IMG/VR virus record: IMGVR_UViG_2541047891_000003
DNA length: 40,697 nt
Direction: 5' to 3' (one strand)
DNA from: a virus
Lineage: Duplodnaviria > Heunggongvirae > Uroviricota > Caudoviricetes
Shown: piece by piece, positions 1 to 40,697 of the stretch
How positions within the stretch are numbered: position 1 is the first letter of the stretch
How the letters are laid out: every line of letters begins with the position of its first letter
Notes under the pieces: model-generated
Told to the model about the DNA's origin: nothing
The model's input: the letters and a program-made list of their open reading frames with translations, nothing else
The model's database searches: none
Position numbers and translations under genes: made by a program

Positions 1-468
1 ATGCCAGATCAAAAAGAAAGTGAGAACACCAAACTCACTTGTGAAGAACAAAAGGATAATGAACTGGTTTCTCGAGTAATCGAAAATCCAGAGGTCTTAA
101 ACAGGGTTTTGGATAGTCCGCAGGTGCGGGCTATTGTTTGCCAGCATTTTCAGGGGCCTGTTCCGCCACCTTCAATGCTTAAAAAGTATGATCAACTGGT
201 GCCTGGGCTTGCAAATCGACTTGTTGAGTTGACCGAAAAAGAGCAGGCTCATCGCCATAAAACAGTGGCTGATAGCATTGATATTGCCAGAGATGGTCAA
301 ACAAAGGCTTTTTGGTTGGCAATATTGATCATCTTAGCTGCCACTGTCTTTGGCGTCATGGGGGAGACAGTTCTTGCCGGAACTCTCGTTTCAATAGATC
401 TTGTTGCATTGGTTACGGCATTTATTGTTGGAAAACATTATTCTAAGCAGGAACCTGATCAAGATTAG
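1..468 (+). CDS. DUF2335-like small membrane protein (two C-terminal hydrophobic helices)
   Basis: 155-aa ORF with ATG start and a hydrophobic C-terminus (LAILIILAATVFGVMG...LVALVTAFIVG); family assignment from memory; followed by a hairpin plus T-run. Confidence 0.5.
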   Translation: MPDQKESENTKLTCEEQKDNELVSRVIENPEVLNRVLDSPQVRAIVCQHFQGPVPPPSMLKKYDQLVPGLANRLVELTEKEQAHRHKTVADSIDIARDGQTKAFWLAILIILAATVFGVMGETVLAGTLVSIDLVALVTAFIVGKHYSKQEPDQD

Positions 469-474
469 TCTCCG

Positions 475-500
475 AACCCCGGTTGATGCCGGGGTTTTTA
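475..500 (+). terminator. Rho-independent terminator candidate (CCCCGG-ttgatg-CCGGGG then TTTTT)
   Basis: 6-bp GC stem at 477-482/489-494 followed by T-run 495-499, directly after the stop codon at 466-468. Confidence 0.6.
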
Positions 501-544
501 CACTAGCAAAGCAATATCAACATTTTTCAGCTGTATTTATTTCG

Positions 545-1663
545 TCAAACAACCAATTTAACCCATTCCTGACCACGAGTATCGTTATAACGATCGGTGG
601 TTGCCTGGACTTTATGTCCCAGTAATGTTTTTGTATCAATACCCTGCGCGCGGTACAGTCGTTCTGACAGGGAGCGTTGTTCATGAAATGTTGGCGGAGT
701 TTTTCCTGCTGGTGGAGTTATCCCAGCCAGATCCCGTGCTTTGGCAAAGTAGTCGCTCAGGTTGTCTTTACTCATCGGCTTTGGTTGTTTCTGGTGCCGA
801 CTATGGATTAGATATGGACTTAATATTCTGTCTCGGCACCCATCAATAACTTCTTTTAACGTTATCCCAATGGCATCACAGCGTAGTGTAAGCGGTAACG
901 CCAGACGCATTCCGGTTTTTCCCTGGGTGATATGCAAGTGTTCGTTCCACACATCTGAAAAACGCATGTGGCAAATGTCATCACGGCGCTGACCAGTAAC
1001 AATCGCAAGGAGCATTGCGTTACGGATAAAGTGTTTTTCAGGCGTTGCGTTGTAAATTTTTTGCCAGTCTTCCAGGGTGAGCCTGGCTCTGGTTACTTTA
1101 GGGATCGGTTTACGGGTAGCCTCAGGAGGATTCCATCCAGGAGGAACTTCCCCTGCATGCTGTGCTTCTTTATAAATATCAACCCATAATCCGCGATTTA
1201 CTCGCGCTGTGCTGACCATGTCTTTATCCAGCCACTCATCCAGTATTAATGCAAAGTCTCTTACTTCCAGTTCTTTCAATGGGTGGTTTCCCAGACGGGA
1301 AACCAGGAATGCAGCCATTCGCGTTTTTTCTTTGTGGGTTGTAGCTGCAATATCTCCATTTTTCAGTCGCGTGTCTTGTATTTTCAGATATCGATCAACC
1401 CATGCCTTTAATCTAATACCCCGACGTTTTGTTGCTGACGGACTTTCATCAATTTTGCGCATGAAATATTCAGCTTCTGCTGCAGCTATTCGCTGATTGG
1501 CTGTGGAAGCGATTTTTTCTGCCTTACCTTTGTCTGTTCCGAGACCGTGAAATTTTCCAGTCACAGGGTTTTTATACTGGTAGTAAACTTTGCCAGTTCT
1601 GCGATCAAATTTTTCGTAAAGTCCGGCTACGTCAGTGCTGTTTTTTCGTGGCCTCGGTGACAT
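545..1663 (-). CDS. int: Tyrosine recombinase, lambda-family integrase
   Basis: 372-aa ORF; C-terminus PPTFHEQRSLSERLYRAQGIDTKTLLGHK...TTDRYNDTRGQEW matches the lambda Int catalytic region (HELRSL...LLGH...Y) as I recall it. Confidence 0.93.
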   Translation of the reverse strand: MSPRPRKNSTDVAGLYEKFDRRTGKVYYQYKNPVTGKFHGLGTDKGKAEKIASTANQRIAAAEAEYFMRKIDESPSATKRRGIRLKAWVDRYLKIQDTRLKNGDIAATTHKEKTRMAAFLVSRLGNHPLKELEVRDFALILDEWLDKDMVSTARVNRGLWVDIYKEAQHAGEVPPGWNPPEATRKPIPKVTRARLTLEDWQKIYNATPEKHFIRNAMLLAIVTGQRRDDICHMRFSDVWNEHLHITQGKTGMRLALPLTLRCDAIGITLKEVIDGCRDRILSPYLIHSRHQKQPKPMSKDNLSDYFAKARDLAGITPPAGKTPPTFHEQRSLSERLYRAQGIDTKTLLGHKVQATTDRYNDTRGQEWVKLVV

Positions 1664-1901
1664 GAGTTAAAATCTCCTTCAGTGCATCATCATCGCCAGT
1701 ATGAATTTCCGGCGCAATTCCCGTTTCACCAGGCCCAACAAATACTGCTCGGCGATCTATCAGCCAACGCCCACGAATTTTTTGTGGTCTTGGAACGATG
1801 TATCCTAGTTTTCCGTATTTCACCAGGGTAGTGTTTGTTATTGGGAGACTGAACCGTTTTGGTTTCCACTCGTCGAGCGTTATCAGGTACTGTTCGCTCA
1901 T
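1632..1901 (-). CDS. xis: Excisionase (Xis-like DNA-binding protein)
   Basis: Small ORF overlapping the int start; ATG at 1901 with GGAG 8 nt upstream (GTG at 1910 is the alternative); excisionase-like sequence and the typical position upstream of int. Confidence 0.75.
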   Translation of the reverse strand: MSEQYLITLDEWKPKRFSLPITNTTLVKYGKLGYIVPRPQKIRGRWLIDRRAVFVGPGETGIAPEIHTGDDDALKEILTHVTEATKKQH

Positions 1902-1962
1902 GGCTATCACTCCGGAACGCGCCAGTTGCAGAATATCAACGACAACTGGCGACGGTTGAACA

Positions 1963-4434
1963 TTAAAAATCAGCCTGATTCGGGATCAGTTTTTGCCAGA
2001 TAGCTGAAACGTATTTTGCCTGGTGACGAGCGTCATCAAGTGCATTATGGCGCTCACCTTCGAATGGAATAGCCGTTCTGGCATCGAAGTCTATGGCTTT
2101 CCCCAGCTCAACGATTGTGCGTACATCGCGATCGTTGTAGTAACGCCACGGGCAGGGGATCCCCTGCCGTTCGTATGAACGGCGCAAAATCGTGTTGTCG
2201 AAGTTTGCTCCATTTCCCCAGACCTGAACAAAAAATTCACCGGAGTTTTCGTCGATAAATTCCCGCAATTGTAACAGTGCATCATCTAACGGGATTTCAT
2301 CGGTCATAATGGCAGATTGCGCTTCGCGTGATTGCTTAAGCCACCATTTAATGGTGTCCCGATCAATGACTCCGCCAGCAGTTTCCAGATCGACAGTCTT
2401 ACTAAATTCCGGTCCCATATCTCCGGTTTGCGGATCGAAAAATATTGCACCTATTGAGATAATCGGGGCATCAGGATTTTTTCCCATGGTTTCAAGGTCG
2501 ATCATCAGATGAATCCCCGCTCTGCTGGTGGATGTGAGATTATGATGACCGTTCGCCTTAATTAAGGGATCTGACGCCTCGCCAGTTTCACTATCGCTGG
2601 CATGATGCTGATTGCCGCCAGTGTTCTCCTTGTGCTGATGCGCAGTGCCTTCCATTTCCTCCGGATCATTTTCCTGAACTTCAGGCTGATTCTCTTCATC
2701 GAATATTTCCTGGTATGTTGCGTCACCCATCACCGCACCACAATCAGGGCAGCTACCGCCGCCGATCTGACCGCAGGCGGTGCAGGCTTTTTCCGGCTCC
2801 TGTTGCGCTACTGGTTCAACCTGTTTCGTTTCTGGCTCGTTTTGTTGCGCATTTGGGCTGTTTTGTTCCGTTTTCTGGTCGTTCTGTTCCGATTCTTGCT
2901 GGTTCTGGTTTACAGAGTCGCGGGTTTCAATCCCCTTCACCCATTTCGGATCATTCGGGTCGCTAATCCCTGCAACAAATTCTCCGCGAGAGGCAGCAAG
3001 CAACTTATCGGCGTCAGGCTGGCTGATATTGGCTGCCTGCATAATTTTGTTTACTTCGTCAGCGGTAACTTTTACCGGCTCTGGTTGTGCGGTCGTGTCA
3101 GATGCACCAGTATTTTGTTGTGAACCTGAGTATGTACCGTTTTTGCGGGCAAAATATTCTTCTTTCGTGATTTCAGTAGCCCCTGCAGTCAGCGCCTTAT
3201 TCAGACCAGAAAGTTTGTTTGCGCGACCATATTTTTCGCCATCCTTATCTGTGAAGAGGAAGTAGAACGGCCCCTCACGCTCTACAGATGGTTCGACTTC
3301 CACTTTGCATTCGGTTTTTTCGTTGTCCGGAATTGCCGTTTCCACTGCATCAGTTTCTGGTACTGGCGACGAGAGAGTATCAGTTGCGCTCTGATTTGTT
3401 CCTTCATCTTCAAACACGCCCTTTGTAGTCAGGTATTCAGTAATGTATTTGTTCAGTGCCACAGGGTCTTTGTGAATGTCGATCGGACGTTCACGGACAA
3501 GGCCAAAAATAGTCTGGCGGTCGTAGCGAAGGGCATCAGGCTGTTTGCGCATTGATGCCGAGATACGCTTCCAGTCTTCGCGGTCGTTGTCGATAACTTC
3601 ATTTTTTGCCCAGCGATGGATGCTGCCGTCAATGTTTCCGGCATCCACATCACCAGGCCAGAGAGCGTAGGCCAGTTCGTCATCCAGTGTTTTCCATGTC
3701 TGCTTGTATTCGCGATGAATGGCAGCAATGACCGGGCTGATTTTTCCTGTTGAATTTTCAGTGTACTGTTGATTGGCTCTGGCGCGGGCGAGATCAACAA
3801 CAGACGTGTATTTTCCGGTTTCCTTGCGTTCACCTTCGCGACGTTTTTTCCAGATGCGCATCTCTGCCTGAATTTCGGGCCATTTAGCACCAGGAATACA
3901 TTTATGCTTAACCCACCCAATGGCATGCAGCTTAAGCTCCGGATACATGGCGTTAACTTCTGGCATTTTCATCAACGCTTCAACGATATGTCCGTCGAAT
4001 GTTGCCATGTCTTCCTGCAACAATTCCTGTGCGCTAATAACCATATCAACGGTGATGTTTTCACATGTGTCGAACTTAACCATGACAGCGTTCTGTACTT
4101 CAGGGGCCAGCTTGTCAAAAGTGACGTTCATCGGATCTGATTCAGTCTCAACCGGGACAAAGGAAGCAGAGTCCTCATCCCAGCGGTTTTCCTGCATATA
4201 TTCAGCATCCCAGGAATCGAGGGCAGGGCGGGGTATACCAGGTTTATCCTCGCAAACAAGAAATTTATAAGCGCAGTCCTGAGCAGCCGGATAATGTTCC
4301 AGGAATTGCCAGTGAAATTTTGCGCGGGCGCGACGTTCATCACCGGATTCAATGGCAGTGGCTACAGCGACTGCACCTTCTTCCTTTATTGCCTGTTCGT
4401 CCGGAATGGCGGCGCAAATAAAGACTTTACTCAT
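1963..4434 (-). CDS. Large putative exonuclease with a C-terminal DnaQ-like DEDDh 3'-5' exonuclease domain and a central Cys4 zinc ribbon (often annotated exodeoxyribonuclease VIII-like)
   Basis: 823-aa ORF; motifs LMIDLETMG and HNALDDARHQAKY near the C-terminus; CTACGQIGGGSCPDCG zinc ribbon; acidic Q/E-rich low-complexity linker. Confidence 0.6.
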   Translation of the reverse strand: MSKVFICAAIPDEQAIKEEGAVAVATAIESGDERRARAKFHWQFLEHYPAAQDCAYKFLVCEDKPGIPRPALDSWDAEYMQENRWDEDSASFVPVETESDPMNVTFDKLAPEVQNAVMVKFDTCENITVDMVISAQELLQEDMATFDGHIVEALMKMPEVNAMYPELKLHAIGWVKHKCIPGAKWPEIQAEMRIWKKRREGERKETGKYTSVVDLARARANQQYTENSTGKISPVIAAIHREYKQTWKTLDDELAYALWPGDVDAGNIDGSIHRWAKNEVIDNDREDWKRISASMRKQPDALRYDRQTIFGLVRERPIDIHKDPVALNKYITEYLTTKGVFEDEGTNQSATDTLSSPVPETDAVETAIPDNEKTECKVEVEPSVEREGPFYFLFTDKDGEKYGRANKLSGLNKALTAGATEITKEEYFARKNGTYSGSQQNTGASDTTAQPEPVKVTADEVNKIMQAANISQPDADKLLAASRGEFVAGISDPNDPKWVKGIETRDSVNQNQQESEQNDQKTEQNSPNAQQNEPETKQVEPVAQQEPEKACTACGQIGGGSCPDCGAVMGDATYQEIFDEENQPEVQENDPEEMEGTAHQHKENTGGNQHHASDSETGEASDPLIKANGHHNLTSTSRAGIHLMIDLETMGKNPDAPIISIGAIFFDPQTGDMGPEFSKTVDLETAGGVIDRDTIKWWLKQSREAQSAIMTDEIPLDDALLQLREFIDENSGEFFVQVWGNGANFDNTILRRSYERQGIPCPWRYYNDRDVRTIVELGKAIDFDARTAIPFEGERHNALDDARHQAKYVSAIWQKLIPNQADF

Positions 4435-4513
4435 TTTGTTTTACCTCATTACAGATTTAAGGGTGAACAAATCCCTGCCATTGCTGGCATATAAAAATGA
4501 AACCGGATATTAA

Positions 4514-4717
4514 TTACGGTGCTGTTTTAAGTCCTGCCGGGATTTCGTTATTATCCTGGTGAATAACTTTATCGACCGGGTAACAGTTACCGGGAATTTT
4601 CTGTTCGGTTGCTGCAGTCACACACTCCTGCATTGTCCTGTGAACACTGACTGCAATATCAACTGGCTCTCCGGAAACAAGAAAAACTGTCAGAACAAGT
4701 GCAAATGCTGTATTCAT
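4514..4717 (-). CDS. ydfD: YdfD-like small protein with an N-terminal signal/TM segment (Qin prophage lysis-protein family)
   Basis: 67-aa product MNTAFALVLTVFLVSGEPVDIAVSVHRTMQEC... from the internal ATG at 4717; lies immediately downstream of dicB as in Qin; overlaps the dicB stop. Confidence 0.65.
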   Translation of the reverse strand: MNTAFALVLTVFLVSGEPVDIAVSVHRTMQECVTAATEQKIPGNCYPVDKVIHQDNNEIPAGLKTAP

Positions 4718-4902
4718 TGCCAACATCCTTTTTGTATCGGACGTAAACGGGCCAGCATTGAAAGAATGCATATTTTATTTAATAACTCCCGTTCGTGTTT
4801 TCTCTTGTTAATGGCATCTTCAGTAAATACAGGGTTACTGATAGTGACACCAATTTCAAAACAACCTTCAGACGTATTAACGTTTGGTAATAACGTTTCC
4901 AT
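4714..4902 (-). CDS. dicB: Cell division inhibitor DicB
   Basis: 62-aa product METLLPNVNTSEGCFEIGVTISNPVFTEDAINKRKHERELLNKICILSMLARLRPIQKGCWQ, near-identical to E. coli DicB as I recall it; ATG verified at 4900-4902; the longer 97-aa track ORF is an upstream extension. Confidence 0.85.
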   Translation of the reverse strand: METLLPNVNTSEGCFEIGVTISNPVFTEDAINKRKHERELLNKICILSMLARLRPIQKGCWQ

Positions 4903-5071
4903 TATCGCGTCCTCAACAATGAATTTTGTGATGCGGTGCCTGGTGCCTCCAGGTGACGTTAACCAGTTAACAATTAACGCCGGATACAGAGAATCCACCC
5001 ATAACACTGTTTTTGGTTTTAACTGTTCCGCGTGCGCTCAGCCGCATTCACCACATCACAAAATTCACTTT

Positions 5072-5129
5072 AAAAAGGGCGGCAGAGCAGTCACGGAGTA
5101 AAACTGATACCGCCAAACGTCACCAGAAA
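5072..5129 (-). ncRNA. dicF: DicF small regulatory RNA (ftsZ-targeting sRNA)
   Basis: Minus-strand sequence TTTCTGGTGACGTTTGGCGGTATCAGTTTTACTCCGTGACTGCTCTGCCGCCCTTTTT matches the DicF sequence I recall; ends in a GC stem plus T-run; about 170 nt upstream of dicB as in Qin. Confidence 0.85.
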
Positions 5130-5463
5130 ATTGATAACAGAGGGCGTTGCAGCGGAGTTGTCACTTAAGCGTATGGTCAACCTGACAACCCGGTGTCCTC
5201 AACGGGGAAGGAATAACCCCGCCATACTTACCGCCGCGCCATTTCGCGGAGTGCCACAACCGGAAGCGCACGGTCGACGAAAATTTAACGACAGGCTATC
5301 TATGAACCAGCTACCTCGCCGTGCGCTTTCGCGTTATGGTCTGACTTTTCAGGGAAATATCCTTTCAGTAAACTGTCAGTGCCGGATGCTCACCCGTGTC
5401 CGGCGCACGCACTCCACCTCACCCGTGGAGAACTCCTTAATCACCAACCCTCAGGAGGGTGAA

Positions 5464-5739
5464 ATGTCGACTGAAAATGATGAAATCATTAACTCCCTGA
5501 TACGCCAGATTAATAATTTTGATAAAGCATTGCAGCATGCTGCGGCGCGTAGTGATATAACTCTTTTAGCAATTTCATTTCTTGCATCTGTTATGGATAA
5601 AAATGAAGTCGTACGACAGAGTCTTGTTGATTATATCGACTCGCTTCAACCCGGCACTTTCAATCATGAGAGCTTCAATCATGAGAAAGAGCATGTTAAG
5701 TCTGTAATTAATTCTCTTATTTTGAATCAAAAGAATTAA
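5464..5739 (+). CDS. Hypothetical 91-aa protein encoded antisense to the dicB operon
   Basis: ATG at 5464 preceded by a strong RBS (AGGAGGGTGAA); product MSTENDEIINSLIRQINNFDKALQ...; no family recognised; the N-terminal extension of the track ORF starting at 5131 is probably not coding. Confidence 0.5.
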   Translation: MSTENDEIINSLIRQINNFDKALQHAAARSDITLLAISFLASVMDKNEVVRQSLVDYIDSLQPGTFNHESFNHEKEHVKSVINSLILNQKN

Positions 5740-6037
5740 TGCTTTTTGTTGCAAAGTAATTTTCAAGGGGTTCTATTCGAATCCCTTTCTTTTTCATTAA
5801 CAAGCCAAACCCCTTATCAATGATGTCCATTAGATCCAGGAAGTGTTTTTCATGTAAATCCTGGTTATCAGAGAGCTGCTTCTCTTCGTACAGACCGATA
5901 AAGGCACGACGCACGTTACCGGATATAGTATCGATGGTTTCTTTTTCTACGGTACTCAGGTCAAGAGTCGCCAGTTGGGAACGAACTATATTCGCTGCCA
6001 TTTCCTGGAATTGCATTGGTAAATCTTTAAATTCCAT
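5717..6037 (-). CDS. Hypothetical 106-aa protein within the ydfABC-dicF-dicB operon
   Basis: ATG at 6037 with GAGG about 8 nt upstream, 22 nt after the ydfC stop (coupled arrangement); no family recognised. Confidence 0.55.
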   Translation of the reverse strand: MEFKDLPMQFQEMAANIVRSQLATLDLSTVEKETIDTISGNVRRAFIGLYEEKQLSDNQDLHEKHFLDLMDIIDKGFGLLMKKKGIRIEPLENYFATKSINSFDSK

Positions 6038-6059
6038 TATTAGCCTCGTTGGTTAGCTA

Positions 6060-6278
6060 TTAACGTGGGTATGTAATCATTCTGGCAATGCTTAATGCCG
6101 CTGCTTTTTGCAGCCTGGTGATATCCTGCTCCAGAGCGGACAGATTTTCAGTCTGCTTAGCCCTGGCTTCATTGGCCCATTTCAGATCCTGCGCTGCATT
6201 AATTTTCTGGCGCATCCACTCATAAAGTTCATCATCGGTATAGTCTGGCGCGATGATGACGGGTTCTCGTTTCTGCAT
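6060..6278 (-). CDS. ydfC: YdfC-like small protein
   Basis: 72-aa ORF in the position and size of Qin ydfC, directly downstream of ydfB. Confidence 0.6.
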   Translation of the reverse strand: MQKREPVIIAPDYTDDELYEWMRQKINAAQDLKWANEARAKQTENLSALEQDITRLQKAAALSIARMITYPR

Positions 6279-6307
6279 ACTGATTCCTCGCGGTGCTGTT
6301 TCGCTTA

Positions 6308-6436
6308 TCAGCCGTTAGATTTTGCCGAACTGGAAAGCGCCTGTTTAAACTCACTGAAGCTGAGAGCTTCTTCGCCTTCGGCAAGGCCTTCGAAGTATTC
6401 TTCGTAAGCCTTTTCCATGATTGCGTCGAAATCCAT
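6308..6436 (-). CDS. ydfB: YdfB-like small protein (42 aa)
   Basis: Hand-translated MDFDAIMEKAYEEYFEGLAEGEEALSFSEFKQALSSSAKSNG; not in the ORF track because it is under 60 aa; start 1 nt after the ydfA stop. Confidence 0.6.
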   Translation of the reverse strand: MDFDAIMEKAYEEYFEGLAEGEEALSFSEFKQALSSSAKSNG

Positions 6437-6437
6437 A

Positions 6438-6593
6438 TCACTCACCTGAATTTCTTTCCAGCCAGCGACGCGCGCCAGATTCGGTTTTAAACGTTTTGCT
6501 TTTGGTATACGTCATCGCGGTGAACGTACCGTCCTGGTTTGGGAACACGCCGTATACCAGAGATTCGTTGTTGCCAAGATCGATAGTATCCAT
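6438..6593 (-). CDS. ydfA: YdfA-like small protein (51 aa)
   Basis: Hand-translated MDTIDLGNNESLVYGVFPNQDGTFTAMTYTKSKTFKTESGARRWLERNSGE; length and sequence consistent with Qin YdfA from memory; not in the ORF track. Confidence 0.65.
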   Translation of the reverse strand: MDTIDLGNNESLVYGVFPNQDGTFTAMTYTKSKTFKTESGARRWLERNSGE

Positions 6594-6761
6594 GTTGACC
6601 TCATTTCCCCTTAACGCCGGGGTAGCGGAACTAAGACCTGTCGCACCGTTGTGCTTTGATGGAATACATTGTTCTCTCTAGGTGAACAAAAGTCAACATA
6701 ATGAATACATAAAAGGTAAAAAAAACCGCCTTGCGGCGGTATGATTCTGTAAAATAAAGAA

Positions 6762-7151
6762 TTATTTTTGTCGTGTTATTGGGTCGACGTATTCTGAGTA
6801 AAATTCGGTCAGTTTTTGAAGTCGCATTTGAAAAGCTGCCAGCATATTTCTACGTTCTACGGGTGGCAGGTTTCTGTAAACATCAAGCAGGGCCTTCTCG
6901 TCATCATCAAGCGCTTCTCTATTTGTCTCTTCTTTCCCTGTCAGTAGCCAAGAAAGGGAAACGTTTGTGGCTTCTGCAATTTTGGCTGCGGAATCTTTAC
7001 TGATTGTTCCTCTTTTTTTCCATGCGTTGACTGATGAACGACCTACACCAGCGATACGCGCTAAATCTGAACCACTTAAATGATGCTGTTGAGAGATCGC
7101 ATCTAACCTTTCTGCTAGCGGGGTGTCGTATTGCTTTTTTCTCATGTCCAT
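6762..7151 (-). CDS. Prophage repressor, HTH (XRE/CI-like) DNA-binding protein, functional analogue of DicA/CI
   Basis: 129-aa ORF with an HTH-like segment LSGSDLARIAGVGRSSVNAWKKRG; divergent from a Cro-like gene across an operator-rich intergenic region. Confidence 0.75.
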   Translation of the reverse strand: MDMRKKQYDTPLAERLDAISQQHHLSGSDLARIAGVGRSSVNAWKKRGTISKDSAAKIAEATNVSLSWLLTGKEETNREALDDDEKALLDVYRNLPPVERRNMLAAFQMRLQKLTEFYSEYVDPITRQK

Positions 7152-7166
7152 TTAGCAATTATAACC

Positions 7167-7250
7167 GTTCAGTGAACACTAACAATTCCTCGAGGTGTTG
7201 ACTTATGTTCGTTTTAAGTGAACAATTGTTGTGGTTAGTTGAACTGGAGG
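7167..7250. promoter_or_regulatory. Immunity-region operator/promoter cluster (palindrome GTTCAGTGAAC, repeated GTGAAC/GTTGAAC half-sites, -35-like TTGACT)
   Basis: Palindrome at 7167-7177; related half-sites at 7216-7244; TTGACT at 7198-7203; lies between the divergent repressor and cro-like genes. Confidence 0.5.
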
Positions 7251-7254
7251 TTGT

Positions 7255-7530
7255 ATGACAGCATTGGACAAAGCAATAAAGATTGCTGGTGGTATTCGTC
7301 CGCTAGGGCGTGCAATAGGGGCTTGGCCATCTCAAATACACAAATGGGCAAATGAATACAATGGTCGAGTTCCGACGGGGGAACGGGTTCGTCAAATTTA
7401 TATTGCAACTGGGGTTACTCCTCATGAATTGCGACCAGATTTATACCCGAATCCAACTGACGGGTTGCCTGCTGGAGATAAGGCTAACACACCAAATACA
7501 CCGGAGTTGATTCATGAAAATCAAGCATGA
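7255..7530 (+). CDS. Cro/DicC/YdaS-like HTH regulator
   Basis: 91-aa ORF MTALDKAIKIAGGIRPLGRAIGAW...ELRPDLYPNP; divergent from the repressor; resembles YdaS-type Cro analogues. Confidence 0.65.
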   Translation: MTALDKAIKIAGGIRPLGRAIGAWPSQIHKWANEYNGRVPTGERVRQIYIATGVTPHELRPDLYPNPTDGLPAGDKANTPNTPELIHENQA

Positions 7531-7939
7531 ACACATCCGTATGGCGATGAATGCCTGGGCGCATCCGGACGGTGAAAAAGTTCCGGCAGCTGAAATAACC
7601 CGGGCTTATTTTGAGCTGGGTATGACGTTCCCGGAGCTATATGACGACAGCCATCCGGAAGCGCTGGCTCGTAATACCCAGAAAATTTTCCGTTGGCTGG
7701 ATAAAGACACCCCTGATGCGGTTAAAAAAATTCAGGCGTTGTTACCAGCGATCGAAAAAGCAATGCCACCTTTGCTGGTGGCCCGAATGCGCAGCCACAG
7801 TTCAGCCTATTTTCGGGAACTGGTGGAGACGCGGGAACGACTGGTGAGAGACGCTGATGATTTTGTCGCAGTGGCGATCGCTGGTTTCAACCAGATGAAT
7901 CGTGGTGGCCCGGCGGGAAATATTGTGGTTGTGCATTGA
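7514..7939 (+). CDS. YdaT-like protein (CII-like regulator family)
   Basis: 141-aa ORF starting MKIKHEHI as I recall YdaT does; overlaps the end of the cro-like gene. Confidence 0.6.
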   Translation: MKIKHEHIRMAMNAWAHPDGEKVPAAEITRAYFELGMTFPELYDDSHPEALARNTQKIFRWLDKDTPDAVKKIQALLPAIEKAMPPLLVARMRSHSSAYFRELVETRERLVRDADDFVAVAIAGFNQMNRGGPAGNIVVVH

Positions 7940-8010
7940 CTGACAATATTCATACCGGATCGCTTCCGGCAATTCGTGAGTAAAAAGATTCGCTATCAGA
8001 AGAGGTGAGT

Positions 8011-9081
8011 ATGGCTAACGCCTGGCTCAGATTATGGCATGACATGCCAAATGACCCTAAGTGGCGAACAATTGCCAGGGTGTCAGGGCAGCCAATTGCA
8101 ACAGTGATGGCAGTGTATATCCACCTCCTGGTGAGCGCGTCACGAAATGTCACGCGAGGTCACATTGATGTCACGACAGAAGATTTGGCAAGTGCGCTCG
8201 ACGTGACAGAAGAGGTAATTGATTCAATTTTGCAGACGATGCAGGGGCGGGTACTTGATGGTGATTTAATCACTGGATGGGAAAAACGCCAGGTGCTGAA
8301 AGAGGACAACGGCAATATTTCGCAAACCGCAAAATCTCCTGCAGAGCGCAAGAGGGCGCAGCGAGAGAGGGAAAGAAAGCGGGAACAAAATGGAGATTGT
8401 CACGGCGCGTCACGAAATGTCACGCACATGTCACGACGAGTCACGACAGATAAAGATACAGATAAAGATACAGATCAAGAAGATCAAAACACTATGGTCC
8501 ATGGCGTAAAAAACGCCACGAACCAGGCAGGGGATGTTCAGACCGTCAATCCTGGTCAGCCAGCAGGCACGACACCGGAAGCCGATTCAGCGTATGCGCT
8601 GAAAGCCGATTCGGGCGCTGTGCAGCAGGTGATGACCGCAAGGCCGGAGCAATCACACCAACTGCAGCAGCCTGAAGCCGATTCCGCCATTCAGCGGGAA
8701 GCCGATCGGGTAGTCCCGGAAAACACCGGGCAGCCTGTGGGACGAGTGGATTATCCGGATGTGTTCGAACAGGTCTGGCGGGAATACCCGTTGCGTGCCG
8801 GGGCAAACCCGAAGAAATCCGCTTTCAGTGCCTGGAAGGCCAGATTACGCGAGGGGGTGTCACCAGAGGCCATGCTGGATGGCGTGAGGCGTTACGCAAG
8901 ATACCTTGCGGCTACCGGGAAAACGGGAACGGAATTTGTTCAGCGAGCGACGACGTTTTTTGGACCGGACCGGAATTTTGAAAACCCCTGGCTGCTCCCG
9001 GTAAGCGGCACGAACAACCAGCGTTGTGTGAATCATATTTCTGAACCGGATACCGAAATTCCGCTGGGCTTCAGGGGGTAA
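8011..9081 (+). CDS. Replication initiator / replisome organiser (O-like, YdaU-type N-terminal domain)
   Basis: ATG at 8011 with RBS AGAGGTGA upstream; N-terminal replisome-organiser-like region; iteron repeats embedded in the coding sequence. Confidence 0.65.
   Translation: MANAWLRLWHDMPNDPKWRTIARVSGQPIATVMAVYIHLLVSASRNVTRGHIDVTTEDLASALDVTEEVIDSILQTMQGRVLDGDLITGWEKRQVLKEDNGNISQTAKSPAERKRAQRERERKREQNGDCHGASRNVTHMSRRVTTDKDTDKDTDQEDQNTMVHGVKNATNQAGDVQTVNPGQPAGTTPEADSAYALKADSGAVQQVMTARPEQSHQLQQPEADSAIQREADRVVPENTGQPVGRVDYPDVFEQVWREYPLRAGANPKKSAFSAWKARLREGVSPEAMLDGVRRYARYLAATGKTGTEFVQRATTFFGPDRNFENPWLLPVSGTNNQRCVNHISEPDTEIPLGFRG
8137..8480. repeat. Iteron array (GTCACG-containing direct repeats) plus GATAAAGATACA tandem repeat; candidate replication origin inside the initiator gene
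   Basis: 19-mer GCGTCACGAAATGTCACGC at 8137-8155 and 8407-8425; TCACGACAGA at 8171-8180 and 8441-8450; GATAAAGATACA x2 at 8450-8473. Confidence 0.6.
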
Positions 9082-9121
9082 GTGTTTATTTCAGCTCATG
9101 AGGTAATTTTCAGGAGGACTT

Positions 9122-9529
9122 GTGGCAAAAGTTTTTACACAAGAAGAGCGGGAAAAAATTAAAGGGCAGGTTGTTGAACTTGTACGCCAGAGTGGGCGCG
9201 AGACGTTACGACAACTGGAAGCTAAAACCGGGGCAACAAGATATCTGATGAGTGTTCTCGCCAGAGAGCTGGTTGCCAGTGGCGATGTATACAATTCTGG
9301 CTACGGGTTATTCCCGTCTGAACAGGCTCGTAAGGACTGGCAAAACGCCCGCAAAAAACTCTCAAGGGCAAAGCTGAAGAAAAAAACACCTGTGGTTGAT
9401 CCGGACCTTATCTGGTCGTTACCAGACGGAGAAATACGTCGTTATGACAGGCGTCAGAACATAATCTGTAGCGAGTGCCGGGAAAGCGAAGTTATGCAGC
9501 GTATACTAACGTTCTATTGGGGAATATAG
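9122..9529 (+). CDS. Hypothetical protein (possible winged-helix DNA-binding protein)
   Basis: 135-aa ORF with GTG start and GGAGG 4 nt upstream; no family recognised. Confidence 0.5.
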   Translation: MAKVFTQEEREKIKGQVVELVRQSGRETLRQLEAKTGATRYLMSVLARELVASGDVYNSGYGLFPSEQARKDWQNARKKLSRAKLKKKTPVVDPDLIWSLPDGEIRRYDRRQNIICSECRESEVMQRILTFYWGI

Positions 9530-9544
9530 CCACTAAATAAGGTA

Positions 9545-9856
9545 ATGAACCAAATGAACACGGAAAAAGCGAAAACGCAGCTCAGGATAATGCTTGCCGG
9601 TCCGGCTGCGAGTTATGCGACACATTCACCAGCCATAAAAAAGGTTCTTGATGAACTGGAGGCCAAAGACAAGCGCATTGCAGAACTGGAGGCAAGGGAA
9701 GTCCAGCTACCGGCTGGCTATGAACTTCGATATGGACACCCGATAAATGCTGATGAGCGCCATGTCATGATACCTAAGGAAAATGGCAGCTGGATTTATC
9801 TGGCTGATTTAGAGCGCGCACTACGTGTTGCTGGCATTCGCATCAAAGGAGAGTGA
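9545..9856 (+). CDS. Hypothetical protein
   Basis: 103-aa ORF; the start may instead be the ATG at 9554. Confidence 0.5.
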   Translation: MNQMNTEKAKTQLRIMLAGPAASYATHSPAIKKVLDELEAKDKRIAELEAREVQLPAGYELRYGHPINADERHVMIPKENGSWIYLADLERALRVAGIRIKGE

Positions 9857-9857
9857 C

Positions 9858-10214
9858 GTGGAAATAAAACCAGAAGATGAGTTAAGTAATATTGTTTTAT
9901 TTCCGGTAAAAGAAGATGACCCACGTAATCAGGTTAATTTTCTTTATGAGCCATCGGAAAGACCATATTGCCATCACGCTTCTGTCCGGGTTGATGAAAA
10001 AGAGCGTCAGGTCCGCTGTAAAATCTGCGGTGCAGTTGTGGAGCCGTTTGACTGGATGCTCTCTGTGGCGAAAAGAGAAACCAGACTGGCAGATGATGTA
10101 AGGCTATTGCGTCAGGAGGAACGGGAAAGGCGGAAAAATATAGAAAAGCTAATTCAGATTGAGCGTAACGCAAAAGCGCGGATACGCAGAGCGACAAAAT
10201 CCAGAACTGAATAA
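9858..10214 (+). CDS. Hypothetical zinc-ribbon protein
   Basis: GTG at 9858 preceded by AAGGAGAG; CHH...CKIC motif; basic C-terminus. Confidence 0.5.
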   Translation: MEIKPEDELSNIVLFPVKEDDPRNQVNFLYEPSERPYCHHASVRVDEKERQVRCKICGAVVEPFDWMLSVAKRETRLADDVRLLRQEERERRKNIEKLIQIERNAKARIRRATKSRTE

Positions 10215-10307
10215 TTAAATTTAGCACGGTTAAAAATTTAATCCTTTACCGGAGGGATTTCTGCACCCTCAGAACAGCAGGAGACCACCCGAAAGGGCGG
10301 TAGTGAA

Positions 10308-10490
10308 ATGCGAAAGTTCAAAGTAATTATTGAAACTGGAATAGCTGGTGGAGATTTTGAGGATGTATTCGAAGTGGACGATGACGCAACACCTGATGAA
10401 ATTCATGACGAAGCAAAAGAAATTTTCTTTAACTACTGCAATTACTCATATCACGAAATAAAAGACGAAGAGGAAGAACAAAATGGCTGA
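10308..10490 (+). CDS. Hypothetical acidic small protein
   Basis: 60-aa ORF, 8-nt overlap with the next small ORF. Confidence 0.45.
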   Translation: MRKFKVIIETGIAGGDFEDVFEVDDDATPDEIHDEAKEIFFNYCNYSYHEIKDEEEEQNG

Positions 10491-10659
10491 TTTTGGTTCA
10501 ACTAAATATAACGCCAGTTTTGAAGAATGGCATGAACTGTTAATGGACTATGCAGAGTTACGCGGTGGAAGTGCCGCCGATGCTGAAGCATGGCGTGATG
10601 ACTATGAAGCAGGAAAAACTCCGGTCGAAGCATATTGTGATGAGTGGGGCTATGAATGA
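10483..10659 (+). CDS. Hypothetical 58-aa protein (not in the ORF track)
   Basis: Hand-translated MADFGSTKYNASFEEWHELLMDYAELRGGSAADAEAWRDDYEAGKTPVEAYCDEWGYE; ATGA overlap with the downstream gene at 10656. Confidence 0.5.
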   Translation: MADFGSTKYNASFEEWHELLMDYAELRGGSAADAEAWRDDYEAGKTPVEAYCDEWGYE

Positions 10660-11171
10660 GCGAGATTAATTATCAGGAAGGGCATGAAACGGCAGGGCAG
10701 GCAAAACCAGTTGCATGGCGATATCGCTACGTGAAAAAAGGCGTTACGGACTTTCAGGAGAAGATGTGGGTTGGTGACTGGAAATATGTACCGACAAAAG
10801 AGGATTGCAACGACAGGCCGAGCTATGAGATTCAGGCATTATTCACTACCCCGCCAGTCCCGGTGATATCAGAAGGACTGGTTAAAGCCGTGCGCTTTTA
10901 TGAACAGGTAAAGCGTGAGAATCCACCAGTCGAAACAGGAGCATGGAAAGATGCTGTTGATTGGGTACTCAAAGAGGCCTGCTGTGCTGTCATTCTGGGT
11001 AAAGCCGACAATCCACTAGCATCCAGTAATCAGGTTGGCGAATTAACAATGTGGGTTAAACGACTGGTCAGTCAACTGAAAAAAGCTAATCCAGACTGCA
11101 AATTACCGGAGATGGCGATGGATTACCTGAAACGAAATGGACTGATAAGCGTGGAGGATGTTTTACGATGA
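10656..11171 (+). CDS. Hypothetical protein
   Basis: 171-aa ORF, translationally coupled to its neighbours. Confidence 0.6.
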   Translation: MSEINYQEGHETAGQAKPVAWRYRYVKKGVTDFQEKMWVGDWKYVPTKEDCNDRPSYEIQALFTTPPVPVISEGLVKAVRFYEQVKRENPPVETGAWKDAVDWVLKEACCAVILGKADNPLASSNQVGELTMWVKRLVSQLKKANPDCKLPEMAMDYLKRNGLISVEDVLR

Positions 11172-11251
11172 CCTGGCCTGAAGCATTCACAACGGTAGGA
11201 ATCGCACTGGCGGTGGCGCTGGTGGTGTATTCGATTTGCCGCTGGGGGTGA
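11168..11251 (+). CDS. Hypothetical 27-aa hydrophobic peptide (not in the ORF track)
   Basis: ATGA overlap with the upstream stop; MTWPEAFTTVGIALAVALVVYSICRWG is a single TM helix. Confidence 0.35.
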   Translation: MTWPEAFTTVGIALAVALVVYSICRWG

Positions 11252-11294
11252 TAAGTGGAATAGTGCGGGGTATCGTGCAGCCCCGCTGATTTGA

Positions 11295-11468
11295 TTATTT
11301 ATTTGGGGAGACAATGTCCTGAAGCGTGACGATTACTTCTTCATCTGTATCTGTATTTCGGAGTTGATATGTAATGTCGTCGTTTCTAATAATTTGCACT
11401 ACAAGCCATTCTCCATTTTTTTCACATAAGTGAACAGTACTGTTTTCCGATATACCATGAACGGTCAT
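11295..11468 (-). CDS. Hypothetical 57-aa protein (not in the ORF track)
   Basis: Hand-translated MTVHGISENSTVHLCEKNGEWLVVQIIRNDDITYQLRNTDTDEEVIVTLQDIVSPNK; AAGG about 9 nt upstream; AT-rich. Confidence 0.4.
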   Translation of the reverse strand: MTVHGISENSTVHLCEKNGEWLVVQIIRNDDITYQLRNTDTDEEVIVTLQDIVSPNK

Positions 11469-11679
11469 TTTTATACCTTTTGTGTTGTGTGAAGGAGCAG
11501 TATAGTCAGAAATGAGACAAGTGAAAGGGGATAGAAAGTAATAGTTTGTTTTTGTAGAATTGCTGCGGGTGCTTGAGGCTATCTGCCTCGGGCATGAACA
11601 CCAACGGCAGATAGAGAAAAGCCCCAGTTAACATTACGCGTCCGGCAAGACGCTTAACATTAATCTGAGGCATATCTGT

Positions 11680-11880
11680 ATGCGACACATAAAGATTAGC
11701 CTCTTAACAGTAAGAAATCAACTAACAGGGGGCTGTAATGCGAAGGAGCTATGTGTTTTGTCTGGTGGTGGTTTGCATCACCATTCTGATATTTGTCGGG
11801 ATGGTTCGCGGTTCGCTATGCGAGCTGCACATCAGGCAGGGAAACACAGAGCTTTCAGCGTATTTAGCCTACGAAGTTGA
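11680..11880 (+). CDS. mok: mok-like overlapping reading frame of a hok-family locus
   Basis: 66-codon ORF starting upstream of, and overlapping in another frame, the hok-like toxin ORF, as in hok/mok/sok loci. Confidence 0.4.
   Translation: MRHIKISLLTVRNQLTGGCNAKELCVLSGGGLHHHSDICRDGSRFAMRAAHQAGKHRAFSVFSLRS
11693..11721 (-). promoter_or_regulatory. sok: Candidate promoter for a Sok-like antisense RNA (minus strand: -35 TTGATT, 17-bp spacer, -10 TAATCT)
   Basis: Promoter-like hexamers on the minus strand positioned so the transcript would be complementary to the mok start region. Confidence 0.35.
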
Positions 11881-11890
11881 AAAACGTTAA
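11738..11890 (+). CDS. hok: Hok/Gef-family type I toxin (50 aa)
   Basis: Hand-translated MRRSYVFCLVVVCITILIFVGMVRGSLCELHIRQGNTELSAYLAYEVEKR; matches the Hok/Gef pattern (TM helix, SLCE motif, conserved C-terminal AYxAYE); GGGGG RBS upstream; not in the ORF track. Confidence 0.85.
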   Translation: MRRSYVFCLVVVCITILIFVGMVRGSLCELHIRQGNTELSAYLAYEVEKR

Positions 11891-11961
11891 GAGCTACGGC
11901 GGGGAGCAATTCCCGCCACTCTTTAAGTTGTCAGGTATCCTCAATGCACCCGCACTTAACC

Positions 11962-12012
11962 CGCTTTAGCGCTGATTTATGGGGATCCCTCAGCGCTTCG
12001 GCGGGTTTTTTG
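11962..12012 (+). terminator. Strong Rho-independent terminator (nested hairpin CCGC..GCGCTGA...TCAGCGC..GCGG then TTTTTT)
   Basis: Long imperfect hairpin followed by T-run 12007-12012; about 70 nt after the hok stop, consistent with a hok mRNA 3' end. Confidence 0.7.
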
Positions 12013-12093
12013 TTGTTTATTTTCGGTGAGCATGATGCATCTGGTTGTACTGATGTGGCTGGCTGATTCTGTTATTCAGGTGGCTTATTGCTG

Positions 12094-12121
12094 TTGATTG
12101 GTATGTCTTCACGGCTAGAAT
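12094..12121 (+). promoter_or_regulatory. Sigma70-like promoter candidate (TTGATT, 16-bp spacer, TAGAAT)
   Basis: Good hexamers with 16-bp spacing; followed by the perfect 12-bp palindrome CCCCTTAAGGGG at 12160-12171. Confidence 0.45.
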
Positions 12122-12201
12122 CGAGGATCTTAAGTAGCGCGCAGGGAGAAGAGGGATGGACCCCTTAAGGGGAGGTGTTTAAAGTTCACGGGATTTTGGT
12201 T

Positions 12202-12369
12202 ATGAACGATAAGGAATTAATTGCTGCGCTCTCTGTACCTGGTAATTATGAAGTAATAGTTCTTGAGAATGGTGAATTTATCGTAATGCCATTGCCACCC
12301 GATGTTATTCTGATCACCAAAGAATCGCATGCGGATTCGGTCAGTCACTTCAGCATTAAGAAAGACTAG
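12202..12369 (+). CDS. Hypothetical small protein
   Basis: ORF MNDKELIAALSVPGNYEVIVLENGEFIVMPLPPDVILITKESHADSVSHFSIKKD; start uncertain (GTG at 12175 sits immediately after the RBS). Confidence 0.4.
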   Translation: MNDKELIAALSVPGNYEVIVLENGEFIVMPLPPDVILITKESHADSVSHFSIKKD

Positions 12370-12435
12370 ATTATAATGCCGTAGTTAAAGCCAGCCTGAA
12401 CAACTGGCGTCTGTCGCACCATTACGAGGATAGTA

Positions 12436-12714
12436 GTGGTGCATTACAAGAAAATTAACAATTCTGATAATACAGCCGTCTTTGCCAGCAGGCACGGGCG
12501 GCGTTCTCATGCATTTAAATCTGACTGGTTCCAGCATGACCCATGCACTGAAGAACAGGCCGAATGGCTGATTCAGAACTATCGCAGACGTGGGTGTGAG
12601 TTTAGGAAAGCCCTCAGCCTCGATTATCGTCACTGGATAATCTACGTCAGGCTCCCTTATTCCGAACGCCCACCACGCCCGTCCCGCACATTCCAGCAAC
12701 GGATCTGGAGGTAA
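12436..12714 (+). CDS. Hypothetical protein
   Basis: 92-aa ORF with GTG start and GAGG 6 nt upstream; directly precedes the ydfU-like gene. Confidence 0.5.
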   Translation: MVHYKKINNSDNTAVFASRHGRRSHAFKSDWFQHDPCTEEQAEWLIQNYRRRGCEFRKALSLDYRHWIIYVRLPYSERPPRPSRTFQQRIWR

Positions 12715-12715
12715 C

Positions 12716-13765
12716 GTGCGGGTATTACTTCGACCTGTTCCGATACCGGAACTCGGGCTGGTGGTCCTTAAACCAGGCCGTGAATCCATGCAGGTATTTC
12801 ATAACTCTCGAGTGCTGGTGGAGCCGGAACCGAAAAGCATGCGCGGCCTGCCATCCGGGGTCGTCCCTGCCGTTCGCCAGCCGCTGGCTGAGGATAAATC
12901 ATTACTGCCATTTTTCAGCGATGAGCGGGTGATTCGTGCTGCTGGCGGCGCTGGCGCATTGTTTGACTGGTTACTGCGCCATGTTAAATCCTGCCAGTGG
13001 CCACACGGCGATTATCATCACAGCGAAACCGTCATTCACCGTTATGGTACCGGCGCGATGGTGTTGTGCTGGCACTGCGACAACCAGTTGCGTGACCAGA
13101 CATCCGAATCACTCGGGCAACTTGCTCATCAAAACCTGTCAGCATGGATGATTGACGTCATACGCCATGCAATGAATGGCACACAGGAGCGGGAATTATC
13201 GCTGGCTGAATTATCCTGGTGGGCAGTCTGCAATCAGGTGGCGGACGCGCTACCGGAGACAGTATTACGTCGTTCTCTGAGGTTACGTGCGGAAAAAATC
13301 CGCTCGGTGTACCGCGAAAGCGACATCATGCCGGGAGAGCAGACAGCCACCAGCATACTGAAGCAGCGCACAAAAAATATTGTGCTATCGCCTCACGCCC
13401 ACCAGCAACAGAACTCACCGCAGGAAAAGGCGGTGGTCAGCATTGCTGTTGATCCTGAGTCTCCGGAATCTTTCATGAAGCGACCTAAACGTCGCCGTTG
13501 GGTAAATGAGAAATATACGCGCTGGGTAAAGACACAGCCGTGTGCGTGTTGTGGTAAGCCAGCCGACGATCCCCATCACCTGATTGGTCACGGTCAGGGA
13601 GGGATGGGAACAAAGGCCCACGATATTTTCACGCTACCGTTGTGCCGGGAACATCACAATGAACTTCATGCGGATCCGCTGGCGTTCGAAGAAAAGCATG
13701 GTTCCCAGGTTGATTTAATTTTTCGTTTTCTTGATCACGCCTTTGCAACCGGCGTGCTCGGGTAA
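12716..13765 (+). CDS. ydfU: YdfU-like protein (DUF968, Cys/His-rich C-terminus)
   Basis: 349-aa ORF; C-terminus CACCGKPADDPHHLIGHGQGGMGTKAHD...CREHHNELH; same length as Qin YdfU. Confidence 0.7.
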   Translation: MRVLLRPVPIPELGLVVLKPGRESMQVFHNSRVLVEPEPKSMRGLPSGVVPAVRQPLAEDKSLLPFFSDERVIRAAGGAGALFDWLLRHVKSCQWPHGDYHHSETVIHRYGTGAMVLCWHCDNQLRDQTSESLGQLAHQNLSAWMIDVIRHAMNGTQERELSLAELSWWAVCNQVADALPETVLRRSLRLRAEKIRSVYRESDIMPGEQTATSILKQRTKNIVLSPHAHQQQNSPQEKAVVSIAVDPESPESFMKRPKRRRWVNEKYTRWVKTQPCACCGKPADDPHHLIGHGQGGMGTKAHDIFTLPLCREHHNELHADPLAFEEKHGSQVDLIFRFLDHAFATGVLG

Positions 13766-13777
13766 AAGAGGTTACTG

Positions 13778-14152
13778 ATGCGTATAGAGTTTGTTTTGCC
13801 TTATCCGCCGACGGTGAATACTTACTGGCGACGTCGTGGCAACACATATTTTGTATCAAAAGCCGGTGAGCGTTATCGTCGTGATGTGGCGCTCATTGTT
13901 CGCCAGCAGCGACTGAAATTAAACCTGTCCGGAAGGCTGGCGATAAAGATTATTGCAGAGCCACCGGATAAGCGCCGTCGTGACCTGGACAATATTCTGA
14001 AAGCACCACTGGATGCGCTGACGCATGCGGGACTGCTTATCGATGACGAGCAGTTTGATGAAATCAATATTGTGCGAGGTCAGGTCGTTCCTGGTGGTCG
14101 GCTGGGCGTGAAGATTTACGAAATAATGCATGACGGGCAGGTCCAAAAATGA
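13778..14152 (+). CDS. rusA: RusA-family Holliday junction resolvase
   Basis: 124-aa ORF with the RRRDLDNxxKAxxDALT motif typical of RusA. Confidence 0.85.
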   Translation: MRIEFVLPYPPTVNTYWRRRGNTYFVSKAGERYRRDVALIVRQQRLKLNLSGRLAIKIIAEPPDKRRRDLDNILKAPLDALTHAGLLIDDEQFDEINIVRGQVVPGGRLGVKIYEIMHDGQVQK

Positions 14153-14970
14153 AACTGGAAGATTTACCGAAATACTATTCCCCGAAATCGCCAGGCCTGA
14201 CTGATGCATCCGCCTCGACATCAAAAGATGCACTGAGTATCACTGATGTGATGGCTGCACAGGGCATGACACAGAACCGGGCTGAGATGGGATTTTCTGC
14301 GTTCCTGGGGAAAATGGGCATTAGTATGAACGACAGGGCGCGGGCAACAGAATTACTGGCAGATTATGCATTAAGTCAGTGCGATCGCGTGGCGGCGTTA
14401 AGAAAACTTCCGGCAGAAATAAAACCGGCAGTGATGCGCATTATGGCTTCGTATGCTTTTGAGGATTATGCCCGCAGTGCAGCGAGTAAAAAGCAGTGCC
14501 CTTGTTGCGGTGGGAAAAAATTTATTGAAAGCGTAGTTTTTACAAACAAGGTCCGGTATCCGGATGGTAAACCGCCGGTATGGGCAAAGTGTACAAAGGG
14601 TGTGTATCCGTCTTACTGGGAAGAATGGAAAAAAATCCGGGAGGTGGTGAAAGTTTCTTGTCCTGAATGTAAAGGGAAGGGGGAGATTTCCACTGCCTGT
14701 AAAGACTGCCGTGGGCGTGGTGTTGCCATTCATCGTGAAGAGTCGGAAAAACGGGGTATGCCTGTAATCAGGAACTGCCAGCGTTGTGGCGGTCGGGGCT
14801 ATGAAAGACTACCATCAACGGAGGCATTTAATGCCATACGCAAAGTGACGAGTGCTATCACGCTTGATACGTGGAAAAAATCAGTGAAACGCTTTTACGA
14901 TACGTTGGTGGTTCGGTTTGACATTGAAGAGGCATGGGCGGAGCGGCAGTTAAAGAGGGTAACGCGATAG
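14149..14970 (+). CDS. quuQ: Late-gene antiterminator Q (phage 82/Qin QuuQ-like, zinc-finger type)
   Basis: 273-aa ORF with multiple CxxC pairs; typical position upstream of the lysis genes. Confidence 0.75.
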   Translation: MKLEDLPKYYSPKSPGLTDASASTSKDALSITDVMAAQGMTQNRAEMGFSAFLGKMGISMNDRARATELLADYALSQCDRVAALRKLPAEIKPAVMRIMASYAFEDYARSAASKKQCPCCGGKKFIESVVFTNKVRYPDGKPPVWAKCTKGVYPSYWEEWKKIREVVKVSCPECKGKGEISTACKDCRGRGVAIHREESEKRGMPVIRNCQRCGGRGYERLPSTEAFNAIRKVTSAITLDTWKKSVKRFYDTLVVRFDIEEAWAERQLKRVTR

Positions 14971-14975
14971 TGTTG

Positions 14976-15003
14976 TTGATTTTTCCCGAATCTGTGGTAA
15001 ATT
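14976..15003 (+). promoter_or_regulatory. pR'-like late promoter candidate (TTGATT, 16-bp spacer, TAAATT)
   Basis: Hexamers just downstream of the Q stop; TAAATT resembles the lambda pR' -10 as I recall it. Confidence 0.5.
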
Positions 15004-15052
15004 TTCTCTAACGATGGGCGTTTTATGCCTGACGTTACAAGGATTTTTACAG

Positions 15053-15074
15053 CCCGCCATCGAGCGGGTTTTTT
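15053..15074 (+). terminator. tR'-like Rho-independent terminator (CCCGC-catcga-GCGGG then TTTTTT)
   Basis: 5-bp GC stem plus T-run about 50 nt downstream of the candidate pR' start, implying a short 6S-like transcript. Confidence 0.55.
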
Positions 15075-15209
15075 ATATCTGGAAAGCGGTGCATAACGTT
15101 AAACGTGATGGCGATTGCGCAATGAGTTTCTCCTGCTCTGAAGTCTCTTGACTGCATGGAATCTCCTTTGTTATGTAAGGTGAGTTAATGTTTTAAAATT
15201 GTTAGAGAG

Positions 15210-15929
15210 ATGGGTATGGATGACAGCACTCTGCTGAGGAACTCTTCACTTTTTATTGCTTATATGGGCTGTCTTGGATGGGGAAGCGCTTATTTCTATG
15301 GATGGGGGACTTCCTTTTACTATGGCTTTCCATGGTGGATCGTCGGGGCTGGCGTTGATGATGTGGCCCGAAGTTTGTTTTATGCTGTGAGCGTTATCGT
15401 TATATTCCTTACTGGATGGGGAGTAGGTATTGTTTTCTTTTTAGGCATAAAACAAAAAAACAATATACAGAATTTGAGTTTTATCAGACTTTTTCTGGCA
15501 ATATTGCTGCTTTTTATTCCGCCTGTTCTGGAGTTTTCGGTAATTCATCAGCACGTTGAGCCAGATGTGCTGTTTTTTTGTGTTATTGCTGCCTTTACAA
15601 TTACGCTTTTTGTCAGGTCAGGAGGAAGACTTATTTCAGTCAAATGTTTTTCGGAAGTGTCTTTTATTCGCCATCACCGAATTGAGTTTATTATGGCTGG
15701 ATTCATGATTTATTTCTGGACATTCTCTCTTATTGCCGGTTGGTATAAACCTCAGTTTAAGAGGGAATATCAGACGATCCACTATGAGAATACTTGGTAT
15801 TACGTTCTTGCACGCTATGATGATCGTCTGGTTTTATCGAAATCGTACAGTAATGGGAGTTCTGCATTCGTTATACTTAATAGCGGGCAGATTGATGACT
15901 TTGAAATTAATGTAGTCAGAGTTCGTTAA
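15210..15929 (+). CDS. Hypothetical polytopic inner-membrane protein (about 5 TM helices plus a ~70-aa C-terminal soluble domain); moron between Q and the tRNA/lysis genes
   Basis: 239-aa ORF, AT-rich, Trp/Phe/Tyr-rich TM segments; possible own promoter TTGACT-17-TTATGT near 15160; no family recognised. Confidence 0.6.
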   Translation: MGMDDSTLLRNSSLFIAYMGCLGWGSAYFYGWGTSFYYGFPWWIVGAGVDDVARSLFYAVSVIVIFLTGWGVGIVFFLGIKQKNNIQNLSFIRLFLAILLLFIPPVLEFSVIHQHVEPDVLFFCVIAAFTITLFVRSGGRLISVKCFSEVSFIRHHRIEFIMAGFMIYFWTFSLIAGWYKPQFKREYQTIHYENTWYYVLARYDDRLVLSKSYSNGSSAFVILNSGQIDDFEINVVRVR

Positions 15930-16051
15930 TATTGCCTGAGTAACTTTCTGTTGACCGCTCAGATTCTTTTATCATGTGTAGGCCAATATGCAGGATTTAA
16001 TCAGGGTAGGGTATTGCAGAGCTAAACTGGCATAAGTATTATTCCGCATAT

Positions 16052-16127
16052 GGCCCTTTAGCTCAGTGGTGAGAGCGAGCGACTCATAATCGCCAGGTCG
16101 CTGGTTCAAATCCAGCAAGGGCCACCA
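16052..16127 (+). tRNA. ileZ: tRNA-Ile2 (anticodon CAU, lysidine type; could alternatively be tRNA-Met)
   Basis: Cloverleaf with acceptor GGCCCTT/AAGGGCC, anticodon loop CTCATAA, T-loop TTCAAAT, CCA end; close to E. coli ileX as I recall it. Confidence 0.8.
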
Positions 16128-16128
16128 A

Positions 16129-16205
16129 CCGCCACTAGCTCATCAGGAAAGAGCGTCAACCCTTTAAGTTGAGAGTGCGAGGTTCGAGTCCCCGGTGGCG
16201 GTCCA
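16129..16205 (+). tRNA. tRNA with atypical anticodon loop CCTTTAA (anticodon UUU = Lys if canonical; C at position 33)
   Basis: Acceptor CCGCCAC/GTGGCGG, D-arm GCTC..GAGC, anticodon stem TCAAC/GTTGA, T-loop TTCGAGT, CCA end; identity uncertain. Confidence 0.6.
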
Positions 16206-16207
16206 GT

Positions 16208-16283
<76 letters not shown>

Positions 16284-16286
16284 TAT

Positions 16287-16361
<75 letters not shown>

Positions 16362-16367
16362 GTTAGA

Positions 16368-16492
16368 GTCTTTCAGTCTGCGATGATGGGAAATCCCTGA
16401 GTGACTGAAAGACGTTTAAGTTATGAATGATCGCTTTTTTTGCAAAATTGCTGTGCAGAAATACTAACCTTCGGGCAGGCGATCATTCATAA
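16368..16492. repeat. Two long inverted repeats: 11-bp arms GTCTTTCAGTC/GACTGAAAGAC and 14-bp arms TTATGAATGATCGC/GCGATCATTCATAA
   Basis: Perfect arms at 16368-16378/16403-16413 and 16421-16434/16479-16492, between the tRNA cluster and the holin. Confidence 0.7.
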
Positions 16493-16652
16493 GCACTCTG
16501 CTTTTATTCCGATTAACTGTGGGTGGTTTGTTGGATAGAGTGCTTCCCTTACTGTATATATCGTTTCGCCCGTTTTTGCGGTTTTTTCTTTTCAAATCCC
16601 TTTCATTTCTCAGTGTAAAACTACGCCATCCGTTATTTGCGGAGGTGAGGCT

Positions 16653-16868
16653 ATGAAATCCATGGACAAAATTTCAACGGGCATTGCCTACGGCACCTCC
16701 GCAGGCAGTGCTGGCTACTGGTTTTTACAGTGGCTTGATCAGGTCAGTCCGTCACAGTGGGCTGCGATTGGTGTACTGGGGAGTCTGGTTCTGGGCTTGC
16801 TGACGTATCTGACAAACCTTTATTTCAAGATTAAAGAAGATAAGCGTAAGGCTGCGAGAGGTGAATAA
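16653..16868 (+). CDS. S: Class II holin / pinholin (phage 21 S21-like, dual-start MKSM)
   Basis: 71-aa ORF, two TM segments, near-identical to S21 as I recall it; RBS GGAGGTGA upstream. Confidence 0.9.
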
Positions 16869-17365
16869 TGCCGCCATCATTACGCAAGGCTGTTGCTGCT
16901 GCTATTGGTGGTGGGGCTGTTGCCATAGCGTCTGTGCTCATCACTGGTCCGAGTGGTGACGATGGCCTGGAAGGTGTCAGCTACATACCATACAAAGATA
17001 TCGTTGGCGTATGGACTGTATGTCACGGACACACCGGAAAAGACATCATGCTCGGTAAAACGTATACCGAAGCAGAATGCAAAGCCCTCCTGAATAAAGA
17101 CCTTGCCACGGTCGCCAGACAAATTAACCCGTACATAAAAGTCGATATACCGGAAACAACGCGCGGCGCTCTTTACTCGTTCGTTTACAACGTGGGCGCT
17201 GGCAATTTCAGAACATCGACGCTTCTTCGCAAAATCAACCAGGGTGATATCAAAGGTGCGTGTGATCAGCTACGTCGCTGGACATACGCTGGTGGTAAGC
17301 AATGGAAAGGTCTCATGACTCGCCGTGAGATTGAGCGTGAAGTCTGTTTGTGGGGGCAACAATGA
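16868..17365 (+). CDS. R: SAR endolysin (lysozyme with N-terminal signal-anchor-release domain, R21-like)
   Basis: 165-aa ORF with a Gly/Ala-rich SAR N-terminus and a lysozyme domain; overlaps the holin stop. Confidence 0.9.
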
Positions 17366-17829
17366 GCAGAGTAACCGCGATTACCTCCGCTCTGGTTATC
17401 TGCATCATCGTCTGCCTGTCGTGGGCTGTTAATCATTACCGTGATAACGCCATCGCTTACAAAGAGCAGCGCGACAAAAACGCCAGAGAGTTGAAGCTGG
17501 CGAACGCCACCATCGCTGACATGCAGCAGCGTCAGCGTGATGTTGCTGCGCTCGATGCAAAGTACTCGAGAGAATTAGCCAATGCGAAAGCTGAAAATGA
17601 AACTCTGCGCGCTGATGTTGCCGCTGGTCGTAAGCGCCTGCGGGTCAATGCCAGTTGCTCCGCAGCCGTGCGTGAATCCACCGGACCCACCAGCGTGGAT
17701 AATGCAACCATCCCCCGACTGGCAGACACCGCTGAACGGGATTATTTCACCCTCAGAGAGCGGCTGATGACGATGCAGATGCAACTGGAAGGGGCACAGG
17801 AGTATATCCGCACTCAGTGCATTAAGTAG
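17362..17829 (+). CDS. Rz: Rz i-spanin
   Basis: ATG at 17362 overlapping the R stop (ATGA); N-terminal TM helix then coiled-coil. Confidence 0.85.
17582..17767 (+). CDS. Rz1: Rz1 o-spanin lipoprotein embedded in the +1 frame of Rz
   Basis: 61-aa ORF fully inside Rz; lipobox LVVSAC; proline-rich. Confidence 0.8.
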
Positions 17830-17871
17830 CCTTTTTATCGTGGTAAACATTTCGCAGGGTATGAGGTATTT

Positions 17872-18222
17872 ATGCCATCACTAATCCCACGTGCCTGCCG
17901 TAAGCGTGGATGTGCAGGTACAACCACAGACAGTTCTGGTTACTGCGATAAACATCGTGGCGAAGGATGGGTACAGCATCAACGCGGACTGAGTCGCCAC
18001 CAGCGTGGCTATGGCTCGAAATGGGATGCCATACGTGCGCGCATACTGAAGCGTGATAATCATCTGTGTCAGAACTGCCTGCGCAATGGGAGAGCCGTTG
18101 AAGCCAGAACTGTGGACCACATCATTCCGAAAGCTCATGGTGGCACAGATGCAGACAGTAACCTGCAGAGTCTGTGCTGGCCCTGCCATAAAGCAAAAAC
18201 AGCGCGCGAACGCATCAATTGA
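17872..18222 (+). CDS. HNH endonuclease (terminase-associated)
   Basis: 116-aa ORF with Cys-rich HNH motifs (CQNC...DHIIPKAHGG...CWPCH) directly upstream of the terminase genes. Confidence 0.85.
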   Translation: MPSLIPRACRKRGCAGTTTDSSGYCDKHRGEGWVQHQRGLSRHQRGYGSKWDAIRARILKRDNHLCQNCLRNGRAVEARTVDHIIPKAHGGTDADSNLQSLCWPCHKAKTARERIN

Positions 18223-18369
18223 TAACAGTTCCCATCTGTAGGGGAGGGGCGGGTCAAATCTCTGCAGCCCTGGCTGCTCAGTACCGCCGCCTGACCTTTC
18301 CTCGCATCGCCGCAGGTTCGAAAACTTTTTTTTGGAATGTGATTAAATGATTGATAGGTAAAACCGATT

Positions 18370-18852
18370 ATGTCAGGACCCCCGAAAACCCCGCCACGCC
18401 TGCATTTGATACGAGGCAACCCCTCAAAGCGCCCCGTTAAAGACCCCAAAAAAGCCGCTAAAAAGGATGAAAAAGGTCTCCCTAAAATTCCGCAACATTT
18501 AGGGGCGCAGGGGAAGTACTGGTTCAGGCGAATGGCGGAAGAACTGAATGCGGAAGGGATCATTTCTCAGCTTGATGCGCGTGCACTCGAGTTACTGGTG
18601 GAAGCCTACATCGAATACCGGCATCACTGCGAAACACTCGATGTTGAGGGGTACACCTACCGCACGGAAACGCAGAACGGTGATGTGCTGATTAAGGCAC
18701 ACCCGGCTGCTGCGATGAAAGCGGATGCCTGGAAGCGGATCCGGGCGATGCTTGCAGAATTTGGTATGTCACCGGCAAGCCGGGCGAAAGTAAATACCGC
18801 CGGACCGGATGATGTTGATCCGCTGGCAGAGCTTTTAAAAGCGAGAGACTGA
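18370..18852 (+). CDS. Terminase small subunit
   Basis: 160-aa ORF immediately upstream of, and coupled to, the large terminase. Confidence 0.8.
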   Translation: MSGPPKTPPRLHLIRGNPSKRPVKDPKKAAKKDEKGLPKIPQHLGAQGKYWFRRMAEELNAEGIISQLDARALELLVEAYIEYRHHCETLDVEGYTYRTETQNGDVLIKAHPAAAMKADAWKRIRAMLAEFGMSPASRAKVNTAGPDDVDPLAELLKARD

Positions 18853-20609
18853 TGGCAAAAGTGGCTGACGGGATCCGCTACGCCGAACGTGTTGTTGCAG
18901 GAGAAATAGTCGCTGGCGAATTTGTCCGTCTGGCCTGCCAGCGTTTTCTTGATGATCTGAAGTATGGCGAAGAGCGGGGGATTTATTTCAGTGAACCCCG
19001 TGCGCAGCACATCCTGAATTTCTACAAATTTGTGCCTCATGTGAAAGGGGCGCTGGCAGGCCAGCCCATTGAATTGATGGACTGGCATGTATTTATCCTC
19101 ATTAATATTTTTGGTTTTGTCATTCCGCTGGTGAATGAAGAGACCGGGGAAGTTGTCATGCGCAGCGATGGCAGCGGACGCCCGGTGATGGTGCGCCGGT
19201 TCCGGACGGCGTACAACGAAGTTGCCCGTAAAAACGCAAAATCAACCCTGTCATCGGGTATCGGTCTGTATATGACGGGGGCAGATGGTGAAGGCGGGGC
19301 TGAGGTGTATTCAGCCGCAACCACGCGTGACCAGGCCAGAATTGTGTTTGAAGACGCCAAAAATATGGTCAGAAAAGCCCGGTCGACACTCGGGCGGTTG
19401 TTTGATTTCAACAAGCTGGCGATTTACCAGGAGCAGAGCGCATCAAAATTTGAACCGCTTTCCTCGGATGCAAACAACCTGGACGGTCTGAACATCCACT
19501 GCGCCATTATTGATGAGCTGCATGCTCATAAAACCCGTGACGTGTGGGACGTTCTGGAAACGGCAACCGGTGCCCGTCTGCAGTCCCTGTTATTTGGTAT
19601 CACCACGGCGGGCTTTAACAAGGAAGGGATTTGTTACGAGCAACGCGATTACGCCATCAAGGTATTGCGAGGCTATAACAGTGACGTGGAGGGCGCGGTA
19701 AAAGACGACTCCTACTTTGCGATTATTTACACGCTCGATGAGGGAGATGATCCGTTTGATGAAACGGTCTGGCAGAAAGCGAATCCGGGCCTGGGCATCT
19801 GTAAACGCTGGGATGATCTGCGTCGTCTGGCGAAAAAAGCGAAGGAGCAGGTCTCGGCGCGGGTGAATTTTTTCACCAAACACATGAATGTGTGGGTCAC
19901 TGCCGAATCGGCCTGGATGGACATGATTAAGTGGGAGAAGTGCGAATATATTGCTCCACAGCATGAGCTGAAAACGTATCCCATGTGGGTCGGTGTCGAC
20001 CTTGCTCATAAGATTGATATCTGCGCGGCGGCAAAACTCTGGCGAACCGATAACGGGCATGTTCATGCCGATTTTAAATTCTGGCTTCCGGAAGGGCGAC
20101 TGGATCGGTGTTCACGGCAGCAGGCAGAACTTTACCGGAAGTGGGCGGAGATGGATAAGCTCATCCTGACGGATGGTGATGTTATCGATCATGCTCAGAT
20201 AAAAAGTGACCTACTGGAATGGATTGGCGGTGAAAACCTGAGGGAACTGGGATTTGACCCGTGGAGCGCAATGCAGTTCAGTCTGGCGCTGGCTGAAGAA
20301 GGGATACCGCTGGTGGAAGTTCCGCAGACGGTCCGCAATCTGTCAGAGGCCATGAAGGAAACGGAATCACTGGTCTATGCCGGGCGTTTCCATCACAGCA
20401 ATCATCCGGTCATGAACTGGATGATGTCTAACGTTACGGTGAAACCGGACAAAAACGACAATATTTTCCCGAATAAATCCACGCCGGAAGCCAAAATCGA
20501 CGGTCCTGTTGCGATGTTTACAGCAATGAGCCGGATGCTGGTCAATGGCGGTGAACCGGAGCCGGATCTGTCTGAACACCTGATTAGTGTTGGTATCCGC
20601 TCGCTTTAA
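18852..20609 (+). CDS. Terminase large subunit (ATPase/nuclease)
   Basis: 585-aa ORF in the canonical position; ATGA overlap with the small subunit. Confidence 0.9.
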
Positions 20610-20620
20610 CCGAGGGCATT

Positions 20621-20803
20621 ATGTTTCTGATAATTCTCACGCCACTGGTGGGTGTGCTGGGGGCGCTTTTGCTGTCGTATGGTGCCTGGCTGATTTATCC
20701 CCCGTCGGGTTTTGTTGTTGCCGGGGCGCTGTGTCTGTGCTGGTCGTGGCTGGTTGCGCGTTATCTCGATCGCGGTCAGCGGGTCGCCTCCGGAGGTGAG
20801 TAA
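20621..20803 (+). CDS. Hypothetical small membrane protein
   Basis: 60-aa ORF with two hydrophobic helices and GAGGG upstream, between terminase and portal. Confidence 0.45.
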
Positions 20804-22044
20804 TGTTTTTCCAGGGGCTTTTTCAACGCAAAAATAACACTCCCGTTACAACACCCGGGATGCTTGCGGAAGAGTTGGGATTGTCATACGACACCTATAC
20901 CGGAAAGCGGATCAGCAGTCAGCGGGCCATGCGGCTGACGGCGGTGTATTCCTGCGTCAGAGTGCTGGCGGAGTCTGTTGGTATGCTGCCCTGTAGCCTC
21001 TACAAAATCACCGGCACCCTTAAAACACGGGCGGTGGATGAACGACTGCATAAGCTGATTTCGGCAAAACCCAATGGCTACATGACACCGCAGGAATTCT
21101 GGGAACTGGTCATTGTCTGCCTGTGTTTGCGGGGGAATTTTTACGCTTACAAGGTGAAGGCGCTGGGAGAAGTGGTGGAGCTTCTTCCGATAGATCCGGG
21201 TTGTGTGGAGCCGAAGCTGAACTGTCAGTGGCAGCCGGTTTATCAGGTGACGTTTCCGGATGGTTCCGTGGATGTGCTGACCCAGGATGAAATCTGGCAT
21301 GTGCGTACTCTGACGCTGGACGGACTGGTCGGGCTGAATCCCATTGCGTATGCGCGTGAGGCCATTTCACTGGCAGCGGCAACCGAGGAGCACGGCGCCA
21401 GGTTGTTTGGTAACGGTGCTGTGACATCCGGTGTGTTGCGTACGGAACAAAAGCTCACGCCGGATGCTTATGAGCGCATGAAGAGGGATTTTGAGGAGCG
21501 TCATCTTGGGCTGGGTAATGCGCACCGTCCGATGATTCTGGAAATGGGGCTGGACTGGAAGCCGGTGGCACTGAATGCCGAGGACAGCCAGTTCCTGGAA
21601 ACCCGCAAGTTTCAGTTGGAAGAAATCTGTCGTCTTTTCCGCGTGCCACTGCATATGGTGCAGAACACTGACCGCGCCACCTTCAACAATATTGAAGAGC
21701 TGGGGCTTGGCTTCATTAACTATTCCCTTGTGCCGTATCTGACCCGTATTGAACAGCGGATCAATACAGGGCTGGTGAGGGAGAGTAAAAAGGGAAAATT
21801 TTACGCCAAATTTAATGCCGGGGCGTTGTTGCGTGGTGACATGAAATCCCGCTTTGAAGCGTATGCCACGGGGATCAACTGGGGGATTTATTCCCCTAAT
21901 GACTGCCGTGATCTGGAAGATATGAATCCCCGACCGGGCGGTGATGTGTATCTGACACCGATGAACATGACCACCAGTCCCTCTGCTGGCGATGACAACG
22001 GTAAGAAAAAGGAGAGTGGAGATGCAGACAAAACAGCGTCTTGA
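20803..22044 (+). CDS. Portal protein (HK97 family)
   Basis: 413-aa ORF following the terminase; HK97-type portal by order and size. Confidence 0.85.
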   Translation: MFFQGLFQRKNNTPVTTPGMLAEELGLSYDTYTGKRISSQRAMRLTAVYSCVRVLAESVGMLPCSLYKITGTLKTRAVDERLHKLISAKPNGYMTPQEFWELVIVCLCLRGNFYAYKVKALGEVVELLPIDPGCVEPKLNCQWQPVYQVTFPDGSVDVLTQDEIWHVRTLTLDGLVGLNPIAYAREAISLAAATEEHGARLFGNGAVTSGVLRTEQKLTPDAYERMKRDFEERHLGLGNAHRPMILEMGLDWKPVALNAEDSQFLETRKFQLEEICRLFRVPLHMVQNTDRATFNNIEELGLGFINYSLVPYLTRIEQRINTGLVRESKKGKFYAKFNAGALLRGDMKSRFEAYATGINWGIYSPNDCRDLEDMNPRPGGDVYLTPMNMTTSPSAGDDNGKKKESGDADKTAS

Positions 22045-22672
22045 TATACCGCTGAACCTGAAATCCGTCAGTGATTCCGGGGAATTTGAAGGTTACGGTT
22101 CTGTTTTTGGTGTTAAGGACAGCCACGATGATGTGGTGGTCCCCGGAGCCTTTACCACAACACTCCAGAAATGGAGCGAAAAAAAGGCGCTGCCTGCGTT
22201 GCTCTGGCAGCACCGCATAGATGAGCCCATCGGTGTGTACACCGAAATGAAAGAAGATGATGTCGGGCTTTATGTCAGGGGACGATTACTCATTGATGAT
22301 GATCCCCTGGCAAAACGTGCACATGCCCATATGAAGGCCGGTTCTTTAACCGGCCTTTCTATTGGCTACATCCTGAAAGACTGGGAGTACGACCGTGAAA
22401 AAGGGGTATTCCTGCTGAAAGAGATCGACCTGTGGGAGGTCAGTCTGGTGACGTTTCCTTCCAATGATGAGGCTCGCATCAGCGATGTGAAAAATGCGCT
22501 GGCGCGTGGGGAGATCCCTGATCAGAAAATCATTGAGCGGGTCCTGCGCGATGTTGGACTTTCGCGAACCCAGGCCAAAGCATTCATGGCCGGGGGATAC
22601 GGCGCTTTATCCCTGCGTGATGCTGAGGATGTGGATGCCGCACTGAATGCATTGAAAAATCTTAAATTTTAA
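22022..22672 (+). CDS. Prohead protease (HK97 family)
   Basis: ATG at 22022 with AAGGAGAG upstream (track start 21992 is the alternative); in the position between portal and capsid. Confidence 0.8.
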   Translation: MQTKQRLDIPLNLKSVSDSGEFEGYGSVFGVKDSHDDVVVPGAFTTTLQKWSEKKALPALLWQHRIDEPIGVYTEMKEDDVGLYVRGRLLIDDDPLAKRAHAHMKAGSLTGLSIGYILKDWEYDREKGVFLLKEIDLWEVSLVTFPSNDEARISDVKNALARGEIPDQKIIERVLRDVGLSRTQAKAFMAGGYGALSLRDAEDVDAALNALKNLKF

Positions 22673-22685
22673 CCAGGAGTAAATA

Positions 22686-23912
22686 ATGGCTGTTGATATT
22701 AAAGACGTTGAACAGGTCGCGCAGGATTTGCAGCAGAAGTTTGACGATTTTAAGGCAAAAAACGACAAGCGCATTGACGCGATCGAACAGGAAAAAAGCA
22801 AGCTGGCCGAACAGGTGGAAAGCCTGAACGGGCAAATCAGCGAGCTGGAGAACCTGAAAAGCGACCTGGAAAAAGAGCTGGCAGACATCAAGCGTCCGGC
22901 AGGCGGCACGCAAAATAAAGTTGCCGGTGAACACAAAGAAGCGTTTATCGGATTTATGCGCAAGGGGCGTGAAGACGGTCTGCGTGAACTTGAACGTAAG
23001 GCGCTTCAGGTAGGTAATGATGAAGATGGTGGTTATGCCATTCCGGAAGAACTGGATCGTACCATCCTGACGCTGCTGAAAGATGAGGTGGTGATGCGCC
23101 AGGAAGCCACTGTGATCACCCTCGGTGGCTCGGATTATAAAAAACTGGTGAATCTGGGCGGCACTAAGTCCGGATGGGTGGGGGAAACGGATACGCGTCC
23201 GGAAACCGCCACCTCAAAACTGGGGCTGATTGAACCTTTTATGGGGGAAATCTACGGCAACCCGCAGGCTACCCAGAAAATGCTCGATGATGCTTTTTTC
23301 AATGTGGAAGACTGGATCAACAGTGAACTGGCGCTGGAATTTGCCGAACAGGAAGAAATTGCCTTTACCAGTGGCGACGGCAGCAAAAAACCAAAAGGTT
23401 TTCTGGCTTATGAGTCCACCGATGAAGATGACAAGACCCGTGCGTTTGGCAAACTTCAGCACATCGCTTCCGGTTCGGCTTCTGGCGTGACCGCTGATGC
23501 GATCATTAAACTGATTTACACCCTGCGCAAGGCGCACCGTAGCGGCGCGAAGTTCATGATGAATAACAGCAGCCTGTTTGCCATTCGCCTGCTGAAGGAT
23601 AACGACGGAAATTATCTGTGGCGTCCGGGCATTGAGCTGGGTCAGCCTTCTTCACTGGCGGGGTATGGCATCGTTGAGAATGAGCAGATGCCGGATATTG
23701 CTGCCGATGCAAAAGCCATTGCGTTTGGTAACTTCAAACGCGGCTATACCATTGTTGATCGCATCGGTACCCGTATCCTGCGTGACCCGTACACCAACAA
23801 ACCGTTTGTGGGCTTTTATACCACCAAGCGAACCGGCGGTATGCTGGTGGATTCTCAGGCGATTAAGCTGATGAAAATTGGGGCCGCAACCCGCCAGAAA
23901 GCCGCGGCGTAA
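22686..23912 (+). CDS. Major capsid protein (HK97 fold, N-terminal coiled-coil delta domain)
   Basis: 408-aa ORF with a coiled-coil N-terminal ~100 aa followed by a capsid domain. Confidence 0.85.
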   Translation: MAVDIKDVEQVAQDLQQKFDDFKAKNDKRIDAIEQEKSKLAEQVESLNGQISELENLKSDLEKELADIKRPAGGTQNKVAGEHKEAFIGFMRKGREDGLRELERKALQVGNDEDGGYAIPEELDRTILTLLKDEVVMRQEATVITLGGSDYKKLVNLGGTKSGWVGETDTRPETATSKLGLIEPFMGEIYGNPQATQKMLDDAFFNVEDWINSELALEFAEQEEIAFTSGDGSKKPKGFLAYESTDEDDKTRAFGKLQHIASGSASGVTADAIIKLIYTLRKAHRSGAKFMMNNSSLFAIRLLKDNDGNYLWRPGIELGQPSSLAGYGIVENEQMPDIAADAKAIAFGNFKRGYTIVDRIGTRILRDPYTNKPFVGFYTTKRTGGMLVDSQAIKLMKIGAATRQKAAA

Positions 23913-23956
23913 TGCGGTTTTTTATGCCCGCACAGTGTTGCGGGCAGGAGTTTCTG

Positions 23957-24274
23957 ATGGCAGCAATAGTGGAAAAACTCAGGGCGCAGTGCCGTATTGA
24001 TACAGATGATGCAACTGATGATGAGTTACTGATGCTGTATTTCCGGGCTGCCTGCCGCAAGGCAGAAAATTTTATCAACCGTAAGCTTTATGAGGAGACG
24101 GTGCCGGAAGGTGATCCTGACGGGGTGCTTATAGCTGATGATGTTTTGCTGGCGCTCATGTTGCTGGTCGGACACTGGTACGAAAACCGGGAAAATTCCT
24201 CAGATGTCAGCAAGGCACCAGTCCCGTTTGGTTTTTCTTCTCTGCTGGAGCCTTATCGTTTTATTCCTTTGTAG
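23957..24274 (+). CDS. Head-tail connector protein (gp6-like)
   Basis: ATG at 23957 with GGAG upstream; small protein after the capsid gene. Confidence 0.6.
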   Translation: MAAIVEKLRAQCRIDTDDATDDELLMLYFRAACRKAENFINRKLYEETVPEGDPDGVLIADDVLLALMLLVGHWYENRENSSDVSKAPVPFGFSSLLEPYRFIPL

Positions 24275-24282
24275 GAGGAACC

Positions 24283-24621
24283 ATGCAGGCGGGCAGATTA
24301 CGTGATCGCGTAACTATTCTGAATGTCACCACCGCCCGCTCTCCGTCAGGGCATCCGGTGGAGACGGTGACGGAGGGAGCTACCGTATGGGCAGAAGTTA
24401 AGGGTATCAGCGGGAGGGAGATAATCTCAGGCGGAGCAGAAACCGCTCAGGCTACGGTCAGAGTCTGGATGAGATTCCGGCGCGATGTGACAGCGACTTC
24501 ACGTCTGAAAGTGCTGACCGGTGCATTTAAAGGGGCCATTCTGGGTATAGAAGGTCCACCAATACCGGATGCACGCGCCACCCGGCTTGAAATACTCTGC
24601 AGCCTGAAGGGGAATGTGTGA
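24283..24621 (+). CDS. Head closure / head-tail adaptor protein
   Basis: 112-aa ORF in conserved order. Confidence 0.6.
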   Translation: MQAGRLRDRVTILNVTTARSPSGHPVETVTEGATVWAEVKGISGREIISGGAETAQATVRVWMRFRRDVTATSRLKVLTGAFKGAILGIEGPPIPDARATRLEILCSLKGNV

Positions 24622-25067
24622 TGGATTTCAGTCTTGATTTTTCCGGCCTGGCGGATATTGCACGGGATCTGGAGACGCTCAGCAGGGCAGAAAACAATAA
24701 GGTTCTGCGCGATGCCACCCGTGCCGGTGCTGAAGTTATGCGGGATGCAGTTGTTGAACGTGCGCCGGAGCGAACCGGGAAACTGAAGAAAAATGTGGTT
24801 GTTCTCACTCAGCGTTCAAAGCGTCGGGGGGAAATTATCTCGGGTGTCCACATTCGCGGACGGAACCTGCGAACCGGAAACAGTGATGACAGCATGAAAG
24901 CCAGCGATCCCCGAAATGCGTTTTACTGGCGCTTTGTGGAGCTGGGAACGATAAACATGCCCGCGCATCCATTCATTCGCCCGGCTTTCGATACGACAGA
25001 GGAGCTGGCGGCGCAGGTTGCCATACAGCGAATGAATCAGGCTATTGATGAGGTCTTAAGTAAATGA
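24618..25067 (+). CDS. HK97 gp10-like neck/tail completion protein
   Basis: 149-aa ORF overlapping its neighbours (ATGA). Confidence 0.6.
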   Translation: MMDFSLDFSGLADIARDLETLSRAENNKVLRDATRAGAEVMRDAVVERAPERTGKLKKNVVVLTQRSKRRGEIISGVHIRGRNLRTGNSDDSMKASDPRNAFYWRFVELGTINMPAHPFIRPAFDTTEELAAQVAIQRMNQAIDEVLSK

Positions 25068-25408
25068 GGGAGGCCACACTGTATTCCCTGCTGTCTCAGC
25101 TGGCCGGAGGACAGGTATATCCTTATGTGGTCCCGCTGACGGAGGGAAAGCCTGCGGTATCTCCGCCGTGGCTGGTGTTTTCTGTGGTGTCTGACACGGC
25201 GTCTGATGTGCTTGATGGTCAGGCTGAATCCAGAATTGTCGTGCAGATCGATGTCTGGGCGACGGTACCTGATGACGCAGATGATATTCGTGAGCAGGCG
25301 CTTGATGCAGTAAGGAAACTGGCACCTTCCGTTATTTCTAAAACGCAGGGTTATGATCCTGACTCCCGTCTGAGCAGAGCCACGCTTGAATTTCAGGTAA
25401 TAGCCTGA
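25064..25408 (+). CDS. Tail terminator-like protein (gp11/DUF3168-like)
   Basis: 114-aa ORF in conserved order. Confidence 0.55.
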   Translation: MREATLYSLLSQLAGGQVYPYVVPLTEGKPAVSPPWLVFSVVSDTASDVLDGQAESRIVVQIDVWATVPDDADDIREQALDAVRKLAPSVISKTQGYDPDSRLSRATLEFQVIA

Positions 25409-25429
25409 GGTCGTTAATGATTTTACCCA

Positions 25430-25450
25430 CCCGCCGCTGGCGGGTTTTTT
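25430..25450 (+). terminator. Hairpin plus T-run upstream of the major tail gene (CCCGCC-gct-GGCGGG then TTTTTT)
   Basis: GC stem followed by a T-run; the track ORF start at 25417 reads through it and is probably not real. Confidence 0.5.
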
Positions 25451-25467
25451 ATTTTCAGGAGACGAGT

Positions 25468-26172
25468 ATGTCCTCTAATTTTGAGCGTTCGCAACTGACG
25501 AAAATTATGATTTCGTCTGCACCGGTAACAGCAGAAACCCTGGATTCTGCCAGCTATCTTGGCCTGAGCTGTACAATCAAAGAGGTGCAGTTTACCGCAG
25601 GACAAAAGCAGGATATTGATGTCACCACGCTGTGTTCTGTTGAGCAGGAAAATATTAACGGTCTTGGTGCCGCGTCAGAGATTTCCATGTCAGGCAACTT
25701 TTACCTCAATGCTGCCCAGAACGCGTTGCGCAGTGCCTATGACAATGACACCACGTATGGCTTTAAAGTTATTTTTCCGTCAGGAAACGGATTTACCTTT
25801 ATGGCAGAGGTGCGTCAGCATACCTGGTCTGCAGGAACCAATGGTGTTGTGGCTGCAACGTTTTCCCTGCGCCTGAAAGGTAAACCTGTGCTGACGACAG
25901 AGCCGCTGAAAGTGAAGGTCGATTTAAACAGCACGCTGCAGGTTTCTGCCGGAGCGAAACTCGAAATGGTGGTTGAGGCTGCCGGTGGTGTGCCGCCTTA
26001 TTCTTATGTCTGGAAGAAAGGTAGTTCTCCTGTTTCCGGACAGACGGCGGCAACGTTCAGTAAGGCATCAGCAGCATCTGGTGATGCCGGTGCGTATACC
26101 TGCGAGATTTCTGATTCAGCAAGCCCGGTTAACAAAGTGACCTCCACTTCCTGCACTGTAACCGTCAGTTAA
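25468..26172 (+). CDS. V: Major tail protein (gpV-like) with C-terminal Ig-like domain
   Basis: ATG at 25468 with RBS CAGGAGACGAG upstream; C-terminal ~90 aa resembles a Big_2 Ig-like domain. Confidence 0.8.
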   Translation: MSSNFERSQLTKIMISSAPVTAETLDSASYLGLSCTIKEVQFTAGQKQDIDVTTLCSVEQENINGLGAASEISMSGNFYLNAAQNALRSAYDNDTTYGFKVIFPSGNGFTFMAEVRQHTWSAGTNGVVAATFSLRLKGKPVLTTEPLKVKVDLNSTLQVSAGAKLEMVVEAAGGVPPYSYVWKKGSSPVSGQTAATFSKASAASGDAGAYTCEISDSASPVNKVTSTSCTVTVS

Positions 26173-26558
26173 TGAGGATGGATGTGATGACTAAAAATAT
26201 CCGTAATCTGGCACTGGCAACGATGTCGGGGTTTCGCCATAAAACCGTTGATGTGCCTGAATGGGAGGGAGCAACGGTTGTATTACGGGAACCTTCTGCA
26301 GAAGCCTGGTTGCGCTGGCAGGAGATCGTTAAAGCCAGGGAAGATGATACATCGCCATCTGTTGCAGAGCGTGCCCGCCGAAATCTGGAGGCGGACGTTG
26401 AACTGTTCATTGATGTTCTGTGTGATACCGGACTGCAACCTGTATTTTCAGAGGATGATCGTGAACAGGTGATTGCCGTGTATGGCCCGGTGCATGCGCG
26501 GCTTCTTCGGCAGTCTCTGGAACTGATCAGTGATGCCGGAGAGGTTAAAAAAAAGTAG
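26172..26558 (+). CDS. G: Tail assembly chaperone G
   Basis: 128-aa ORF ending EVKKK-stop at a slippery A-rich run. Confidence 0.8.
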   Translation: MRMDVMTKNIRNLALATMSGFRHKTVDVPEWEGATVVLREPSAEAWLRWQEIVKAREDDTSPSVAERARRNLEADVELFIDVLCDTGLQPVFSEDDREQVIAVYGPVHARLLRQSLELISDAGEVKKK

Positions 26559-26860
26559 CGCTTCCGGGGATGCGTTTTCTGATGATGCTGGCGCTCAGGA
26601 TGGGGCGCACATTGTCAGAGTTACGCCGGGAAATGTCCGCATCAGAAATCATGATGTGGGCAGAATTTGACAGGTTCAGCCCGCTGGGAGACGAACGGGC
26701 TGATATCCGGGCTGCCCAGATTGTTTCAGCTGTTTACGGTGCGCAGGGGGTCAAAGTGCCACTGAATGATGCGCTTCTTCAGTGGGAGAAGGAGCAGACA
26801 GAAGGCGTATCAGATCCATTTGCCGGACTGGAAAACGCGCTTTTAATAGTGTCTCAGTGA
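26172..26860 (+). CDS. GT: Tail assembly chaperone G-T fusion made by programmed -1 ribosomal frameshift at A AAA AAG (26549-26555)
   Basis: Downstream ORF (to 26860) is in the -1 frame relative to G with no RBS of its own; slippery heptamer at the G 3' end. Confidence 0.7.
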
Positions 26861-26868
26861 GTCAACAT

Positions 26869-26891
26869 AACCGCTTCGGCGGTTTTTTTTT
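26869..26891 (+). terminator. Hairpin plus long T-run between T and the tape measure gene (CCGC-ttcg-GCGG then T9)
   Basis: Short GC stem with a 9-nt T-run; could equally be a regulatory or attenuating structure. Confidence 0.45.
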
Positions 26892-26901
26892 CGTCCGGAG
26901 A

Positions 26902-29900
26902 ATGAGTGTGGCGACATTACGTGAACTGATTATTAAAATCTCGGCAAATTCCCGGTCATTCCAGTCAGAGATCTCCCGGGCTTCGCGTATGGGGCAGGAT
27001 TACTACCGTACCATGCAGAACGGAGGCCGGCAGTCCGCTGCTGCATCCCGTGAAATGCGGCGTGCACTGGCAGAAGTGACGGATCAGATAAATACAGCTA
27101 AATCTTCGGCACTGAATATGGCGGGGGCATTTGCCGGGGCTTTTGCTACCGGTCATCTTATTTCTCTCGCCGATGAGTGGAATTCAGTAAATGCCCGTCT
27201 GAAGCAGGCCTCACAGTCCAGTGATGATTTTCAGGCATCACAGCGTGAATTAATGGCGATCAGCCAGAGAACGGGGACGGCGTTTTCTGATAACGCCAGC
27301 CTTTTTGCCCGTTCTGCAGCTTCCATGCGGGAGTATGGTTACAGTTCTGAGGAGGTACTGAAAGTCACCGAGGCGATCTCCACGGGCCTGAAATTATCCG
27401 GTGCCAGTACAGCAGAAGCCAGTTCGGTGATCACGCAGTTCAGTCAGGCACTGGCGCAGGGAGTGCTGCGCGGTGAAGAGTTTAACTCGGTGAATGAGAA
27501 CGGCGATCGTGTTATTCGTGCGCTGGCTGCGGGAATGGGGGTTGCCCGTAAGGATCTGAAGGCCATGGCGGATAACGGAAAGTTGACCGCCGATAAGGTT
27601 GTTCCTGCACTGATTAGTCAGCTTGGGGCATTACGTGATGAATATGCGGCAATGCCTGATACGGTTTCATCCTCTGCAACCAAAGTTGAAAACGCCTTTA
27701 TGGCCTGGGTTGGTGGTGCGAACGAGGCAAGCGGAGTGACGAAGACGCTCTCCGGTGTGCTGAATGGTATTGCAGGCAATATTGACACTGTGGCAACCGC
27801 TGCCGGTGCTCTGGTTGCCGTCGGGGTAGCCCGATATTTTGGCAATATGGCGTCTTCTGCTGGATCTGCAACTGCCGGATTAATTACTGCAGCCAGAAAC
27901 GAAGTGGCTCTTGCGGAAGCGCAGCTCCGGGGGACACAGATAGCAACAGCCAGGGCGCGTGCGGCGGTTTATCGTGCGCAACAGGCGGTTGTTGCTGCTC
28001 GCGGTACCGAAAGGCAGGCAGCCGCAGAAGCGAAACTGGCTGCTGCCCAGGCATCACTTACCCGTAATATTGCGGCCAGAACAGCAGCACAGACAACGCT
28101 GAATACTGTCACGTCAGTGGGAAGTCGTCTGTTAAGTGGAGCACTGGGACTGGTTGGTGGGGTGCCGGGGCTTGTCATGCTGGGGGCCGCGGCCTGGTAC
28201 ACGATGTATCAGAATCAGGAGCAGGCCAGAGAATCTGCACGCCAGTATGCCGCAACAATCGACGAAATTCGCCAGAAAACGTCGGCAATGTCGCTTCCTG
28301 AAGCGTCAGATAATGAGGAAAAGACGCGGCAGGCACTGGAGGAACAAAATCGCCTGATTAGCGAACAGGAAGGAAAAATTCGCGGACTGAAAAATCAAAT
28401 TGCTGATTATCAACGTTGGCTTGATGAAAGTTCGCAGAGTGGTTCGGGTGCTGAAATCATCCTTAAAGGGCTTGCCGAAGCAACAAATCAACTGGCAGTT
28501 GAACAATCCCGTCTCACTCAAATGCAGGGCAAAGCGCAATCTATTCAGGATGTGCTTGCCGGGCTGGAGGAGCGACGGGTGGCGTTGATCCGTCAACAGG
28601 CGGCGGAACAAAACAAAGCGTATCAGTCCCTGTTGATCATGAATGGGCAGCATACCGAGTTTAATCGCCTTCTTGGGCTTGGTAATGAATTACTTCAGCA
28701 GCGACAGGGGCTGGTGAATGTACCGTTACGGCTACCACAGGCAACCCTGGATGATAAACAGCAGACCGCACTGAATAACAGCAAGCGCGAACTGGCTCTG
28801 TCCCGCCTTAAGGGGGAAGCGCGTGAGCGTGCCCGACTGGGCTATGCTGCGGATGATCTCGGCTTTGTGGGAGAGGCGTATCAGACAGCCAGACAGAATT
28901 ATATCAATAACTCACTGGATGCCTGGCGAAATAACCAGGCAAATAAACCCAAAACGCATAAAAAGACCGAAGCGGAAAAAACAGAAGATATTTATAAACG
29001 GCTGATTAAACAGCAAAAAGAACAGATAGCACTGGCAGGGCAGAATACTGAACTGGCTAAGATGAAATATCAGGTCAGTCAGGGCGAATTATCAACCTTA
29101 TCAGAAGCGCAGAAACAAACCCTTTTACAGAATGCAGCACTCATCGACCAGAAAAAAATTCGTGAGCAAATTGCTGCTTATGAAAGCAGCCTGGCGGACA
29201 GTAACGCCAGTGTCAGGGCATCAAATGAGGCTCAGTTGTTAGGGTATGGAGACGGAACACGAATACGTGAGCGGCTTCAGGAAATGTGGAACATCCGACA
29301 GGAGTTTGAGCAGAAAAATAATGAGTTGCTGAGACAGTACCAGACCGGAGAAATCGAAGAAGCCCTGTGGAAACAGGAAAAAACGCTGAATGAAAAATAT
29401 CTGGAGGAGCGTCTCAACGATCAGCAGGATTATTATGCAAAGGCCGATGCTTTACGCAGTAACTGGAATGCCGGGCTCAAAGAGGGGCTGACGAACTGGG
29501 CAGACAGTGCCACTGATTATGCTTCACAAGCGGCAGATGCGGTCGTTTCCACTATGGATGGTCTGGTTTCAAATATTTCTGAGGCACTGGCCGGAAACGT
29601 TGTGGACTGGAGAAACTGGGGGAGTTCGATCCTTCAGGAAGTTTCAAAAATCCTGATGAACGCGGCAATTGTTAACGGGCTGAAATCACTCTCCGGGACA
29701 ATGTCGGGAGCGGGGGGATGGATTGGTAGTGTTGGCGACTGGCTTTCCGGTGCAGTAGCGAACGCAAAAGGCGGTGTTTACACATCGGCAAATCTGAGTG
29801 CTTACAGTAACACCATTGTGGACACGCCGACGTACTTTGCTTTTGCGAAAGGTGCCGGGCTGATGGGGGAAGCCGGACCTGAAGCTATCATGCCGCTTAC

Positions 29901-30120
29901 GCGGGCAGCGGACGGTTCTCTTGGGGTCAGGGCTATTGGCAATGTGAATGGTGGTGGCGGATTTGTCTATTCTCCCGTGTATCACATCAATATTCAGAAT
30001 AAAGGGAGCAATGGCGAGATTGATACGCAGTCAGCCAGGGGGCTGGTGGATCTGATCGACAGCAGGGTTGTGTCAATTATGCAGTCATCACGTCGGGACG
30101 GAGGATTATGCAGTGCCTGA
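26902..30120 (+). CDS. H: Tail tape measure protein (gpH-like)
   Basis: About 1070-aa Ala/Gln-rich coiled-coil protein; ATG at 26902; the track ORF start at 26782 overlaps the T frame. Confidence 0.85.
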   Translation: MSVATLRELIIKISANSRSFQSEISRASRMGQDYYRTMQNGGRQSAAASREMRRALAEVTDQINTAKSSALNMAGAFAGAFATGHLISLADEWNSVNARLKQASQSSDDFQASQRELMAISQRTGTAFSDNASLFARSAASMREYGYSSEEVLKVTEAISTGLKLSGASTAEASSVITQFSQALAQGVLRGEEFNSVNENGDRVIRALAAGMGVARKDLKAMADNGKLTADKVVPALISQLGALRDEYAAMPDTVSSSATKVENAFMAWVGGANEASGVTKTLSGVLNGIAGNIDTVATAAGALVAVGVARYFGNMASSAGSATAGLITAARNEVALAEAQLRGTQIATARARAAVYRAQQAVVAARGTERQAAAEAKLAAAQASLTRNIAARTAAQTTLNTVTSVGSRLLSGALGLVGGVPGLVMLGAAAWYTMYQNQEQARESARQYAATIDEIRQKTSAMSLPEASDNEEKTRQALEEQNRLISEQEGKIRGLKNQIADYQRWLDESSQSGSGAEIILKGLAEATNQLAVEQSRLTQMQGKAQSIQDVLAGLEERRVALIRQQAAEQNKAYQSLLIMNGQHTEFNRLLGLGNELLQQRQGLVNVPLRLPQATLDDKQQTALNNSKRELALSRLKGEARERARLGYAADDLGFVGEAYQTARQNYINNSLDAWRNNQANKPKTHKKTEAEKTEDIYKRLIKQQKEQIALAGQNTELAKMKYQVSQGELSTLSEAQKQTLLQNAALIDQKKIREQIAAYESSLADSNASVRASNEAQLLGYGDGTRIRERLQEMWNIRQEFEQKNNELLRQYQTGEIEEALWKQEKTLNEKYLEERLNDQQDYYAKADALRSNWNAGLKEGLTNWADSATDYASQAADAVVSTMDGLVSNISEALAGNVVDWRNWGSSILQEVSKILMNAAIVNGLKSLSGTMSGAGGWIGSVGDWLSGAVANAKGGVYTSANLSAYSNTIVDTPTYFAFAKGAGLMGEAGPEAIMPLTRAADGSLGVRAIGNVNGGGGFVYSPVYHINIQNKGSNGEIDTQSARGLVDLIDSRVVSIMQSSRRDGGLCSA

Positions 30121-30454
30121 ACCTGAAGTTTTTAACTGGATCCCCCGCGAGGGGATGGAGACGACACGAAAGCCATCTGTTATTACAGTAAAGTTCGGTG
30201 ACGGATATGAACAGCGACGGGCTGGTGGTCTGAATGCGGATCTGAAAACCTTTAAACCGGTATTTCGTGTCACAGATGAATATTCCCGCGCCGCGCTGGA
30301 CAGTTTTTTATCCCGTCATGCCGGGATGCGTGCTTTTTTGTGGCGCCCGCCAAAACACAACAGGACTGTCAGGGTTGTCTGCAGGGAGTGGAGTACTTCG
30401 GATAATGCCATGTATACCGATTTTAACTGTACCTTTGAAGAGGTCACTCACTGA
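30113..30454 (+). CDS. M: Minor tail protein M
   Basis: Similar to lambda gpM (VRFGDGYSQR-like motif); GTG at 30113 with GGAGG 9 nt upstream; ATG at 30155 is the alternative start. Confidence 0.8.
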   Translation: MPEPEVFNWIPREGMETTRKPSVITVKFGDGYEQRRAGGLNADLKTFKPVFRVTDEYSRAALDSFLSRHAGMRAFLWRPPKHNRTVRVVCREWSTSDNAMYTDFNCTFEEVTH

Positions 30455-31152
30455 TGCAGGATATACAACAGGAAACACTGAATGAGTGTACAAAAGCGGA
30501 GCAATCCGCACTGGTCGTGCTCTGGGAAGTCGATCTGACAGAAGTCGGTGGCGAGCGTTATTTTTTCTGTAATGAGCAGAACGAAAAAGGTGAGTCAGTC
30601 ACCTGGCAGGGGCGGCAGTATCAGGCGTATCCCATTCAGGGGAGCGGATTTGAGATGAACGGCAAAGGAGCCAGTGCCAGACCAACACTGAAAGTATCTA
30701 ATCTGCACGGTATGGTCACCGGTATGGCGGAAGATCTGCAGAGTCTGGTCGGCGGAACGGTGGTCCGGCGTAAGGTTTACGCCCGTTTTCTGGATGCGGT
30801 GAACTTCGTCAACGGAAACAGCGACGCCGATCCGGAGCAGGAGGTGATCAGTCGCTGGCGCATCGAGCAGTGCAGCGAACTGAGCGCGGTCAGTGCCTCC
30901 TTTGTACTGTCCACGCCGACGGAAACGGACGGCGCTGTTTTTCCGGGACGTATCATGCTGGCCAACACCTGCACCTGGACCTATCGCGGTGATGAGTGCG
31001 GTTATAACGGTCCGGCTGTCGCGGATGAATATGACCAGCCGACGTCCGATATCACGAAGGATAAATGCAGCAAATGCCTAAGCGGCTGTAAGTTTCGCAA
31101 TAACGTCGGCAACTTTGGAGGCTTCCTTTCCATTAACAAACTTTCGCAGTAA
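30454..31152 (+). CDS. L: Minor tail protein L
   Basis: 232-aa ORF matching lambda gpL by order and sequence recall. Confidence 0.85.
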   Translation: MQDIQQETLNECTKAEQSALVVLWEVDLTEVGGERYFFCNEQNEKGESVTWQGRQYQAYPIQGSGFEMNGKGASARPTLKVSNLHGMVTGMAEDLQSLVGGTVVRRKVYARFLDAVNFVNGNSDADPEQEVISRWRIEQCSELSAVSASFVLSTPTETDGAVFPGRIMLANTCTWTYRGDECGYNGPAVADEYDQPTSDITKDKCSKCLSGCKFRNNVGNFGGFLSINKLSQ

Positions 31153-31157
31153 ATCCC

Positions 31158-31901
31158 ATGACAGAGACAGAATCAGCGATTCTGGCGCACGCCCGGCGAT
31201 GTGCGCCAGCGGAGTCGTGCGGCTTCGTGGTGAGAACGCCGGAGGGGGAAAGATATTTTCCCTGCGTGAATATCTCCGGTGAGCCGGAGGATTATTTCCG
31301 GATGTCGCCGGAGGACTGGCTGCAGGCAGAAATGCAGGGTGAGATTGTGGCGCTGGTCCACAGTCATCCCGGTGGTCTGCCCTGGCTGAGTGAGGCTGAC
31401 CGACGGCTGCAGGTGCAGAGTGATTTGCCATGGTGGCTGGTCTGCCGGGGGGCGATTCATAAGTTCCGCTGTGTGCCGCATCTCACCGGGCGGCGCTTTG
31501 AGCACGGGGTGACGGACTGTTACACGCTGTTCCGGGATGCTTACCATCTGGCGGGGATTGAGATGCCGGATTTTCATCGCGGGGATGACTGGTGGCGTAA
31601 CGGTCAGAATCTCTATCTTGACAATATGGAGGCAACGGGTTTTTACCGTGTCGCACTGACAGAGACGCAGCCGGGCGATGTGCTGCTGTGCTGCTTTGGT
31701 TCATCGGTGCCGAATCATGCCGCCATTTACTGTGGTGACGGCGAGCTGCTGCACCATATTCCTGAACAACTGAGCAAACGAGAGAGGTATACCGACAAAT
31801 GGCAGCGACGCACACACTCCCTCTGGCGTCACCAGGCATGGCTCGCATCTGCCTTTACGGGGATTTACAACGATTTGGCCGCCGTATCGACCTTCGTGTG
31901 A
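31158..31901 (+). CDS. K: Tail assembly protein K (MPN/JAB plus NlpC/P60 domains)
   Basis: 247-aa ORF; HSHP motif for the JAB domain and a Cys/His NlpC/P60-like region. Confidence 0.85.
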   Translation: MTETESAILAHARRCAPAESCGFVVRTPEGERYFPCVNISGEPEDYFRMSPEDWLQAEMQGEIVALVHSHPGGLPWLSEADRRLQVQSDLPWWLVCRGAIHKFRCVPHLTGRRFEHGVTDCYTLFRDAYHLAGIEMPDFHRGDDWWRNGQNLYLDNMEATGFYRVALTETQPGDVLLCCFGSSVPNHAAIYCGDGELLHHIPEQLSKRERYTDKWQRRTHSLWRHQAWLASAFTGIYNDLAAVSTFV

Positions 31902-32446
31902 AAACGGGAGCCGAAGCTATCCGGGCACTGGCCACACAGCTCCCGGCGTTTCGTCAGAAACTGAATGACGGCTGGTATCAGGTGCGCATTGCCGGGCGTG
32001 ATGCAGGCGAAAACGAATTATCTGCCCGTCTTAATGAATCGCTGGCAAATGGTGCCGTGATCCACATCGTGCCGCGTCTGGCGGGAGCTAAAAGTGGCGG
32101 TGTGTTTCAGGTGGTGCTGGGGGCGGCGCTGATTGCGGTGGCATGGTGGAACCCTGTGGGCTGGCTGGGTGCCGCGGCTGTATCGGGCATGTATGCGGCA
32201 GGGGCCAGTATGATCCTGGGCGGTGTGGCGCAGATGCTGGCACCGAAAGTCAGAACTCCCCGCACACAGACAACGGATAACGGCAAACAGAACACGTATT
32301 TCTCCTCGCTGGATAACATGGTTGCCCAGGGGAATGTTCTGCCCGTTCTGTACGGTGAAATGCGCGTGGGGTCACGCGTGGTATCTCAGGAGATCAGCAC
32401 GGCAGACGAAGGGGATGGTGGTCAGGTTGTGGTGATTGGTCGATGA
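31799..32446 (+). CDS. I: Tail assembly protein I
   Basis: MAATHTLPLASPGMARICLYGDLQRFGRRIDLRV... is nearly identical to lambda gpI as I recall it. Confidence 0.85.
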   Translation: MAATHTLPLASPGMARICLYGDLQRFGRRIDLRVKTGAEAIRALATQLPAFRQKLNDGWYQVRIAGRDAGENELSARLNESLANGAVIHIVPRLAGAKSGGVFQVVLGAALIAVAWWNPVGWLGAAAVSGMYAAGASMILGGVAQMLAPKVRTPRTQTTDNGKQNTYFSSLDNMVAQGNVLPVLYGEMRVGSRVVSQEISTADEGDGGQVVVIGR

Positions 32447-32506
32447 TGCAAAATATTTTATGTGAAACCGCCTCCGGGCGGTTTTGTCGTTTATGGAGCA
32501 TGACGA

Positions 32507-35500
32507 ATGGGTAAAGGCAGCAGTAAGGGGCATACCCCGCGCGAAGCGAAGGACAACCTCAAATCCACGCAGTTGCTGAGTGTGATCGATGCCATCAGTG
32601 AAGGGCCGGTTGAAGGTCCGGTGGATGGCTTAAAAAGCGTGCTGCTGAACAGTACACCGGTGCTGGACAGTGAGGGGAATACCAACATCTCCGGCGTCAC
32701 GGTGGTGTTCCGGGCAGGTGAGCAGGAGCAGACTCCGCCGGAGGGATTTGAATCCTCAGGCTCCGAGACGGTGCTGGGTACGGAAGTGAAATATGACACG
32801 CCGATCACCCGGACCATCACGTCGGCAAACATCGACCGTCTGCGCTTTACCTTCGGTGTGCAGGCTCTGGTGGAAACCACCTCAAAGGGGGACAGGAATC
32901 CGTCGGAAGTCCGCCTGCTGGTTCAGATACAGCGTAACGGTGGCTGGGTGACGGAAAAAGACATCACCATTAAGGGCAAAACCACCTCGCAGTATCTGGC
33001 CTCGGTGGTGGTGGGTAACCTGCCGCCGCGCCCGTTCAATATCCGGATGCGCAGGATGACGCCGGACAGCACCACAGACCAGCTGCAGAACAAAACGCTC
33101 TGGTCGTCATACACCGAAATCATCGATGTGAAACAGTGCTACCCGAACACGGCACTGGTCGGCGTGCAGGTGGACTCGGAGCAGTTCGGCAGCCAGCAGG
33201 TGAGCCGTAATTATCATCTTCGCGGGCGCATTCTGCAGGTGCCGTCGAACTATAACCCGCAGACGCGGCAATACAGCGGTATCTGGGACGGAACGTTTAA
33301 GCCAGCATACAGCAACAACATGGCCTGGTGTCTGTGGGATATGCTGACCCACCCGCGCTACGGCATGGGGAAACGTCTTGGTGCGGCGGATGTGGACAAA
33401 TGGGCGCTGTATGTCATCGGCCAGAATTGTGACCAGTCGGTGCCGGACGGCTTTGGTGGCACGGAGCCGCGCATCACCTGTAATGCCTACCTGACCACAC
33501 AGCGTAAGGCGTGGGATGTTCTCAGTGATTTCTGCTCGGCGATGCGCTGTATGCCGGTATGGAACGGGCAGACGCTGACGTTCGTGCAGGACCGACCGTC
33601 GGATAAGGTGTGGACCTATAACCGCAGTAATGTGGTGATGCCGGATGATGGCGCGCCGTTCCGCTACAGCTTCAGCGCCCTGAAAGACCGCCATAATGCC
33701 GTTGAGGTGAACTGGATTGACCCGAACAACGGCTGGGAGACGGCGACAGAGCTTGTGGAGGATACGCAGGCCATTGCCCGTTACGGTCGTAACGTCACGA
33801 AGATGGATGCTTTTGGTTGTACCAGCCGGGGGCAGGCACACCGCGCCGGGCTGTGGCTGATTAAAACAGAACTGCTGGAAACGCAGACCGTGGACTTCAG
33901 CGTGGGCGCAGAAGGGCTTCGCCATGTACCGGGCGATGTCATTGAAATCTGTGATGATGACTATGCCGGTATCAGCACCGGTGGTCGCGTGCTGGCGGTG
34001 AACAGCCAGACCCGGACGCTGACGCTCGACCGTGAAATCACGCTGCCATCCTCCGGTACCACGCTGATAAGCCTGGTTGACGGAAGTGGTAATCCGGTCA
34101 GCGTGGAGGTTCAGTCCGTCACCGACGGACTTAAGGTGAAAGTGAACCGTGTTCCTGACGGCGTTGCAGAATACAGTGTGTGGGGGCTGAAGTTGCCGAC
34201 GTTGCGTCAGCGCCTGTTCCGCTGTGTGAGTATCCGTGAGAACGATGACGGCACGTATGCCATCACTGCCGTGCAGCATGTACCGGAAAAAGAAGCCATC
34301 GTGGATAACGGGGCGCACTTTGACGGCGACCAGAGCGGCACGGTGAATGGTGTCACGCCGCCAGCGGTGCAGCACCTGACCGCCGAAGTCACCGCAGACA
34401 GCGGGGAATATCAGGTGCTGGCGCGCTGGGACACGCCGAAGGTGGTGAAGGGCGTGAGCTTCCTGCTCCGTCTGACCGTAACAGCGGATGACGGCAGTGA
34501 GCGGCTGGTCAGCACGGCCCGGACGACGGAAACCACATACCGATTCACGCAACTGGCGCTGGGGAACTACAGGCTGACAGTCCGGGCGGTAAATGCGTGG
34601 GGGCAGCAGGGCGATCCGACGTCGGTATCGTTCCGGATTGCCGCACCGGCAGCACCGTCGAGGATTGAGCTGACGCCGGGCTATTTTCAGATAACCGCCA
34701 CGCCGCATCTTGCCGTTTATGACCCGACGGTACAGTTTGAGTTCTGGTTCTCGGAAAAGCGGATTACCGATATCAGGCAGGTTGAAACCACAGCCCGCTA
34801 TCTTGGTACGGCGCTGTACTGGATAGCCGCCAGTATCAATATCAAACCGGGCCATGATTATTACTTTTATATCCGCAGTGTGAACACCGTTGGCAAATCG
34901 GCATTCGTGGAGGCCGTCGGTCGGGCGAGCGATGATGCGGAAGGTTACCTGGATTTTTTCAAAGGCAAGATAACCGAATCCCATCTCGGCAAGGAGCTGC
35001 TGGAAAAAGTCGAGCTGACGGAGGATAACGCCAGCAAACTGGAGGAGTTTTCGAAAGAGTGGAAGGACGCCAACGATAAATGGAATGCCATGTGGGGCGT
35101 CAAAATTGAGCAGACCGAAGACGGCAGGCATTATGTCGCGGGGCTTGGCCTCAGCATGGAGGATACGGAGGAAGGCAAACTGAGCCAGTTCCTGGTTGCC
35201 GCTAACCGTATCGCGTTTATTGATCCGTCTAATGGCAACACGCGACCAATGTTTGTTGGTCAGGGCGATCAGATATTCATGAACGACGTGTTCCTGAAGC
35301 GTCTGACGGCCCCGACCATCACCAGCGGCGGTAATCCTCCTGCATTTTCCCTGACGCCGGACGGGCGGCTGACGGCGAAAAATGCCGATATCAGCGGTAA
35401 CGTGAATGCGAACTCCGGGACGCTCAACAACGTCACGATTAACGAGAACTGTCGGGTTCTGGGAAAACTGTCCGCGAACCAGATTGAAGGCGATCTCGTT

Positions 35501-35902
35501 AAAACAGTGGGCAAAGCTTTCCCCCGGGACTCCCGTGCTCCGGAGCGGTGGCCATCAGGGACCATTACCGTCAGGGTTTATGACGATCAGCCGTTTGACC
35601 GGCAAATTGTTATTCCAGCGGTGGCTTTCAGCGGCGCCAGACATGAGCGGGAGAATAGCGATACTTATTCGTCATGTCGCCTGATAGTGAAGAAAAACGG
35701 GGCTGAAATTTATAACCGAACGGCTCTGGATAATACTCTGATTTACACAGGTGTTATTGATATGCCTGCAGGCAGTGGCGTAATGACACTGGAGTTTTCT
35801 GTATCAGCATGGTGGGTAAATAACTGGTATCCCACAGCAAGTATCAGCGATTTGCTGGTTGTTGTGATGAAGAAAGCTACTGCAGGCATCACGATTAGCT
35901 GA
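32507..35902 (+). CDS. J: Host specificity protein J (central tail fibre)
   Basis: 1131-aa ORF, very close to lambda gpJ through most of its length by recall. Confidence 0.9.
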
Positions 35903-35921
35903 ATTTTATAACCCAGATACG

Positions 35922-35946
35922 GGCGCCAGAAATGGCGCCTTTTTTA
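35922..35946 (+). terminator. Rho-independent terminator after J (GGCGCC-agaaat-GGCGCC then TTTTTT)
   Basis: Perfect 6-bp GC stem followed by a T-run. Confidence 0.7.
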
Positions 35947-35969
35947 TTGCAGAAAAGCGAGAGGTAATT

Positions 35970-36569
35970 ATGCGTAAATTATGTGCTGTTATTCTGTCCG
36001 CAGTAGTCTGGCTGGTTGCCGCTGGTACGCCAGCGAGCGCAGCAGAGCATCAGTCCACACTAAGCGCCGGGTATCTTCAGACCCATACTGATATGCCAGG
36101 CAGCGATGACCTGAAGGGCATTAACGTGAAATACCGTTATGAGTTTACGGACACGCTGGGGCTGGTGACGTCATTCAGTTATGCCAATGCCAAAGATGAG
36201 CAAAAAACGCATTACAGCGATACCCGCTGGCATGAAGATTCAGTGCGTAATCGCTGGTTCAGCGTGATGGCGGGGCCGTCTGTACGCGTGAATGAATGGT
36301 TCAGTGCTTATGCGATGGCGGGTGTGGCTTACAGCCGTGTTTCGACTTTCTCCGGGGATTATCTCCGCGTAACTGACAACAAGGGGAAAACGCACGATGT
36401 GCTGACCGTAAGTGATGACGGTCGCCACAGCAACACGTCTCTGGCATGGGGGGCTGGCGTGCAGTTTAACCCGACCGAATCCGTGGCCATTGACCTTGCT
36501 TATGAAGGTTCCGGCAGTGGCGACTGGCGCACTGAAGGTTTCATCGTGGGTGTCGGTTATAAATTCTGA
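35970..36569 (+). CDS. lom: Lom outer-membrane protein (Ail/PagC family beta-barrel)
   Basis: 199-aa ORF with a signal peptide, near-identical to lambda Lom by recall; ends in aromatic F. Confidence 0.9.
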   Translation: MRKLCAVILSAVVWLVAAGTPASAAEHQSTLSAGYLQTHTDMPGSDDLKGINVKYRYEFTDTLGLVTSFSYANAKDEQKTHYSDTRWHEDSVRNRWFSVMAGPSVRVNEWFSAYAMAGVAYSRVSTFSGDYLRVTDNKGKTHDVLTVSDDGRHSNTSLAWGAGVQFNPTESVAIDLAYEGSGSGDWRTEGFIVGVGYKF

Positions 36570-36596
36570 TTAGCCAGGTAACACAGTGTTATGACA

Positions 36597-36622
36597 GCCC
36601 GCAGATTCTGGCGGGCTTTTTT
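36597..36622 (+). terminator. Rho-independent terminator after lom (GCCCGC-agattctg-GCGGGC then TTTTTT)
   Basis: 6-bp GC stem followed by a T-run. Confidence 0.7.
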
Positions 36623-36633
36623 GTGGAGTGGAT

Positions 36634-39033
36634 ATGGCAGCAGTAAAAATCTCTGGTGTGCTGAAAGATGGTGCGGGAAAACCAATACAAAACTGCACTA
36701 TTCAGCTCAAAGCAAAGCGTAACAGTACCACGGTACTGGTGAACACGGTGGCCTCTGAAAATCCGGATGAAGCCGGACGTTACAGCATGGATGTCGAGTA
36801 TGGCCAGTACAGCGTCGCCCTGCTGGTTGAAGGTTTTCCGCCTTCACATGCCGGGACCATTACCGTCTATGAAGGTTCCAGACCAGGTACGCTGAATGAT
36901 TTTCTCGGTGCCATGACGGAAGATGATGTCATGCCGGAGGCATTGCGTCGTTTTGAGGCAATGGTGGAAGAAGTGGCACGCAACGCCGAAGCCGCCTCTC
37001 AGAGCGCAGCGGCGGCAAAGAAATCCGAAACTGCAGCGGCATCATCGAAGAACGCGGCGAAAACCTCAGAAACGAATGCAGCTAATAGTGCACAGGCGGC
37101 AGCGGCCTCGCAGACTGCATCGGCAAACTCCGCGACAGCAGCCAAAAAATCAGAAACCAACGCGAAAAACAGCGAGACAGCCGCAAAGACGAGCGAAACC
37201 AACGCAAAGTCCAGCCAGACGGCAGCGAAAACCAGCGAAACGAATGCCAAAGTCAGTGAAACTGCAGCGAAAAATAGCCAGGCTGCAGCAGCCGAAAGCG
37301 AGAGCGCGGCAGCCGGTTCTGCGACTTCAGCAGCCGGATCAGCAACTGCTGCGGCTAACAGTCAGAAAGCAGCGAAGACGAGCGAAACCAACGCAAAGTC
37401 CAGCCAGACGGCAGCGAAGACCAGCGAAACGAATGCTAAAGCCAGCGAAACTGCGGCGAAAAACAGCCAGGCTGCAGCAGCCGAAAGCGAGAGTGCCGCA
37501 GCTGGTTCTGCAAGTGCGGCGGCTGCTTCTGCCACTGCATCAGCCAACAGTCAAAAAGCTGCAAAAACCAGTGAAACCAACGCAAAGGCGAGCGAGACTG
37601 CTGCGGCTAACTCGGCGAAAGCATCCGCTGCAAGCCAGACGGCTGCAAAAGCAAGTGAAGACGCAGCCAGAGAGTATGCAAGCCAGGCTGCGGAGCCGTA
37701 TAAACAAGTTTTGCAGCCGCTTCCCGATGTGTGGATACCGTTTAACGATTCACTGGATATGATTACGGGCTTTTCGCCGTCATATAAAAAGATTGTTATT
37801 GGTGATGATGAAATAACGATGCCTGGCGATAAGGTTGTAAAGTTTAAACGCGCATCAACTGCCACATATATCAATAAATCAGGCGTATTTAGTGTTGCTA
37901 AAATTGATGAGCCACGATTTGAAAAAGAAGGTTTATTGATTGAAGGACAGCGCACTAACTATTTTGTTAAATCCAATACCCCCGCTGAATGGACGAGTAC
38001 CAGCAATATCGATAAAACTAATAATGGTGTTGATGAATTTGGTTTTTCATATGCCAAAATGCGAGCAAAAGATAATATGACAGGACAATCATCTGCACTT
38101 AGTCTGCATACATGCAGTGCATCCCGGGGGATTGATGTTAGTGGCGATAATAAGTATTGCACTGTTTCATGCAGGGTTAAAGCTCCTGATGGTCTTCGTT
38201 GTCGTTTGCGTTTTGAAAAATACGATGGATCGGTTTATACATTTTTAGGAGATGCTTATTTAACTTTCGGAACTCTGATAATAGAAAAAACTGGCGGAGC
38301 AGCCAATAGAATAGCAGCTACTGCAACTAAAGATCCGGTTACAGGGTGGATTTTCTATGAGGCAACTATAGAAGCTGTTGAAGGTGAAACCTTAATTGGC
38401 GCAATGATTCAGTATGCGCCGAAAAAAGGTGGTGTAACTGAAGCGGGAGATTATATTTACCTTGCAACACCACAATTTGAAAACGGCGGATGTGCTTCAT
38501 CTTTTGTTATTACGACAACTGCACCCGCAACCCGCTCTAGTGATATGGTGACGATCCCAACTGAAAATAATATCTATAATAGACCGCTTACGTGTCTGGT
38601 CGAGGTTAATAGAAATTGGGGCGATATTCCTCCTAATGTAGCACCGCGTATTTTTGATTTTTCTGGTGTGCCACCTATTGAGTCAATTACATACGCTTTT
38701 AACACAACTGAGAAATATTACGGTCAGCTTTATATGCAAACTTATAAAGCGTCGACAAGTACTTACGTTTCTAGTGTGTTTGCTGGTCGAACTGATGTTC
38801 GAAAATTCATTGGTGGTTTTAATATTTATTCTGATGGTACTAAACGAGTAGTTTCTAACGGTGAGGCTACTAAAACTATGAAAACGGAGTGGACGGGCGT
38901 AAAAACACGGACCTTTATTCGAATTGGAGGTCAAGCCACATCAGGAACTCGTCATCTATTCGGCCATTTGAGAAATCTTCGTCTCTGGCATAAAGAATTA
39001 ACTGATGCGCAAATGGGGGAGAGTATTAAATGA
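36634..39033 (+). CDS. stf: Side tail fibre protein (Stf-like N-terminus, repeat-rich Ala/Ser/Thr shaft, divergent C-terminal receptor-binding region)
   Basis: N-terminus MAAVKISGVLKDGAGKPIQNCTIQLKAKRNSTT matches lambda Stf by recall; tandem KTSETNAK-type repeats; AT-rich C-terminal ~450 aa unlike lambda Stf. Confidence 0.8.
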   Translation: MAAVKISGVLKDGAGKPIQNCTIQLKAKRNSTTVLVNTVASENPDEAGRYSMDVEYGQYSVALLVEGFPPSHAGTITVYEGSRPGTLNDFLGAMTEDDVMPEALRRFEAMVEEVARNAEAASQSAAAAKKSETAAASSKNAAKTSETNAANSAQAAAASQTASANSATAAKKSETNAKNSETAAKTSETNAKSSQTAAKTSETNAKVSETAAKNSQAAAAESESAAAGSATSAAGSATAAANSQKAAKTSETNAKSSQTAAKTSETNAKASETAAKNSQAAAAESESAAAGSASAAAASATASANSQKAAKTSETNAKASETAAANSAKASAASQTAAKASEDAAREYASQAAEPYKQVLQPLPDVWIPFNDSLDMITGFSPSYKKIVIGDDEITMPGDKVVKFKRASTATYINKSGVFSVAKIDEPRFEKEGLLIEGQRTNYFVKSNTPAEWTSTSNIDKTNNGVDEFGFSYAKMRAKDNMTGQSSALSLHTCSASRGIDVSGDNKYCTVSCRVKAPDGLRCRLRFEKYDGSVYTFLGDAYLTFGTLIIEKTGGAANRIAATATKDPVTGWIFYEATIEAVEGETLIGAMIQYAPKKGGVTEAGDYIYLATPQFENGGCASSFVITTTAPATRSSDMVTIPTENNIYNRPLTCLVEVNRNWGDIPPNVAPRIFDFSGVPPIESITYAFNTTEKYYGQLYMQTYKASTSTYVSSVFAGRTDVRKFIGGFNIYSDGTKRVVSNGEATKTMKTEWTGVKTRTFIRIGGQATSGTRHLFGHLRNLRLWHKELTDAQMGESIK
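37186..37563 (+). repeat. Tandem direct repeat, 2 x 189 bp (63-aa units), inside stf, flanked by degenerate copies
   Basis: Near-identical units starting at about 37186 and 37375; encoded peptide KTSETNAKSSQTAAKTSETNAK.SETAAKNSQAAAAESESAAAGSA... Confidence 0.75.
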
Positions 39034-39311
39034 AAGATTTAACACTCAAATTTGCAGACAGGGCCGACTTTTCGGCCTTTATGGAGAGTATTGGCTATTA
39101 TGATGACGAGTCGATGCAGGATGATATTCTTATTGACTTGATAGGTAACGTGTACAAAGAAACCGGAGAACTGACTGAAGATGGCGAACCGGTATGTGTT
39201 AAGGAAGACGGATATTTTGTAAACGTGCGCATCATTAATGATTCGCAAATATCGTCATTATTCGATGAATACGTGGTTGCTGTTGAGCATCAACTTCGTG
39301 GCTGGATGTGA
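39030..39311 (+). CDS. Hypothetical acidic protein downstream of stf (possible fibre assembly or accessory protein)
   Basis: 93-aa ORF with ATGA overlap with the stf stop; not similar to lambda Tfa by recall. Confidence 0.5.
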   Translation: MKDLTLKFADRADFSAFMESIGYYDDESMQDDILIDLIGNVYKETGELTEDGEPVCVKEDGYFVNVRIINDSQISSLFDEYVVAVEHQLRGWM

Positions 39312-39320
39312 GGAAGAAAA

Positions 39321-40361
39321 ATGGCTACATCGACAGTAATTCCGGATGACATCAAAACGCTAAAATCCGACGTTAGCAAATTAAAAAACGATCAAGGAAG
39401 CTACGCAACAAAATCATATGTAGACAGCAAAGATGAAACCGTTGGTGACTGGTCTGCTTCATGGTATCAGCAGGTATTGCCAACTAGCGGAGCTATATTT
39501 GGGAGAAAACTCCGCTCAACTCACAGGACGGCAGGTGTTGAGGATGCGTATTGCGAACTATACCTCAAAAAATGGATAGACAGTCCAGGTAACGCAATGG
39601 CGCGCCTTAACCTGAACGATAACGGGACAAACATTTGCTGGGACTTTACCAACCTTTATGGCGGTACGATGATTTTTCCCGGTGACAGCGGATACCTCAA
39701 AATGGGTAACTGCCTTATGTCATACAGCAAGCGTGGAAGTAACGCGCTTATTAAATTTGATTACACCGACACATTACAGATCAAATATGCCAATCATGGG
39801 TCAACCATGACATTAAACACACAGGGAACCGCTTATGCTGGTGTTACTGCTCAATTGTGGGGCAACTCCAGCCGTCCTGTTGTTTATGAAGTCGGTGTTG
39901 ATGGTGGCGCTTATATGTTCTATGCGCAGAAAAATACCGATAACACCTATATGTTAAGCGTTAATGGTGCATGTCATGCCACCGCATTTAACCAGCATTC
40001 CGACCGGGATCTGAAAGACAACATTCAGGTGATCGATAATGCAACCGACCGCATCCGTAAAATGAACGGCTATACATACACGCTTAAAGAAAACGGTATG
40101 CCCTATGCTGGTGTCATTGCACAGGAAGCTCTGGAAGCAATCCCAGAAGTTGTAGGTTCCGCAGTGAAATATCAGGACGCTGCAAGCGGATCGGAAGGTG
40201 AAGAAGGTGAACGTTATTACACAGTAGATTATTCTGGTATTACTGGCTTGCTTGTTCAGGTAGCCAGAGAGTCAGACGACAGAATAACAGCACTGGAAGA
40301 AGAAAACGCAGAATTAAAACAAAGATTATCTGCAATTGAGGCGGCGCTTGCGTCTAAATAA
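39321..40361 (+). CDS. Tail fibre/tailspike-like protein with a C-terminal intramolecular chaperone (peptidase S74-like) domain and terminal coiled-coil
   Basis: 346-aa ORF; C-terminal segment DRDLKDNIQVIDNATDRIRKMNGYTYTLKENG...AGVIAQE resembles the self-cleaving chaperone domain of phage fibres. Confidence 0.6.
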   Translation: MATSTVIPDDIKTLKSDVSKLKNDQGSYATKSYVDSKDETVGDWSASWYQQVLPTSGAIFGRKLRSTHRTAGVEDAYCELYLKKWIDSPGNAMARLNLNDNGTNICWDFTNLYGGTMIFPGDSGYLKMGNCLMSYSKRGSNALIKFDYTDTLQIKYANHGSTMTLNTQGTAYAGVTAQLWGNSSRPVVYEVGVDGGAYMFYAQKNTDNTYMLSVNGACHATAFNQHSDRDLKDNIQVIDNATDRIRKMNGYTYTLKENGMPYAGVIAQEALEAIPEVVGSAVKYQDAASGSEGEEGERYYTVDYSGITGLLVQVARESDDRITALEEENAELKQRLSAIEAALASK

Positions 40362-40367
40362 TATTAA

Positions 40368-40390
40368 GGGGCCGAGCGCCCCGTTTTATT
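40368..40390 (+). terminator. Terminator candidate (GGGGC-cgagc-GCCCC then GTTTTATT)
   Basis: 5-bp GC stem followed by a T-rich stretch after the fibre gene. Confidence 0.5.
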
Positions 40391-40403
40391 GGGTAGGATG
40401 AAA

Positions 40404-40697
40404 ATGGATATAACACCTTTCCTTCATGCGCTTTGTGCTGCGGCTGCGCAGCTACTGATTGGTCTTTTTACCGGGAACTGGGCTTACGGGGCGATAGCCG
40501 GTTGTACGTTCTTCATTGCGCGCGAACATACCCAGGCAGAATATCGCTGGATTGAAATGTTCGGGCATGGCAAGCGTATGAATATGCCGTGGTGGGGCGG
40601 TTTTGATCCGCGCGTGTGGGATGTGGCAAGCCTGATGGATTTTGCTGTGCCGGTGGTGGTGTGTCTGCTGGTCTGGCTGTTGGTTAATCACGGGTAA
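40404..40697 (+). CDS. Hypothetical small membrane protein
   Basis: ORF ending with TAA at the window edge; two hydrophobic helices; start ambiguous between 40398 and 40404. Confidence 0.45.
   Translation: MDITPFLHALCAAAAQLLIGLFTGNWAYGAIAGCTFFIAREHTQAEYRWIEMFGHGKRMNMPWWGGFDPRVWDVASLMDFAVPVVVCLLVWLLVNHG

Follow-up and report, generated by a model that had tools for sequence, protein, structure and literature searches.

Probable left end of a lambdoid prophage at the potB/potC junction, with a DUF2335 cassette as its probable cargo

The first nucleotides of this prophage raise the question of where its left end lies. The window, i.e., the whole stretch of 40,697 nucleotides that was analysed (IMG/VR record IMGVR_UViG_2541047891_000003), opens with a DUF2335-like gene which, as a sequence-only reading had pointed out, adjoins the 3' end of the integrase gene (int): the open reading frame at 1-468 on the plus strand stops just before the stop codon of int, which occupies 545-1663 on the minus strand. 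The same reading described a gap of 77 bp between the two genes; a short gap is indeed present (469-544), but it measures 76 bp. It further left two possibilities, namely that attL lies in or next to this gap, or that the DUF2335 gene is prophage cargo and the true end of the prophage is to the left of the window. The evidence speaks for the second possibility, since in genomes with the same junction the P' arm and the att core were found to the left of the cassette that contains the DUF2335 gene. We have very high confidence in the structural part of this reading (the att position and the cargo status of DUF2335), and high confidence in the explanation as a whole, with a prophage at potB/potC, attL outside the window and the cassette as cargo. 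The relevant features are given below; positions to the left of the window were read in locus L002, where the window position equals the L002 position minus 12000.

-480 to -467 (L002 11520-11533): att core CACCTTCTTATTCA, exact match
-466 to -361: P' arm, 106 bp, right after the core
L002 11820-12023, plus strand: 67-aa ORF; 180 nt at its start precede the window, and its last 23 nt, TGA included, are window 1-23
1-468, plus strand: DUF2335 gene, 155 aa (Pfam PF10097; phrog_3996)
474-499, plus strand: intrinsic-terminator-like hairpin (stem 474-483/488-497, loop TGAT, T run 495-499)
500-543, no strand: spacer and right-hand cassette boundary (in megablast some 1,400 genomes match from 540 or 545 onwards; global alignment blocks)
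545-1663, minus strand: lambda-type tyrosine integrase, 372 aa (PF09003 Arm-DNA-bind_1, E 1.4e-21; PF00589 Phage_integrase, E 3.8e-19)
1632-1910, minus strand: excisionase, overlapping the int start (PF07825 Exc, E 7.8e-05; excisionase annotation in related genomes)

Position 1 is exactly the ATG of the DUF2335 gene, and the last codon of the window (40695-40697) is a stop codon. Because the window starts and ends exactly on codons, and because the same ATG opens about 30 IMG/VR prophage calls, its edge is a gene-boundary crop and not a biological end. After the excisionase ORF comes a large exonuclease gene, while the tail-fibre end of the window matches prophages at other sites, e.g., yecD. 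None of the complete Escherichia coli genomes covers at least 80% of the first 25 kb of the window. By analogy with 210 genomes that share the DUF2335-int junction, the prophage would be located at potC, and the window's own flanks presumably match those of these genomes; we therefore take the window to be, probably, the inner part of a lambdoid prophage that is integrated where potB and potC of E. coli meet, cropped at gene boundaries.

The att core was recognised in a three-way alignment of K-12 attB with attL and attR of VG48B2, where the 14-bp CACCTTCTTATTCA is the only block common to all three. The final codons of potB contain it, a short distance before the potC start, and they also serve as the ribosome-binding region of potC. 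Further exact matches are present in L005 (14743-14756), in K-12 (L004, 2630-2643) and in L001 (2847-2860), while within the window the core is absent at up to one mismatch. Several attL copies carry a one-base variant of the core, CACCTTTTTATTCA, which may be the phage allele; with the variable base the core reads CACCTT(C/T)TTATTCA, and the potC start plus the core reads GATCATTCGAGTTCCACCTT(C/T)TTATTCA. An independent comparison, with the stretch from potC to int as the query, gave the same result: 210 of 5,426 genomes matched 80% or more of it, cassette-less lysogens matched bases 1-201, and empty-site genomes matched bases 1-94 only, where base 94 is the right edge of the core. With the window as the query, 209-210 genomes matched right through the DUF2335 gene.

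VG48B2 is 99.7% identical to the window over positions 1-1200, and its gene order is potD, potC, a 204-bp hypothetical ORF, DUF2335, int, xis and exo; UMNK88 and SMN013SH2 have the same order, and at every locus inspected potC, the small ORF, DUF2335, int and xis follow one another in this way. In K-12 potB comes immediately after potC, whereas in VG48B2 it is found on the far side of the prophage, where it resumes immediately after the core at attR. There it is completed by phage sequence, with a PotB of 287 aa in the lysogen vs. 275 aa in K-12; attR was read in this one cassette-bearing genome, whose prophage is degraded. The SMN013SH2 prophage is larger than 50 kb and carries T3SS effector cargo at its end, and potB is not within the 50 kb that were fetched.

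The P' arm is 94% identical between cassette-bearing and cassette-less prophages. It contains three tandem copies of TCYCCAAAAY (L002 11581-11614, 48-81 bp from the core), a number which none of 100 shuffles reached, and one copy in the same orientation is present in the P arm of attR, 116-125 bp from the core; since those three P' repeats served to define the motif, the lone copy in the P arm is the one match that counts as independent. No other copy was found in the approximately 109 kb examined, the window included. We take these repeats to be candidate arm-type Int sites. The arm sites of lambda are P'1-P'3 and P1/P2, and the layout at potB/potC mirrors them, which suggests that a functional att region would not need the cassette.

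An integrase 97% identical to that of the window adjoins potC in many genomes, and among the genomes with such an integrase 210 carry the cassette, while about 1,400 lack it. In the cassette-less relatives (about 1,400 complete E. coli genomes, and two records that are named as phages but represent prophages flanked by host DNA) int is situated about 165 bp from potC. The cassette (approx. 0.9 kb, window -360 to 543) stands in place of a 37-bp spacer of these relatives, and the distance from the P' arm to the int stop is accordingly 904 bp with the cassette vs. 37 bp without it; homology to the cassette-less potC prophages resumes at 540-544. In strain A8 the same slot also holds an ORF6N anti-repressor-like gene, and the interval between the P' arm and int is therefore a variable cargo site. 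No virion or circular phage genome with the cassette was found in the phage collection.

Regarding its inner structure, the cassette has a promoter-like TTGAAA-18 nt-TAGAAT upstream of the window in L002, which agrees with the consensus at 10 of 12 positions (such matches are not enriched here over shuffles of the region, which average 2.3) and has a perfect 15-bp palindrome, ACCACATAATGTGGT, inside its spacer. An AGGAG Shine-Dalgarno sequence follows and then the 67-aa ORF, which is annotated as a hypothetical protein in VG48B2, UMNK88 and SMN013SH2, and which overlaps the DUF2335 start by 23 nt in another frame, with window 1-23 belonging to two genes. The -10 element TATTAGAAT and the Shine-Dalgarno/ATG region are invariant across three different genomic contexts, and it is only from around the -35 element onwards that the contexts are homologous to one another. 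As far as can be judged from sequence, the cassette has the anatomy of a classic moron, i.e., a self-contained unit with a predicted promoter. Its sigma-70-like candidate promoter, which may be active in the lysogen, would transcribe the 67-aa ORF and DUF2335 towards int up to the terminator, and the terminator would keep this transcription from running antisense into int.

The terminator that the sequence-only reading had placed after the DUF2335 gene was confirmed as a strong hairpin followed by a T run. Its 10-bp stem has six G-C pairs (hairpin 474-497) and the fold reaches a dG of -20.5 kcal/mol (z = -3.6), a value matched by 0 of 200 shuffles. A simple terminator scan did not list this hairpin, presumably because it assigned two of the five T's to the stem. 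In strain A8 the hairpin is kept directly after an internally deleted DUF2335 remnant, and a GC hairpin with a T run is found 3' of the DUF2335 stop in most other contexts inspected, a Staphylococcus phage included, though it is not evident in L071/L072, L060 and L009. Because of its persistence next to the A8 remnant and of these analogues, the hairpin belongs to the cassette. The 76-bp gap thus holds only the terminator of the cargo gene, and the proper label for it is cassette terminator, not att site.

The small ORF and DUF2335 form a pair far beyond potC. The partner ORF was present in 23 of the 25 loci that were fetched through DUF2335 and have upstream sequence, and conversely DUF2335 was downstream in all 10 loci fetched through the partner, usually overlapping it. 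Partner ORFs align across E. coli, Salmonella, metagenomic contigs, Staphylococcus phage IME-SA4 and Pseudomonas phage MD8, and share the motif GS(I/V)L.L.P ... SD.EAL..D..A.G.D(F/L). When 1.84 billion cluster representatives were scanned with a profile of the partner, 1,119 of them matched, each standing for one 50%-identity cluster and almost all with a length of 55-80 aa; no Pfam, NCBIfam or PHROG model matched the family, and longer proteins with the motif gave no informative fusions. The pair adjoins int in the E. coli potC phages, in Staphylococcus phage IME-SA4, in Pseudomonas phage MD8 and in a Pseudomonas P2-like prophage. In Salmonella it is found after a tail-fibre assembly gene at a prophage end, and also in the nin region, where its orientation is opposite to that of the neighbours and where it lies beside HicAB/HigB and other accessory genes. 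In L049 the pair is situated downstream of the Q antiterminator, P22- or epsilon15-like prophages have it close to tailspike and Bro-N genes, and it also occurs at accessory positions in Serratia and Klebsiella.

As for the DUF2335 protein itself, the PF10097 match covers aa 55-89 (E 1e-12, 48.1 bits against a cut-off of 25; homologues 38-71 bits), and phrog_3996, named 'membrane protein' and placed in the moron category, matched with E 6.5e-43. The protein has a conserved hydrophilic N-terminal block, FQGPVPPP..ML..Y....PGLANRLVELTEKEQ.HRH (alignment A3), and a C-terminal hairpin of two hydrophobic helices (approx. aa 103-121 and 123-144) with basic residues on both outer sides, which suggests a membrane hairpin of N-in/C-in topology. 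The AF2 model of DUF2335 is all-helical, with a pLDDT of about 84 only for aa 100-140, and the AF2 models of both proteins, DUF2335 and the 67-aa protein, are helical and of low confidence (pLDDT 61). A PDB profile search found no relative and an NCBIfam search no match. In PADLOC-DB v2 there was no match for the 67-aa ORF, and only a sub-threshold one for DUF2335, to PD-T4-6 (E 0.002, 15.6 bits, 49 aa of a 354-position model); this match and a holin-family match of a distant homologue were both judged to be sub-threshold. The literature holds no functional data on DUF2335. Mentions of a 'DUF2335 phospholipase' presumably mean DUF2235, and a Tle1-like or phospholipase toxin domain was set aside as a confusion with it; a DUF2335 gene among pathogenicity-related mutants of Dickeya is uninformative for this protein.

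It remains to weigh the cargo reading against its rivals. That attL lies in the gap 469-544 or at the int stop, with DUF2335 belonging to host or neighbouring-island DNA outside the prophage, is contradicted by the comparisons and seems to us extremely improbable. The homology to the approximately 1,400 E. coli genomes with a 97%-identical int does start abruptly, at 540 or 545, which resembles a host/phage junction, and lambda-type att cores normally lie within about 100-150 bp of the int stop. However, the core sits about 470-480 bp to the left of position 1, and the P' arm, which borders int in prophages that have no cassette, here comes right after the potB/potC core and before the cassette. 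Because the cassette-less relatives keep this same 106-bp arm, the break at 540 reads as a boundary between cargo and backbone and not as a host/phage junction. An earlier reading of this break, with the core overlapping the int 3' end, was dropped, as in VG48B2 the cassette is preceded on its left by potC, the core and the P' arm. A direct-repeat search with 469-544 across the window also went against the gap: the longest exact match was 12 nt, on the opposite strand and at chance level, and the segment is repeated nowhere in the window. When uninterrupted host loci are compared, the empty sites (K-12 and thousands more) have potB right after the core, without DUF2335, and the hairpin, as described above, goes with the cassette. 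The segment left of 540 was never found apart from this int at potC: window 1-539 was present in 211 genomes, full-length in 210 and linked to int in 210 of the 211, and its absence from 5,215 of the 5,426 genomes, together with its linkage to int where present, shows that the DNA left of the gap is not host DNA. The DUF2335 gene is in this way conserved inside related prophages, an observation that the sequence-only reading had named as speaking against attL in the gap.

If the cassette is thus part of the prophage, it could still be the remnant of a second element, such as another prophage inserted in tandem at this attB or a small mobile element in its own right, and not the cargo of this phage. 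Compound prophages at potC are known from some STEC (PMC10925052), the cassette is found in several unrelated genomic contexts, and strain A8 has other content in the same slot (the ORF6N anti-repressor-like gene with the deleted DUF2335). Against this, there is no second core or arm motif between the P' arm and int, and the cassette is accompanied by neither an integrase or transposase nor terminal repeats; where it begins and ends varies among contexts, with homology only from around the -35 element, whereas the arrangement at potC is constant in 210 genomes. We therefore regard a second element as improbable. Even less probable is that the cassette serves the phage's own regulation, either by a terminator or convergent transcript that modulates int in the manner of sib/retroregulation, or by a membrane protein for lysis or DNA entry. 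It does converge on int, with its terminator 45 bp from the int stop, the pair is located among tail or late genes in some phages, and the membrane part of one distant DUF2335 homologue weakly matches a holin family (PF07332, E 0.0031, below the cut-off). But most relatives with the same int are without the cassette (about 1,400 vs. 210), and integration control can therefore do without it; the pair, together with a promoter-like site and a terminator of its own, is also found far from any int, and on the int-sense strand no T run follows the hairpin. Cargo with its own predicted transcription unit, carried between the P' arm and int, is the reading that we retain.

Compared with known systems, the att anatomy is ordinary. 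As in lambda attP and attL, a short core is common to attB, attL and attR, with three candidate arm-type repeats in tandem on the int side and one copy in the other arm, and an overlapping xis comes after the integrase gene, whose product has the lambda Arm DNA-binding domain. Unlike in lambda, the 14-bp core is intragenic, at the 3' end of potB, and the phage restores this gene with a different C-terminus, and the 0.9-kb cassette between the P' arm and int places the int end about 1 kb from the core vs. about 150 bp. potC is a recognised insertion site of prophages and Stx phages (PMC8065619, PMC10925052). The potC prophages of STEC and other E. coli share the integration locus and the integrase family with the prophage described here, and in vB_EcoS-640R1 and 813R8 a 97.7%-identical int-xis-exo region adjoins potC, although most potC prophages do not have the DUF2335 cassette. 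In sum, this is a known potC site with lambda-like anatomy, where DUF2335 is cargo.

Morons of lambdoid phages are autonomous units of promoter, gene and terminator, e.g., lom and bor of lambda and gp15 of HK97, as reportedly described by Juhala et al. (2000) and Cumby et al. (2012). The cassette is like them in being present or absent among near-identical phages, in having a promoter-like site and a terminator, in occurring (as a pair) at the att/int end, the tail-fibre end and the nin region, and in being able to oppose the orientation of its neighbours; it differs from characterised morons by its two translationally overlapping genes and by the lack of any sequence relationship. Genes for exclusion or defence are also known beside int, such as the lactococcal Sie2009-type membrane proteins and the defence genes in the integration cassettes of mycobacteriophages, and RexAB of lambda is a two-gene pair of a membrane and a cytoplasmic protein. 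Like these, the cassette is found beside att/int in several hosts and encodes a small membrane protein, possibly as one of two components; there is no homology, and the comparison extends only to how the cassette may work.

The two proteins may form a complex at the cytoplasmic membrane, in which the small ORF would provide a soluble partner and DUF2335 the membrane protein, with two helices and a cytoplasmic N-terminal domain. Because of its position, autonomy, membrane location and neighbours, it is possible, by analogy with the systems above, that the cassette protects the lysogen by superinfection exclusion or abortive infection, but we offer this only as a tentative guess. To hypothesize more broadly, and just as tentatively, the 67-aa ORF with DUF2335 might be an undescribed and widespread two-component module of temperate phages, expressed from the prophage, which would exclude or abort superinfecting phages at the cytoplasmic membrane.

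For annotation, the boundary of the prophage can now be fixed: attL is placed some 470-480 bp outside the window, at the junction of potB with potC. The locus also illustrates that cropping at gene boundaries can cut through a prophage's own accessory cassette, and here it splits an overlapping gene pair, and that a sharp break of homology beside int can be the boundary of cargo and not a host junction. The wider interest lies in the pair of the small ORF and DUF2335 alone, which is a compact unit that recurs in distant hosts and would be a cheap candidate for testing of phage exclusion.

The window start severs an overlapping gene pair (window 1-23; L002 11820-12023, where L002 is the attL side of the potC locus of E. 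coli VG48B2), of which one member is a small ORF and the other the DUF2335 gene. The features considered are as follows.

L002 11741-11755 (window -259 to -245): perfect 15-bp palindrome ACCACATAATGTGGT, within the spacer of the cassette promoter-like site
L002 11820-12023 (last part, window 1-23): 67-aa ORF, stop 23 nt into the DUF2335 gene
Window 5077-5128, minus strand: DicF antisense sRNA (Rfam RF00039, 76.7 bits)
Window 11567-11740, plus strand: sok, the antitoxin RNA from a locus of hok/sok type (98.2 bits to Rfam RF01794)
Window 16052-16361, plus strand: four clustered tRNA genes identified by ARAGORN and Rfam (Met-CAT, Lys-TTT, Thr-TGT, Gly-TCC)
Window 36628-39033, plus strand: tail-fibre ORF containing an extended stretch of repeats rich in Ala, Ser and Thr (AAKTSETNAK...)

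The family of the 67-aa ORF comprises 1,119 cluster representatives, its pairing with DUF2335 genes is near-obligate, and no model for it was found in Pfam, NCBIfam or PHROG. Salmonella tail-end copies of the cassette keep part of the palindrome (CACAT..TGTG), and the nin-region copies lack it; it may be an operator.

The slot between the P' arm and int varies in content. In the potC prophage of strain A8 (L003 5800-6890) it holds the small ORF, a DUF2335 remnant with an internal deletion but a retained terminator, and, on the opposite strand, an ORF6N anti-repressor-like gene; ORF6N also directly follows DUF2335 in the Salmonella tail-end copies. The SMN013SH2 potC prophage, which exceeds 50 kb, carries the cassette, and T3SS effector genes (NleG family, EspW) lie at its far end (L074 1-1900).

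The DicF match lies in the early-left region, close to a dicB-like position. The distal tail-fibre module (window 25001-40697) is most similar to prophages at other integration sites, such as yecD, and this similarity shows mosaicism.

The att core contains a single-base polymorphism, reading CACCTTTTTATTCA in attL of L003, L010, L011, L012 and L017 and CACCTTCTTATTCA in attB, and this difference could show where the strand-exchange (overlap) region ends on its left side. On integration the last codons of potB are swapped (L005 14725-15588, the VG48B2 attR side, versus L004 2618-3445, the empty K-12 site), and the annotated PotB length is 287 aa in the lysogen versus 275 aa in K-12. Since the prophage sets potAB apart from potCD, lysogens may rely on transcription from the phage end to express potCD.

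Follow-up and report, generated by a model that had tools for sequence, protein, structure and literature searches.

The window, by which we mean the whole stretch of 40,697 nucleotides of DNA that was analyzed, contains an exonuclease gene that is the last large gene of a CI/DicA-controlled early-left operon of the dicBF type in a Qin/Tritos-type lambdoid prophage, before the excisionase (xis) and integrase (int) genes. The following features were identified at the locus:

545..1663, minus strand: lambda-type integrase gene (Pfam Arm-DNA-bind_1 and Phage_integrase)
1632..1910, minus strand: excisionase gene (Pfam Exc), directly downstream of the exonuclease gene after a gap of 52 bp
1963..4434, minus strand: exonuclease gene, encoding a YdfE-family protein of 823 residues with an ATG start (list of open reading frames)
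4514..4771, minus strand: YdfD-like DUF1482 lysis protein gene, directly upstream of the exonuclease gene (Pfam DUF1482, E 9e-25)
4714..5007, minus strand: dicB (Pfam DicB, E 6e-37, residues 36–97 of the reading frame), with a 62-residue product at the 3' end of the reading frame
5077..5128, minus strand: DicF sRNA (Rfam RF00039, 76.7 bits, E 2.3e-15)
6762..7151, minus strand: CI/DicA-like repressor gene (Pfam Phage_CI_repr and HTH_3)

The order of exonuclease gene and then excisionase gene is also found in phage Tritos and in E. coli P393-F10. No promoter-like site was found in the 79-bp gap upstream of the exonuclease gene. The true start of the YdfD-like reading frame is probably internal, giving a product of 67 residues, because the gene is called at this length in another locus (L171). 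The CI/DicA-like repressor presumably controls the operon that holds the exonuclease gene, by analogy with E. coli K-12, in which the dicBF operon, ydfE included, is repressed by DicA (PMC10448788).

The gene is real, ordinary and already catalogued. The exact 823-residue protein is recorded in NCBI (GCA_000460155.1) with precomputed Pfam hits to YdfE_N (PF27430), YdfE_C (PF27432) and the Rv2179c-like family, and it is matched over its full length by PHROG 2082. Residues 1–256 are 98% identical to the translation of the ydfE pseudogene (b1577) in the Qin prophage of K-12, and on sequence comparison the window gene is the intact, full-length form of this pseudogene. The two copies have the same types of neighbors (ydfD, dicB, dicF, ydfC/B/A and dicA-like genes), but IS2E interrupts the K-12 copy after codon 256, with loss of the exonuclease domain and everything else downstream. 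Literature searches for ydfE in combination with exonuclease, or for Rv2179c in combination with phage, returned nothing relevant.

The initial annotation had described an 823-residue reading frame with a C-terminal DEDDh-like domain, a Q/E-rich acidic low-complexity linker and a Cys4 element, and these were all recovered, from the list of open reading frames and Pfam, from residue counts and from a motif search, respectively. The N-terminal region, for which no function had been suggested, corresponds to YdfE_N and YdfE_C and is partly homologous to RecE. The protein is composed of the following segments:

3817..4434, minus strand: YdfE-type N-terminal platform, residues 1–206, with two confidently predicted domains
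3415..3702, minus strand: helical domain common to RecE, residues 245–340 (BLASTP to RecE 278–336 onward)
3139..3273, minus strand: small beta-beta-alpha domain (GPFYF...KNG), residues 388–432 (AlphaFold2 pLDDT about 85)
2560..3045, minus strand: RecE-like segment, residues 464–625, about 80% identical to Rac RecE (BLASTP) and ending in the acidic linker
2740..2784, minus strand: Cys4 motif C-x2-C-x7-C-x2-C, a putative zinc knuckle, residues 551–565 (regular-expression search)
1996..2511, minus strand: DEDDh 3'-5' exonuclease domain of the Rv2179c/DexA family, residues 642–813 (Pfam PF16473)

The platform is predicted to consist of an alpha/beta domain (residues 1–97) and a helical domain (residues 103–206). 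The second helical domain, at residues 245–340, is the most broadly conserved part of the family; it was matched in many representatives, at differing positions, contains near-invariant columns in an alignment of 84 sequences (T249, L250, E253, A255, W291 and others) and was modeled with a pLDDT of about 80–90. Disorder was predicted by AlphaFold2 for residues 209–239, 344–385 and 438–463. The beta-beta-alpha domain is flanked by two disordered linkers and is conserved in relatives in which the C-terminus is of the Rad52-like or PD-(D/E)XK type. Low-complexity linkers were found at residues 505–550, with 17 Q+N and 10 D+E among 46 residues, and at residues 575–640, with 15 D+E among 66 residues. 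The Cys4 motif between them (CTACGQIGGGSCPDC) was detected in the window protein and in K-12 RecE (residues 517–531), but in none of 29 more distant representatives, and is therefore a lineage-specific feature.

The C-terminal domain is a clear member of the PF16473 family (E 1.7e-67, 227 bits against a cutoff of 27), covering profile positions 2–177 of 177, and no other nuclease domain was found in the Pfam scan of the 823-residue protein. The closest solved structure is that of T4 DexA (PDB 8kel/8ken), which was retrieved as 8kel with an E-value of 1.7e-6 using the single sequence and 2.3e-17 using a profile. Residues D646, E648, D746, H796 and D801 align with the catalytic residues D7, E9, D119, H186 and D191 of DexA; across 10 relatives, D646, H796 and D801 never vary, while E648 and D746 are each substituted in one. 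The two proteins differ in that DexA is a standalone protein of 227 residues with extra loops, whereas the domain in the window forms the C-terminal quarter of a much longer protein, and the identity is about 28% over about two thirds of the domain. In addition, W152 of DexA is replaced by Y766 and D169 by A780, the latter equivalence being less certain since the alignment is gapped around D169. AlphaFold2 modeling of residues 441–823 gave a mean pLDDT of 34 from a shallow alignment that held near-identical homologs only.

The central part of the protein is related to RecE (exodeoxyribonuclease VIII) of the Rac prophage. BLASTP aligned residues 262–625, with the Cys4 motif and acidic linker among them, with RecE 278–591 (E 1e-58), and blastn showed 75.5% DNA identity between window positions 3010..2561 (residues 475–625) and recE codons 455–591. 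Both alignments end at residue 625 of the window protein and residue 591 of RecE. The 5'-3' nuclease of RecE, of the PD-(D/E)XK type, occupies residues 564–866 (PMC11611040), and a tblastn search with RecE 600–866 gave no match in the window. The NCBIfam equivalog model for RecE (NF007259) scored 266 bits against a cutoff of 1269, and matched residues 246–626 only (model positions 271–603). Judging from these alignments, the PD-(D/E)XK nuclease of Rac RecE has been exchanged for a DEDDh domain, with the junction in the acidic linker, and the non-catalytic two thirds of the window protein are members of the RecE family. The N-terminal 260 residues differ in type from those of Rac RecE (YdfE_N), but some close relatives of the window protein carry a Rac-type N-terminus with 72% identity to RecE 50–273.

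The gene is widespread in E. coli: of 5426 complete genomes, 4780 (88%) contain a match, with a median of 2 places per genome. It is also present in sequenced phage records, namely those of Tritos, mEp460 and the PPompW phages. Many copies reside in cryptic prophages, fragmentary versions are frequent in protein databases and the K-12 copy is a pseudogene, as could be expected if the gene were a decaying remnant, derived from RecE after the loss of RecT and with no present function. However, at least 80% of the gene is covered at a place in 3533 complete genomes, and relatives down to about 51–62% identity (in Enterobacterales and a Vibrio phage) retain the full-length frame together with all five catalytic residues. 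Together with its occurrence in phage records, this makes a remnant without function extremely unlikely.

The platform was found in fusion with different C-terminal modules. Among 58 long representatives, about 12 carry a PD-(D/E)XK 5'-3' nuclease, about 10 a DEDDh 3'-5' exonuclease, about 21 a Rad52-like annealase and about 7 an unknown non-nuclease module, and each of the two N-terminal subtypes occurs with all four modules. The assignment of the Rad52-like module is based on its homology (E about 1e-66) to standalone proteins annotated by NCBI as 'Rad52/Rad22 family', some of which contain PF04098. The Pfam model Rad52_Rad22 gave sub-threshold hits in 7 of 10 members (best E 0.004), and a profile of the module matched no sequence in the PDB. 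Tentatively, and with somewhat less than an even chance of being correct, the RecE/YdfE platform may serve lambdoid early-left operons in general as a docking module, which accepts interchangeable C-terminal effectors and has a conserved function of its own, such as binding of a host factor or of DNA ends. Fold searches with the platform gave no lead to a partner.

RecE and the lambda Red exonuclease are parts of two-component recombinases with an annealase, but the window has no gene for a single-strand annealing protein adjacent to the exonuclease gene, and there is no recT downstream. Between the exonuclease gene and dicB, the only reading frames on the minus strand are those of the YdfD-like DUF1482 protein and DicB. 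No matches were obtained in tblastn searches of the 40.7-kb window with RecT, Bet, two Erf, two Rad52-like, Sak4-like, SSB, Gam and Abc2 proteins, and Pfam searches of the early-left and early-right reading frames identified no annealase family. The absence of a RecT/Bet-like gene up to dicB, as stated in the initial annotation, was thus confirmed, and it extends to related prophages: the flanks of 82 close loci (80 from IMG/VR, the window and the locus L002) contained no RecT, Bet, Erf, lambda Exo, Gam or RecE-type nuclease. Likewise, about 33 fused DEDDh genes in species-representative genomes had no RecT, Bet, Erf or Rad52-like match within 10 kb, and nearly all of them had int about 0.8–1.2 kb downstream. 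Lack of an annealase characterizes the phage type as a whole. The possibility that an annealase is hidden in the N-terminal region was considered and rejected, since neither sequence nor fold searches linked this region to any family of annealases. The view that the protein is not a classical recombination exonuclease of the 5'-3' RecE/lambda-Exo type is upheld by the RecE model score below the cutoff, by the lack of a PD-(D/E)XK domain and by the lack of RecT/Bet; neither full-length RecE homology with a 5'-3' fold nor an annealase gene emerged on re-inspection.

Standalone DEDDh exonucleases that are 59–63% identical to the window domain, and have the same catalytic residues, are located in Erf-SSB-exo-Abc2 modules in phage mEp235 and in several enterobacterial genomes. 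They too are near xis and int in the early-left operon, but they are only 182–190 residues long, lack the platform and adjoin genes for an annealase, an SSB and an anti-RecBCD protein, none of which is present in the window.

These neighborhoods also bear on the nature of the substrate. Rv2179c of M. tuberculosis, which gave the Pfam family its name, is described as an exoribonuclease, and an RNA substrate is therefore possible; this would count against a role on DNA. A 3'-5' exoribonuclease might act on phage or host transcripts, for example in the maturation or turnover of the polycistronic dicBF RNA, and many copies of the gene are labeled '3'-5' exoribonuclease' by PGAP. The gene shares its transcript with DicF, itself a product of RNA processing, but in K-12 this processing requires RNase III and RNase E and works despite the truncated ydfE. 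The only solved relative found by sequence, DexA, is a DNA exonuclease, and the homologs are surrounded by DNA-recombination genes. We consider a role as exoribonuclease to be very improbable.

The window contains 17 Chi sites (GCTGGTGG) between positions 708 and 30228, identified by a sequence search:

Plus strand (13 sites): 708, 2524, 7285, 7774, 10344, 11218, 12757, 12814, 17288, 20309, 23843, 30042, 30221
Minus strand (4 sites): 13347, 13399, 17687, 17997

This number compares with 1.58 ± 1.33 sites (maximum 6) in 100 shuffled sequences. With cos near 18.3 kb, a position inferred from the terminase genes, nine of the 13 top-strand sites would fall within the right 45% of the virion map. 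The closest described phage is Tritos, in which gp27 is also a gene for 823 residues, with 94.6% DNA identity across the aligned region, and the order int-xis-exo-ydfD-dicB-DicF is identical to that in the window, with no difference of substance. In Table 1 of Zheng et al. 2025 (PMC12315714), Tritos is the prototype of a Rec-module type with a nuclease but with no SAP, SSB or anti-RecBCD protein, and Tritos-type genomes are reported as rich in Chi, with 7–21 top-strand sites. The window agrees in both respects, having a nuclease without SAP, SSB and anti-RecBCD, and 13 top-strand sites. For lambda-like phages that are poor in Rec modules and rich in Chi, reliance on the host RecBCD has been proposed; RecBCD-aided growth is shown in that paper (PMC12315714) for phage LLS only. 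The lack of an annealase in the window fits this known class.

Our main explanation, to which we assign roughly an even chance, is that the gene encodes an induced 3'-5' DNA end-processing exonuclease on a RecE-type platform, accessory to host RecBCD-Chi-RecA recombination. After induction, the protein would be produced together with DicB, DicF and YdfD and is predicted to act on the 3' ends of DNA as a Mg2+-dependent 3'-to-5' exonuclease. The RecE-type platform would take it to a partner or site that is also used by the platform of RecE. The phage has no annealase of its own and numerous Chi sites in the correct orientation, and it therefore probably depends on host RecBCD-Chi-RecA to form concatemers by recombination. 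Rather than being one half of a two-component exonuclease/annealase recombinase, the exonuclease may, we infer, serve in accessory end processing, such as trimming of 3' tails or flaps so that RecBCD can use the ends. The link to recombination is provided by the standalone homologs in the Erf-SSB-exo-Abc2 modules and by the fusion of the platform elsewhere to PD-(D/E)XK or Rad52-like modules. On the other hand, PMC12315714 states that 3'-5' single-strand DNA exonucleases usually work against homologous recombination instead of promoting it, and it counts int-proximal DnaQ-type genes as members of a Rec module only where other Rec genes directly adjoin them.

An alternative is a role in lytic growth, in which the nuclease would either degrade host DNA or RNA for nucleotide salvage or destroy the nucleic acids or signals of a defence system. 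T4 DexA scavenges host DNA, as described in PMC12153337. The domain is present in 1295 phage records, including those of many virulent phages. However, degradation of the host chromosome is not general among temperate lambdoid phages, and both the fusion to a RecE-type platform and the context of the standalone homologs point to recombination. Of the two roles proposed in the initial annotation, anti-defence or DNA processing, the second is plausible, while nothing was found that points to the first: no known anti-defence family was matched in Pfam, PHROG or PADLOC, and the single hit in PADLOC-DB 2.0 was to a weak, generic Cas-associated DEDDh model (E 1.9e-5). A nuclease for host takeover or anti-defence is thus, in our assessment, decidedly unlikely.

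That the PADLOC hit is weak and generic also counts against a reversed role, in which the protein is made from the prophage as a superinfection-exclusion or defence nuclease that digests the DNA or RNA of incoming phages. Precedents exist in EcD ('HREX'), an E. coli exonuclease of the DexA family that is reported to digest 5hmC DNA and, when plasmid-borne, to confer protection against T4 (PMC12153337), and in ISG20-like DEDDh exonucleases with auxiliary domains ('TONDO'), some of them in prophages, that defend against RNA phages (PMC13344964). The position next to int is a frequent place of accessory genes, the gene is broadly retained in E. coli genomes, often in more than one place, and its operon neighbor DicB protects against some phages, according to PMC6832061. 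EcD is from the same domain family and also from E. coli, but it is a standalone protein and its residue pattern was not found in the window protein: in the signature of 5hmC defenders, D90 is lost and W152 and D169 are kept, whereas D90 is kept here as D718, and W152 and D169 correspond to Y766 and A780. Identity of the window protein with EcD was rejected, as the termini of EcD derived from primers (MIDTET at the start and TIPETYD at the end) were matched in none of the loci examined. Expression in a stable lysogen is unlikely because the gene is in a repressor-controlled early-left operon together with the toxic dicB and ydfD, and the sharing of the platform with RecE and Rad52-like annealase fusions points to recombination rather than defence. 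A defence function is therefore considered unlikely.

The ydfE-type gene is among the most common prophage genes in E. coli, and the truncation in K-12 is probably the reason why its full-length form has not been studied. The labels 'exodeoxyribonuclease VIII' and 'exonuclease' have been put on relatives with a Rad52-like annealase or non-nuclease C-terminus, and if the platform is indeed a docking module, many 'exonuclease VIII' labels in the databases would be wrong and the window protein would bring a 3'-5' exonuclease to the target of the platform. A RecE-type body that carries a 3'-5' nuclease of the DexA type offers a handle both on the role of the large N-terminal part of RecE and on how Chi-rich lambdoid phages without an annealase handle their DNA ends.

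The exonuclease gene is a genuine ORF in the ORF list. Its positions in the window are as follows.

1963-4434 (-): exonuclease gene, 823-aa YdfE-family product
2740-2784: Cys4 motif within this gene, aa 551-565

The sole Pfam domain above threshold in the protein is the DEDDh domain Rv2179c-like (PF16473; aa 642-813, E 1.7e-67). Among solved structures, the nearest in sequence is that of T4 exonuclease A (DexA, PDB 8kel/8ken), matched at E 1.7e-6 with the single sequence and at E 2.3e-17 with a profile of ten relatives. In the alignment, the catalytic residues D7, E9, D119, H186 and D191 of DexA correspond to D646, E648, D746, H796 and D801. Relatives down to ~50% identity all keep D646, H796 and D801, and nearly all keep E648 and D746. 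An RNA role is suggested by the family name, Rv2179c-like, but the closest characterised relative of the domain is a DNase. The linkers are rich in Q/N and D/E. The Cys4 motif is limited to the E. coli YdfE-type protein and Rac RecE (aa 517-531 in K-12), with 0 of 29 more distant family members carrying it, and appears to be an insertion into a disordered linker that is specific to this lineage. Since the ORF, the domain, the catalytic residues, the linkers and the Cys4 motif are all present, the initial annotation described the protein correctly.

The first 256 residues share 98% identity with the translated K-12 Qin pseudogene ydfE, which is interrupted by IS2E at the point of residue 256. 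The gene order is also that of Qin (dicA-like, ydfA/B/C-like, dicF, dicB, ydfD, ydfE, then xis and int). Further along, aa 262-625 align with K-12 RecE 278-591 by BLASTP, with ~80% identity from aa 464 on, across the Cys4 motif and the acidic linker. The DNA-level homology to recE (75.5%) ends at aa 625, RecE residue 591, directly before the PD-(D/E)XK domain in RecE and the DEDDh domain in the window protein. Thus, whereas Rac RecE has a C-terminal PD-(D/E)XK nuclease, the window protein is, judged from these alignments, a RecE-family body with an exchanged nuclease module. Full-length homology to RecE, which by the initial annotation would have refuted its own reading, was not observed; the NCBIfam RecE model reached 266 bits, below its cutoff of 1269, and covered aa 246-626 alone. 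An identical protein, annotated with the Pfam families YdfE_N, YdfE_C and Rv2179c-like, is deposited in an E. coli assembly at NCBI, and PHROG 2082 ('exonuclease') covers it end to end.

The gene has matches in 4780 of 5426 complete E. coli genomes, of which 3533 have a place covering at least 80% of it (median two places per genome). RefSeq labels these copies 'exonuclease' or '3'-5' exoribonuclease domain-containing protein'. Sequenced phages with the gene include Tritos, mEp460 and PPompW phages of EHEC, and Tritos has the same order as the window (int-xis-823-aa exonuclease-ydfD-dicB-DicF). Decay of a functionless gene is contradicted by this conservation and by the catalytic residues kept in relatives.

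The minus strand between the exonuclease gene and the CI-like repressor contains small genes only (a YdfD-like DUF1482 protein, DicB, DicF sRNA and YdfC/YdfB/YdfA-like ORFs), and the early-right genes are YdaS, YdaT, an O-like protein, DUF977, DUF968/HNH, RusA and Q. As initially annotated, no annealase lies between the gene and dicB, where only the DUF1482 protein and DicB are found, and tblastn with RecT, lambda Bet, P22 and mEp235 Erf, two Rad52-like and a Sak4-like query gave no annealase-type match across the 40.7-kb window. SSB, Gam and Abc2 likewise had no tblastn match in the window. Several other features of the prophage were observed.

4918-5082: DicF/dicB-upstream region, ~80% identical in DNA to the Rac KilS sRNA region (L003, the kilS/kilR locus, 8250-8416)
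5131-5739 (+): opposite-strand ORF within the leftward operon, between DicF and the ydfC-like gene; no family match; paired with a 145-aa gene call in a compared locus (L171:4696-5133 (-))
11567-11740 (+): sok antitoxin RNA (Rfam RF01794, 98 bits), early-right region
12716-13765 (+): DUF968/HNH-like protein
13778-14152 (+): RusA Holliday-junction resolvase
16052-16358 (+): four consecutive tRNA genes, 3' of the Q antiterminator gene and 5' of the lysis genes

The DUF968/HNH-like protein and RusA are kept in the nin-like region despite the lack of an annealase. The sok RNA implies a hok/sok-type toxin-antitoxin locus, and the DNA identity suggests that the DicF and KilS loci are related.

Among IMG/VR loci sharing the central segment, all 80 have a DEDDh C-terminus and ~20 have a Rac-type N-terminus in place of the YdfE type; RecT, Bet, Erf, Gam, lambda Exo or a RecE-type nuclease was found in the flanks of none. 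A second sample comprised 80 species-representative genome loci with the DEDDh module. Fused forms (640-828 aa) accounted for ~33 of these, nearly all with an integrase 0.8-1.2 kb downstream and none with an annealase match within 10 kb. Standalone forms (180-240 aa) made up ~45 loci, at least seven directly after an SSB gene. Erf precedes the SSB gene in four of these (Erf-SSB-exo), and Abc2 comes next in two; the annealase query panel was limited and may have overlooked divergent annealases close to some standalone copies. Phage mEp235 has a fuller Erf-SSB-exo-Abc2 module, and in a Vibrio phage the domain is flanked by a RecA-like NTPase on one side and a Cas4-like exonuclease on the other. 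Thus, the DEDDh domain associates with recombination genes, and the fused form never with its own annealase.

The window contains 17 Chi sites (GCTGGTGG; span 708-30228), a strong excess over the 1.58 +/- 1.33 of shuffled sequence. The + strand, which is the late-gene strand, carries thirteen of them, and nine of the thirteen belong to the rightmost 45% of a virion map inferred by placing cos just upstream of the terminase genes. One site (2524-2531) is inside the exonuclease gene. In a described group of lambdoid phages, Rec modules or anti-RecBCD genes are missing and actively oriented Chi sites are numerous, with a concentration near the right end; these phages have been proposed to form concatemers by RecBCD-Chi recombination (Zheng et al., Genome Res 2025, PMC12315714). 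Table 1 of that study defines a 'Tritos' type with a nuclease, no SAP (the annealase category), SSB or anti-RecBCD, and 7-21 top-strand Chi sites; the window prophage belongs to this type. Some Rec modules contain DnaQ-like nucleases, and sporadic DnaQ-type genes near int were not counted as Rec-module genes (PMC12315714). Earlier records already cover both the protein, with its family models and PHROG, and the 'nuclease-only, Chi-rich' type of phage.

What we directly observed is how the domains are arranged, that the active site is intact, where the gene lies in the operon, that no annealase is present and that Chi sites are abundant. Because the K-12 dicBF operon, ydfE included, is repressed by DicA (PMC10448788) and no promoter-like site was detected ahead of the exonuclease gene, the protein would be produced on prophage induction. 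The DEDDh domain would then strip nucleotides from DNA 3' ends, brought by the RecE-type platform to wherever the RecE platform acts; that the protein trims 3' tails to let RecBCD load is our own suggestion. A rival reading is a defence or exclusion nuclease, as has been claimed for EcD, a standalone E. coli DexA-family exonuclease (HREX, PMC12153337). However, EcD is a different protein, its residue signature is absent here, the operon is repressed in lysogens (PMC10448788) and PADLOC was silent on the window protein beyond a weak match to a generic Cas-associated DEDDh model. For host-DNA scavenging, or the anti-defence function initially suggested, we found no specific evidence. The platform's other fusions are to recombination enzymes, and standalone homologues occur in Erf-SSB-Abc2 modules; for these reasons we favour, at about even confidence, an accessory end-processing role beside host RecBCD-Chi-RecA.

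The platform, the non-catalytic part common to RecE and YdfE proteins, was modelled with AlphaFold2 (aa 1-463, input of 84 sequences), giving four confident domains with disordered linkers between them.

aa 1-97: alpha/beta
aa 103-206: helical
aa 245-340: helical
aa 388-432: small beta-beta-alpha unit

An exhaustive search with aa 1-463 recovered just 188 representatives (50% clustering) in 1.84 billion proteins. The C-termini of 58 long representatives were classified by BLASTP against reference modules.

DEDDh (Rv2179c-like): ~10 representatives
RecE or DUF3799-type PD-(D/E)XK: ~12 representatives
Third module, Rad52-like: ~21 representatives (P0128, P0131, P0133, P0155, P0168 and ~16 others)
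Fourth module, no assigned function: ~7 representatives

The third module is a predicted Rad52-like annealase because it is homologous (E ~1e-66) to ~243-aa standalone proteins named Rad52/Rad22 family by NCBI and JGI, some carrying PF04098, and has sub-threshold PF04098 matches at the signature helix in 7 of 10 members. A Pfam scan of five such fusion proteins found no domain, and PHROG 2489 and 7838 call them 'exonuclease'. One fusion (compared locus L090:7001-8518) is in the equivalent position, followed by Sipho_Gp157, DUF4224 and int. Fourth-module proteins (P0126, P0224, P0236 and many ~620-630-aa Enterobacter/Cronobacter proteins, P0401-P0460) are named 'exodeoxyribonuclease VIII' by PGAP, with no nuclease domain detected. 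PMC12315714 mentions 'RecE-2' proteins that have no nuclease domain, and the fourth-module proteins are probably these.

YdfE-type and Rac-RecE-type (PF06630) N-termini are each paired with all four C-terminal modules. This combinatorial use may have been published before, although we found no description in the literature examined. Among the side results, this mixing of modules on the RecE/YdfE platform, with a Rad52-like annealase as one fusion partner, is the most interesting.

Follow-up and report, generated by a model that had tools for sequence, protein, structure and literature searches.

A minus-strand gene cluster in the window, the 40,697-nucleotide stretch of viral DNA analysed here, is very probably the pL-type (early-left) operon of a lambdoid Escherichia coli prophage that looks complete; the cluster carries the dicBF division-inhibition module known from the Qin prophage of E. 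coli K-12 (Table 1). By sequence comparison, the operon is an intact copy of the well-studied prophage dicBF operon, a correct finding but an ordinary one that is already known. An earlier, sequence-only reading of this DNA had named a set of elements; each of them was located on the minus strand, no more than a few bases from where that reading had put it.

Table 1. Features of the dicBF region and its surroundings, listed from the repressor gene leftwards (window coordinates).
Feature	Position	Strand	Evidence or remark
CI-type HTH repressor gene, 129 aa	6762-7151	minus	Pfam Phage_CI_repr (48 bits), HTH_3
Terminator-like hairpin and T-run closing the repressor gene	6725-6740	minus	ACCGCCGCAAGGCGGT then TTTTTTT
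pL-type promoter-like site, TTGACT-17-AACAAT	6668-6696	minus	promoter scan
Putative palindromic operator, TTGTTC-N9-GAACAA	6669-6689		overlaps the pL-type promoter-like site; function predicted
Operon (ydfA, ydfB, ydfC, dicF, dicB, ydfD)	4514-6593	minus	order as in K-12 Qin
ydfA, 51 aa	6438-6593	minus	Pfam DUF1391 (99.4 bits); 50/51 identical to K-12 YdfA
ydfB, 42 aa, from ATG at 6436	6308-6436	minus	41/42 identical to K-12 YdfB; phrog_2061
ydfC, 72 aa	6060-6278	minus	69/72 identical to K-12 YdfC; phrog_1744
Cassette, 590 bp, two ORFs	5450-6039		20 nt past the ydfC stop, before the DicF leader; absent from K-12 Qin
Forward cassette ORF, 106 aa	5717-6037	minus	phrog_6937
Terminator-like hairpin and T-run	5765-5787	plus only	downstream of the 91-aa ORF
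Convergent (antisense-oriented) cassette ORF, 91 aa	5464-5739	plus	AGGAGG at 5453-5458
DicF precursor leader	5130-5449	minus	within blastn block 5449-4300, 95.3% identical to K-12
dicF sRNA, 53 nt	5077-5129	minus	RF00039, K-12 identity, hairpin
Structured dicF-dicB spacer, STnc100-like	4870-5079	minus	RF02076 sub-threshold match, fold, conserved stem
dicB, 62 aa	4714-4902	minus	PF05358 and NF049927
ydfD-like gene, 67 aa	4514-4717	minus	Pfam DUF1482 (87.7 bits)
Exonuclease gene, 823 aa	1963-4434	minus	Rv2179c-like domain (227 bits)

The body of the operon follows its K-12 counterpart closely. In blastn comparison with K-12 Qin DNA, positions 6632-6040 align at 96.3% and positions 5449-4300 at 95.3%, and the YdfA, YdfB, YdfC and YdfD proteins are 94-98% identical to those of K-12, a range that becomes 89-98% with DicB included. 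Every ORF of the operon is intact, from the six K-12 members to the exonuclease gene behind them, and no IS elements or frameshifts were seen inside it. Residues 1-62 of DicB match both Pfam PF05358 (127.4 bits, cut-off 27) and NCBIfam NF049927 (132.7 bits, cut-off 100), and 55 of the 62 residues are identical to K-12 DicB, with the seven differing residues lying mostly near the C-terminus. The start of the ydfD-like gene overlaps the dicB stop (ATGA), and its product is identical to K-12 YdfD at 59 of 63 residues and has four additional C-terminal residues. The DicB, DUF1391 and DUF1482 matches all exceed curated cut-offs and, as alignment and profile scores, the operon matches are far above chance. 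The DicB homologue, the YdfD-like small protein behind it, and the short ydfA and ydfB homologues proposed in the sequence-only reading are all borne out by these comparisons.

The same is true of the dicF sRNA and its terminator, which had been placed on the minus strand at about 5072-5129. Rfam model RF00039 matches 5128-5077 over its full length (1-52) with 76.7 bits (gathering score 48, E 2.3e-15), and 5129-5077 is identical to the annotated K-12 dicF at 53 of 53 nucleotides. The checks that the sequence-only reading had put forward, on the Rfam model, K-12 dicF and the DicB, YdfA and YdfB peptides, thus all came out in its favour. The 3′-end is predicted to form a hairpin (GGCGGUAUCAG...CUGCUCUGCCGCC) followed by CUUUUU, with the terminator U-run at 5076-5072. 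The distance from dicF to dicB, estimated earlier at about 170 nt, measures 174 nt and equals that of K-12. Targeting of ftsZ and MinC by this module would follow from the identity or similarity of its products to the K-12 molecules; for DicF, the proposed pairing with ftsZ would follow from identity to the K-12 RNA that was tested in PMC5069750. A predicted duplex between DicF and positions -29 to +26 of ftsZ (K-12 leader) has an energy of -38.5 kcal/mol, but 67 of 500 shuffled DicF sequences gave equal or better values, so the duplex energy is no independent support for the pairing.

Conserved long predicted stems flank dicF at the places where K-12 RNase III products end (PMC5069750, PMC10448788), and leader and spacer together are about 95% identical to K-12. 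In the leader, a 13-bp stem is predicted between 5328-5316 and 5274-5262. The 5′-end of the 190-nt DicF precursor of K-12 is made by RNase III (PMC10448788), and by arithmetic this end would map to about position 5266, inside the predicted leader stem. The spacer aligns with the full-length Rfam model RF02076 (STnc100) at 38.7 bits (E 2.6e-6), below the gathering score of 47, and by that comparison is related to STnc100 while being no formal member of the family. Its predicted fold (z-score -4.69) is closed by a 22-bp stem, approximately 5069-5049 with 4939-4919, that recurs, with two compensatory pairs, in 10 sequences taken from both dicB and kilR contexts. A core motif, TCACCNGGAGGCACCNGGCACC, is common to the spacer and to the STnc100/PasD prophage sRNAs, STnc100 being related to PasD (bioRxiv 10.64898/2026.05.13.724894); STnc100 is a separate gene, whereas the spacer is an internal part of the operon. 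A role of the spacer as a leader dedicated to division-inhibitor genes was rejected, since among IMG/VR contigs with the motif 96 of 125 complete copies are found in other contexts. The recognition of the spacer as a relative of the STnc100/PasD prophage RNAs that also precedes kilR-type inhibitors is a by-product of more value.

With respect to control, the designation of the operon as Qin-type holds for its body but not for its promoter, operator and repressor, which belong to another immunity type. The repressor has 28 identities with K-12 DicA over 140 aligned columns and falls below the NCBIfam DicA cut-off (37 bits versus 101). Judged from these scores and its location, it is a positional analogue of DicA with a different immunity type, and not DicA itself; no peptidase domain was found in it. 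Copies of the palindromic putative operator with no or one mismatch occur in the whole window only at 6669-6689 and 7205-7225, the latter inside a divergent pR-like promoter (7198-7226). A tblastn search gave no homologue of the Rem antirepressor, the window has no LexA box, and K-12-type control by DicA/DicC and Rem does not apply to the operon. The layout is analogous to that of K-12, with a repressor, a terminator, and a promoter with operator; since homology to K-12 dicBp/DicA is lacking in promoter, operator and repressor alike, regulation of the operon is predicted from layout only.

Position 4514, where the sequence-only reading had ended the operon, marks the end of ydfD, but the operon most likely runs further left into the exonuclease gene, which would then be its distal part. 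K-12 homology continues through the start of ydfE, the gene is annotated as 'exonuclease' in related prophages and, by alignment, the K-12 pseudogene ydfE is what is left of a gene of this kind. The lambdoid prophage that hosts the operon appears to be complete; its genes for integrase, replication, Q, endolysin, terminase, portal, capsid, tape-measure and J are full length.

The order from ydfA to ydfD had been called complete, and on one strand it is, but the gap between ydfC and dicF holds the 590-bp cassette that is without a K-12 counterpart. Alignment to K-12 breaks cleanly at the cassette (window position 6040 corresponds to 2262 of the K-12 locus and 5449 to 2263), and no direct repeats were seen at the junctions. 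The cassette variant occurs at coverage of at least 80% in 198 complete E. coli genomes. Its forward ORF has 235 homologues, none of them named and almost all of Escherichia origin; their C-termini vary, while the N-terminal ~55 aa are common to phrog_1363, phrog_2151 and phrog_9419. The convergent ORF has 15 homologues, and every one with a named source is from E. coli; an identical ORF is annotated by PGAP elsewhere (L003), and the frame is open in IMG/VR contig L090 at 84% nucleotide identity. Comparison with a 79%-identical relative shows an unbroken frame and, among the changed codons, 12 synonymous and 19 non-synonymous ones, a pattern that suggests coding only weakly. Neither cassette ORF matches anything in Pfam or NCBIfam, and the 91-aa ORF is also without a PHROG or credible PADLOC match. 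PADLOC matches for the two cassette ORFs, for YdfC and for the exonuclease (BrxA with E 0.014, and one generic DEDDh match) were not credible as defence hits. AlphaFold2 models of the two ORFs are helical bundles with pLDDT of about 70 (69.8 for the 106-aa ORF), and Foldseek found no PDB match for these models at E ≤ 0.001.

A conserved 20-nt Shine-Dalgarno junction, CCAACCCTCAGGAGGGTGAA, with ATG next to it on the 3′ side, precedes on the opposite strand four unrelated ORF families (73-92 aa) that occur in different prophages, the 91-aa type being the one in the window. Each of these ORFs is convergent with a forward ORF that has a conserved N-terminus and a varying C-terminus. The pattern looks like a gene-swapping slot, and the observation may be new. 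A tentative reading, held with low confidence, is that the ydfC-dicF junction of Qin/Rac-type prophages is such a slot and that its antisense-oriented genes are lysogen-expressed accessories or an antisense brake. If so, these genes could serve the lysogen, for example in superinfection exclusion or defence, their products could be partners of the variable forward protein, or their transcripts could brake the toxic dicF/dicB precursor. A polymorphic slot beside the DicF leader, filled by unrelated small genes with one ribosome-binding junction, is likewise a by-product of more value.

Taken as an early-left operon, the region would be expected to work as follows. In the lysogen, the short CI-type repressor would bind the palindrome and shut the pL-type promoter, and would act likewise at the divergent pR-like promoter. 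By analogy with K-12, derepression would give one long RNA comprising ydfA, ydfB, ydfC, the 106-aa ORF, the 320-nt leader, dicF, the 174-nt spacer, dicB and ydfD, and probably extending into the exonuclease gene. RNase III would cut the long stems on both sides of dicF and RNase E would make the mature DicF 5′-end, steps that were shown in K-12 and are predicted here from 95% sequence identity. Transcription that stops at the DicF hairpin and U-run would yield the 53-nt sRNA, and read-through would yield a dicB-ydfD mRNA, as shown in K-12. Regulation and processing of the K-12 operon are described in PMC10448788.

The effects of these products are known from work on the K-12 molecules, to which the sRNA of this prophage is identical and its DicB and YdfD proteins are 89-94% identical. 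With Hfq, K-12 DicF pairs with the ribosome-binding region of ftsZ and blocks FtsZ synthesis, and it also represses xylR and pykA (PMC5069750). K-12 DicB binds MinC, brings it to the septum and breaks Z rings, and via MinC also blocks the ManYZ inner-membrane channel used by phage lambda (PMC4967827, PMC6832061). K-12 YdfD lyses cells through inhibition of IspG (PMC8835842). The net effect in this prophage would be filamentation of the induced or infected cell.

It is conceivable, though rather unlikely, that the module is kept mainly for the benefit of the lysogen, and not for division arrest in lytic growth. DicB made at low or stress-induced levels would then exclude lambda-like phages that need ManYZ, and DicF would tune metabolism or virulence. 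DicB does shield K-12 from lambda through MinC and ManYZ (PMC6832061), stationary-phase DicF and spontaneous or stress-induced promoter switching are reported (PMC10448788), and the dicF-dicB unit is found in 3927 of 5426 complete E. coli genomes, about seven in ten, with a median of two places in each. The early-left position, the seemingly complete prophage and the CI-type operator predict instead that expression occurs mainly upon induction; the lysogen-benefit and lytic roles are not mutually exclusive.

The cassette bears on a different possibility. A convergent gene between promoter and dicF could lower read-through, and the operon might even be split, with convergent transcription of the 91-aa ORF or RNA pairing keeping pL-type transcripts from dicF and dicB and leaving the toxic genes uncoupled or silenced. 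The strong Shine-Dalgarno sequence of the convergent ORF and its own plus-strand terminator-like site in the insert would suit such an arrangement, yet the insert was found to have no minus-strand terminator-like site, and a promoter search upstream of the convergent gene returned a single weak candidate (8 of 12 matches). Moreover, dicF, the spacer, dicB and ydfD are intact and 95% identical to K-12, and the cassette recurs with intact downstream genes in the 198 genomes and in several IMG/VR contigs, so that a split operon is improbable. Decay of the whole region into a non-functional relic, like much of K-12 Qin, is more improbable still, to the point of being hardly credible. The dicBF module was indeed first described in a cryptic prophage (PMC5069750), but here the six K-12 members and the exonuclease gene are intact, and the structural and lysis genes that were tested are full length. 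The reading of the region as an early-left operon with the dicBF module is preferred.

The K-12 Qin operon (ydfABC-dicF-dicB-ydfDE) is the closest point of reference, alike in gene order, in dicF and in dicF-dicB spacing. It differs in having DicA-type control with Rem, and in its ydfE, a truncated pseudogene whose 3′-end carries an IS2E annotation; the Qin prophage is cryptic, whereas the prophage around the present operon looks complete. Isolated temperate coliphages (Tritos, whose record annotates DicF, mEp460_ev081, Evi, HannyBb and the vB_Eco-R series) and PPompW prophages also carry dicBF, and in the dicBF coliphages the operon is part of the early-left arm of lambdoid genomes of full size, adjoining the same exonuclease gene. 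Of the 60 matching phage records, none reaches a coverage above 72% over 4514-6632, and hence none carries the 590-bp cassette. Phage mEp460_ev081 is functional, with dicB, dicF, dicAC and rem (PMC10448788). A Rac-type kil module has the same architecture of forward ORF, convergent small ORF, DicF-like RNA (41 bits, below the Rfam threshold), STnc100-like spacer (43.8 bits) and small division inhibitor, although its KilR is unrelated in sequence to DicB; contig L090 joins a true dicF to a KilR homologue. In phage lambda, kil likewise encodes a small host-division inhibitor expressed from the pL early-left operon under CI control, but the lambda protein is a different one, which targets FtsZ/ZipA independently of MinC and has no sRNA partner. 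The operon itself adds nothing new to this picture: the host-takeover module of this prophage is the standard DicF/DicB/YdfD one, here in what appears to be a complete phage with a non-DicA repressor, which fits later reports of functional dicBF phages and contrasts with the 2016 view of a dicBF module surviving only in defective prophages.

The Rfam DicF model (RF00039) matches at full length on the minus strand (5128-5077) in a scan of the whole window, with a score of 76.7 bits (gathering score 48). Between 5129 and 5077, all 53 nt agree with annotated K-12 dicF, and the 3′ end forms a hairpin followed by CUUUUU (5076-5072). After a spacer of 174 nt, equal to that of K-12, comes dicB, whose product shares 55 of 62 residues with K-12 DicB and scores as DicB with the curated models of Pfam (127.4 bits) and NCBIfam (132.7 bits, cut-off 100). 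The dicB stop is overlapped (ATGA) by the start of a YdfD homologue that retains 59 of the 63 K-12 residues and has four extra ones, and close homologues of YdfA, YdfB and YdfC lie upstream. The sequence-only reading had proposed a minus-strand DicF with its terminator, a DicB homologue about 170 nt beyond it, a small YdfD-like protein after that and YdfA and YdfB homologues upstream, and every item of this observation was confirmed. Its interpretation as a Qin-type division-inhibition operon is supported by these comparisons, with corrections that concern an inserted cassette, a different repressor and promoter, and a leftward extension.

Features of the operon and its surroundings (window coordinates)
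Feature	Position	Strand	Remarks
exonuclease gene	1963-4434	-	823 aa, intact; C-terminal Rv2179c-like domain
ydfD-like	4514-4717	-	67 aa; DUF1482/YdfD homologue
dicB	4714-4902	-	62 aa; Pfam and NCBIfam DicB
dicF	5129-5077	-	Rfam RF00039 and identity to K-12
convergent cassette ORF	5464-5739	+	91 aa
forward cassette ORF	5717-6037	-	106 aa; phrog_6937
terminator-like hairpin of cassette	5765-5787	+	predicted
ydfC	6060-6278	-	69/72 identical to K-12 YdfC
ydfB	6308-6436	-	41/42 identical to K-12 YdfB
ydfA	6438-6593	-	50/51 identical to K-12 YdfA
promoter-like site	6696-6668	-	TTGACT-17-AACAAT; promoter-like by sequence
terminator-like hairpin after repressor gene	6740-6725	-	predicted, strong

Alignment with the K-12 Qin region (blastn) gave two blocks, window 6632-6040 with K-12 locus 1670-2262 (96.3% identity) and window 5449-4300 with 2263-3413 (95.3%). 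These blocks abut in K-12, and the 590 bp at 5450-6039 are therefore an insert relative to K-12, placed at one point 20 nt past the ydfC stop, with clean junctions that lack flanking repeats. The N-terminal ~55 residues of the 106-aa cassette ORF are common to other PHROGs, and the 91-aa ORF has AGGAGG five bases 5′ of its ATG. No minus-strand terminator-like site was found within the insert. Homologues of both proteins are all unnamed and nearly all from Escherichia; their predicted structures are helical bundles of medium confidence, and neither model matched a fold in the PDB.

What lies between ydfC and the DicF leader varies among prophages: in K-12 the interval is empty, the window has the 106-aa forward and convergent 91-aa ORFs, and other prophages have other ORF pairs (loci compared with the window include L001, 3064-3682; L006, 780-1280; L027; L062; and L107). 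Among 22 sequences with dicF or dicB, including 19 IMG/VR loci, the interval is K-12-like in 10 and contains the window's or another cassette in the rest. An exact 20-nt junction bearing a Shine-Dalgarno sequence, CCAACCCTCAGGAGGGTGAA, stands directly before an ATG and reads antisense to the operon; the ORFs that follow it in 118 complete IMG/VR junctions fall into four unrelated families of 77, 92, 91 and 73 aa (43, 38, 23 and 14 members, respectively). Three of the alternative antisense ORFs in this interval belong to PHROG families of their own, none with a known function. This shared junction before unrelated ORFs may point to a conserved expression socket beside the DicF leader, in which small genes are exchanged. 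In an IMG/VR locus (L090, about 4017-5616), a hybrid module combines ydfC, the window's two-ORF cassette and an identical dicF with a KilR homologue (82%) that takes the place of DicB; sRNA and protein inhibitor thus recombine independently of each other. Opposite the DicF leader (5131-5463, +), about 100 codons are open in all loci, K-12 included; this frame runs into the 91-aa ORF in the window, some database entries call proteins of 119-145 aa from it, and the G+C-rich conserved leader probably produces it as an artefact.

Compared with shuffled controls, the 174-nt dicF-dicB spacer, which lies within a structured RNA at 4870-5079 (-), has a much more stable fold (z-score -4.69), with a predicted closing stem of 21-22 bp (about 5069-5049 with 4939-4919) over several hairpins. 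The long stem is conserved, with two compensatory pairs, in ten aligned sequences that come from dicB and kilR contexts. In a passage citing Faubladier 1990, PMC5069750 describes a 72-nt K-12 DicF form with an RNase III-made 3′ end, which here would map to ~5058, within the closing stem. The K-12 190-nt precursor has an RNase III-made 5′ end, and that of mature DicF is made by RNase E (PMC10448788); the former would map to ~5266, where the 3′ arm of a 13-bp stem is predicted in the conserved leader. The spacer matches the full STnc100 model of Rfam below threshold (38.7 versus 47 bits; E 2.6e-6). STnc100-like elements also precede kilR in Rac-SA53 (with a sub-threshold DicF-like sequence upstream), kil in Shigella phage 75/02 Stx and, in P7, terB with a TciB-like gene. 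A role as dedicated leader of division inhibitors was rejected because the IMG/VR copies of the core motif occur mostly in other contexts: for 96 of 125 complete copies, no DicB or Kil homologue follows and no DicF precedes. By eye, ORFs downstream of other copies include esterase-like and holin-like ones, and some copies lie directly behind promoter-like sequences. The STnc100-like element is thus a general RNA element of prophages.

The window is a lambdoid prophage whose close relatives are E. coli prophages and isolated temperate coliphages. Its integrase, replication initiator, Q-like antiterminator, endolysin, large terminase, portal, major head, tape-measure and J proteins are all full length. 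It also has a hok/sok-type toxin-antitoxin locus (11567-11884, +; Rfam sok, 98.2 bits at 11567-11740; Hok-like ORF 11741-11884, 35% identical to K-12 HokD) and four tandem tRNA genes (Met-CAT, Lys-TTT, Thr-TGT and Gly-TCC; 16052-16361, +) between the Q-like antiterminator (14149-14970) and endolysin (16868-17365) genes.

To the left, homology with K-12 runs on and takes in the start of ydfE, a pseudogene that is a truncated N-terminal remnant of the exonuclease gene found intact here, and the early-left operon therefore probably extends into that gene. The exonuclease matches NCBIfam exodeoxyribonuclease VIII partially (266 bits, cut-off 1269); its Rv2179c-like domain is of the 3′-5′ exoribonuclease type.

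Upstream, homology begins just 39 nt 5′ of ydfA, and the promoter region and repressor differ from those of Qin. The 129-aa HTH protein encoded at 6762-7151 (-) has 28 identities with K-12 DicA over 140 aligned columns, and its assignment as DicA was rejected (NCBIfam DicA, 37 bits, cut-off 101); like DicA, it is short and has only an HTH domain. The layout of repressor gene, terminator-like hairpin and promoter-like site with a palindrome is the same as in Qin. The palindrome (TTGTTC-N9-GAACAA) overlaps the promoter-like site, and copies with no or one mismatch occur in the 40.7-kb window only at 6669-6689 and, inside the divergent pR-like promoter, at 7205-7225. Neither a Rem homologue nor a LexA box (CTGT-N8-ACAG) was found in the window.

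Since DicF is identical and the proteins are close homologues, K-12 functions would be expected to carry over to this operon by homology. DicF represses ftsZ, xylR and pykA through base pairing (PMC5069750), DicB affects both division and ManYZ by way of MinC (PMC4967827, PMC6832061), and YdfD is a lysis protein and IspG inhibitor (PMC8835842). A DicF-ftsZ duplex calculation did not set real DicF apart from shuffles, so it lends the pairing no further support. Of 5426 complete E. coli genomes, 3927 contain the dicF-spacer-dicB unit at ≥80% coverage; the median is two places per genome with any match. The window's cassette variant occurs in 198 complete genomes and in none of the phage records, about twenty of which carry the operon; one, Tritos, annotates DicF. 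Given this distribution and the functional dicBF phage noted in PMC10448788, the dicBF operon is already known.

Follow-up and report, generated by a model that had tools for sequence, protein, structure and literature searches.

Few products of cryptic prophages have been studied as well as DicF and DicB, yet the DNA between ydfC and dicF has hitherto been treated as an untranslated spacer. Over-expression of dicF or dicB is toxic, and in a subpopulation of cells their operon becomes active spontaneously (PMC10448788). The 5′ end of a 190-nt DicF species made by RNase III has also been published (PMC10448788). A related locus is found in the Rac prophage of E. coli K-12 (racR-ydaG-ydaF / sieB / KilS / kilR), where the early-left operon opens with the DUF1391 gene ydaF, the counterpart of ydfA, and where the exclusion gene sieB is followed by a noncoding stretch, the sRNA KilS, and the division inhibitor kilR. 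Phage morons, such as HK97 gene 15 and lambda bor and lom, are single small genes on DNA that is extra relative to close relatives; they have a shifted GC content, start and stop signals of their own, and an orientation that allows expression from the repressed prophage (PMC3594210).

We analyzed the ydfC-dicF interval in a 40,697-nucleotide stretch of Caudoviricetes DNA (IMG/VR record IMGVR_UViG_2541047891_000003), the whole of which is called the window in the following. The dicF small RNA gene (5077–5128, minus strand) matches Rfam family RF00039 over its full length (1–52, 76.7 bits); it is both a member of the early-left operon and one flank of the interval. The other flank is ydfC (6060–6278, minus strand), and 931 bp separate its stop codon from the 5′ end of dicF (about 930 bp according to an earlier note on this DNA). 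Between them lie ORF91 (5464–5739, plus strand, 91 aa) and ORF106 (5717–6037, minus strand, 106 aa), which converge and overlap by 23 bp at their 3′ ends (5717–5739, both strands). The coordinates that the earlier note had given for the two ORFs, the gap, and the overlap are all correct. An A/G polymorphism at 5719 converts the stop codon of ORF106 to Gln, giving a protein of 109/110 aa and an overlap of 32 bp; the same change replaces Ile86 of ORF91 with Val. The genes ydfA-ydfB-ydfC-...-dicF-dicB probably constitute the repressor-controlled early-left operon of a lambdoid prophage of the Qin/Rac type. As argued below, we favor the explanation, which we consider fairly likely, that the interval represents a mosaic accessory segment within this operon and that ORF91 forms an antisense moron cassette at a hotspot for cargo swapping.

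ORF91 and ORF106 are real coding genes of the prophage accessory genome. They can be distinguished from chance ORFs because of their RefSeq annotation, their dN/dS ratios, in-frame repeat alleles, homologues, and a match to phrog_6937. RefSeq lists them as WP_000102678.1 and WP_000394534.1, both hypothetical proteins, and they are annotated as such in approximately 198 of 5426 complete E. coli genomes. The same ORFs, which the earlier note had called unrecognized, are present in many Qin-like prophages, but only under the label "hypothetical protein". No paper was found that mentions the accessions WP_000102678.1 and WP_000394534.1, and the papers on dicBF describe neither ORF91/ORF106 nor an antisense promoter. 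Comparison of ORF91 with a 79%-identical allele gives a dN/dS of 0.30, the lowest value among the six frames, and the 43 nucleotide differences between the two alleles include zero stops and zero indels. A tandem 15-nt repeat (5659–5688, plus strand) encodes FNHES/FNHEK, and alleles of 86, 91, and 96 aa differ in frame by containing one, two, or three of these units. Homologues of equal length occur at 28–36% identity. ORF91 also has the near-consensus ribosome-binding site that had been ascribed to it, AGGAGG at 5453–5458, 5 nt upstream of the ATG. For ORF106, dN/dS in its own frame is 0.21–0.32. Its ATG follows the ydfC stop codon by 22 nt and is preceded by a GAGG Shine-Dalgarno (SD) motif, so that its described coupling to ydfC holds as close spacing, but the two genes do not overlap. 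The GC content of ORF91 is 0.35, as compared to 0.63 for its leader, 0.48 for ydfC, and 0.50 for the whole window; it is also low in ORF106 (0.38) and in dicB (0.37). The open frame of ORF91 can mechanically be extended to 5131–5739 (202 aa), and some genomes carry an annotation for a form of 145/146 aa. We rejected both forms: a 77-aa allele has a stop codon directly 5′ of the shared start position, and a divergent copy of the upstream region contains 1- and 2-nt indels.

As judged from its homologues, ORF106 is a C-terminally shortened version of a widespread 124-aa phage protein and belongs to the early-left operon. It matches phrog_6937, a family of 124-aa phage proteins to which PHROGs assigns no function, with residues 1–106 on profile positions 1–106 of 124 (E = 3e-68); this homology covers all of ORF106, and the last 18 profile positions, corresponding to the last 18 codons of the usual form, are absent. 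Identity to the 124-aa proteins is 83–88%. The N-terminal ~55 aa are common to several phage families, with further matches to phrogs 1363, 2151, and 9419. The 235 homologues of ORF106 range from 106 to 135 aa and are all unnamed; matches to Pfam, NCBIfam, and PADLOC are at chance level.

ORF91 is a hydrophilic, helical protein, for which AlphaFold predicts a bundle of three helices (pLDDT 74). These properties do not fit the small hydrophobic peptides that act as toxins in type I toxin-antitoxin systems. Pfam, NCBIfam, PADLOC, and PDB contain zero matches beyond chance level, and a tblastn search of 50,697 deposited phages gave zero matches. A word-indexed search returned copies from E. coli only, and a full HMMER search of 1.84 billion representatives identified one true distant relative (P0019) along with two repetitive false positives. 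The ORF91 profile finds P0019 with E = 9e-5 (1.8 billion proteins), and BLASTP aligns the two proteins over 90 residues with 36% identity (E = 5e-10). P0019 in turn matches phrog_18692 (E = 8e-21), a family of 92-aa phage proteins, again without a function in PHROGs. The direct HMM match of ORF91 to this family is weak (E = 0.022, profile positions 6–89 of 92). Since the two are linked via P0019, we nevertheless count ORF91, on the basis of full-length homology, as a distant member of the phrog_18692 family. The 44 cluster representatives of the ORF91 family come exclusively from Escherichia or Salmonella, and none of them carries a name.

Alignment with K-12 Qin supports the earlier description of the pair as inserted: the two sequences differ by a single clean 590-bp indel (5450–6039) that extends from the SD sequence of ORF91 to the start codon of ORF106. 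The 320 bp next to dicF (5130–5449) are the ordinary conserved ydfC-dicF spacer and are present in K-12 Qin. That the insertion is a two-gene module is true only insofar as both genes are absent from K-12, since ORF91 is separable from ORF106. Relative to prophages with the 124-aa form of ORF106 alone, the indel spans 5428–5720, which is ORF91 by itself. The boundaries in both comparisons coincide with gene edges.

The same slot has different contents in other prophages. Convergent pairs consist of a 135-aa and a 77-aa gene with a 23-bp overlap, a 133-aa and a 92-aa gene with a 41-bp overlap, or a 126-aa and a 73-aa gene with an 11-bp overlap; the 92-aa cargo of the 133-aa allele is homologous to ORF91 (28% identity, E = 6e-5). 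Other loci contain genes for 124 and 148 aa, for 201 and 63 aa, only the 124-aa gene, or no gene at all. Pfam and PADLOC returned no matches for the other cargo proteins, and PHROGs returned only families without an assigned function. Identification of the 148-aa cargo as SieB was rejected. A scan of viral contigs for related loci returned near-identical copies only. In a Rac-like prophage of Salmonella and in P2/P4-like prophages, relatives of ORF91 are antisense to the early operon and overlap an unrelated neighbor by 41 bp. The partners in Rac-like and P2/P4-like prophages are a 71-aa protein or helix-turn-helix proteins of 171–214 aa, and these unrelated neighbors have in common a C-terminal tail of 13–20 aa that is encoded opposite the 3′ end of the cargo. 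Throughout Qin-like, Rac-like, and P2/P4-like prophages, the ORF91 family is always oriented against an early operon.

These distributions bear on the possibility that ORF91 and ORF106 form a functional module, such as a toxin/antidote or an effector/immunity pair, in which the C-terminus of the operon gene has co-evolved with the antisense ORF. The two genes are gained or lost as one 590-bp unit relative to K-12, and both have low GC content. In addition, each cargo type in the sampled Qin-like prophages occurs with a single C-terminal type of the operon gene, and the convergent 3′ overlap recurs. However, the mere proximity of the two between a pair of recombination flanks could account for this linkage, and the association of the two genes is not obligate, as the 124-aa gene is also found without cargo or next to a different one. 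The ORF106-type C-terminus itself is found with the 73-aa cargo, with the 148-aa cargo, or with none, and relatives of ORF91 have the unrelated partners described above. Furthermore, the two genes are convergent rather than co-transcribed, and neither matches a PADLOC system or a toxin-antitoxin family beyond chance level in PADLOC, Pfam, or NCBIfam. We therefore regard a dedicated two-gene module as improbable.

ORF91 is preceded by a structured leader of ~83 nt (5381–5463, plus strand) with three hairpins. Hairpin A pairs 5381–5389 with 5396–5404, hairpin B pairs 5412–5417 with 5425–5430, and hairpin C pairs an anti-SD sequence (CUCCU, 5433–5437) with AGGAG (5453–5457) of the SD sequence. 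Among 20 distinct leaders, 96.5% of the alignment cells can pair, a value that is reached in none of 500 shuffles, and 10 cells contain compensatory double changes. In the anti-SD helix, a compensatory switch between UA and AU divides 13 sequences from 6. The leader pairs better on the plus strand (386 of 400 cells) than on the minus strand (345 of 400), a preference that stems mostly from two invariant wobble pairs and one C/U column, while some single mismatches favor the minus strand. Folding of the leader window gives z = −2.66 for the plus strand and −0.48 for the minus strand. At least six unrelated small ORFs are preceded by this leader, with conservation that extends as far as their start codons. 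No Rfam family matches it at gathering score, and DicF is the only Rfam match with E < 5 between 5000 and 6100; DicF and C4 RNA were both rejected as components of the leader. Scanning of GTDB representative genomes detected the leader only in Escherichia albertii and in two contigs that bear the titles Chryseobacterium and Collinsella.

K-12-type prophages, which made up 66 of the distinct sequences in the sample, also retain hairpins A and B but have neither the SD sequence nor a cargo. Given this persistence, a role independent of the cargo is possible, either for the leader itself or for the complementary part of the operon transcript. An extreme version of this idea would be that the element at 5381–5463 acts on the minus strand only, as a processing or stabilizing structure in the ydfABC-dicF precursor, and that the plus-strand ORFs are silent passengers or annotation artifacts. 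Most dicF-bearing genomes indeed contain the element without cargo, some single substitutions yield G-U pairs on the minus strand only, the 5′ block next to it probably functions on the minus strand, and no strong promoter was found on the plus strand. This proposal is difficult to reconcile with the dN/dS ratio of ORF91, its in-frame repeat alleles, and its same-length homologues at 28–36% identity, or with an SD-ATG junction that is kept before six unrelated ORFs. Moreover, the helix that varies in a compensatory manner is the one that holds the SD sequence, and the fold is markedly better than that of shuffled sequence on the plus strand only. A purely minus-strand element thus appears very unlikely.

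A bolder interpretation is that the leader is a new cis-regulatory RNA that serves as a shared "plug-and-play" expression platform in enterobacterial prophages. Such a platform would lock interchangeable small proteins translationally in the lysogen and, upon a phage-related signal, either release or silence them. The cargoes, ORF91 and at least five unrelated families, would then represent a new set of small exclusion, defense, or host-modulating effectors beside DicF/DicB and KilS/KilR. A candidate for the signal is the fully complementary transcript of the early operon, which could act by pairing with the leader or by triggering cleavage by RNase III. We offer this interpretation tentatively and consider it rather unlikely in its entirety.

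The noncoding block between dicF and the leader (5143–5380, strand unassigned) is kept in K-12 Qin with 96% identity; in P2/P4-like loci, the sequence ahead of ORF91-family genes matches it with 71–82% identity. A long hairpin (5261–5273 with 5319–5331) lies within the block, and the same hairpin sequence occurs upstream of KilS in K-12 Rac, in the noncoding stretch that follows sieB. A strand test on this block gave an ambiguous result. The RNase III-made 5′ end of the 190-nt DicF species (PMC10448788) maps to approximately position 5266 in the window. The block probably belongs to the DicF precursor on the minus strand.

A weak σ70-like promoter candidate for the ORF91 unit lies at 5346–5374 on the plus strand, with TTTTCA (5346–5351) as −35 element, a 17-nt spacer, and TAAACT (5369–5374) as −10 element, which would place the start of the unit near 5381. 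The candidate agrees with the consensus at 8 of 12 positions, which is below the threshold of the scan, and no plus-strand site between 5130 and 5463 reaches 9 of 12. The −35 element is poor. A TAnnnT hexamer is found ahead of the leader, 7 nt upstream of CCGGATG, in most independent upstream contexts, including some that are unrelated; in a few it lies at 5–11 nt or is absent, and three copies have an extended TG. On the far side of the gene, 26 nt past the stop codon of ORF91 and inside ORF106, the consensus scan found a terminator-like hairpin with a T-run (about 5765–5797, plus strand, −11.6 kcal/mol). This hairpin may be fortuitous, because its sequence is also conserved where ORF91 is absent. 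A second terminator-like hairpin (6083–6110, plus strand) is antisense inside ydfC and is kept in all Qin-like alleles examined. Both hairpins are located in conserved coding sequence of the opposite strand.

A plus-strand unit that starts near 5381 would meet transcription of the operon upstream of dicF, and this geometry permits collision. The earlier note had suggested that convergent transcription could regulate dicF and dicB. In this case, convergent transcription or antisense RNA over ORF106 and ydfC would damp leaky read-through into toxic dicF/dicB, and the cargo would be secondary. The unit does begin upstream of dicF in terms of the operon and points against it, and the −10-like hexamer and hairpins A and B persist in cargo-less alleles such as that of K-12. 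The toxicity and spontaneous switching mentioned above, as well as the action of RNase III on the dicF transcript (PMC10448788), are consistent with such a function. On the other hand, the promoter is weak by sequence, and a K-12 small-RNA sequencing data set holds no candidate in the ydfC-dicF interval. A mainly regulatory role also leaves purifying selection on ORF91 and the conserved SD spacing before six unrelated ORFs unexplained. We deem it doubtful that regulation is the main purpose of the unit, although regulation is compatible with a cassette and does not exclude one.

The explanation that we prefer, an antisense moron cassette, divides the segment into two separable parts. ORF106 would be read together with ydfABC on the minus strand. 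The opposing ORF91 cassette would consist of the weak −10-like element, the ~83-nt leader with its stable 5′ hairpin and SD-pairing helix at the end, and the terminator-like hairpin inside the opposing gene. Two conserved stretches, the leader at one end and the 5′ half of the ORF106-type gene at the other, could serve as flanks for recombination, such that different prophages come to carry unrelated small ORFs behind one leader. We propose that the 3′ overlap is created when the operon gene continues into the cassette as far as a stop codon. By analogy with the sieB slot of Rac, ORF91 would most likely be made from the repressed prophage, with the leader gating its translation, and transcription of the operon across ORF91 upon induction would shut it off. 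Our best guess, from the same analogy, is that ORF91 provides a benefit to the lysogen, for example phage exclusion. In weighing this explanation, we counted against it the weak promoter, the possibly coincidental terminator, the few positions behind the strand preference of the leader, the occurrence of hairpins A and B without cargo, the linkage between cargo and C-terminal type, the lack of this leader in front of Rac sieB, and searches that returned no function.

Our analysis shows that the presumed spacer is, in many natural prophages, a variable slot for backward-facing genes, that this slot is the same as the one that carries sieB in Rac, and that several unrelated small genes have a conserved folded leader in common. 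Should lysogens express the cargo genes, the products would be candidates for small proteins of a new kind that exclude phages or modulate the host, and the leader would represent a new means of translational control. In addition, the plus-strand unit could influence the tightness of dicF/dicB silencing, which is relevant to strains that carry these alleles, such as ST131-type and O157 strains. If none of these readings is true, ORF91 and ORF106 are just two ordinary hypothetical prophage genes.

Among known systems, the dicBF operon of K-12 Qin (ydfABC-dicF-dicB-ydfD) has the same gene order, with ~96% identity for ydfA, ydfB, ydfC, the 320-bp dicF upstream region, dicF, dicB, and ydfD. It differs by lacking 5450–6039 of the window, and hence ORF91, ORF106, and the part of the leader that contains the SD sequence. 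Hiding of SD sequences by leaders is known from RNA thermometers and from translationally gated toxin mRNAs such as hok. The leader of ORF91 likewise pairs an upstream CUCC with GGAG of the ribosome-binding site, and this pairing is kept by compensatory change. Unlike hok-type mRNAs, it precedes cargo genes that do not encode small hydrophobic toxins, and it has no Rfam match.

With phage morons (PMC3594210), ORF91 shares the character of added DNA, since 5450–6039 is absent from K-12 Qin and 5428–5720 from prophages with the 124-aa gene only, and a GC content (0.35) that is shifted from that of the window (0.50). Like morons, it is one small gene that has its own putative signals for start and stop, in an orientation that would allow expression from the repressed prophage. 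In contrast to typical morons, its promoter and terminator are only weak consensus matches, and the cassette is located within an early regulatory operon instead of the late region. A leader common to unrelated cargo genes is no part of the moron concept.

The sieB slot of K-12 Rac resembles this locus in gene order and geometry. There, sieB is encoded on the opposite strand and converges on ydaF with a 3′ overlap of 4 bp, as compared to 23 bp for ORF91 and ORF106. Rac sieB lacks the ~83-nt leader that precedes ORF91, and ORF91 has neither sequence similarity to SieB (BLASTP E = 4.7) nor membrane segments, so that the two have only position and orientation in common. By this analogy only, our best guess is that ORF91, like SieB, may exclude other phages.

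The early-left operon of a lambdoid prophage of the Qin/Rac type lies on the minus strand of the window. Read from its promoter, it comprises ydfA (6438–6593), ydfB (6308–6445), ydfC (6060–6278), ORF106 (106 residues, 5717–6037), dicF (5077–5128; Rfam RF00039, 76.7 bits) and dicB (4714–4902), followed by ydfD and a gene for an 823-residue exonuclease. On the plus strand, ORF91 (91 residues, 5464–5739) begins 5 nt after an AGGAGG motif and overlaps ORF106 by 23 bp. The convergent pair described between ydfC and dicF in the earlier note is real, and all of its coordinates were confirmed. RefSeq lists the two ORFs as hypothetical proteins (WP_000102678.1 and WP_000394534.1), and of 5426 complete E. 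coli genomes, 198 contain ORF91 DNA. Most likely, ORF106 is an operon gene abutted by an antisense moron-type cassette at a site of the early-left operon where cargo is frequently swapped. This cassette would consist of ORF91 and a conserved leader.

Both genes are coding. ORF91 differs from a 79%-identical metagenome allele at 43 nucleotides, with no stop and no indel, and the dN/dS of this comparison (0.30) is the lowest among the six frames. A 15-nt tandem repeat at 5659–5688 (encoding FNHES) is present in one, two or three copies depending on the prophage, which results in in-frame alleles of 86, 91 and 96 residues. Homologues with 28–36% identity are nearly equal in length. We consider it less probable that the plus-strand unit is mainly a regulatory antisense unit. 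ORF106 matches phrog_6937 (E = 3e-68) and shows dN/dS values of 0.21–0.32 against homologues of 124 residues. An A/G polymorphism at 5719 affects both genes: the ORF106 stop is either TAA or CAA (106 versus 109/110 residues, with overlaps of 23 and 32 bp, respectively), and codon 86 of ORF91 specifies Ile or Val. The RefSeq start of ORF91 varies by genome between the 91-residue form and a form of 145/146 residues (window 5302–5739) whose ATG lies upstream, within the noncoding spacer. This extended frame is not coding, since a 77-residue allele has a stop directly before the common start; frame-breaking indels in one divergent copy of the sequence upstream also contradict it.

The suggestion that the pair is an insertion was borne out by comparison with the dicF-bearing Qin prophage of K-12. 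The two differ by one clean indel (window 5450–6039) that ends at the Shine-Dalgarno (SD) sequence of ORF91 and at the start codon of ORF106, with flanks that are 96% identical. Window 5130–5449 is the normal ydfC–dicF spacer, found in about 4300 genomes. Some prophages carry ORF106 in a 124-residue version but have no plus-strand ORF; relative to these, the indel covers only 5428–5720, and the last 18 codons of the longer gene are replaced by ORF91.

Other prophages fill this position differently. Operon genes of 135, 133, 126 and 201 residues are paired with antisense cargo ORFs of 77 (O157-type, 650 genomes), 92, 73 and 63 residues, with overlaps of 23, 41, 11 and 23 bp, respectively. A 124-residue operon gene occurs either with a 148-residue cargo that does not overlap it and looks by eye like a membrane protein, or with no cargo, and the K-12 type has neither gene. 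All operon-strand genes at this position share the N-terminal ~55 residues (MEFKDLP...) and then diverge. Within Qin-like prophages, each cargo type is seen with one C-terminal type of operon gene, as would be expected if ORF91 and ORF106 were a co-adapted pair. We assign this explanation a lower probability, because relatives of ORF91 overlap unrelated neighbours in Rac-like and P2/P4-like prophages. ORF91 and the 92-residue cargo are homologues (28% identity, E = 6e-5), and both are related to a protein from a P2-like prophage that matches phrog_18692. A profile search returned 44 cluster representatives of this family, none of them named, and every one came from Escherichia or Salmonella. 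Members lie antisense to the early operon in a Salmonella Rac-like prophage and in several P2/P4-like prophages, where the overlap with an unrelated neighbour is exactly 41 bp. Three unrelated genes that converge on relatives of ORF91 with 92–93 residues, each time with a 41-bp overlap (comparison loci L012, 3362–3402; L019, 4242–4282; L022, 4239–4279; L011, 489–529), end in a similar tail of 13–20 residues (...LSxELLKK..). This tail is encoded opposite the 3' end of the cargo, and therefore the overlap travels with the cassette. These sequence comparisons speak for ORF91 as an autonomous cassette of a single gene, and they suggest that it is paired with ORF106 because the two are neighbours between two recombination flanks.

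Upstream of ORF91-family genes, the DNA of P2/P4-like and Rac-like prophages shares 71–82% identity with the dicF spacer of the window, and conservation of the final ~85 nt ahead of the start codon persists even where the sequence further upstream is unrelated. This leader, with the same SD sequence, stands in front of at least six unrelated ORFs: the 91–93-residue family and ORFs of 77 (phrog_10348), 73 (phrog_7249), 63–69 (phrog_2605), 96 and 30–32 residues, the last being proline-rich. One IMG/VR contig (L168) contains two leader copies in opposite orientations, at positions 157 (+) and 4691 (−), which precede cargo ORFs of 69 and 96 residues. RNAalifold analysis of 20 distinct leaders yielded three helices: hairpin A (5381–5389 with 5396–5404), hairpin B (5412–5417 with 5425–5430) and hairpin C, in which CUCCU (5433–5437) pairs with AGGAG (5453–5457) of the SD sequence. 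In this structure 96.5% of cells are paired, a value reached by none of 500 shuffles, while slid controls gave 34–51%. Ten leader cells show two-sided changes, among them a UA/AU switch (13 versus 6 sequences) within the anti-SD helix. No Rfam family matches the leader. Of 400 cells, 386 pair on the plus strand versus 345 on the minus strand, and the window leader folds with z = −2.66 and −0.48, respectively. These values favour a leader that acts on the plus strand, although the evidence is moderate because two invariant wobble pairs account for much of the preference; that the element functions exclusively on the operon strand is less probable.

A −10-like hexamer (TAAACT, 5369–5374) lies 7 nt before hairpin A. 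A TAnnnT hexamer recurs at this distance in most independent upstream contexts, but is 5–11 nt away or absent in a few; three copies carry an extended TG. The full candidate plus-strand promoter matches 8 of 12 consensus positions, below the reporting level of the scan. Terminator-like plus-strand hairpins follow ORF91 (5765–5797) and, with a T-run, lie antisense inside ydfC (6083–6110), the latter kept in all Qin-like alleles examined.

A second conserved block of ~240 bp (5143–5380), noncoding and adjoining dicF, probably acts on the operon strand. It also occurs in P2/P4-like prophages without DicF (L022–L024, about 3660–3920). The published RNase III cut that generates a 190-nt DicF species (PMC10448788) maps into a long hairpin of this block (5261–5273 with 5319–5331), and K-12 Rac carries this hairpin sequence as well, upstream of KilS (L195, 5480–5560). 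Different prophage small RNAs may share the block as a precursor or processing module. In L022 (3621–3638, −), and equivalently in L023 and L024, a terminator hairpin with a U-run stands exactly at the position of the DicF terminator of Qin, which points to an unannotated small RNA in place of DicF. C4 antisense RNA (Rfam RF01695) is found 500–900 nt further along the operon in these P2/P4-like loci.

Neither sequence searches against Pfam, NCBIfam, PADLOC, PHROGs and PDB nor fold searches based on two models (pLDDT 66 and 74; three-helix bundle) pointed to a function for ORF91, ORF106 or any other cargo protein. A literature search found no mention of the ORF91 or ORF106 proteins, and a search for transcript data on the plus strand returned none. 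Elsewhere in the window, Rfam detects a sok antitoxin RNA (RF01794, 98.2 bits; 11567–11740, +), implying a hok/sok-type locus, and a cluster of four tRNA genes (16052–16358, +).

The architecture of the window is mirrored in K-12 Rac (NC_000913.3, 1418405–1419311). There, racR, ydaG and ydaF (DUF1391, the counterpart of ydfA) share one strand, and the superinfection-exclusion gene sieB lies antisense with a 4-bp overlap with ydaF. A noncoding stretch follows, then the small RNA KilS and the FtsZ inhibitor gene kilR. Thus, ORF91 occupies the sieB slot, and DicF and dicB look like positional counterparts of KilS and kilR. ORF91 and SieB share no sequence similarity, and Rac sieB, unlike ORF91, lacks the leader. 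Judged by the example of Rac sieB, the repressed prophage would express ORF91, presumably from the candidate promoter, and operon transcription would switch it off upon induction; the unit could conceivably also affect dicF or dicB. As in the published description of phage morons (PMC3594210), the ORF91 cassette is extra DNA relative to close relatives and deviates in GC content (0.35 versus 0.50 for the window).

Follow-up and report, generated by a model that had tools for sequence, protein, structure and literature searches.

The window analysed here, i.e. the whole stretch of 40,697 nucleotides of DNA, contained at positions 6762-7939 three intact genes in a divergent arrangement. A 129-aa repressor with an HTH was encoded on the minus strand (6762-7151), and 103 bp separated its ATG from a Cro-like gene (7255-7530; 91 aa) on the plus strand, which overlapped by 17 nt with ydaT (7514-7939, plus strand; 141 aa). 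Downstream of ydaT, a replication initiation protein belonging to phrog_3729 in PHROGs was encoded at 8005-9081. The divergent repressor/cro pair and the overlapping 141-aa YdaT-like gene had both been proposed in a first-pass annotation of this DNA and both were borne out, the ORFs being found at these coordinates with families scoring above the curated Pfam cut-offs, including a PF06254 match for the YdaT-like protein. Long ORFs filled the window, from a 372-aa ORF at 545-1663 to the right-hand end, and the order of the flanking genes agreed with that of Qin and Rac.

The repressor matched Phage_CI_repr in Pfam with 48 bits (cut-off 22), as well as HTH_3, and was classified as a transcriptional regulator/repressor in PHROGs. 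Its N-terminal HTH was followed by a C-terminal helical region bearing the motif LLxxYxxLPxxER, which is common to the C-termini of DicA, PaaR2 and RacR. Pfam gave HTH families only, with no S24 peptidase domain in the 129 aa, and the protein, unlike lambda CI, is devoid of the domain for RecA-stimulated self-cleavage. The likeness to DicA/DicC evoked by the first-pass annotation held for the layout but not for the proteins: against the DicA NCBIfam model NF007257, the repressor aligned over profile positions 6-127 of 135 and reached only 37.2 bits (cut-off 101), and BLAST of the repressor and Cro-like proteins against DicC, PaaR2 and the YdaS of CP-933P revealed no similarity. The repressor is, on the evidence of its sequence, a CI analogue and, because of this low score in the DicA model, not a DicA orthologue. 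Kinship with the Rac proteins was confirmed, although at low identity: YdaT aligned over its full length with 33% identity (E 7e-14) and YdaS with just 32% over 60 aa, whereas RacR aligned over a 33-aa HTH stretch only, the similarity of the repressor and Cro-like proteins to RacR and YdaS being short and of HTH level.

The cro-like gene is the first of a rightward operon divergent from the repressor gene, lies 3' of a PR-like promoter and is preceded by the Shine-Dalgarno sequence GGAGG (7246-7250). Its product matched YdaS_toxin (PF15943; 39 bits, cut-off 30) over profile positions 1-63 of 65, the transcriptional repressor family phrog_35 (E 5.8e-25) and, in the PDB, the Cro proteins 5w8y and 3bd1. 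Operator binding and PRM repression are known only for the YdaS of CP-933P (PMC8630535).

Promoters, terminator and predicted operators

Promoter and terminator scans located promoters resembling PRM, PR and PL, together with an intrinsic terminator, exactly at the positions predicted by the lambda model. The best promoter match of the region (10/12) was the PRM-like promoter on the minus strand (7158-7185), composed of TTGTTA (7185-7180), a 16-nt spacer and TATAAT (7163-7158), and all 12 of its hexamer positions were invariant among 10 relatives. Its -10 is separated from the repressor ATG (7151) by 6 nt, a distance from which a leaderless repressor mRNA is predicted. The PRM of CP-933P has an identical geometry of -10, 6 nt and ATG, and its transcription start, determined by 5'RACE, is the A of the ATG (PMC8630535). 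By analogy, we infer that the repressor transcript of the window is leaderless too, a trait that would be shared with lambda. The intrinsic terminator (6716-6740, minus strand), located 21 nt 3' of the repressor stop codon, consists of ACCGCCGCAAGGCGGT followed by a T-run, and only 2 of the 16 positions of its stem-loop varied among the relatives, both of them in the loop. The repressor would probably be translated from a leaderless PRM-like transcript ending at 6716-6740.

On the plus strand, the PR-like promoter (7198-7226) combined TTGACT and AACAAT with a 17-nt spacer, and identical hexamers, again 17 nt apart, formed the PL-like promoter on the minus strand (6668-6696; TTGACT at 6696-6691 and AACAAT at 6673-6668). 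In each of them a single hexamer position out of 12 varied among the 10 relatives, and the change in the PL-like promoter, from TTGACT to TTGACA, went towards the consensus. Transcription of the cro-like gene, ydaT and the replication genes would start at the PR-like promoter, and that of the ydfA/ydfB/ydfC-like genes, DicF and the dicB region at the PL-like one.

Within the spacer and -10 of both promoters lay a perfect copy of the inverted repeat TGTTC-N9-GAACA, namely the predicted OL-like operator TGTTCTCTCTAGGTGAACA (6670-6688) in the PL-like promoter and the predicted OR1-like operator TGTTCGTTTTAAGTGAACA (7206-7224) in the PR-like promoter. These were the only two perfect copies in the window, against 0.07 expected, and the pattern occurred twice or more in none of 100 shuffles. 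The arms of the OL-like site were invariant among the 10 relatives and 5 of its 9 spacer positions were variable; when both sites were pooled, variation affected 1 of 20 arm positions versus 9 of 18 spacer positions (Fisher p = 0.0025). A PRM-proximal block (7166-7184), also a predicted operator, included the palindrome GTTCAGTGAAC (7167-7177), which sits between the two hexamers of the PRM-like promoter, and the degenerate site CGTTC-N9-TAACA. This palindrome had been singled out in the first-pass annotation and proved to be real and above chance, GTTCANTGAAC occurring just once in the 40.7 kb against 0.02 expected. The stretch 7155-7187 was wholly invariant among the 10 relatives, 12 of the 16 positions of 7168-7183 matched IR1 of CP-933P, and Klebsiella phage Kp4882-1 carries a 5-1-5 palindrome of different sequence in the same place. 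The GTGAAC repeats described together with the palindrome stood as three copies in two short regulatory regions (6682, 7172 and 7218), but the bare hexamer was not enriched over the whole window (26 observed, 20 expected), significance being reached by the longer patterns only.

The geometry of the operators was ambiguous, since 5-N9-5 and 5-N1-5 palindromes were present along with direct TnAGTGAACA repeats. A weak candidate for a third site, TGTTGTGGTTAGTTGAACT (7227-7245), showed two mismatches to the operator pattern and was considered doubtful and then rejected, 10 of its 19 positions being variable among the relatives. The palindrome CCTCGAGG (7188-7195), between the -35 hexamers of PRM and PR, was not conserved in the relatives, and a 1-bp deletion in L001 breaks the palindrome AACAATTGTT at 7221-7230; both were discarded.

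We consider it very likely that this region serves a lambdoid prophage of E. coli, of the Rac/Qin/CP-933P type, as its immunity (lysis-lysogeny) switch. In the putative assignment of proteins to sites that we favour, the repressor would bind TGTTC-N9-GAACA over the spacers and -10s of the PR-like (7206-7224) and PL-like (6670-6688) promoters, silencing the operons cro-ydaT-replication and ydfABC-DicF-dicB alike. Expressed from the PR-like promoter, the Cro-like protein would bind to this operator region as well, including the invariant GTTCAGTGAAC block, and its binding within the PRM-like promoter would turn repressor synthesis off. The canonical LexA box CTGT-N8-ACAG had no match in the window, which therefore offers no evidence of an SOS-controlled antirepressor, and no obvious antirepressor was found.

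Since its characterised relatives Rac, Qin and CP-933P are all cryptic prophages, the module could instead be the decaying remnant of one, with a switch no longer in control of a lytic programme; the closest copy in a complete genome, that of strain ETEC1731 (99% identical), has a frameshifted integrase. However, the three genes of the window are intact, and its long ORFs have counterparts annotated in ETEC1731 as integrase, exonuclease, terminase, portal, capsid and tail-completion proteins. Moreover, operator arms and promoter hexamers are conserved, and the repressor and Cro-like proteins remained nearly invariant at ~10-18% DNA divergence. For the repressor, 17% of the DNA columns varied among the 10 relatives though the protein hardly changed, and an O157:H7 prophage copy retained 98% identity. 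Judged from this pattern of substitutions, both proteins are under strong purifying selection. CP-933P, although cryptic, has retained a functional, bistable switch (PMC8630535). We thus rate decay as improbable and retain a working immunity switch as the preferred reading.

YdaT and its box

YdaT matched PF06254 (YdaT_toxin) with 42.2 bits (cut-off 21) and the family phrog_163, 'CII-like transcriptional activator' (E 3.7e-46). Over 140-141 aa it was 95.7% identical to PDB entry 3c4r and 85.7% identical to the YdaT of CP-933P (8bt1), and it comprised a POU-like HTH and a C-terminal tetramerisation helix. The recognition-helix segment ARNTQKIFRW was identical to that of 8bt1 and included R60, the recognition-helix arginine in CP-933P, to which R57 corresponds in Rac (PMC9986795; PMC11879457).

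The YdaT box (OM), TTGATTCATGAAAATCAA, extends across the ydaT ATG at 7514 (7507-7524) and is the sole exact copy of TTGATT-N6-AATCAA in the window. It is identical to the footprinted site of CP-933P (PMC9986795) and one base off the Rac YdaT-box ATGATTCATGAAAATCAA, proven by mutagenesis (PMC11879457), which we located in K-12 at L002:3178. Immediately to its left, the ydaT Shine-Dalgarno sequence GGAG (7503-7506, plus strand) coincides with the left boundary of the ydaT module, a mosaic joint: DNA homology to CP-933P extended from 7503 to 7935 with 83.6% identity, and the DNA to the left of 7503 was unrelated.

In Rac, mutation of the box abolished a 29-fold activation of the reverse racR promoter (PMC11879457). 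In CP-933P, YdaT switched on PRE933P and was non-toxic, and PaaR2 and YdaS repressed PR, PRM and PL (PMC8630535). In both prophages a leftward repressor promoter is thus activated by YdaT and its box, comparable to lambda CII at PRE, and the studies on them describe regulation of the Cro/CII type rather than a bona fide toxin-antitoxin pair (PMC8630535, PMC9986795, PMC11879457). The role of YdaS/YdaT, which the first-pass annotation had left open, can hardly be regarded as such when near-identical YdaT proteins have been characterised, the exact box is present and the function published is of the Cro/CII type. By analogy with these proteins, YdaT of the window is a CII-like regulator and not a toxin.

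The names given by Pfam (YdaS_toxin, YdaT_toxin) and RefSeq ('toxin YdaT family protein') would rather suggest a type II toxin-antitoxin pair made up of the cro-like gene and ydaT, in which YdaS would be the antitoxin to a toxic YdaT or the roles would be exchanged, and three reports describe the expression of Rac YdaS or YdaT as toxic (PMC5700373, PMC5700377, PMC11879457). The Rac genes are reported to be toxic on derepression. Nevertheless, the toxicity in Rac is explained by the action of a transcription factor at the host rcsA promoter (PMC11879457), the CP-933P protein acts as a transcription factor without being toxic (PMC8630535), and YdaT is a tetrameric POU-like HTH protein with a defined DNA box (PMC9986795). 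The genomic context argues in the same direction. In the L004 prophage, a 141-aa YdaT just one residue off 8bt1 comes after an unrelated P22_Cro-family gene, with an S24-type CI alongside, and in the window the homology boundary at 7503 parts ydaT from its upstream gene; this P22_Cro-family neighbour and the 7503 joint indicate that the two genes are not inherited as a pair. A toxin-antitoxin pair is consequently extremely improbable.

As a CII-like regulator, the YdaT tetramer would bind TTGATTCATGAAAATCAA at the start codon of its own gene and turn on a PRE-like promoter that points leftward and depends on an activator; the transcript from this promoter would read back via cro into the repressor gene and favour the establishment or maintenance of lysogeny. 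A relaxed scan for such a reverse promoter within the cro-like gene, in which at least 8 of 12 matches were demanded, gave none. Activator-dependent promoters usually fit the consensus poorly. The position of the box over the ydaT ATG, right after the Shine-Dalgarno sequence and inside the PR-like transcription unit, would also suit a YdaT that does not activate repressor synthesis and acts mainly as a repressor, roadblock or autoregulator at its own RBS/start codon, or that mainly regulates genes of the host. The failure to find a consensus reverse promoter, the designation of YdaT as the equivalent of a 'CII repressor' in the 2023 paper and the binding of Rac YdaT to the host rcsA promoter all speak for this possibility. 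However, binding to the box left Rac ydaT expression unchanged while racR expression rose steeply, the CP-933P PRE reporter was switched on by YdaT, and a poor consensus match is the normal condition of an activator-dependent promoter. A YdaT that does not activate the repressor gene is therefore unlikely, and activation of a PRE-like promoter remains our preferred reading.

A candidate for an OOP-like antisense RNA was also considered and rejected as a probable chance occurrence. It comprised a promoter-like site on the minus strand (7946-7919) and a terminator-like hairpin (7782-7765), and the RNA predicted from them, ~155 nt in length, would be antisense to ydaT in its 3' half. In CP-933P, L001 and L004 its -10 had become AATGCT and its -35 was lost, while the stem had gained a C-A mismatch and the T-run was shorter.

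Relation to known immunity regions

A close counterpart is the immunity region of CP-933P, or Sp12, of E. coli O157:H7 (Jurenas 2021, Prolic-Kalinsek 2023), where paaR2-paaA2-parE2 face ydaS-ydaT. Both loci have a short S24-less repressor, an operator region of ~100 bp, a Cro analogue and then YdaT, and they share the YdaT box and ydaT start region, a PR -35 of TTGACT and a PL-like promoter whose hexamers repeat those of PR. Unlike CP-933P, in which the operator half-sites are GTTTAGTAA, the window has TGTTC/GAACA half-sites and GTTCAGTGAAC; it is without the paaA2-parE2 cargo, the terminator following directly 3' of the repressor gene, and its cro-like gene ends in a different frame, 17 nt inside ydaT. 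P0107, the protein closest to 8bt1, belonged to a different prophage, in which an S24-type CI was accompanied by a gene of the P22_Cro family, which is evidence of mosaicism.

With Rac of K-12, the window shares the three-gene layout, its neighbours (a DUF1391 gene on the left-hand side, replication genes on the other) and, but for one base, the YdaT box at the start codon of ydaT; the Rac ydaS and ydaT genes, however, do not overlap and are separated by a 22-nt gap. In Qin, too, the repressor faces a Cro-like gene followed by a YdaT-type gene, and the leftward order ydfA (DUF1391), ydfB, ydfC, DicF and dicB is the same; there, however, the YdaT-type gene is the N-terminal remnant YdfX (36% identity to the window YdaT over 94 aligned positions), whereas ydaT of the window is intact. 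The logic and gene order are those of lambda, with divergent PRM/PR sharing operators, a distant OL/PL and an activator gene in the position of CII followed by replication genes. The operators depart from those of lambda in number and geometry, and YdaT, with its POU-like HTH and 222-symmetric tetramer, is structurally unrelated to CII and binds an inverted repeat rather than direct TTGC repeats (PMC9986795).

The repressor/Cro pair represents an immunity specificity not previously characterised, present in 82 out of 5,426 complete E. coli genomes, and the order repressor, Cro, CII-position gene and replication gene also occurred in the phage records SEN34, PHB10 and Kp4882-1. With its clean and conserved operator predictions, this pair could provide another orthogonal switch and possibly a test case for the induction of S24-less repressors. 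The locus is otherwise an ordinary lambdoid immunity region, whose most debated part, YdaT, has already been solved, in structure and in function, in near-identical proteins. The ydaT start and box were shared with 3,116 of the 5,426 genomes, and both here and there the labels 'toxin YdaT family protein' and 'YdaS_toxin' are misleading.

The 37-nt junction formed by the box and the ydaT start was found in up to 6 copies per E. coli genome, and among the heteroimmune prophages compared (window, CP-933P and Rac) the box differed by one base at most. This shared box, the recognition-helix identity with CP-933P and the multi-copy junction make it conceivable, as a tentative idea, that the YdaT of one prophage could activate repressor synthesis in every co-resident YdaT-type prophage, in which case the maintenance of lysogeny would be coupled across otherwise independent immunity systems.

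Composition of the repressor/Cro/YdaT switch

The three open reading frames that the first-pass annotation had proposed as an immunity switch were found at matching coordinates, and all of them scored above the curated Pfam cut-offs. The repressor gene (6762-7151, minus strand, 129 aa) matched Phage_CI_repr and HTH_3, the Cro-like gene (7255-7530, plus strand, 91 aa) matched YdaS_toxin (39 bits; cut-off, 30) and ydaT (7514-7939, plus strand, 141 aa), which overlaps the 3' end of the Cro-like gene by 17 nt, matched YdaT_toxin (42.2 bits; cut-off, 21). PHROGs classified the three products as a transcriptional regulator/repressor, a transcriptional repressor (phrog_35) and a 'CII-like transcriptional activator' (phrog_163, E 3.7e-46), respectively, and the product of the following gene (8005-9081) as a replication initiation protein. 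Among ten aligned relatives, the repressor and the Cro-like protein were nearly invariant despite 17-20% of variable DNA columns.

Layout and neighbouring genes are as in the Rac and Qin prophages. The window repressor reached only 37 bits on the model of DicA, the Qin repressor (cut-off, 101), and is not a DicA orthologue. Its C-terminal motif LLxx(F/Y)xxLPxxE(Q/R) is common to DicA, to PaaR2 of CP-933P and to RacR of Rac, and a Pfam search detected no S24 domain in it. To the left of the repressor lie DUF1391/ydfA-like, ydfB-like and ydfC-like ORFs (6438-6593, 6308-6445 and 6060-6278, minus strand), followed by the DicF sRNA gene (5077-5128, minus strand, 76.7 bits), an order shared with the dicB operon of Qin.

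Predicted promoters and operators of the immunity region

A promoter scan revealed three candidate promoters and a terminator. The PRM-like promoter (7185 to 7158, minus strand; TTGTTA, 16 nt, TATAAT) agrees with the consensus at 10 of 12 positions. The PR-like promoter (7198 to 7226, plus strand) reads TTGACT, 17 nt, AACAAT, and both of its hexamers recur in the PL-like promoter (6696 to 6668, minus strand); DicF lies in the leftward operon downstream of the latter. An intrinsic terminator (6740-6725, minus strand) directly follows the repressor stop codon. The PRM-like -10 hexamer is separated by 6 nt from the repressor ATG; since this geometry equals that of CP-933P, where a leaderless mRNA was proven by 5'RACE and N-terminal sequencing (Jurenas et al., PMC8630535), the repressor mRNA of the window is probably leaderless as well, with M1 (7151) as its start. 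RefSeq places the repressor start (7143-7151, minus strand) inconsistently across genomes, at M1 (390 nt) or M3 (384 nt); a leaderless M1 start is favoured by the PRM geometry and by a single synonymous change in codon 2.

The palindrome noticed in the first pass, GTTCAGTGAAC (7167-7177), is indeed present and occurs once in the window, against 0.02 copies expected. The motif TGTTC-N9-GAACA has exactly two perfect copies (0.07 expected). One (7206-7224) overlaps the spacer and -10 hexamer of the PR-like promoter, and the other (6670-6688) has the same relative position in the PL-like promoter. In an alignment of ten relatives (82-99% identity over the aligned segment), the arms of both operators pooled varied at 1 of 20 positions versus 9 of 18 for the spacers (Fisher p = 0.0025), and the stretch 7155-7187, comprising the PRM hexamers and the palindrome, showed no variation. 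A putative third operator (7227-7245) was poorly kept among these relatives and was discarded. In the Klebsiella phage Kp4882-1, the same place beside the PRM -10 is occupied by AGCCACTGGCT, a palindrome that has the 5-1-5 shape of the window palindrome and a different sequence, and the repressor recognition helix starts with SPTSVTNW instead of the GRSSVNAW of the window. These differences fit a role of the palindrome as a specificity-determining operator.

In the mechanism that we propose, occupancy of OR and OL by the repressor would keep the PR-like and PL-like promoters silent. The Cro-like protein would act at the same operator region to switch off the PRM-like promoter, and YdaT, bound to its box, would activate a putative leftward PRE-like promoter feeding the repressor gene. 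No reverse promoter was detected inside the Cro-like gene by a relaxed scan, a result to be expected if the PRE-like promoter depends on an activator. The 40.7-kb window contains no canonical LexA box.

YdaT and its box

The window YdaT is 95.7% identical to PDB 3c4r, a structural-genomics entry from a prophage of E. coli O6. Its identity to the CP-933P YdaT (8bt1) is 85.7%, and the two do not differ in the recognition-helix segment ARNTQKIFRW with its conserved R60. The CP-933P protein is a tetramer with a POU-like HTH domain, and the DNA that it protects where ydaS meets ydaT is the inverted repeat TTGATT-N6-AATCAA (Prolic-Kalinsek et al., PMC9986795). The only exact match to this box in the 40.7 kb, TTGATTCATGAAAATCAA (7507-7524), lies across the ydaT ATG. 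CP-933P YdaT activates PRE933P and is non-toxic, and PaaR2 and YdaS repress PR, PRM and PL (PMC8630535). Rac YdaT, only 33% identical to that of the window, binds ATGATTCATGAAAATCAA at the corresponding place (Wons et al., PMC11879457), a site that we found in the K-12 sequence as published; with the box mutated, a reverse promoter that lies within ydaS and increases racR expression loses its 29-fold activation (PMC11879457). The question of the YdaS/YdaT role, which the first-pass annotation had considered open, has therefore already been answered experimentally for near-identical proteins. The observation of a switch was confirmed; the interpretation given in the first pass is partly supported.

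On the minus strand at 7755-7946, a terminator-like hairpin and a promoter-like sequence (TTGTCA, 16 nt, AATATT) would yield a ~155-nt RNA running antisense to ydaT over its 3' half and recalling lambda OOP. Because both elements lack conservation in other ydaT alleles, this candidate was rejected as probably a chance occurrence.

Mosaicism and distribution of the ydaT module

The immunity region of CP-933P, located with the sequence of a primer listed in the supplement of Jurenas et al., is the closest known system. It shares the YdaT module and the promoter geometry with the window, whereas the CI/Cro cassette of the window is unrelated and the paaA2-parE2 cargo is missing from it. DNA homology starts at 7503 (GGAGTTGATTCATG...) and continues through ydaT with 83.6% identity; left of this joint the two DNAs are unrelated, and BLASTP gave no match of the window repressor and Cro-like protein to PaaR2 or CP-933P YdaS. 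In locus L004 (4023-5426 of another E. coli contig), a YdaT one residue away from 8bt1, with ATGATTCATGAAAATCAA as its box, lies behind an S24-peptidase CI and a P22_Cro-family gene. Homologues of the window repressor/Cro pair (40-60% identity) are encoded in the phage records SEN34, PHB10 and Kp4882-1, where they are combined with differing genes at the CII position. By these sequence comparisons, ydaT and its box are a module recombining freely with different CI/Cro cassettes, which is expected of a CII analogue but not of a toxin belonging to a cognate toxin-antitoxin pair.

Of 5,426 complete E. coli genomes, 3,116 contain the 37-nt junction of box and ydaT start (7503-7539), and a single genome can carry as many as six copies. 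This leaves room for cross-talk through YdaT between heteroimmune prophages of the same host; that a shared box actually leads them to cross-activate repressor synthesis is a tentative and rather doubtful proposition. The immunity-specific part (6640-7260) was present in 82 of the 5,426 genomes, as a single chromosomal copy in each.

Kp4882-1 (GenBank UNVERIFIED; reverse-complement 1498-2673) has the layout of the window; its repressor is 60% and its Cro-like gene 56% identical to the window counterparts, and the third gene encodes a Rac-like YdaT. The O157:H7 copy (~90% DNA identity; repressor 98.4% and Cro-like protein 98.9% identical) adjoins ompW. Positions 6600-8100 are 99.2% identical to a prophage of E. 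coli ETEC1731, integrated beside a tRNA-Ser gene and carrying lambdoid early, Q, lysis and HK97-type head genes. In the ETEC1731 copy, the place matching 11567-11740 (plus strand) is annotated as a Hok/Gef CDS, and the counterparts of four tandem tRNA genes that lie downstream of the Q antiterminator region in the window (16052-16358, plus strand) are annotated as Ile, Lys, Thr and Gly.

Follow-up and report, generated by a model that had tools for sequence, protein, structure and literature searches.

A probable iteron origin of replication within the initiator gene of a lambdoid prophage

In phage lambda, the origin of replication lies inside the O gene, where four 18-bp inverted repeats are each bound by a dimer of the O protein (PMC6022878). 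In pSK41, the Rep boxes sit in the centre of rep, in a stretch that codes for a dispensable linker of the protein (PMC5703833), and in the RepA_N family semi-palindromic iterons converge on a poly-A tract (PMC7145576). In phage SPP1, oriL is found within gene 38, where direct repeats are joined to an AT-rich unwinding element, and a second set of binding repeats is found at oriR (PMC6316719).

Here we describe a locus of comparable layout in the IMG/VR virus record IMGVR_UViG_2541047891_000003 (Caudoviricetes), of which the whole analysed stretch, 40,697 nucleotides long, is called the window. Two clusters of short GTCACG repeats and an adjoining A/T-rich tract lie within a gene for a replication initiator, and, judged by their sequence and by analogy with characterised systems, they are probably the replication origin of a lambdoid (Rac-like) prophage, placed inside the gene of its own initiator and bound by that initiator. 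The preliminary description of this DNA had already read an origin into the initiator gene, and this reading gains support from the phasing and conservation of the repeats, from frozen synonymous sites, from the switching of repeat cores between lineages, and from the winged helix predicted for the N-terminal domain. The design of the origin is a classical one, found here in a very common family: 2078 of 5426 complete E. coli genomes contain the module of N-terminal domain and repeats (with 100% identity in APEC O1 and 85% in O157:H7 EDL933), and it has relatives across the Proteobacteria. Existing annotation calls the gene only “hypothetical protein” or “phage replisome organizer”, and this origin is not described in the literature that we searched, mostly papers available without subscription, on GTCACG iterons, prophage replisome-organizer origins, DnaT-like phage initiators, and the phage D3 origin.

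The initiator gene and its two repeat clusters

The features of the locus, with the evidence for each assignment where it is not the repeat itself, are as follows.

8011..9081, + strand: replication initiator gene (“phage replisome organizer”), 356 aa (ORF list, PHROG match, NCBI name)
8011..8295, + strand: part of the gene encoding aa 1-95, the N-terminal winged-helix domain, presumed to bind the iterons (structure model)
8135..8180, + strand: iteron cluster 1 (cores 8139-8175), with GTCACG at 8139, 8149 and 8170 and GTCACA at 8159
8202-8207, - strand: inverted iteron core, GTCACG, 32 bp past the last direct core of cluster 1
8392..8745, + strand: part of the gene encoding aa 128-245, the disordered linker between the domains (pLDDT <50)
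8397..8445, + strand: iteron cluster 2, with GTCACG at 8399, 8409, 8419, 8430 and 8440
8446..8495, + strand: A/T-rich (72%), purine-rich (70%) tract of 50 bp, presumed DNA-unwinding element (composition, family conservation)
8575-8610 and 8671-8706, + strand: 36-nt direct repeat in the linker coding region (repeat search)
8746..9078, + strand: coding region of the C-terminal helical domain (aa 246-330) and tail (phrog_1701, tail alignments)

The initiator starts at ATG 8011, the mechanical ORF beginning at GTG 8005, and stands in the gene order CI, Cro, CII-like protein, initiator and LygF module; on its 3′ side are DUF977/LygF and then proteins of unknown function. No helicase or loader gene lies between the initiator and Q in the window prophage. 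The family phrog_3729, “replication initiation protein”, matches the initiator over its full length (E=9e-257), and two PHROG “replisome organizer” families match aa 4-164 (phrog_4880 at 5.5e-6 and phrog_5968 at 2.2e-4). A Pfam scan at E <= 0.1 returned no match to Phage_rep_O, Phage_rep_org_N or RepA_N (PF06970); the sole Pfam match, to HTH_Crp_2, was sub-threshold and was set aside. The only NCBIfam match was to the DnaT tail, far below the family cut-off, and a PDB sequence search returned only 13 residues of the same DnaT tail at an E value of about 0.4. A scan of positions 7000-10000 against Rfam found no RNA family.

Successive cores are spaced by 10, 10 and 11 bp in cluster 1 and by 10, 10, 11 and 10 bp in cluster 2, which is one turn of the helix. 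Nine direct cores at 10/11-bp spacing and one inverted core are arranged in two clusters 260 bp apart. The cores are direct, 6-7 bp long, and have no internal dyad. The preliminary description had given each unit four copies of GTCACG: the positions of the repeats are real, but cluster 1 holds three exact copies and a GTCACA variant, while cluster 2 holds five, and the inverted core at 8202-8207 had been overlooked. An identical 19-mer that it reported 270 bp apart is indeed found at 8137 and 8407, and is part of the longest exact stretch common to both clusters, 21 nt (GCGCGTCACGAAATGTCACGC, at 8135 and 8405). Since 270 bp amounts to 90 codons, both copies of the 19-mer are in the same reading frame. 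Of the 25 GTCACG copies in the 40.7 kb of the window, where a shuffled sequence would be expected to hold 17.6, nine sit within about 320 bp (Poisson P = 5e-14), and the count of GTCAC per 350-bp stretch reaches 10 at the initiator repeats and at most 5 anywhere else in the window.

As protein, cluster 1 codes for aa 43-57, a loop that separates two helices in the winged-helix domain and has pLDDT <50 at aa 47-52. Cluster 2 codes for aa 130-145, where the disordered linker begins, or for aa 130-160 together with the tract. The tandem repeats said to follow the second unit are present as 2.9 copies of ACAGATAAAGAT at 8446-8480 (TRF score 63). The tract as a whole is translated as TDKDTDKDTDQEDQNT, includes two GATC sites (8473-8476 and 8482-8485), and holds the AT maximum of the initiator ORF. 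The peptides SRNVT and DKDTDKDTD had both been placed in a repetitive linker; they occur as stated, with ASRNVT encoded twice (aa 43-48 and aa 133-138) and DKDTDKDTD encoded in aa 147-155, but the copy encoded by cluster 1 belongs to the loop of the DNA-binding domain and not to the linker. DnaA boxes are common, but not universal, near the iterons of theta origins; here, no DnaA box TTATCCACA with at most one mismatch was found from 5.6 to 12.9 kb, and the count for the whole window equals that expected by chance. An IHF site in 8446-8495 was considered by comparing the consensus by eye, and was rejected as a poor fit.

In the structure model, the N-terminal domain is a winged helix resembling the DnaD N-terminal domain and the RepA_N initiators. 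Natural in-frame length variants of the protein fall in the linker region, one of them (P0020) being without most of cluster 2 and the tract. The C-terminal region matches phrog_1701, “DnaD-like helicase loader” (E=6e-62), and is exchanged independently of the N-domain. Its tail, ISEPDTEIPLGFRG (aa 343-356, nt 9037-9078), matches the C-terminus of host DnaT, the 13-residue comparison being with VSEPDSQIPPGFRG, and it aligns with the DnaT chains 6aep and 2ru8 and with positions 156-179 of the NCBIfam DnaT family; sister initiators bear a whole DnaT-like domain. Together, the C-terminal domain and tail are presumed to be a module for recruiting the host replisome. The initiator of the Shigella phage 75/02 Stx has an alternative N-domain.

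Conservation of the repeats and tract among homologous genes

The comparison covered 72 usable homologous ORFs, most of them from a one-genome-per-species collection. Failure of the repeats to recur in homologous initiator genes had been named beforehand as evidence against an origin, and the opposite was found: a phased chain stands at the cluster-2 position in 66 of the 72 (with at least three copies), at the cluster-1 position in 54 and at both positions in 52, and cluster 1 is not detectable in 18 of the 72. Homologues that carry phased repeats at the same two gene positions along with an A/T- and purine-rich tract range from 35 to 92% identity, and their host groups include Enterobacterales, Aeromonas, Pseudomonas, Bordetella, Burkholderiales, sphingomonads, and others. 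In Aeromonas phage pAEv1818 and Pseudomonas phage phi1, whose N-domains are roughly 70-76% identical to that of the window, GTCAC falls at the same gene offsets as in the window (129/139/149/160 and about 389-418) and is followed by an A-rich tract. Inverted copies of the core are found at the equivalent place in three loci (L001, L002 and L004).

The core itself is specific to the lineage, with GTCACG, CGAACGC, GTAACGC, TGCAACGC, GTGACGC and GGAACGC all represented, and both clusters of a gene use the same core in nearly all of the 52 two-cluster genes, the exceptions being L148 and a few loci where the detector chose a non-iteron word. Co-inheritance of core class and N-domain is expected from linkage alone, since the iterons lie inside or adjoin the N-domain coding sequence. 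A single core class is found in hosts from E. coli to Bordetella and Acidovorax, and Pseudomonas and Enterobacterales each have more than one class, which argues against a host factor as the binding protein. N-domain, iterons and tract are swapped together as a single block and are joined to different C-domains, at a junction directly after the tract. Among close relatives, the copy number of the iterons changes in 21-bp steps, and an addition of 21 bp in cluster 1 brings two extra iterons and keeps the frame.

Judged by their synonymous positions, the cores are conserved as DNA, beyond the needs of protein coding. Across 23 GTCACG-class genes from diverse hosts, iteron codons have a third-position entropy of 0.35 bit, and 25 other four-fold codons that are conserved have one of 1.64 bit (Mann-Whitney P=2.6e-4). 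Within cluster 1, V47 is GTC, T48 is ACG, G50 is GGT and V54 is GTC in 23 of 23 genes each, while the spacer codon R49 is free to vary; at the inverted core, the codon for V65 is GTG in all 20 homologues that keep valine there.

The A/T content of the tract is likewise under selection at the level of codons across the family. The AT-richest 40-nt window of the ORF starts between -20 and +40 nt from the end of cluster 2 in 57 of 73 loci, and AT makes up 64% of the tract but 41% of the rest of the ORF. Among GC-rich ORFs, the ratio of GAT to GAC is 57/5 in the tract and 225/357 elsewhere (P=9e-17), and that of AAA to AAG is 40/18 in the tract and 121/263 elsewhere (P=1e-7); for these counts the sole criterion for placing the tract was where the iteron chain ends, and the same result is given by the AT-richest-window definition, which is circular. 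Codons ending in A or T are retained in the tract even in hosts with 60-70% GC. Of 78 loci, 47 have the motif AGA[TG]A[ACG][AG]GA within gene nt 301-600, where the background rate is 0.006 per 300 nt; in this count a few first matches precede cluster 2, such as the window's own at nt 354. The hexamer periodicity of the tract, (GATAAA/GATACA)n, is shared by different iteron classes and by hosts that range over 35-70% GC. The frame of the tract is constant in 45 of 47 loci, where it is translated as (D-K/T)n, and therefore the role of an acidic linker in the protein, or hexamer slippage, may also shape its composition.

A proposed mechanism and its alternatives

Cluster 2 is presumed to be the core of the origin. 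It adjoins the AT maximum of a gene whose tract is under selection for A/T, which is the signature of an origin, and the generic traits of iteron origins are present, namely three or more helically phased direct repeats and an adjacent A/T-rich tract. We infer from the structure model and from analogous initiators that the N-terminal domain is the iteron binder, and we likewise infer that the site fires as an origin, with unwinding in the tract and the route of helicase recruitment described here. In the proposed mechanism, the winged helix, similar to that of the DnaD N-terminal domain and RepA_N, would bind the 6-7-bp GTCACG cores. Since the period of the cores is 10-11 bp, the bound monomers would align on one face of the helix, forming a nucleoprotein array on the five sites of cluster 2, and this array would destabilise the neighbouring 50-bp tract at 8446-8495, the putative unwinding element. 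Cluster 1, with four direct cores and one inverted core about 260 bp upstream, would provide accessory sites that could enlarge or loop the complex, or that could serve control. The C-terminal domain with its DnaT-like tail would then recruit the helicase-loading machinery of the host. Because both clusters and the tract lie in segments of the protein that tolerate sequence change, a surface loop and a disordered linker, constraints on the DNA and on the protein can coexist.

Two further readings may be added, which taken jointly we regard as possible but rather doubtful. The first starts from the lack of a helicase or loader gene in the prophage, the DnaT-like tail of its initiator, and the whole DnaT-like domain of the sister initiators. 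The origin may therefore bring in DnaB by mimicking what DnaT does in the restart primosome, and not through a loader of the P or DnaC type. The second is that (GATAAA/GATACA)n may be a single-strand recognition element like the DnaA-trios, and not a generic melting region.

Among the alternatives to an origin, the one that survives best holds that the arrays are sites where the initiator exerts control, by autorepression, a pR-type operon roadblock, titration or handcuffing, and that the true origin is elsewhere. Plasmid iteron arrays often do have control roles, the sites lie inside the transcribed initiator gene, and cluster 1 has no adjacent A/T-rich tract and is absent in 18 of 72 homologues. 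We nevertheless consider control alone quite unlikely, given that cluster 2 adjoins the AT maximum of the gene in most homologues, beside a tract under selection for A/T, that the 40.7-kb window holds no other iteron cluster, and that the characterised analogues of the same layout are origins.

It is very unlikely that a protein other than the initiator (for example a host factor, a terminase at a pac-like site, a partition protein, or a recombinase) recognises the repeats, their location in the initiator gene being incidental. Phased short repeats are known also in pac/cos and centromere-like sites. However, phages of very different hosts have a core in common, and within one host group the cores differ; the flanking genes and C-domains vary among GTCACG-bearing genes, where the N-domain alone is constant; the repeats keep a fixed place in the gene throughout the family; and the terminase and structural genes are about 10 kb from the repeats within the window. 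Least credible of all, and largely refuted by the frozen synonymous sites, is the idea that the repeats have no function as DNA and arose from a repetitive peptide, or from slippage-prone DNA in tolerant parts of the protein. In its favour, the repeats are translated, giving ASRNVT twice and DKDTDKDTD, within a loop and a disordered linker, their copy number is polymorphic, and the tract keeps a single frame in nearly all loci. Against it, the cores fall in each of the three codon phases, so that the repeating unit is not the peptide, and a period of 10/11 bp is no multiple of 3. In 23 diverged genes the synonymous positions of the core are invariant, whereas spacer sites and other four-fold sites vary freely. 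The peptide also changes wholesale with the core class, and A/T-ending codons persist at 60-70% host GC.

With the repeats and tract taken as the origin, its location gives a simple annotation rule for origins in thousands of prophages, and the specificity classes predict groups of incompatibility and cross-activation among co-resident prophages. The family also offers a matched series of initiators and iterons (GTCACG, CGAACGC, GTAACGC, TGCAACGC and GTGACGC) for studying how winged-helix initiators change specificity, and a clear example of one sequence under both DNA-level and protein-level constraint.

Comparison with known systems

The preliminary description had called the arrangement lambda-like, which holds for the functional design but not for the homology of the initiator, the form of the cores, or the place of cluster 1, which lies outside the linker. 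As with lambda O and its origin, the presumed origin lies within the initiator gene, in part of it that codes for the segment joining an N-terminal domain for origin binding to a C-terminal domain for recruitment; the iteron array stands directly beside an A/T-rich unwinding region on its promoter-distal side, in DNA whose peptide product tolerates change; and the initiator gene follows cro and cII in the rightward early operon. Another lambdoid O-type initiator is encoded by gene 18 of P22. The window initiator is unrelated in sequence to lambda O, with no Pfam match, its cores are 6-7-bp direct repeats in two clusters where those of lambda are 18-bp inverted repeats, and the prophage has no P-type partner gene downstream.

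The satellite phage P4 shares the bipartite layout, with one short direct repeat in two separate clusters: its ori and crr each carry a set of octamer iterons to which the alpha protein binds. However, alpha is a primase-helicase, and ori and crr are kilobases apart and are not known to have such an arrangement within the sequence coding for the DNA-binding domain of the initiator.

The SPP1 gp38 protein shares with the window initiator the functional name “replisome organizer”, and in both cases direct repeats and an A/T-rich tract lie in the organizer gene, although the window initiator has no match to Phage_rep_org_N at E <= 0.1. SPP1 has its own loader (gp39) and helicase (gp40) and the window prophage has neither; among its relatives, pAEv1818, phi1, Hennie and 75/02 Stx do carry dedicated genes for a loader and a helicase. 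In SPP1, about 13 kb separates the two repeat sets, whereas in the window they lie 260 bp apart within one gene.

The RepA_N initiators (pSK41 and pTZ2162 Rep, and RepA of the V. cholerae PLE) have an N-terminal winged helix like the DnaD N-terminal domain, to which the modelled N-domain of the window initiator is similar, but this initiator has no match to PF06970, and its cores are direct with no internal dyad. The pSK41 type belongs to plasmids of Firmicutes and the window to a phage of Proteobacteria, and in the window a second cluster is present inside the N-domain coding sequence; the position of cluster 2 and the predicted disorder of the linker, on the other hand, fit the central linker repeats of pSK41 Rep. 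The mechanism proposed here is the one expected from the design shared by lambda, SPP1 and pSK41, so known biology would be extended by this origin and not overturned.

Initiator gene and its repeats

The suspected origin lies within the coding sequence of a gene whose product matches PHROGs family phrog_3729 ('replication initiation protein') over its full length (E = 9e-257). Further PHROGs matches are to 'replisome organizer' and 'DnaD-like' families in the N-terminal part and to 'primosomal protein' and 'DnaD-like helicase loader' families in the C-terminal part; the NCBI name of the protein is 'phage replisome organizer'. Pfam and NCBIfam scans of the initiator recognised nothing except a DnaT-like C-terminal tail: its last residues (aa 343-356, window 9037-9078) read ISEPDTEIPLGFRG, nearly identical to the host DnaT C-terminus SEPDSQIPPGFRG, and this tail is kept among C-domain homologues. 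Upstream lie a CI-like repressor, Cro/YdaS-like and CII/YdaT-like genes and, farther away, a RecE-like exonuclease and an integrase; 3' of the initiator are DUF977/LygF, several genes of unknown function, an HNH/NinG-like gene, RusA and Q. The element is a Rac-like lambdoid prophage with the initiator at the lambda O position. No helicase or helicase-loader gene was found anywhere in its early operon (7255-14967); in the relatives pAEv1818, phi1, Hennie and 75/02 Stx such a gene directly follows the initiator.

Features of the initiator region in the window
6762-7151, minus strand: CI-like repressor, upstream of the initiator
8005-9081, plus strand: initiator ORF, likely ATG start 8011, 356-aa product
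8139, 8149 and 8170 (starts), plus strand: GTCACG cores of cluster 1, on the coding strand of the initiator ORF
8159 (start), plus strand: variant core GTCACA of cluster 1
8202-8207, minus strand: inverted GTCACG core, the single opposite-strand copy
8399, 8409, 8419, 8430 and 8440 (starts), plus strand: GTCACG cores of cluster 2
8446-8480, plus strand: tandem repeat ACAGATAAAGAT, 2.9 copies, immediately 3' of the last cluster-2 core

Neighbouring cores are spaced 10 or 11 bp apart. The preliminary description, which counted four GTCACG motifs in each of two units, had correctly located the repeats, but cluster 1 holds three exact cores and one variant, cluster 2 holds five, and the inverted copy was missing from its list. 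The 19-mer that it reported as common to both units, 270 bp apart, is contained in the longest exact match between the clusters (21 nt, 8135-8155 and 8405-8425), and the tandem repeats that it placed after the second unit are the ACAGATAAAGAT copies, which sit in a 50-bp stretch of 72% A+T and 70% purine. Two GATC (Dam) sites, 8473-8476 and 8482-8485, lie 9 bp apart within this presumed unwinding tract. Nine of the 25 GTCACG in the window are packed into about 320 bp (Poisson P = 5e-14, expectation from shuffles), and GTCAC occurs 10 times in the repeat region and at most five times in any other 350-bp stretch of the window. The sole other window site with a comparably repeated hexamer is 37057-37456, with 10 GCGAAA in 400 bp, within an 801-aa late-region ORF (36628-39033) that probably encodes a tail fibre.

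Conservation and constraint across homologues

Searches of phage genomes with tblastn found N-domain homologues of about 70-76% identity (length-dependent) in Aeromonas phage pAEv1818, phi1 and other Pseudomonas phages, and more distant relatives in an uncultured podovirus (about 47%), Ralstonia phage Hennie (38%) and cyanophages (about 35%). In the Aeromonas and Pseudomonas genes the distances of GTCAC from the start codon equal those in the window (129/139/149/160 and about 389-418), and an A-rich tract again comes next. The podovirus homologue instead has CGAACGC at 122/134/144 and 312/333/343/353/363, and Hennie has (T)GCAACG at 136/146/157/167 and 407/417/427/437, each followed by a purine-rich tract. 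Scanning one genome per species added 80 loci from Proteobacteria and beyond. Among the 72 usable ORFs (the window, three phage loci and loci from the genome collection), a phased chain, defined as at least three exact copies at a spacing of 9-12 or 19-23 bp, was found at the cluster-2 position in 66, at the cluster-1 position in 54 and at both in 52, so that the conservation which the preliminary description had asked for is present. Where both clusters occur they share an identical core; the exceptions are L148 and a handful of loci for which the detector chose a non-iteron word. The core classes are GTCACG, CGAACGC, GTAACGC, TGCAACGC, GTGACGC and GGAACGC, with ACG(C) common to all. In most of these initiator genes the top 6-mer reaches 5-12 per 560 nt, compared with 3-6 elsewhere in the fetched loci.

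The locus with the most clearly unlike cores, L148 (a Pseudomonadota MAG), combines CGAACG in cluster 1 (gene nt 122-144) with GTGACGC in cluster 2 (nt 338-377). It could have arisen by recombination or represent an intermediate in specificity. In Erwinia phyllosphaerae (L109), CGTCAC recurs at 5-bp and 10-bp spacing (e.g. 159, 164, 169) in gene nt 141-180 and 411-450, a sign that iterons of that lineage may overlap or be spaced at half-turns.

All three codon phases are used for the cores, GTCACG being read as V-T, as part of S-R or as part of G-H, and a 10/11-bp period cannot come from a peptide repeat. Synonymous sites were compared across 23 genes of the GTCACG class whose hosts differ widely in GC content. 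Third positions of conserved four-fold codons within cores are nearly fixed: V47 GTC, T48 ACG, G50 GGT and V54 GTC in 23/23 each, T55 ACG and S44 TCA in 22/23, and V65, whose codon forms the inverted core, GTG in 20/20. Outside the cores, 25 further conserved four-fold codons have near-random third positions (1.3-1.95 bits), and so does the spacer codon R49. Third-position entropy averages 0.35 bit in cores and 1.64 bit elsewhere (Mann-Whitney P = 2.6e-4). A switch of core class replaces the loop peptide wholesale (SRNVTRGHIDVT, NASANATERG, TATQGNADATRGN). By these codon patterns, the constraint acts on the DNA and not on the peptide.

The A/T-rich tract shows comparable signs. The AT-richest 40-nt window of the ORF starts -20 to +40 nt from the cluster-2 end in 57 of 73 loci. 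Redefined solely as the 42 nt past the last iteron, the tract averages 64% A+T and 74% purine, with 41% A+T in the rest of the gene, and among 31 GC-rich ORFs GAT/GAC counts are 57/5 in the tract and 225/357 in the rest of the ORF (P = 9e-17), those of AAA/AAG 40/18 and 121/263 (P = 1e-7). The motif AGA[TG]A[ACG][AG]GA occurs within gene nt 301-600 in 47 of 78 loci (background 0.006 per 300 nt) and opens the tract right past the last iteron in nearly all of them; in a few, including the window (nt 354), its first match lies upstream of cluster 2 in the purine-rich basic-helix region. The AT maximum, codon bias and motif therefore indicate that A/T richness is under selection, while the motif's identical reading frame in 45/47 leaves room for a further contribution from hexamer slippage or from a preference, at the protein level, for an acidic (D-K/T)n linker.

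Protein architecture and exchange of modules

AlphaFold models confidently predict an N-terminal domain (aa 1-95) with helices at 2-14, 16-25, 29-45, 56-63 and 67-77 and then a beta-hairpin, a predicted winged helix, followed by a basic helix (aa 110-126), a disordered stretch (aa 128-245) and a helical C-domain (about aa 250-302).

Fold-comparison scores of the N-domain
DnaD N-terminal domain (8ojj): 7.9
DnaD N-terminal domain (2vn2): 7.4
Staphylococcal RepA_N plasmid initiator (4pta): 6.6
B. subtilis DnaB (5wtn): 6.5
V. cholerae PLE RepA N-terminal domain (4ro3): 6.2
Generic winged-helix regulators: about 6

The preliminary description had the repeats translated into a linker. Cluster 2 (aa 130-145) and the tract (aa 146-161) do encode the beginning of the disordered linker, but cluster 1 encodes aa 43-57, a loop between the third and fourth N-domain helices (pLDDT <50 at aa 47-52). 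The DNA elements are therefore located where the protein tolerates almost any sequence. Farther along the linker, a 36-nt direct repeat encoding PEADSA (8575-8610 and 8671-8706, 75% identical) recurs 96 bp apart, and a 324-aa E. coli variant (P0006) lacks precisely the 32 intervening aa, the loss that recombination between the two copies would be expected to cause.

The domains are exchanged as units. Some E. coli and Salmonella proteins join a window-type N-domain and linker start to a DnaT-like C-domain (PF17948), others (e.g. from Shigella phage 75/02 Stx) join a window-type C-domain to an unrelated N-domain, and the junction falls just 3' of the tract. The GTCACG-bearing window, pAEv1818 and phi1 have only the N-domain in common, their C-domains and neighbour genes being different. 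Core number varies too: close relatives carry 21 additional bp in cluster 1 (7 codons, two iterons), E. albertii has six cores there, and some close relatives have additional cluster-2 cores. A 302-aa E. coli protein (P0020) has a natural in-frame deletion relative to window aa 135-188 that removes most of cluster 2 and the entire tract; it could belong to an origin-defective cryptic prophage. The 75/02 Stx initiator (L165) has repeats and a tract of its own (2080-2105, 2331-2342, 2359-2388), with two GGGGCTTC 11 bp apart and an inverted GAAGCCCC, then a purine-rich CAAGAACAGGAA tract, which suggests the same design built from different parts.

Proposed mechanism and known systems

By analogy with the characterised lambda, SPP1 and pSK41 systems of like layout, the winged-helix N-domain would bind one core at each helical turn along a single DNA face, the five-site cluster-2 array would promote opening of the adjoining tract, and the C-domain would recruit host helicase-loading proteins. 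Cluster 1 would provide accessory sites, because it was not detected in 18/72 homologues while cluster 2 is nearly universal, and may serve looping, a higher-order complex or control. Confidence drops stepwise: the repeats are almost certainly functional DNA, the N-domain is very probably what binds the cores, and the site is probably the origin. Helicase loading by DnaT mimicry and a sequence-specific role of the tract are less ordinary, tentative possibilities. That the repeats serve control only is improbable. Binding by some other protein is less probable still, given how core classes are distributed over hosts and how gene neighbourhoods change, and a pure peptide or slippage origin, largely refuted by the frozen synonymous core sites, is the least credible.

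The N-domain and repeat module is very common in complete E. coli genomes (2078 of 5426), and no description of this initiator-gene origin was found in the searchable literature, whose coverage is incomplete. [quoted passage not shown] The pSK41 Rep N-terminal domain binds four Rep boxes lying centrally in rep, ori encodes a central domain that serves as a dispensable linker, and the DnaD-like C-domain contacts primase; pPR9 and pSK41 exchange the N-domain plus ori (PMC5703833), a swap that the module exchange and polymorphism seen here resemble. In fold class the initiator's N-domain groups with RepA_N initiators and the DnaD N-terminal domain, and profile searches tie the protein weakly to 'replisome organizer' families; by sequence it matched neither Pfam RepA_N nor Phage_rep_org_N, and it is not a lambda O homologue. 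The lambda-like arrangement of the preliminary description thus holds in function but not in descent: judged by layout, the putative origin is of the lambda, SPP1 and pSK41 kind. It is distinctive in its short direct cores at one-turn spacing, its two clusters, one within the coding sequence of the DNA-binding domain, its conserved hexamer-periodic tract, a prophage that has neither loader nor helicase gene, and an initiator whose last residues copy the DnaT C-terminus.

Follow-up and report, generated by a model that had tools for sequence, protein, structure and literature searches.

Three small open reading frames in the accessory region of a lambda-like Escherichia coli prophage, among them a widespread candidate gene for a membrane microprotein

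Do the small open reading frames (ORFs) found in the nin-like region of a lambda-like prophage encode proteins, or could they simply be what chance leaves in DNA of this length? The question is raised by a viral stretch of 40,697 nt (Caudoviricetes; IMG/VR record IMGVR_UViG_2541047891_000003), referred to below as the window, in which a first-pass annotation made from the letters alone had proposed three such ORFs of 58, 27 and 57 codons. An ORF listing of the stretch confirmed their coordinates and translations (Table 1), and each of them starts with ATG. The description of the region as nin-like also held, as the replication genes lie on one side of it and DUF968/RusA/Q on the other, the position of nin. 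The presence of an ORF is in itself not above chance, as the 5 kb between 8500 and 13500 contain 88 ORFs that reach 20 codons, and it is only through comparative evidence that the three can be separated from noise. Loss of the frames from homologous prophages was looked for; at every homologous locus examined, all three were kept. We conclude that the three ORFs are real and that all of them are probably genes of an E. coli lambda-like (lambdoid) prophage. The interval would thus carry three separate small protein genes in a prophage accessory region, and this account as a whole, including the roles proposed below, is the best explanation we can offer and a reasonably probable one. All three proteins, together with those of neighbouring genes, were scanned against Pfam, PHROGs, NCBIfam and PADLOC, and of the three only the 58-aa protein had a family match. 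An orthologue of the 27-aa peptide was also sought in K-12; in its Qin and Rac prophages all three ORFs lack homologues.

Table 1. Positions in the window of the three small ORFs and of the features around them.
Feature	Position	Strand	Remark
Gene of 58-aa acidic three-helix protein	10483..10659	+	PHROG 519, PGAP annotation, homologues
171-aa gene, PHROG 660	10656..11171	+	Precedes and is coupled to the 27-aa ORF; context only
Shine-Dalgarno sequence GGAGG of the 27-aa ORF	11153..11157	+	Within the 3' end of the preceding gene
Predicted gene of 27-aa single-pass membrane microprotein, MTWPEAFTTVGIALAVALVVYSICRWG	11168..11251	+	Rightward early operon, final cistron in this stretch
Chi site GCTGGTGG	11218..11225	+	Within codons 17-20 of the 27-aa ORF
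Insertion cassette of ~300 bp	11252..11553		Terminator, 57-aa ORF and its upstream region
Intrinsic terminator hairpin GCGGGG...CCCCGC	11265..11286	+	Terminator scan; U-rich tail on the plus strand
57-aa lineage-restricted ORF	11295..11468	-	Opposite to the early operon, divergent from hok
-10-like hexamer TATACT	11499..11504	-	~30 nt upstream of the 57-aa ATG
hok/sok type I toxin-antitoxin locus	11567..11890	+	Rfam sok 98.2 bits; Pfam HOK_GEF 65.4 bits
mok-like ORF of hok/sok	11680-11880	+	The locus also has a leader and sok region
Hok toxin ORF	11738-11890	+	Pfam HOK_GEF 65.4 bits

The 58-aa ORF is certainly a gene. Its product matches the PHROG 519 profile with residues 1-58 (E=1.3e-22, 81.7 bits), and its 69 homologous clusters, found in E. 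coli, Enterobacter and Salmonella and mostly made up of proteins of the same length, share 66-93% identity across the three genera and 10 invariant residues. By tblastn, the protein finds matches at 51-61% identity in 198 phage records, which comprise Salmonella, Klebsiella, Escherichia, Enterobacter and other phages and include virulent Ackermannviridae; homologues are present in temperate and virulent enterobacterial phages alike. The gene had been presented as a missed one, but it had dropped out only through the 60-aa cutoff of that first reading: PGAP annotates it (WP_000753054.1), with calls in L001 and L002, and PHROG 519 is a catalogued phage family, albeit one without an assigned function. 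ATGA overlaps with the neighbouring genes had been claimed as well. They do exist at the junction of the 58-aa and 171-aa ORFs, where the stop of the former overlaps the ATG of the latter (10656-10659), and at the junction of the 171-aa and 27-aa ORFs (11168-11171), whereas the 5' end of the 58-aa ORF shows instead an 8-nt overlap with the preceding DUF7167 gene (ATGGCTGA, 10483-10490).

With 15 acidic against 4 basic residues, a pI of 4.08 and a net charge of about -11, the 58-aa product would be a soluble, very acidic protein, which AlphaFold2 (AF2) models as three helices (pLDDT 71) and which may be made from the rightward early transcript in translational linkage with its neighbours. These properties bring to mind an anti-defence or host-takeover factor, for example an acidic DNA-mimic or inhibitor, and the same could be asked of the other two proteins. 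The strong negative charge, the modelled small helical bundle and the position of the gene in the early operon would agree with this, and a family common to temperate and virulent phages would fit a host-directed function. On the other hand, the protein has no match in Pfam, in NCBIfam or in PADLOC, whose models are of defence and not of anti-defence systems, and nothing ties it to any defence system. PADLOC likewise returned no match for the 27-aa peptide and, for the 57-aa protein, only a Cas8b match that is not significant (E=0.018, 12.3 bits). We regard such a role as rather unlikely.

The second ORF, of only 27 codons, is the one whose distribution makes it of wider use. A blastn search with its 80-bp segment over 5426 complete E. 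coli genomes found it in 1609 or more of them (~30%) at 79-99% identity; the ORF, of 26-27 codons, often occurs in several copies per genome and is present in the Stx phages 933W, VT1-Sakai and VT2-Sakai. None of the 11 RefSeq and phage records that we inspected annotates it (0/11), and the peptide belongs to no family in Pfam, PHROGs or NCBIfam. Its motif was found in no paper in a search of the published literature, and the supplements of neither Hücker et al. 2017 (PMC5597208) nor 'The Cryptic Bacterial Microproteome' (PMC11188072) contain the peptide. The paper on hokW-sokW (PMC8621323) does not mention an ORF upstream of that locus. One name does appear in databases: partial PGAP calls of the frame at contig ends are mislabelled DUF551, a name carried over from the upstream gene. 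An identity with DUF551 (PF04448) was rejected, as the peptide has no Pfam match to it. A fusion of the two, suggested by a shared 90% cluster, was rejected too, given that the cluster contains 121-aa proteins without the peptide and is held together by the partial calls at contig ends.

Is the frame under selection as a protein? Here the way in which copies were gathered matters. Most were collected with a degenerate DNA pattern that presupposes the peptide, a 43-aa in-frame extension serving as a further query, and conservation at the pattern positions is circular for that reason. Valid evidence for this ORF is therefore restricted to the free codons, the position of the stop and the loci retrieved independently. 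At the codons free of the pattern, 58 synonymous events stand against 61 non-synonymous ones, where 31% synonymous would be expected (p=2.5e-5), and omega is ~0.47. A point against coding is that the variable sites at these codons show about equal numbers for each codon position (16/15/19). As to the stop, the frame is exactly 27 codons long in 141 of 143 copies, across 57 DNA variants and 32 peptide variants, and the stop at codon 28 itself varies between TAA and TGA. Finally, the loci retrieved by nucleotide similarity or via the neighbouring 57-aa gene all keep the ORF. Replacements in the peptide fall almost entirely within A/V/I/L/M/T and are confined to these residues plus F and G, and residues 7-24, with a mean Kyte-Doolittle hydropathy of 2.23, stay at 1.36-2.54 in 30 of 30 peptide variants, which amounts to a conserved hydrophobic stretch of bilayer length. 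Openness in six frames was also tried as a coding test and proved uninformative, the antisense frames being likewise open over the 84 nt in most variants.

The boundaries of this small module are sharp. Homology to other loci begins precisely at the ATG, and directly past the stop the sequences are unrelated. In some 40 upstream contexts, which include at least five unrelated coding sequences, a sequence resembling GGAGG (in a few of them a one-base variant) lies 7-10 nt ahead of the start codon, and the ATGA overlap remains constant behind these unrelated genes. Codon 2 carries a trace of this arrangement: its second base may be any of the four, while its first is invariably A because the ATGA overlap needs it. 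In other phages, a DUF551 gene replaces the 171-aa gene upstream. On the downstream side, the terminator hairpin has a predicted energy of -17.2 kcal/mol on the plus strand and -11.8 on the minus strand, where the U tail is absent, and among variants its stems are invariant and its loops variable. Taken together, the 27-aa ORF is very likely a real gene for a single-pass membrane microprotein.

A quite different reason for the conservation of these 80 bp could lie in the DNA or the RNA itself, namely that the segment is kept as a Chi recombination hotspot or as the 3' end of the early transcript. The segment does sit at a mosaic junction, often with the terminator directly after it, nucleotide conservation is higher in its 3' half than in its 5' half, 98 of 141 copies contain Chi, and the plus strand of the window has many Chi sites (13 vs 4). 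In other copies, however, Chi is broken by synonymous changes that preserve the A-L-V-V peptide, and diverged variants without Chi (MNWPEAF...AFILYSLFRWG, MSWPEAF...ALGLYSICRWW and the 933W type) still have the ORF at its usual length and with its hydrophobic core, for which reason Chi was rejected as the cause of the conservation. A DNA element would also leave the excess of synonymous changes to be explained, as well as a start, a stop, an ATGA overlap and a Shine-Dalgarno sequence that stay constant behind unrelated genes, and in some contexts the segment is followed directly by another gene and not by a terminator. A structured RNA or sRNA was rejected in its own right: the RNAalifold fold of 16 diverse variants reached -6.4 kcal/mol and had one compensatory pair, hence neither a consensus structure nor covariation, and a search of Rfam over the segment gave no match at E<=1, the only family found being the neighbouring sok. 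Prophage Pas sRNAs, which map beside RusA, holin and lysozyme genes (bioRxiv 10.64898/2026.05.13.724894), were considered and are not relevant here, their sites lying elsewhere. We consider it highly improbable that the segment is kept for its DNA or RNA.

If the ORF is a gene, what might its product do? Beyond the observations on its existence, conservation, module boundaries and translation signals, we infer a topology, a time of expression and a molecular function. The peptide would be a single-pass microprotein of the inner membrane, with aromatic residues at both interfaces (W3/F7 and Y21/W26) and a small-xxx-small face on the helix (G11xxxA15, A13xxxA17). Its C-terminal end, which would presumably be cytoplasmic, bears a single arginine. 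Its translation may be coupled by termination and reinitiation, through ATGA and GGAGG, to whichever gene precedes it. It is the putative last cistron before the intrinsic terminator and would be made only after prophage induction or infection. It would probably act within the membrane, its helix making contact either with that of a membrane protein of host or phage or with another copy of itself.

One could equally take the peptide as real but toxic, depolarising or permeabilising the inner membrane early in lytic growth. Type I toxins such as Hok, TisB, DinQ and ShoB are small proteins with a single hydrophobic helix and a charged end. The size of the peptide, its lone hydrophobic helix and its charged C-terminal end are reminiscent of these families, and a hok/sok locus adjoins the ORF in the window and in Stx phages. 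Nevertheless, the peptide matches neither HOK_GEF (PF01848) nor the NCBIfam Hok model nor any other toxin model, and its weak matches to a glycine zipper and to KdpF reflect only the composition of membrane helices. There is no antisense RNA family or structure over the ORF, which is coupled to an ordinary upstream gene and not tightly silenced, and many of its contexts lack hok, for instance those before xis/int, KilA-N, ORF6N or DUF4222 genes. Additionally, the conserved end motifs WPEAF and YS[IL][CF]RW suggest specific contacts. A toxin of this kind seems unlikely to us. More ambitious is the idea that the peptide, carried by Stx-converting and numerous further E. coli prophages, is a dedicated effector that binds and switches off or re-programmes one particular host inner-membrane protein and that, separately, the 57-aa protein modulates hok/sok; the host target would be a division, transport or signalling protein, reached early after induction. 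This reading we hold to be quite improbable, and for the 27-aa ORF our preferred one remains a membrane microprotein that acts by helix-helix contact or self-association.

The third ORF differs in its surroundings. It lies outside the early operon, in the opposite orientation, on a separate insertion beside hok/sok. The cassette that carries it is present or absent as a unit between conserved neighbours; in L002, L019 and the 933W-type loci, which lack it, the hok locus follows the 27-aa ORF after ~32 bp. Judged from comparison of its variants, the ORF is probably a real but lineage-restricted gene: a young, Escherichia-restricted one that may have its own promoter and ribosome-binding site, would be expressed from the prophage independently of the early operon in the manner of a moron, and could encode a small beta-barrel. 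The AF2 model is such a barrel at moderate confidence (pLDDT 67), and its resemblance to Tudor and SH3-like beta-barrel domains, at 2-20% sequence identity, is that of a generic fold and carries no functional inference; fold searches returned nothing informative on function. A likeness to ubiquitin was rejected: each match spans a Ub-Ub junction at 10.8-12.4 bits with independent E of ~1-3, and the low whole-sequence E-values of the family are an artefact because repeats are summed.

Alternatively, this third ORF may be no gene and stay open by chance in a few closely related copies. The cassette in front of hok would then be spacer or regulatory DNA without coding function, comprising the terminator, the promoter context of hok and possibly Sok read-through. 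Several observations agree with this. The family occurs only in Escherichia, where its proteins form 7 clusters at 90% identity, and at 50% identity it has three clusters among 1.84 billion protein representatives; no family in Pfam, PHROGs, NCBIfam or PADLOC matches; PGAP does not call the ORF in the complete genome L001; and the confidence of the structural model is only moderate. Between close variants dN/dS is near 1 (0.8-1.9), removal of the search-pattern codons raises the p-value for selection to 0.03-0.18, and control frames at the locus are sometimes as low in dN/dS, matching the ORF in some pairs.

Against this, the frame is open in 12 of 12 distinct variants down to 68% identity (~30% nucleotide divergence), and the three indels within its body, in the two most distant variants, are all in frame (+6 and -3 in L158, -3 in L159). 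Relative to distant variants, dN/dS is 0.25-0.43 (Fisher p 0.0008-0.04), and 0.45 at the most. The -10-like hexamer is invariant in 8 of 8 aligned variants, including the one at 68% identity with diverged flanks, and a purine-rich ribosome-binding site is likewise conserved where the surroundings diverge, the spacing of both to the ATG being constant. On the weaker side, the putative promoter is this hexamer with a poor -35, and a consensus promoter scan does not report it. L158 keeps the ORF without hok and L159 keeps it with an extra gene on the other side, and given its retention in such differing surroundings the ORF behaves as a unit of its own. All in all, we consider the absence of a gene here unlikely and retain the lineage-restricted gene as our reading.

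What, then, is gained? The three ORFs together are ordinary accessory phage content and leave the understanding of lambdoid phages unchanged. Only the 27-aa microprotein, common and yet unannotated, is of modest use, and its practical value is one of annotation: the putative gene occurs in about a third of complete E. coli genomes and in the reference Stx phages, and RefSeq annotation lacks it. It is a clean, testable candidate for studies of small proteins in EHEC prophages. The other two genes add little, one belonging to a catalogued family and the other being a rare orphan. Should the 27-aa peptide prove to be an effector, or the 57-aa protein to modulate hok/sok, either would be a new component for 933W and Sp5.

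It remains to place the three beside known systems. The 58-aa protein aligns over its own whole length with PHROG 519, whose members occupy similar early or accessory positions in enterobacterial phages, but it spans only the C-terminal ~60 of the 143 profile positions (76-137), and some members of the family must therefore be longer. The 57-aa ORF invites comparison with the lambdoid 'morons', which are independently transcribed insertions such as bor and lom of lambda or gp15 of HK97. It differs from them in a promoter that is a conserved hexamer only, in a following hairpin without a U tail on its minus strand and in a product without known relatives; it resembles them in lying on a self-contained insertion of ~300 bp that some loci have and others lack between the same neighbours, and in running against the surrounding operon with its own -10-like element and ribosome-binding site, followed by a hairpin. 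For the 27-aa peptide, the comparison set is that of KdpF, AcrZ, MgtS, PmrR and the SidA-type division inhibitors, proteins of a kind mostly missed by annotation. There is no sequence similarity to these enterobacterial and phage single-pass microproteins, the best matches, to KdpF (E=0.056) and to a DUF883 glycine zipper (E=0.045), being below cut-offs, and the ORF is set apart from them and from type I toxins in being phage-borne, coupled to the upstream gene and without an antisense RNA. In its build, however, the peptide is much like them: it falls on the scale of 25-50 residues and has one hydrophobic helix with small-xxx-small motifs, aromatic residues lie at the membrane interfaces, and one end carries a basic residue.

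The window is a lambdoid E. coli prophage, and the three small ORFs considered here are, overall, ordinary accessory phage content; any host-takeover or anti-defence role, as suggested in the first-pass annotation, would be hypothetical. The most useful result, although of modest value, is the gene of a 27-aa microprotein: it is widespread and conserved, yet annotation of E. coli and Stx prophages passes over it almost entirely. From left to right, the window starts with the integrase side, a DicF RNA, a repressor/cro pair, a YdaT-like gene, a replisome organiser and a DUF977 gene, which are followed by a series of small overlapping rightward genes, the hok/sok locus, DUF968, RusA and antiterminator Q; downstream of Q lie four tRNAs, then lysis genes, then virion genes. 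All three ORFs fall between the replication genes and Q, making "nin-like region", the term used in the first-pass annotation, a fair positional label, and an ORF listing returned the same coordinates for each of them. The ATGA overlaps reported there are present between the 58-aa and 171-aa genes (10656-10659) and between the 171-aa gene and the 27-aa ORF (11168-11171), but not where the 58-aa gene begins; there the overlap, with a DUF7167 gene, is of 8 nt and not of the ATGA kind. Short ORFs are common by chance (n=88 with at least 20 codons in the surrounding 5 kb, from the same listing), so the judgement on these three depends on how they compare across genomes.

Features of the prophage, in window coordinates
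Feature	Position	Strand	Remarks
DicF antisense RNA gene	5077-5128	-	Rfam 76.7 bits; leftward early region, as in Qin prophage
58-aa protein gene	10483-10659	+	
171-aa gene	10656-11171	+	PHROG 660
27-aa ORF	11168-11251	+	
Chi site	11218-11225		GCTGGTGG; inside 27-aa ORF
Cassette	11252-11553		about 300 bp; holds hairpin and 57-aa ORF
Terminator hairpin	11265-11286		
57-aa ORF	11295-11468	-	
TATACT	11504 to 11499	-	upstream of 57-aa ORF
hok/sok locus	11567-11890		leader and sok part to 11706
Hok toxin ORF	11738-11890		
64-aa gene	12175-12369	+	PHROG 34610, E=1e-42; just 3' of hok, before DUF968
92-aa gene	12436-12714	+	PHROG 1212, E=5e-37; just 3' of hok, before DUF968
Four tRNA genes (Met-CAT, Lys-TTT, Thr-TGT, Gly-TCC)	16052-16361	+	cluster between Q and lysis genes

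Copies of the 27-aa ORF were collected by a degenerate-pattern scan, which yielded 57 DNA variants and 32 peptide variants, with exactly 27 codons in 141 of 143 copies and a stop at codon 28 that switches between TAA and TGA. At codon 2 the first base is always A, as the ATGA overlap needs it, and the second is any of the four bases. Since the pattern presupposes the peptide, substitutions were counted solely in the 12 pattern-free codons, where 31% of the events would be expected to be synonymous; on a minimum spanning tree 58 were synonymous and 61 non-synonymous (p=2.5e-5, omega ~0.47), and nearly all replacements were swaps within the set A/V/I/L/M/T. The reading frame was also kept in loci whose retrieval did not involve the peptide, having been found with nucleotide BLAST or via the neighbouring 57-aa gene, and the hydrophobic core is preserved across all variants. 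Two other lengths were seen: a 29-residue variant (RWGDK; L158, a related locus from this independent set, 1713-1856, minus strand), with a 2-residue C-terminal extension after a 1-nt stop change, and a 26-residue form between gene p77 and sokW/hokW of phage 933W (L144 1501-1578), which lacks the final Gly and is also carried by 933W-type Stx phages. Changes at the very end of the peptide thus seem to be tolerated.

A blastn search with 11168-11560 found matches in 1609 of 5426 complete E. coli genomes, in up to seven places per genome, nearly all of them limited to the first ~80 bases, i.e., the 27-aa ORF, at 79-99% identity. Relatives of the peptide occur in Escherichia or Shigella only, plus rare Salmonella cases, and the K-12 prophages Qin and Rac have no homologue. 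Homology to other loci starts exactly at the ATG and gives way immediately past the stop to many unrelated contexts, with several different intrinsic terminators or, elsewhere, the start of the next gene. This ATG is overlapped by the TGA stop of the preceding gene, which belongs to one of at least five unrelated sorts of coding sequence, among them DUF551 and PHROG 660 genes; nearly all of these carry a GGAGG-type motif 7-10 nt 5' of the ATG. The last ~25 residues of the upstream gene (...DCKLPEMAMDYLKRNGLISVEDVLR) recur as the C-terminal end of proteins that otherwise differ (PHROGs 660, 924, 8171 and 30109), including the 171-aa protein and that encoded at 2269-2631 of L159, another related locus; this piece and the 27-aa ORF seem to move together as one mosaic unit.

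Several other accounts of the segment were considered. No conserved RNA structure was found for the segment, nor any Rfam match. A Chi site is present in 98 of 141 copies, but the peptide is kept in Chi-less variants and under synonymous Chi-breaking changes, so Chi is not the thing conserved; across the 40.7-kb window, Chi is dense and strongly skewed, with 13 sites on the plus strand and 4 on the minus strand. Membership of Hok/Gef and of DUF551 was tested and excluded for the peptide, which belongs to no described family, its general class being predicted small single-pass membrane proteins. The ORF is without annotation in all 11 RefSeq or GenBank records inspected, including phages 933W, Stx2 II, VT1-Sakai, Min27 and ArgO145, and a collection of 15 billion proteins has calls of its common variant from just 79 contigs, under the names "bacteriophage protein" or "hypothetical protein". 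Partial calls of the frame at contig ends (P0148, P0152, P0157, P0210, P0211, P0216, P0225-P0227) are misnamed by PGAP "DUF551 domain-containing protein, partial", and at 90% identity they cause the peptide to cluster with genuine DUF551 proteins of 121 aa, which themselves lack it.

We take the product to be a putative single-pass inner-membrane microprotein; its translation would be coupled, with its gene as the final cistron ahead of the terminator. It carries the aromatics W3/F7 and Y21/W26, which would sit at the two membrane interfaces, a G11xxxA15 / A13xxxA17 face and a C-terminal arginine. Because control elements of type I toxins are missing, many contexts are without hok and the motifs at the ends of the peptide are conserved, we favour specific helix-helix binding as its candidate role over toxin-like damage to the membrane.

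The 58-aa gene was described as missed, which holds only for the 60-aa cutoff of the first-pass annotation: PGAP calls it "hypothetical protein" in both E. coli chromosomes inspected (n=2), and its product matches the PHROG 519 profile (E=1.3e-22). It is a true gene that had been catalogued before. The cluster it falls in at 90% identity has 181 members, and homologues at 66-93% identity, mostly of 58 aa and with ten invariant residues, occur in E. coli, the Enterobacter cloacae complex and Salmonella. With tblastn, matches were found in 198 phage records, among them virulent Ackermannviridae of Salmonella, Klebsiella and Escherichia (51-61% identity). The protein is indeed very acidic (computed pI 4.08), and its structural model is a bundle of three helices (pLDDT 71).

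The hok/sok locus is itself mosaic: its leader and sok part are ~96% identical to a hokD-type locus (L001, an E. coli chromosome), and its toxin ORF encodes a different, HokA-like Hok, which scores under NCBIfam cut-offs (62.9 bits vs 89) and over that of Pfam HOK_GEF.

The 57-aa ORF sits on a cassette that is absent from L002 (an E. coli chromosome), the related locus L019 and 933W-type loci, where ~32 bp link the 27-aa ORF to hok; only 10 of the 5426 genomes contain the full blastn query. It is not among the PGAP calls of L001. A protein search gave seven 90% clusters, all from E. coli, and exhaustive HMMER against 1.84 billion representatives gave three clusters, the remaining matches all being polyubiquitin. 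These matches, with E down to 1e-23 for profile A2 of the family (PDB and the 1.84-billion library), each straddle a two-unit junction at 11-12 bits (independent E ~1-3); the low total E is a sum of weak repeat matches, and ubiquitin homology was rejected. In nearly all loci the ORF lies between the 27-aa ORF and hok/sok, oriented against both; in L159-L162 a 95-aa gene intervenes on the side of the 27-aa ORF, and in L158 hok is absent, and it therefore acts as its own unit. None of the 12 distinct variants, which reach down to 68% identity, interrupts the frame, and the two most distant have in-frame indels within the ORF body. Against distant variants dN/dS is 0.25-0.43 (p 0.0008-0.04), a signal that weakens without the search-pattern codons and is equalled by off-frame controls in some pairs; among close variants dN/dS is near or above 1. 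Upstream, TATACT and a purine-rich ribosome-binding site are kept while their surroundings diverge, and the hairpin 3' of the ORF has no U tail on the minus strand. Taken together, we consider this ORF fairly likely to be a real gene, and a candidate moron-like orphan is the description that suits it best: it is alike in anatomy to a lambdoid moron, its own promoter and terminator and its expression in the lysogen being putative here.
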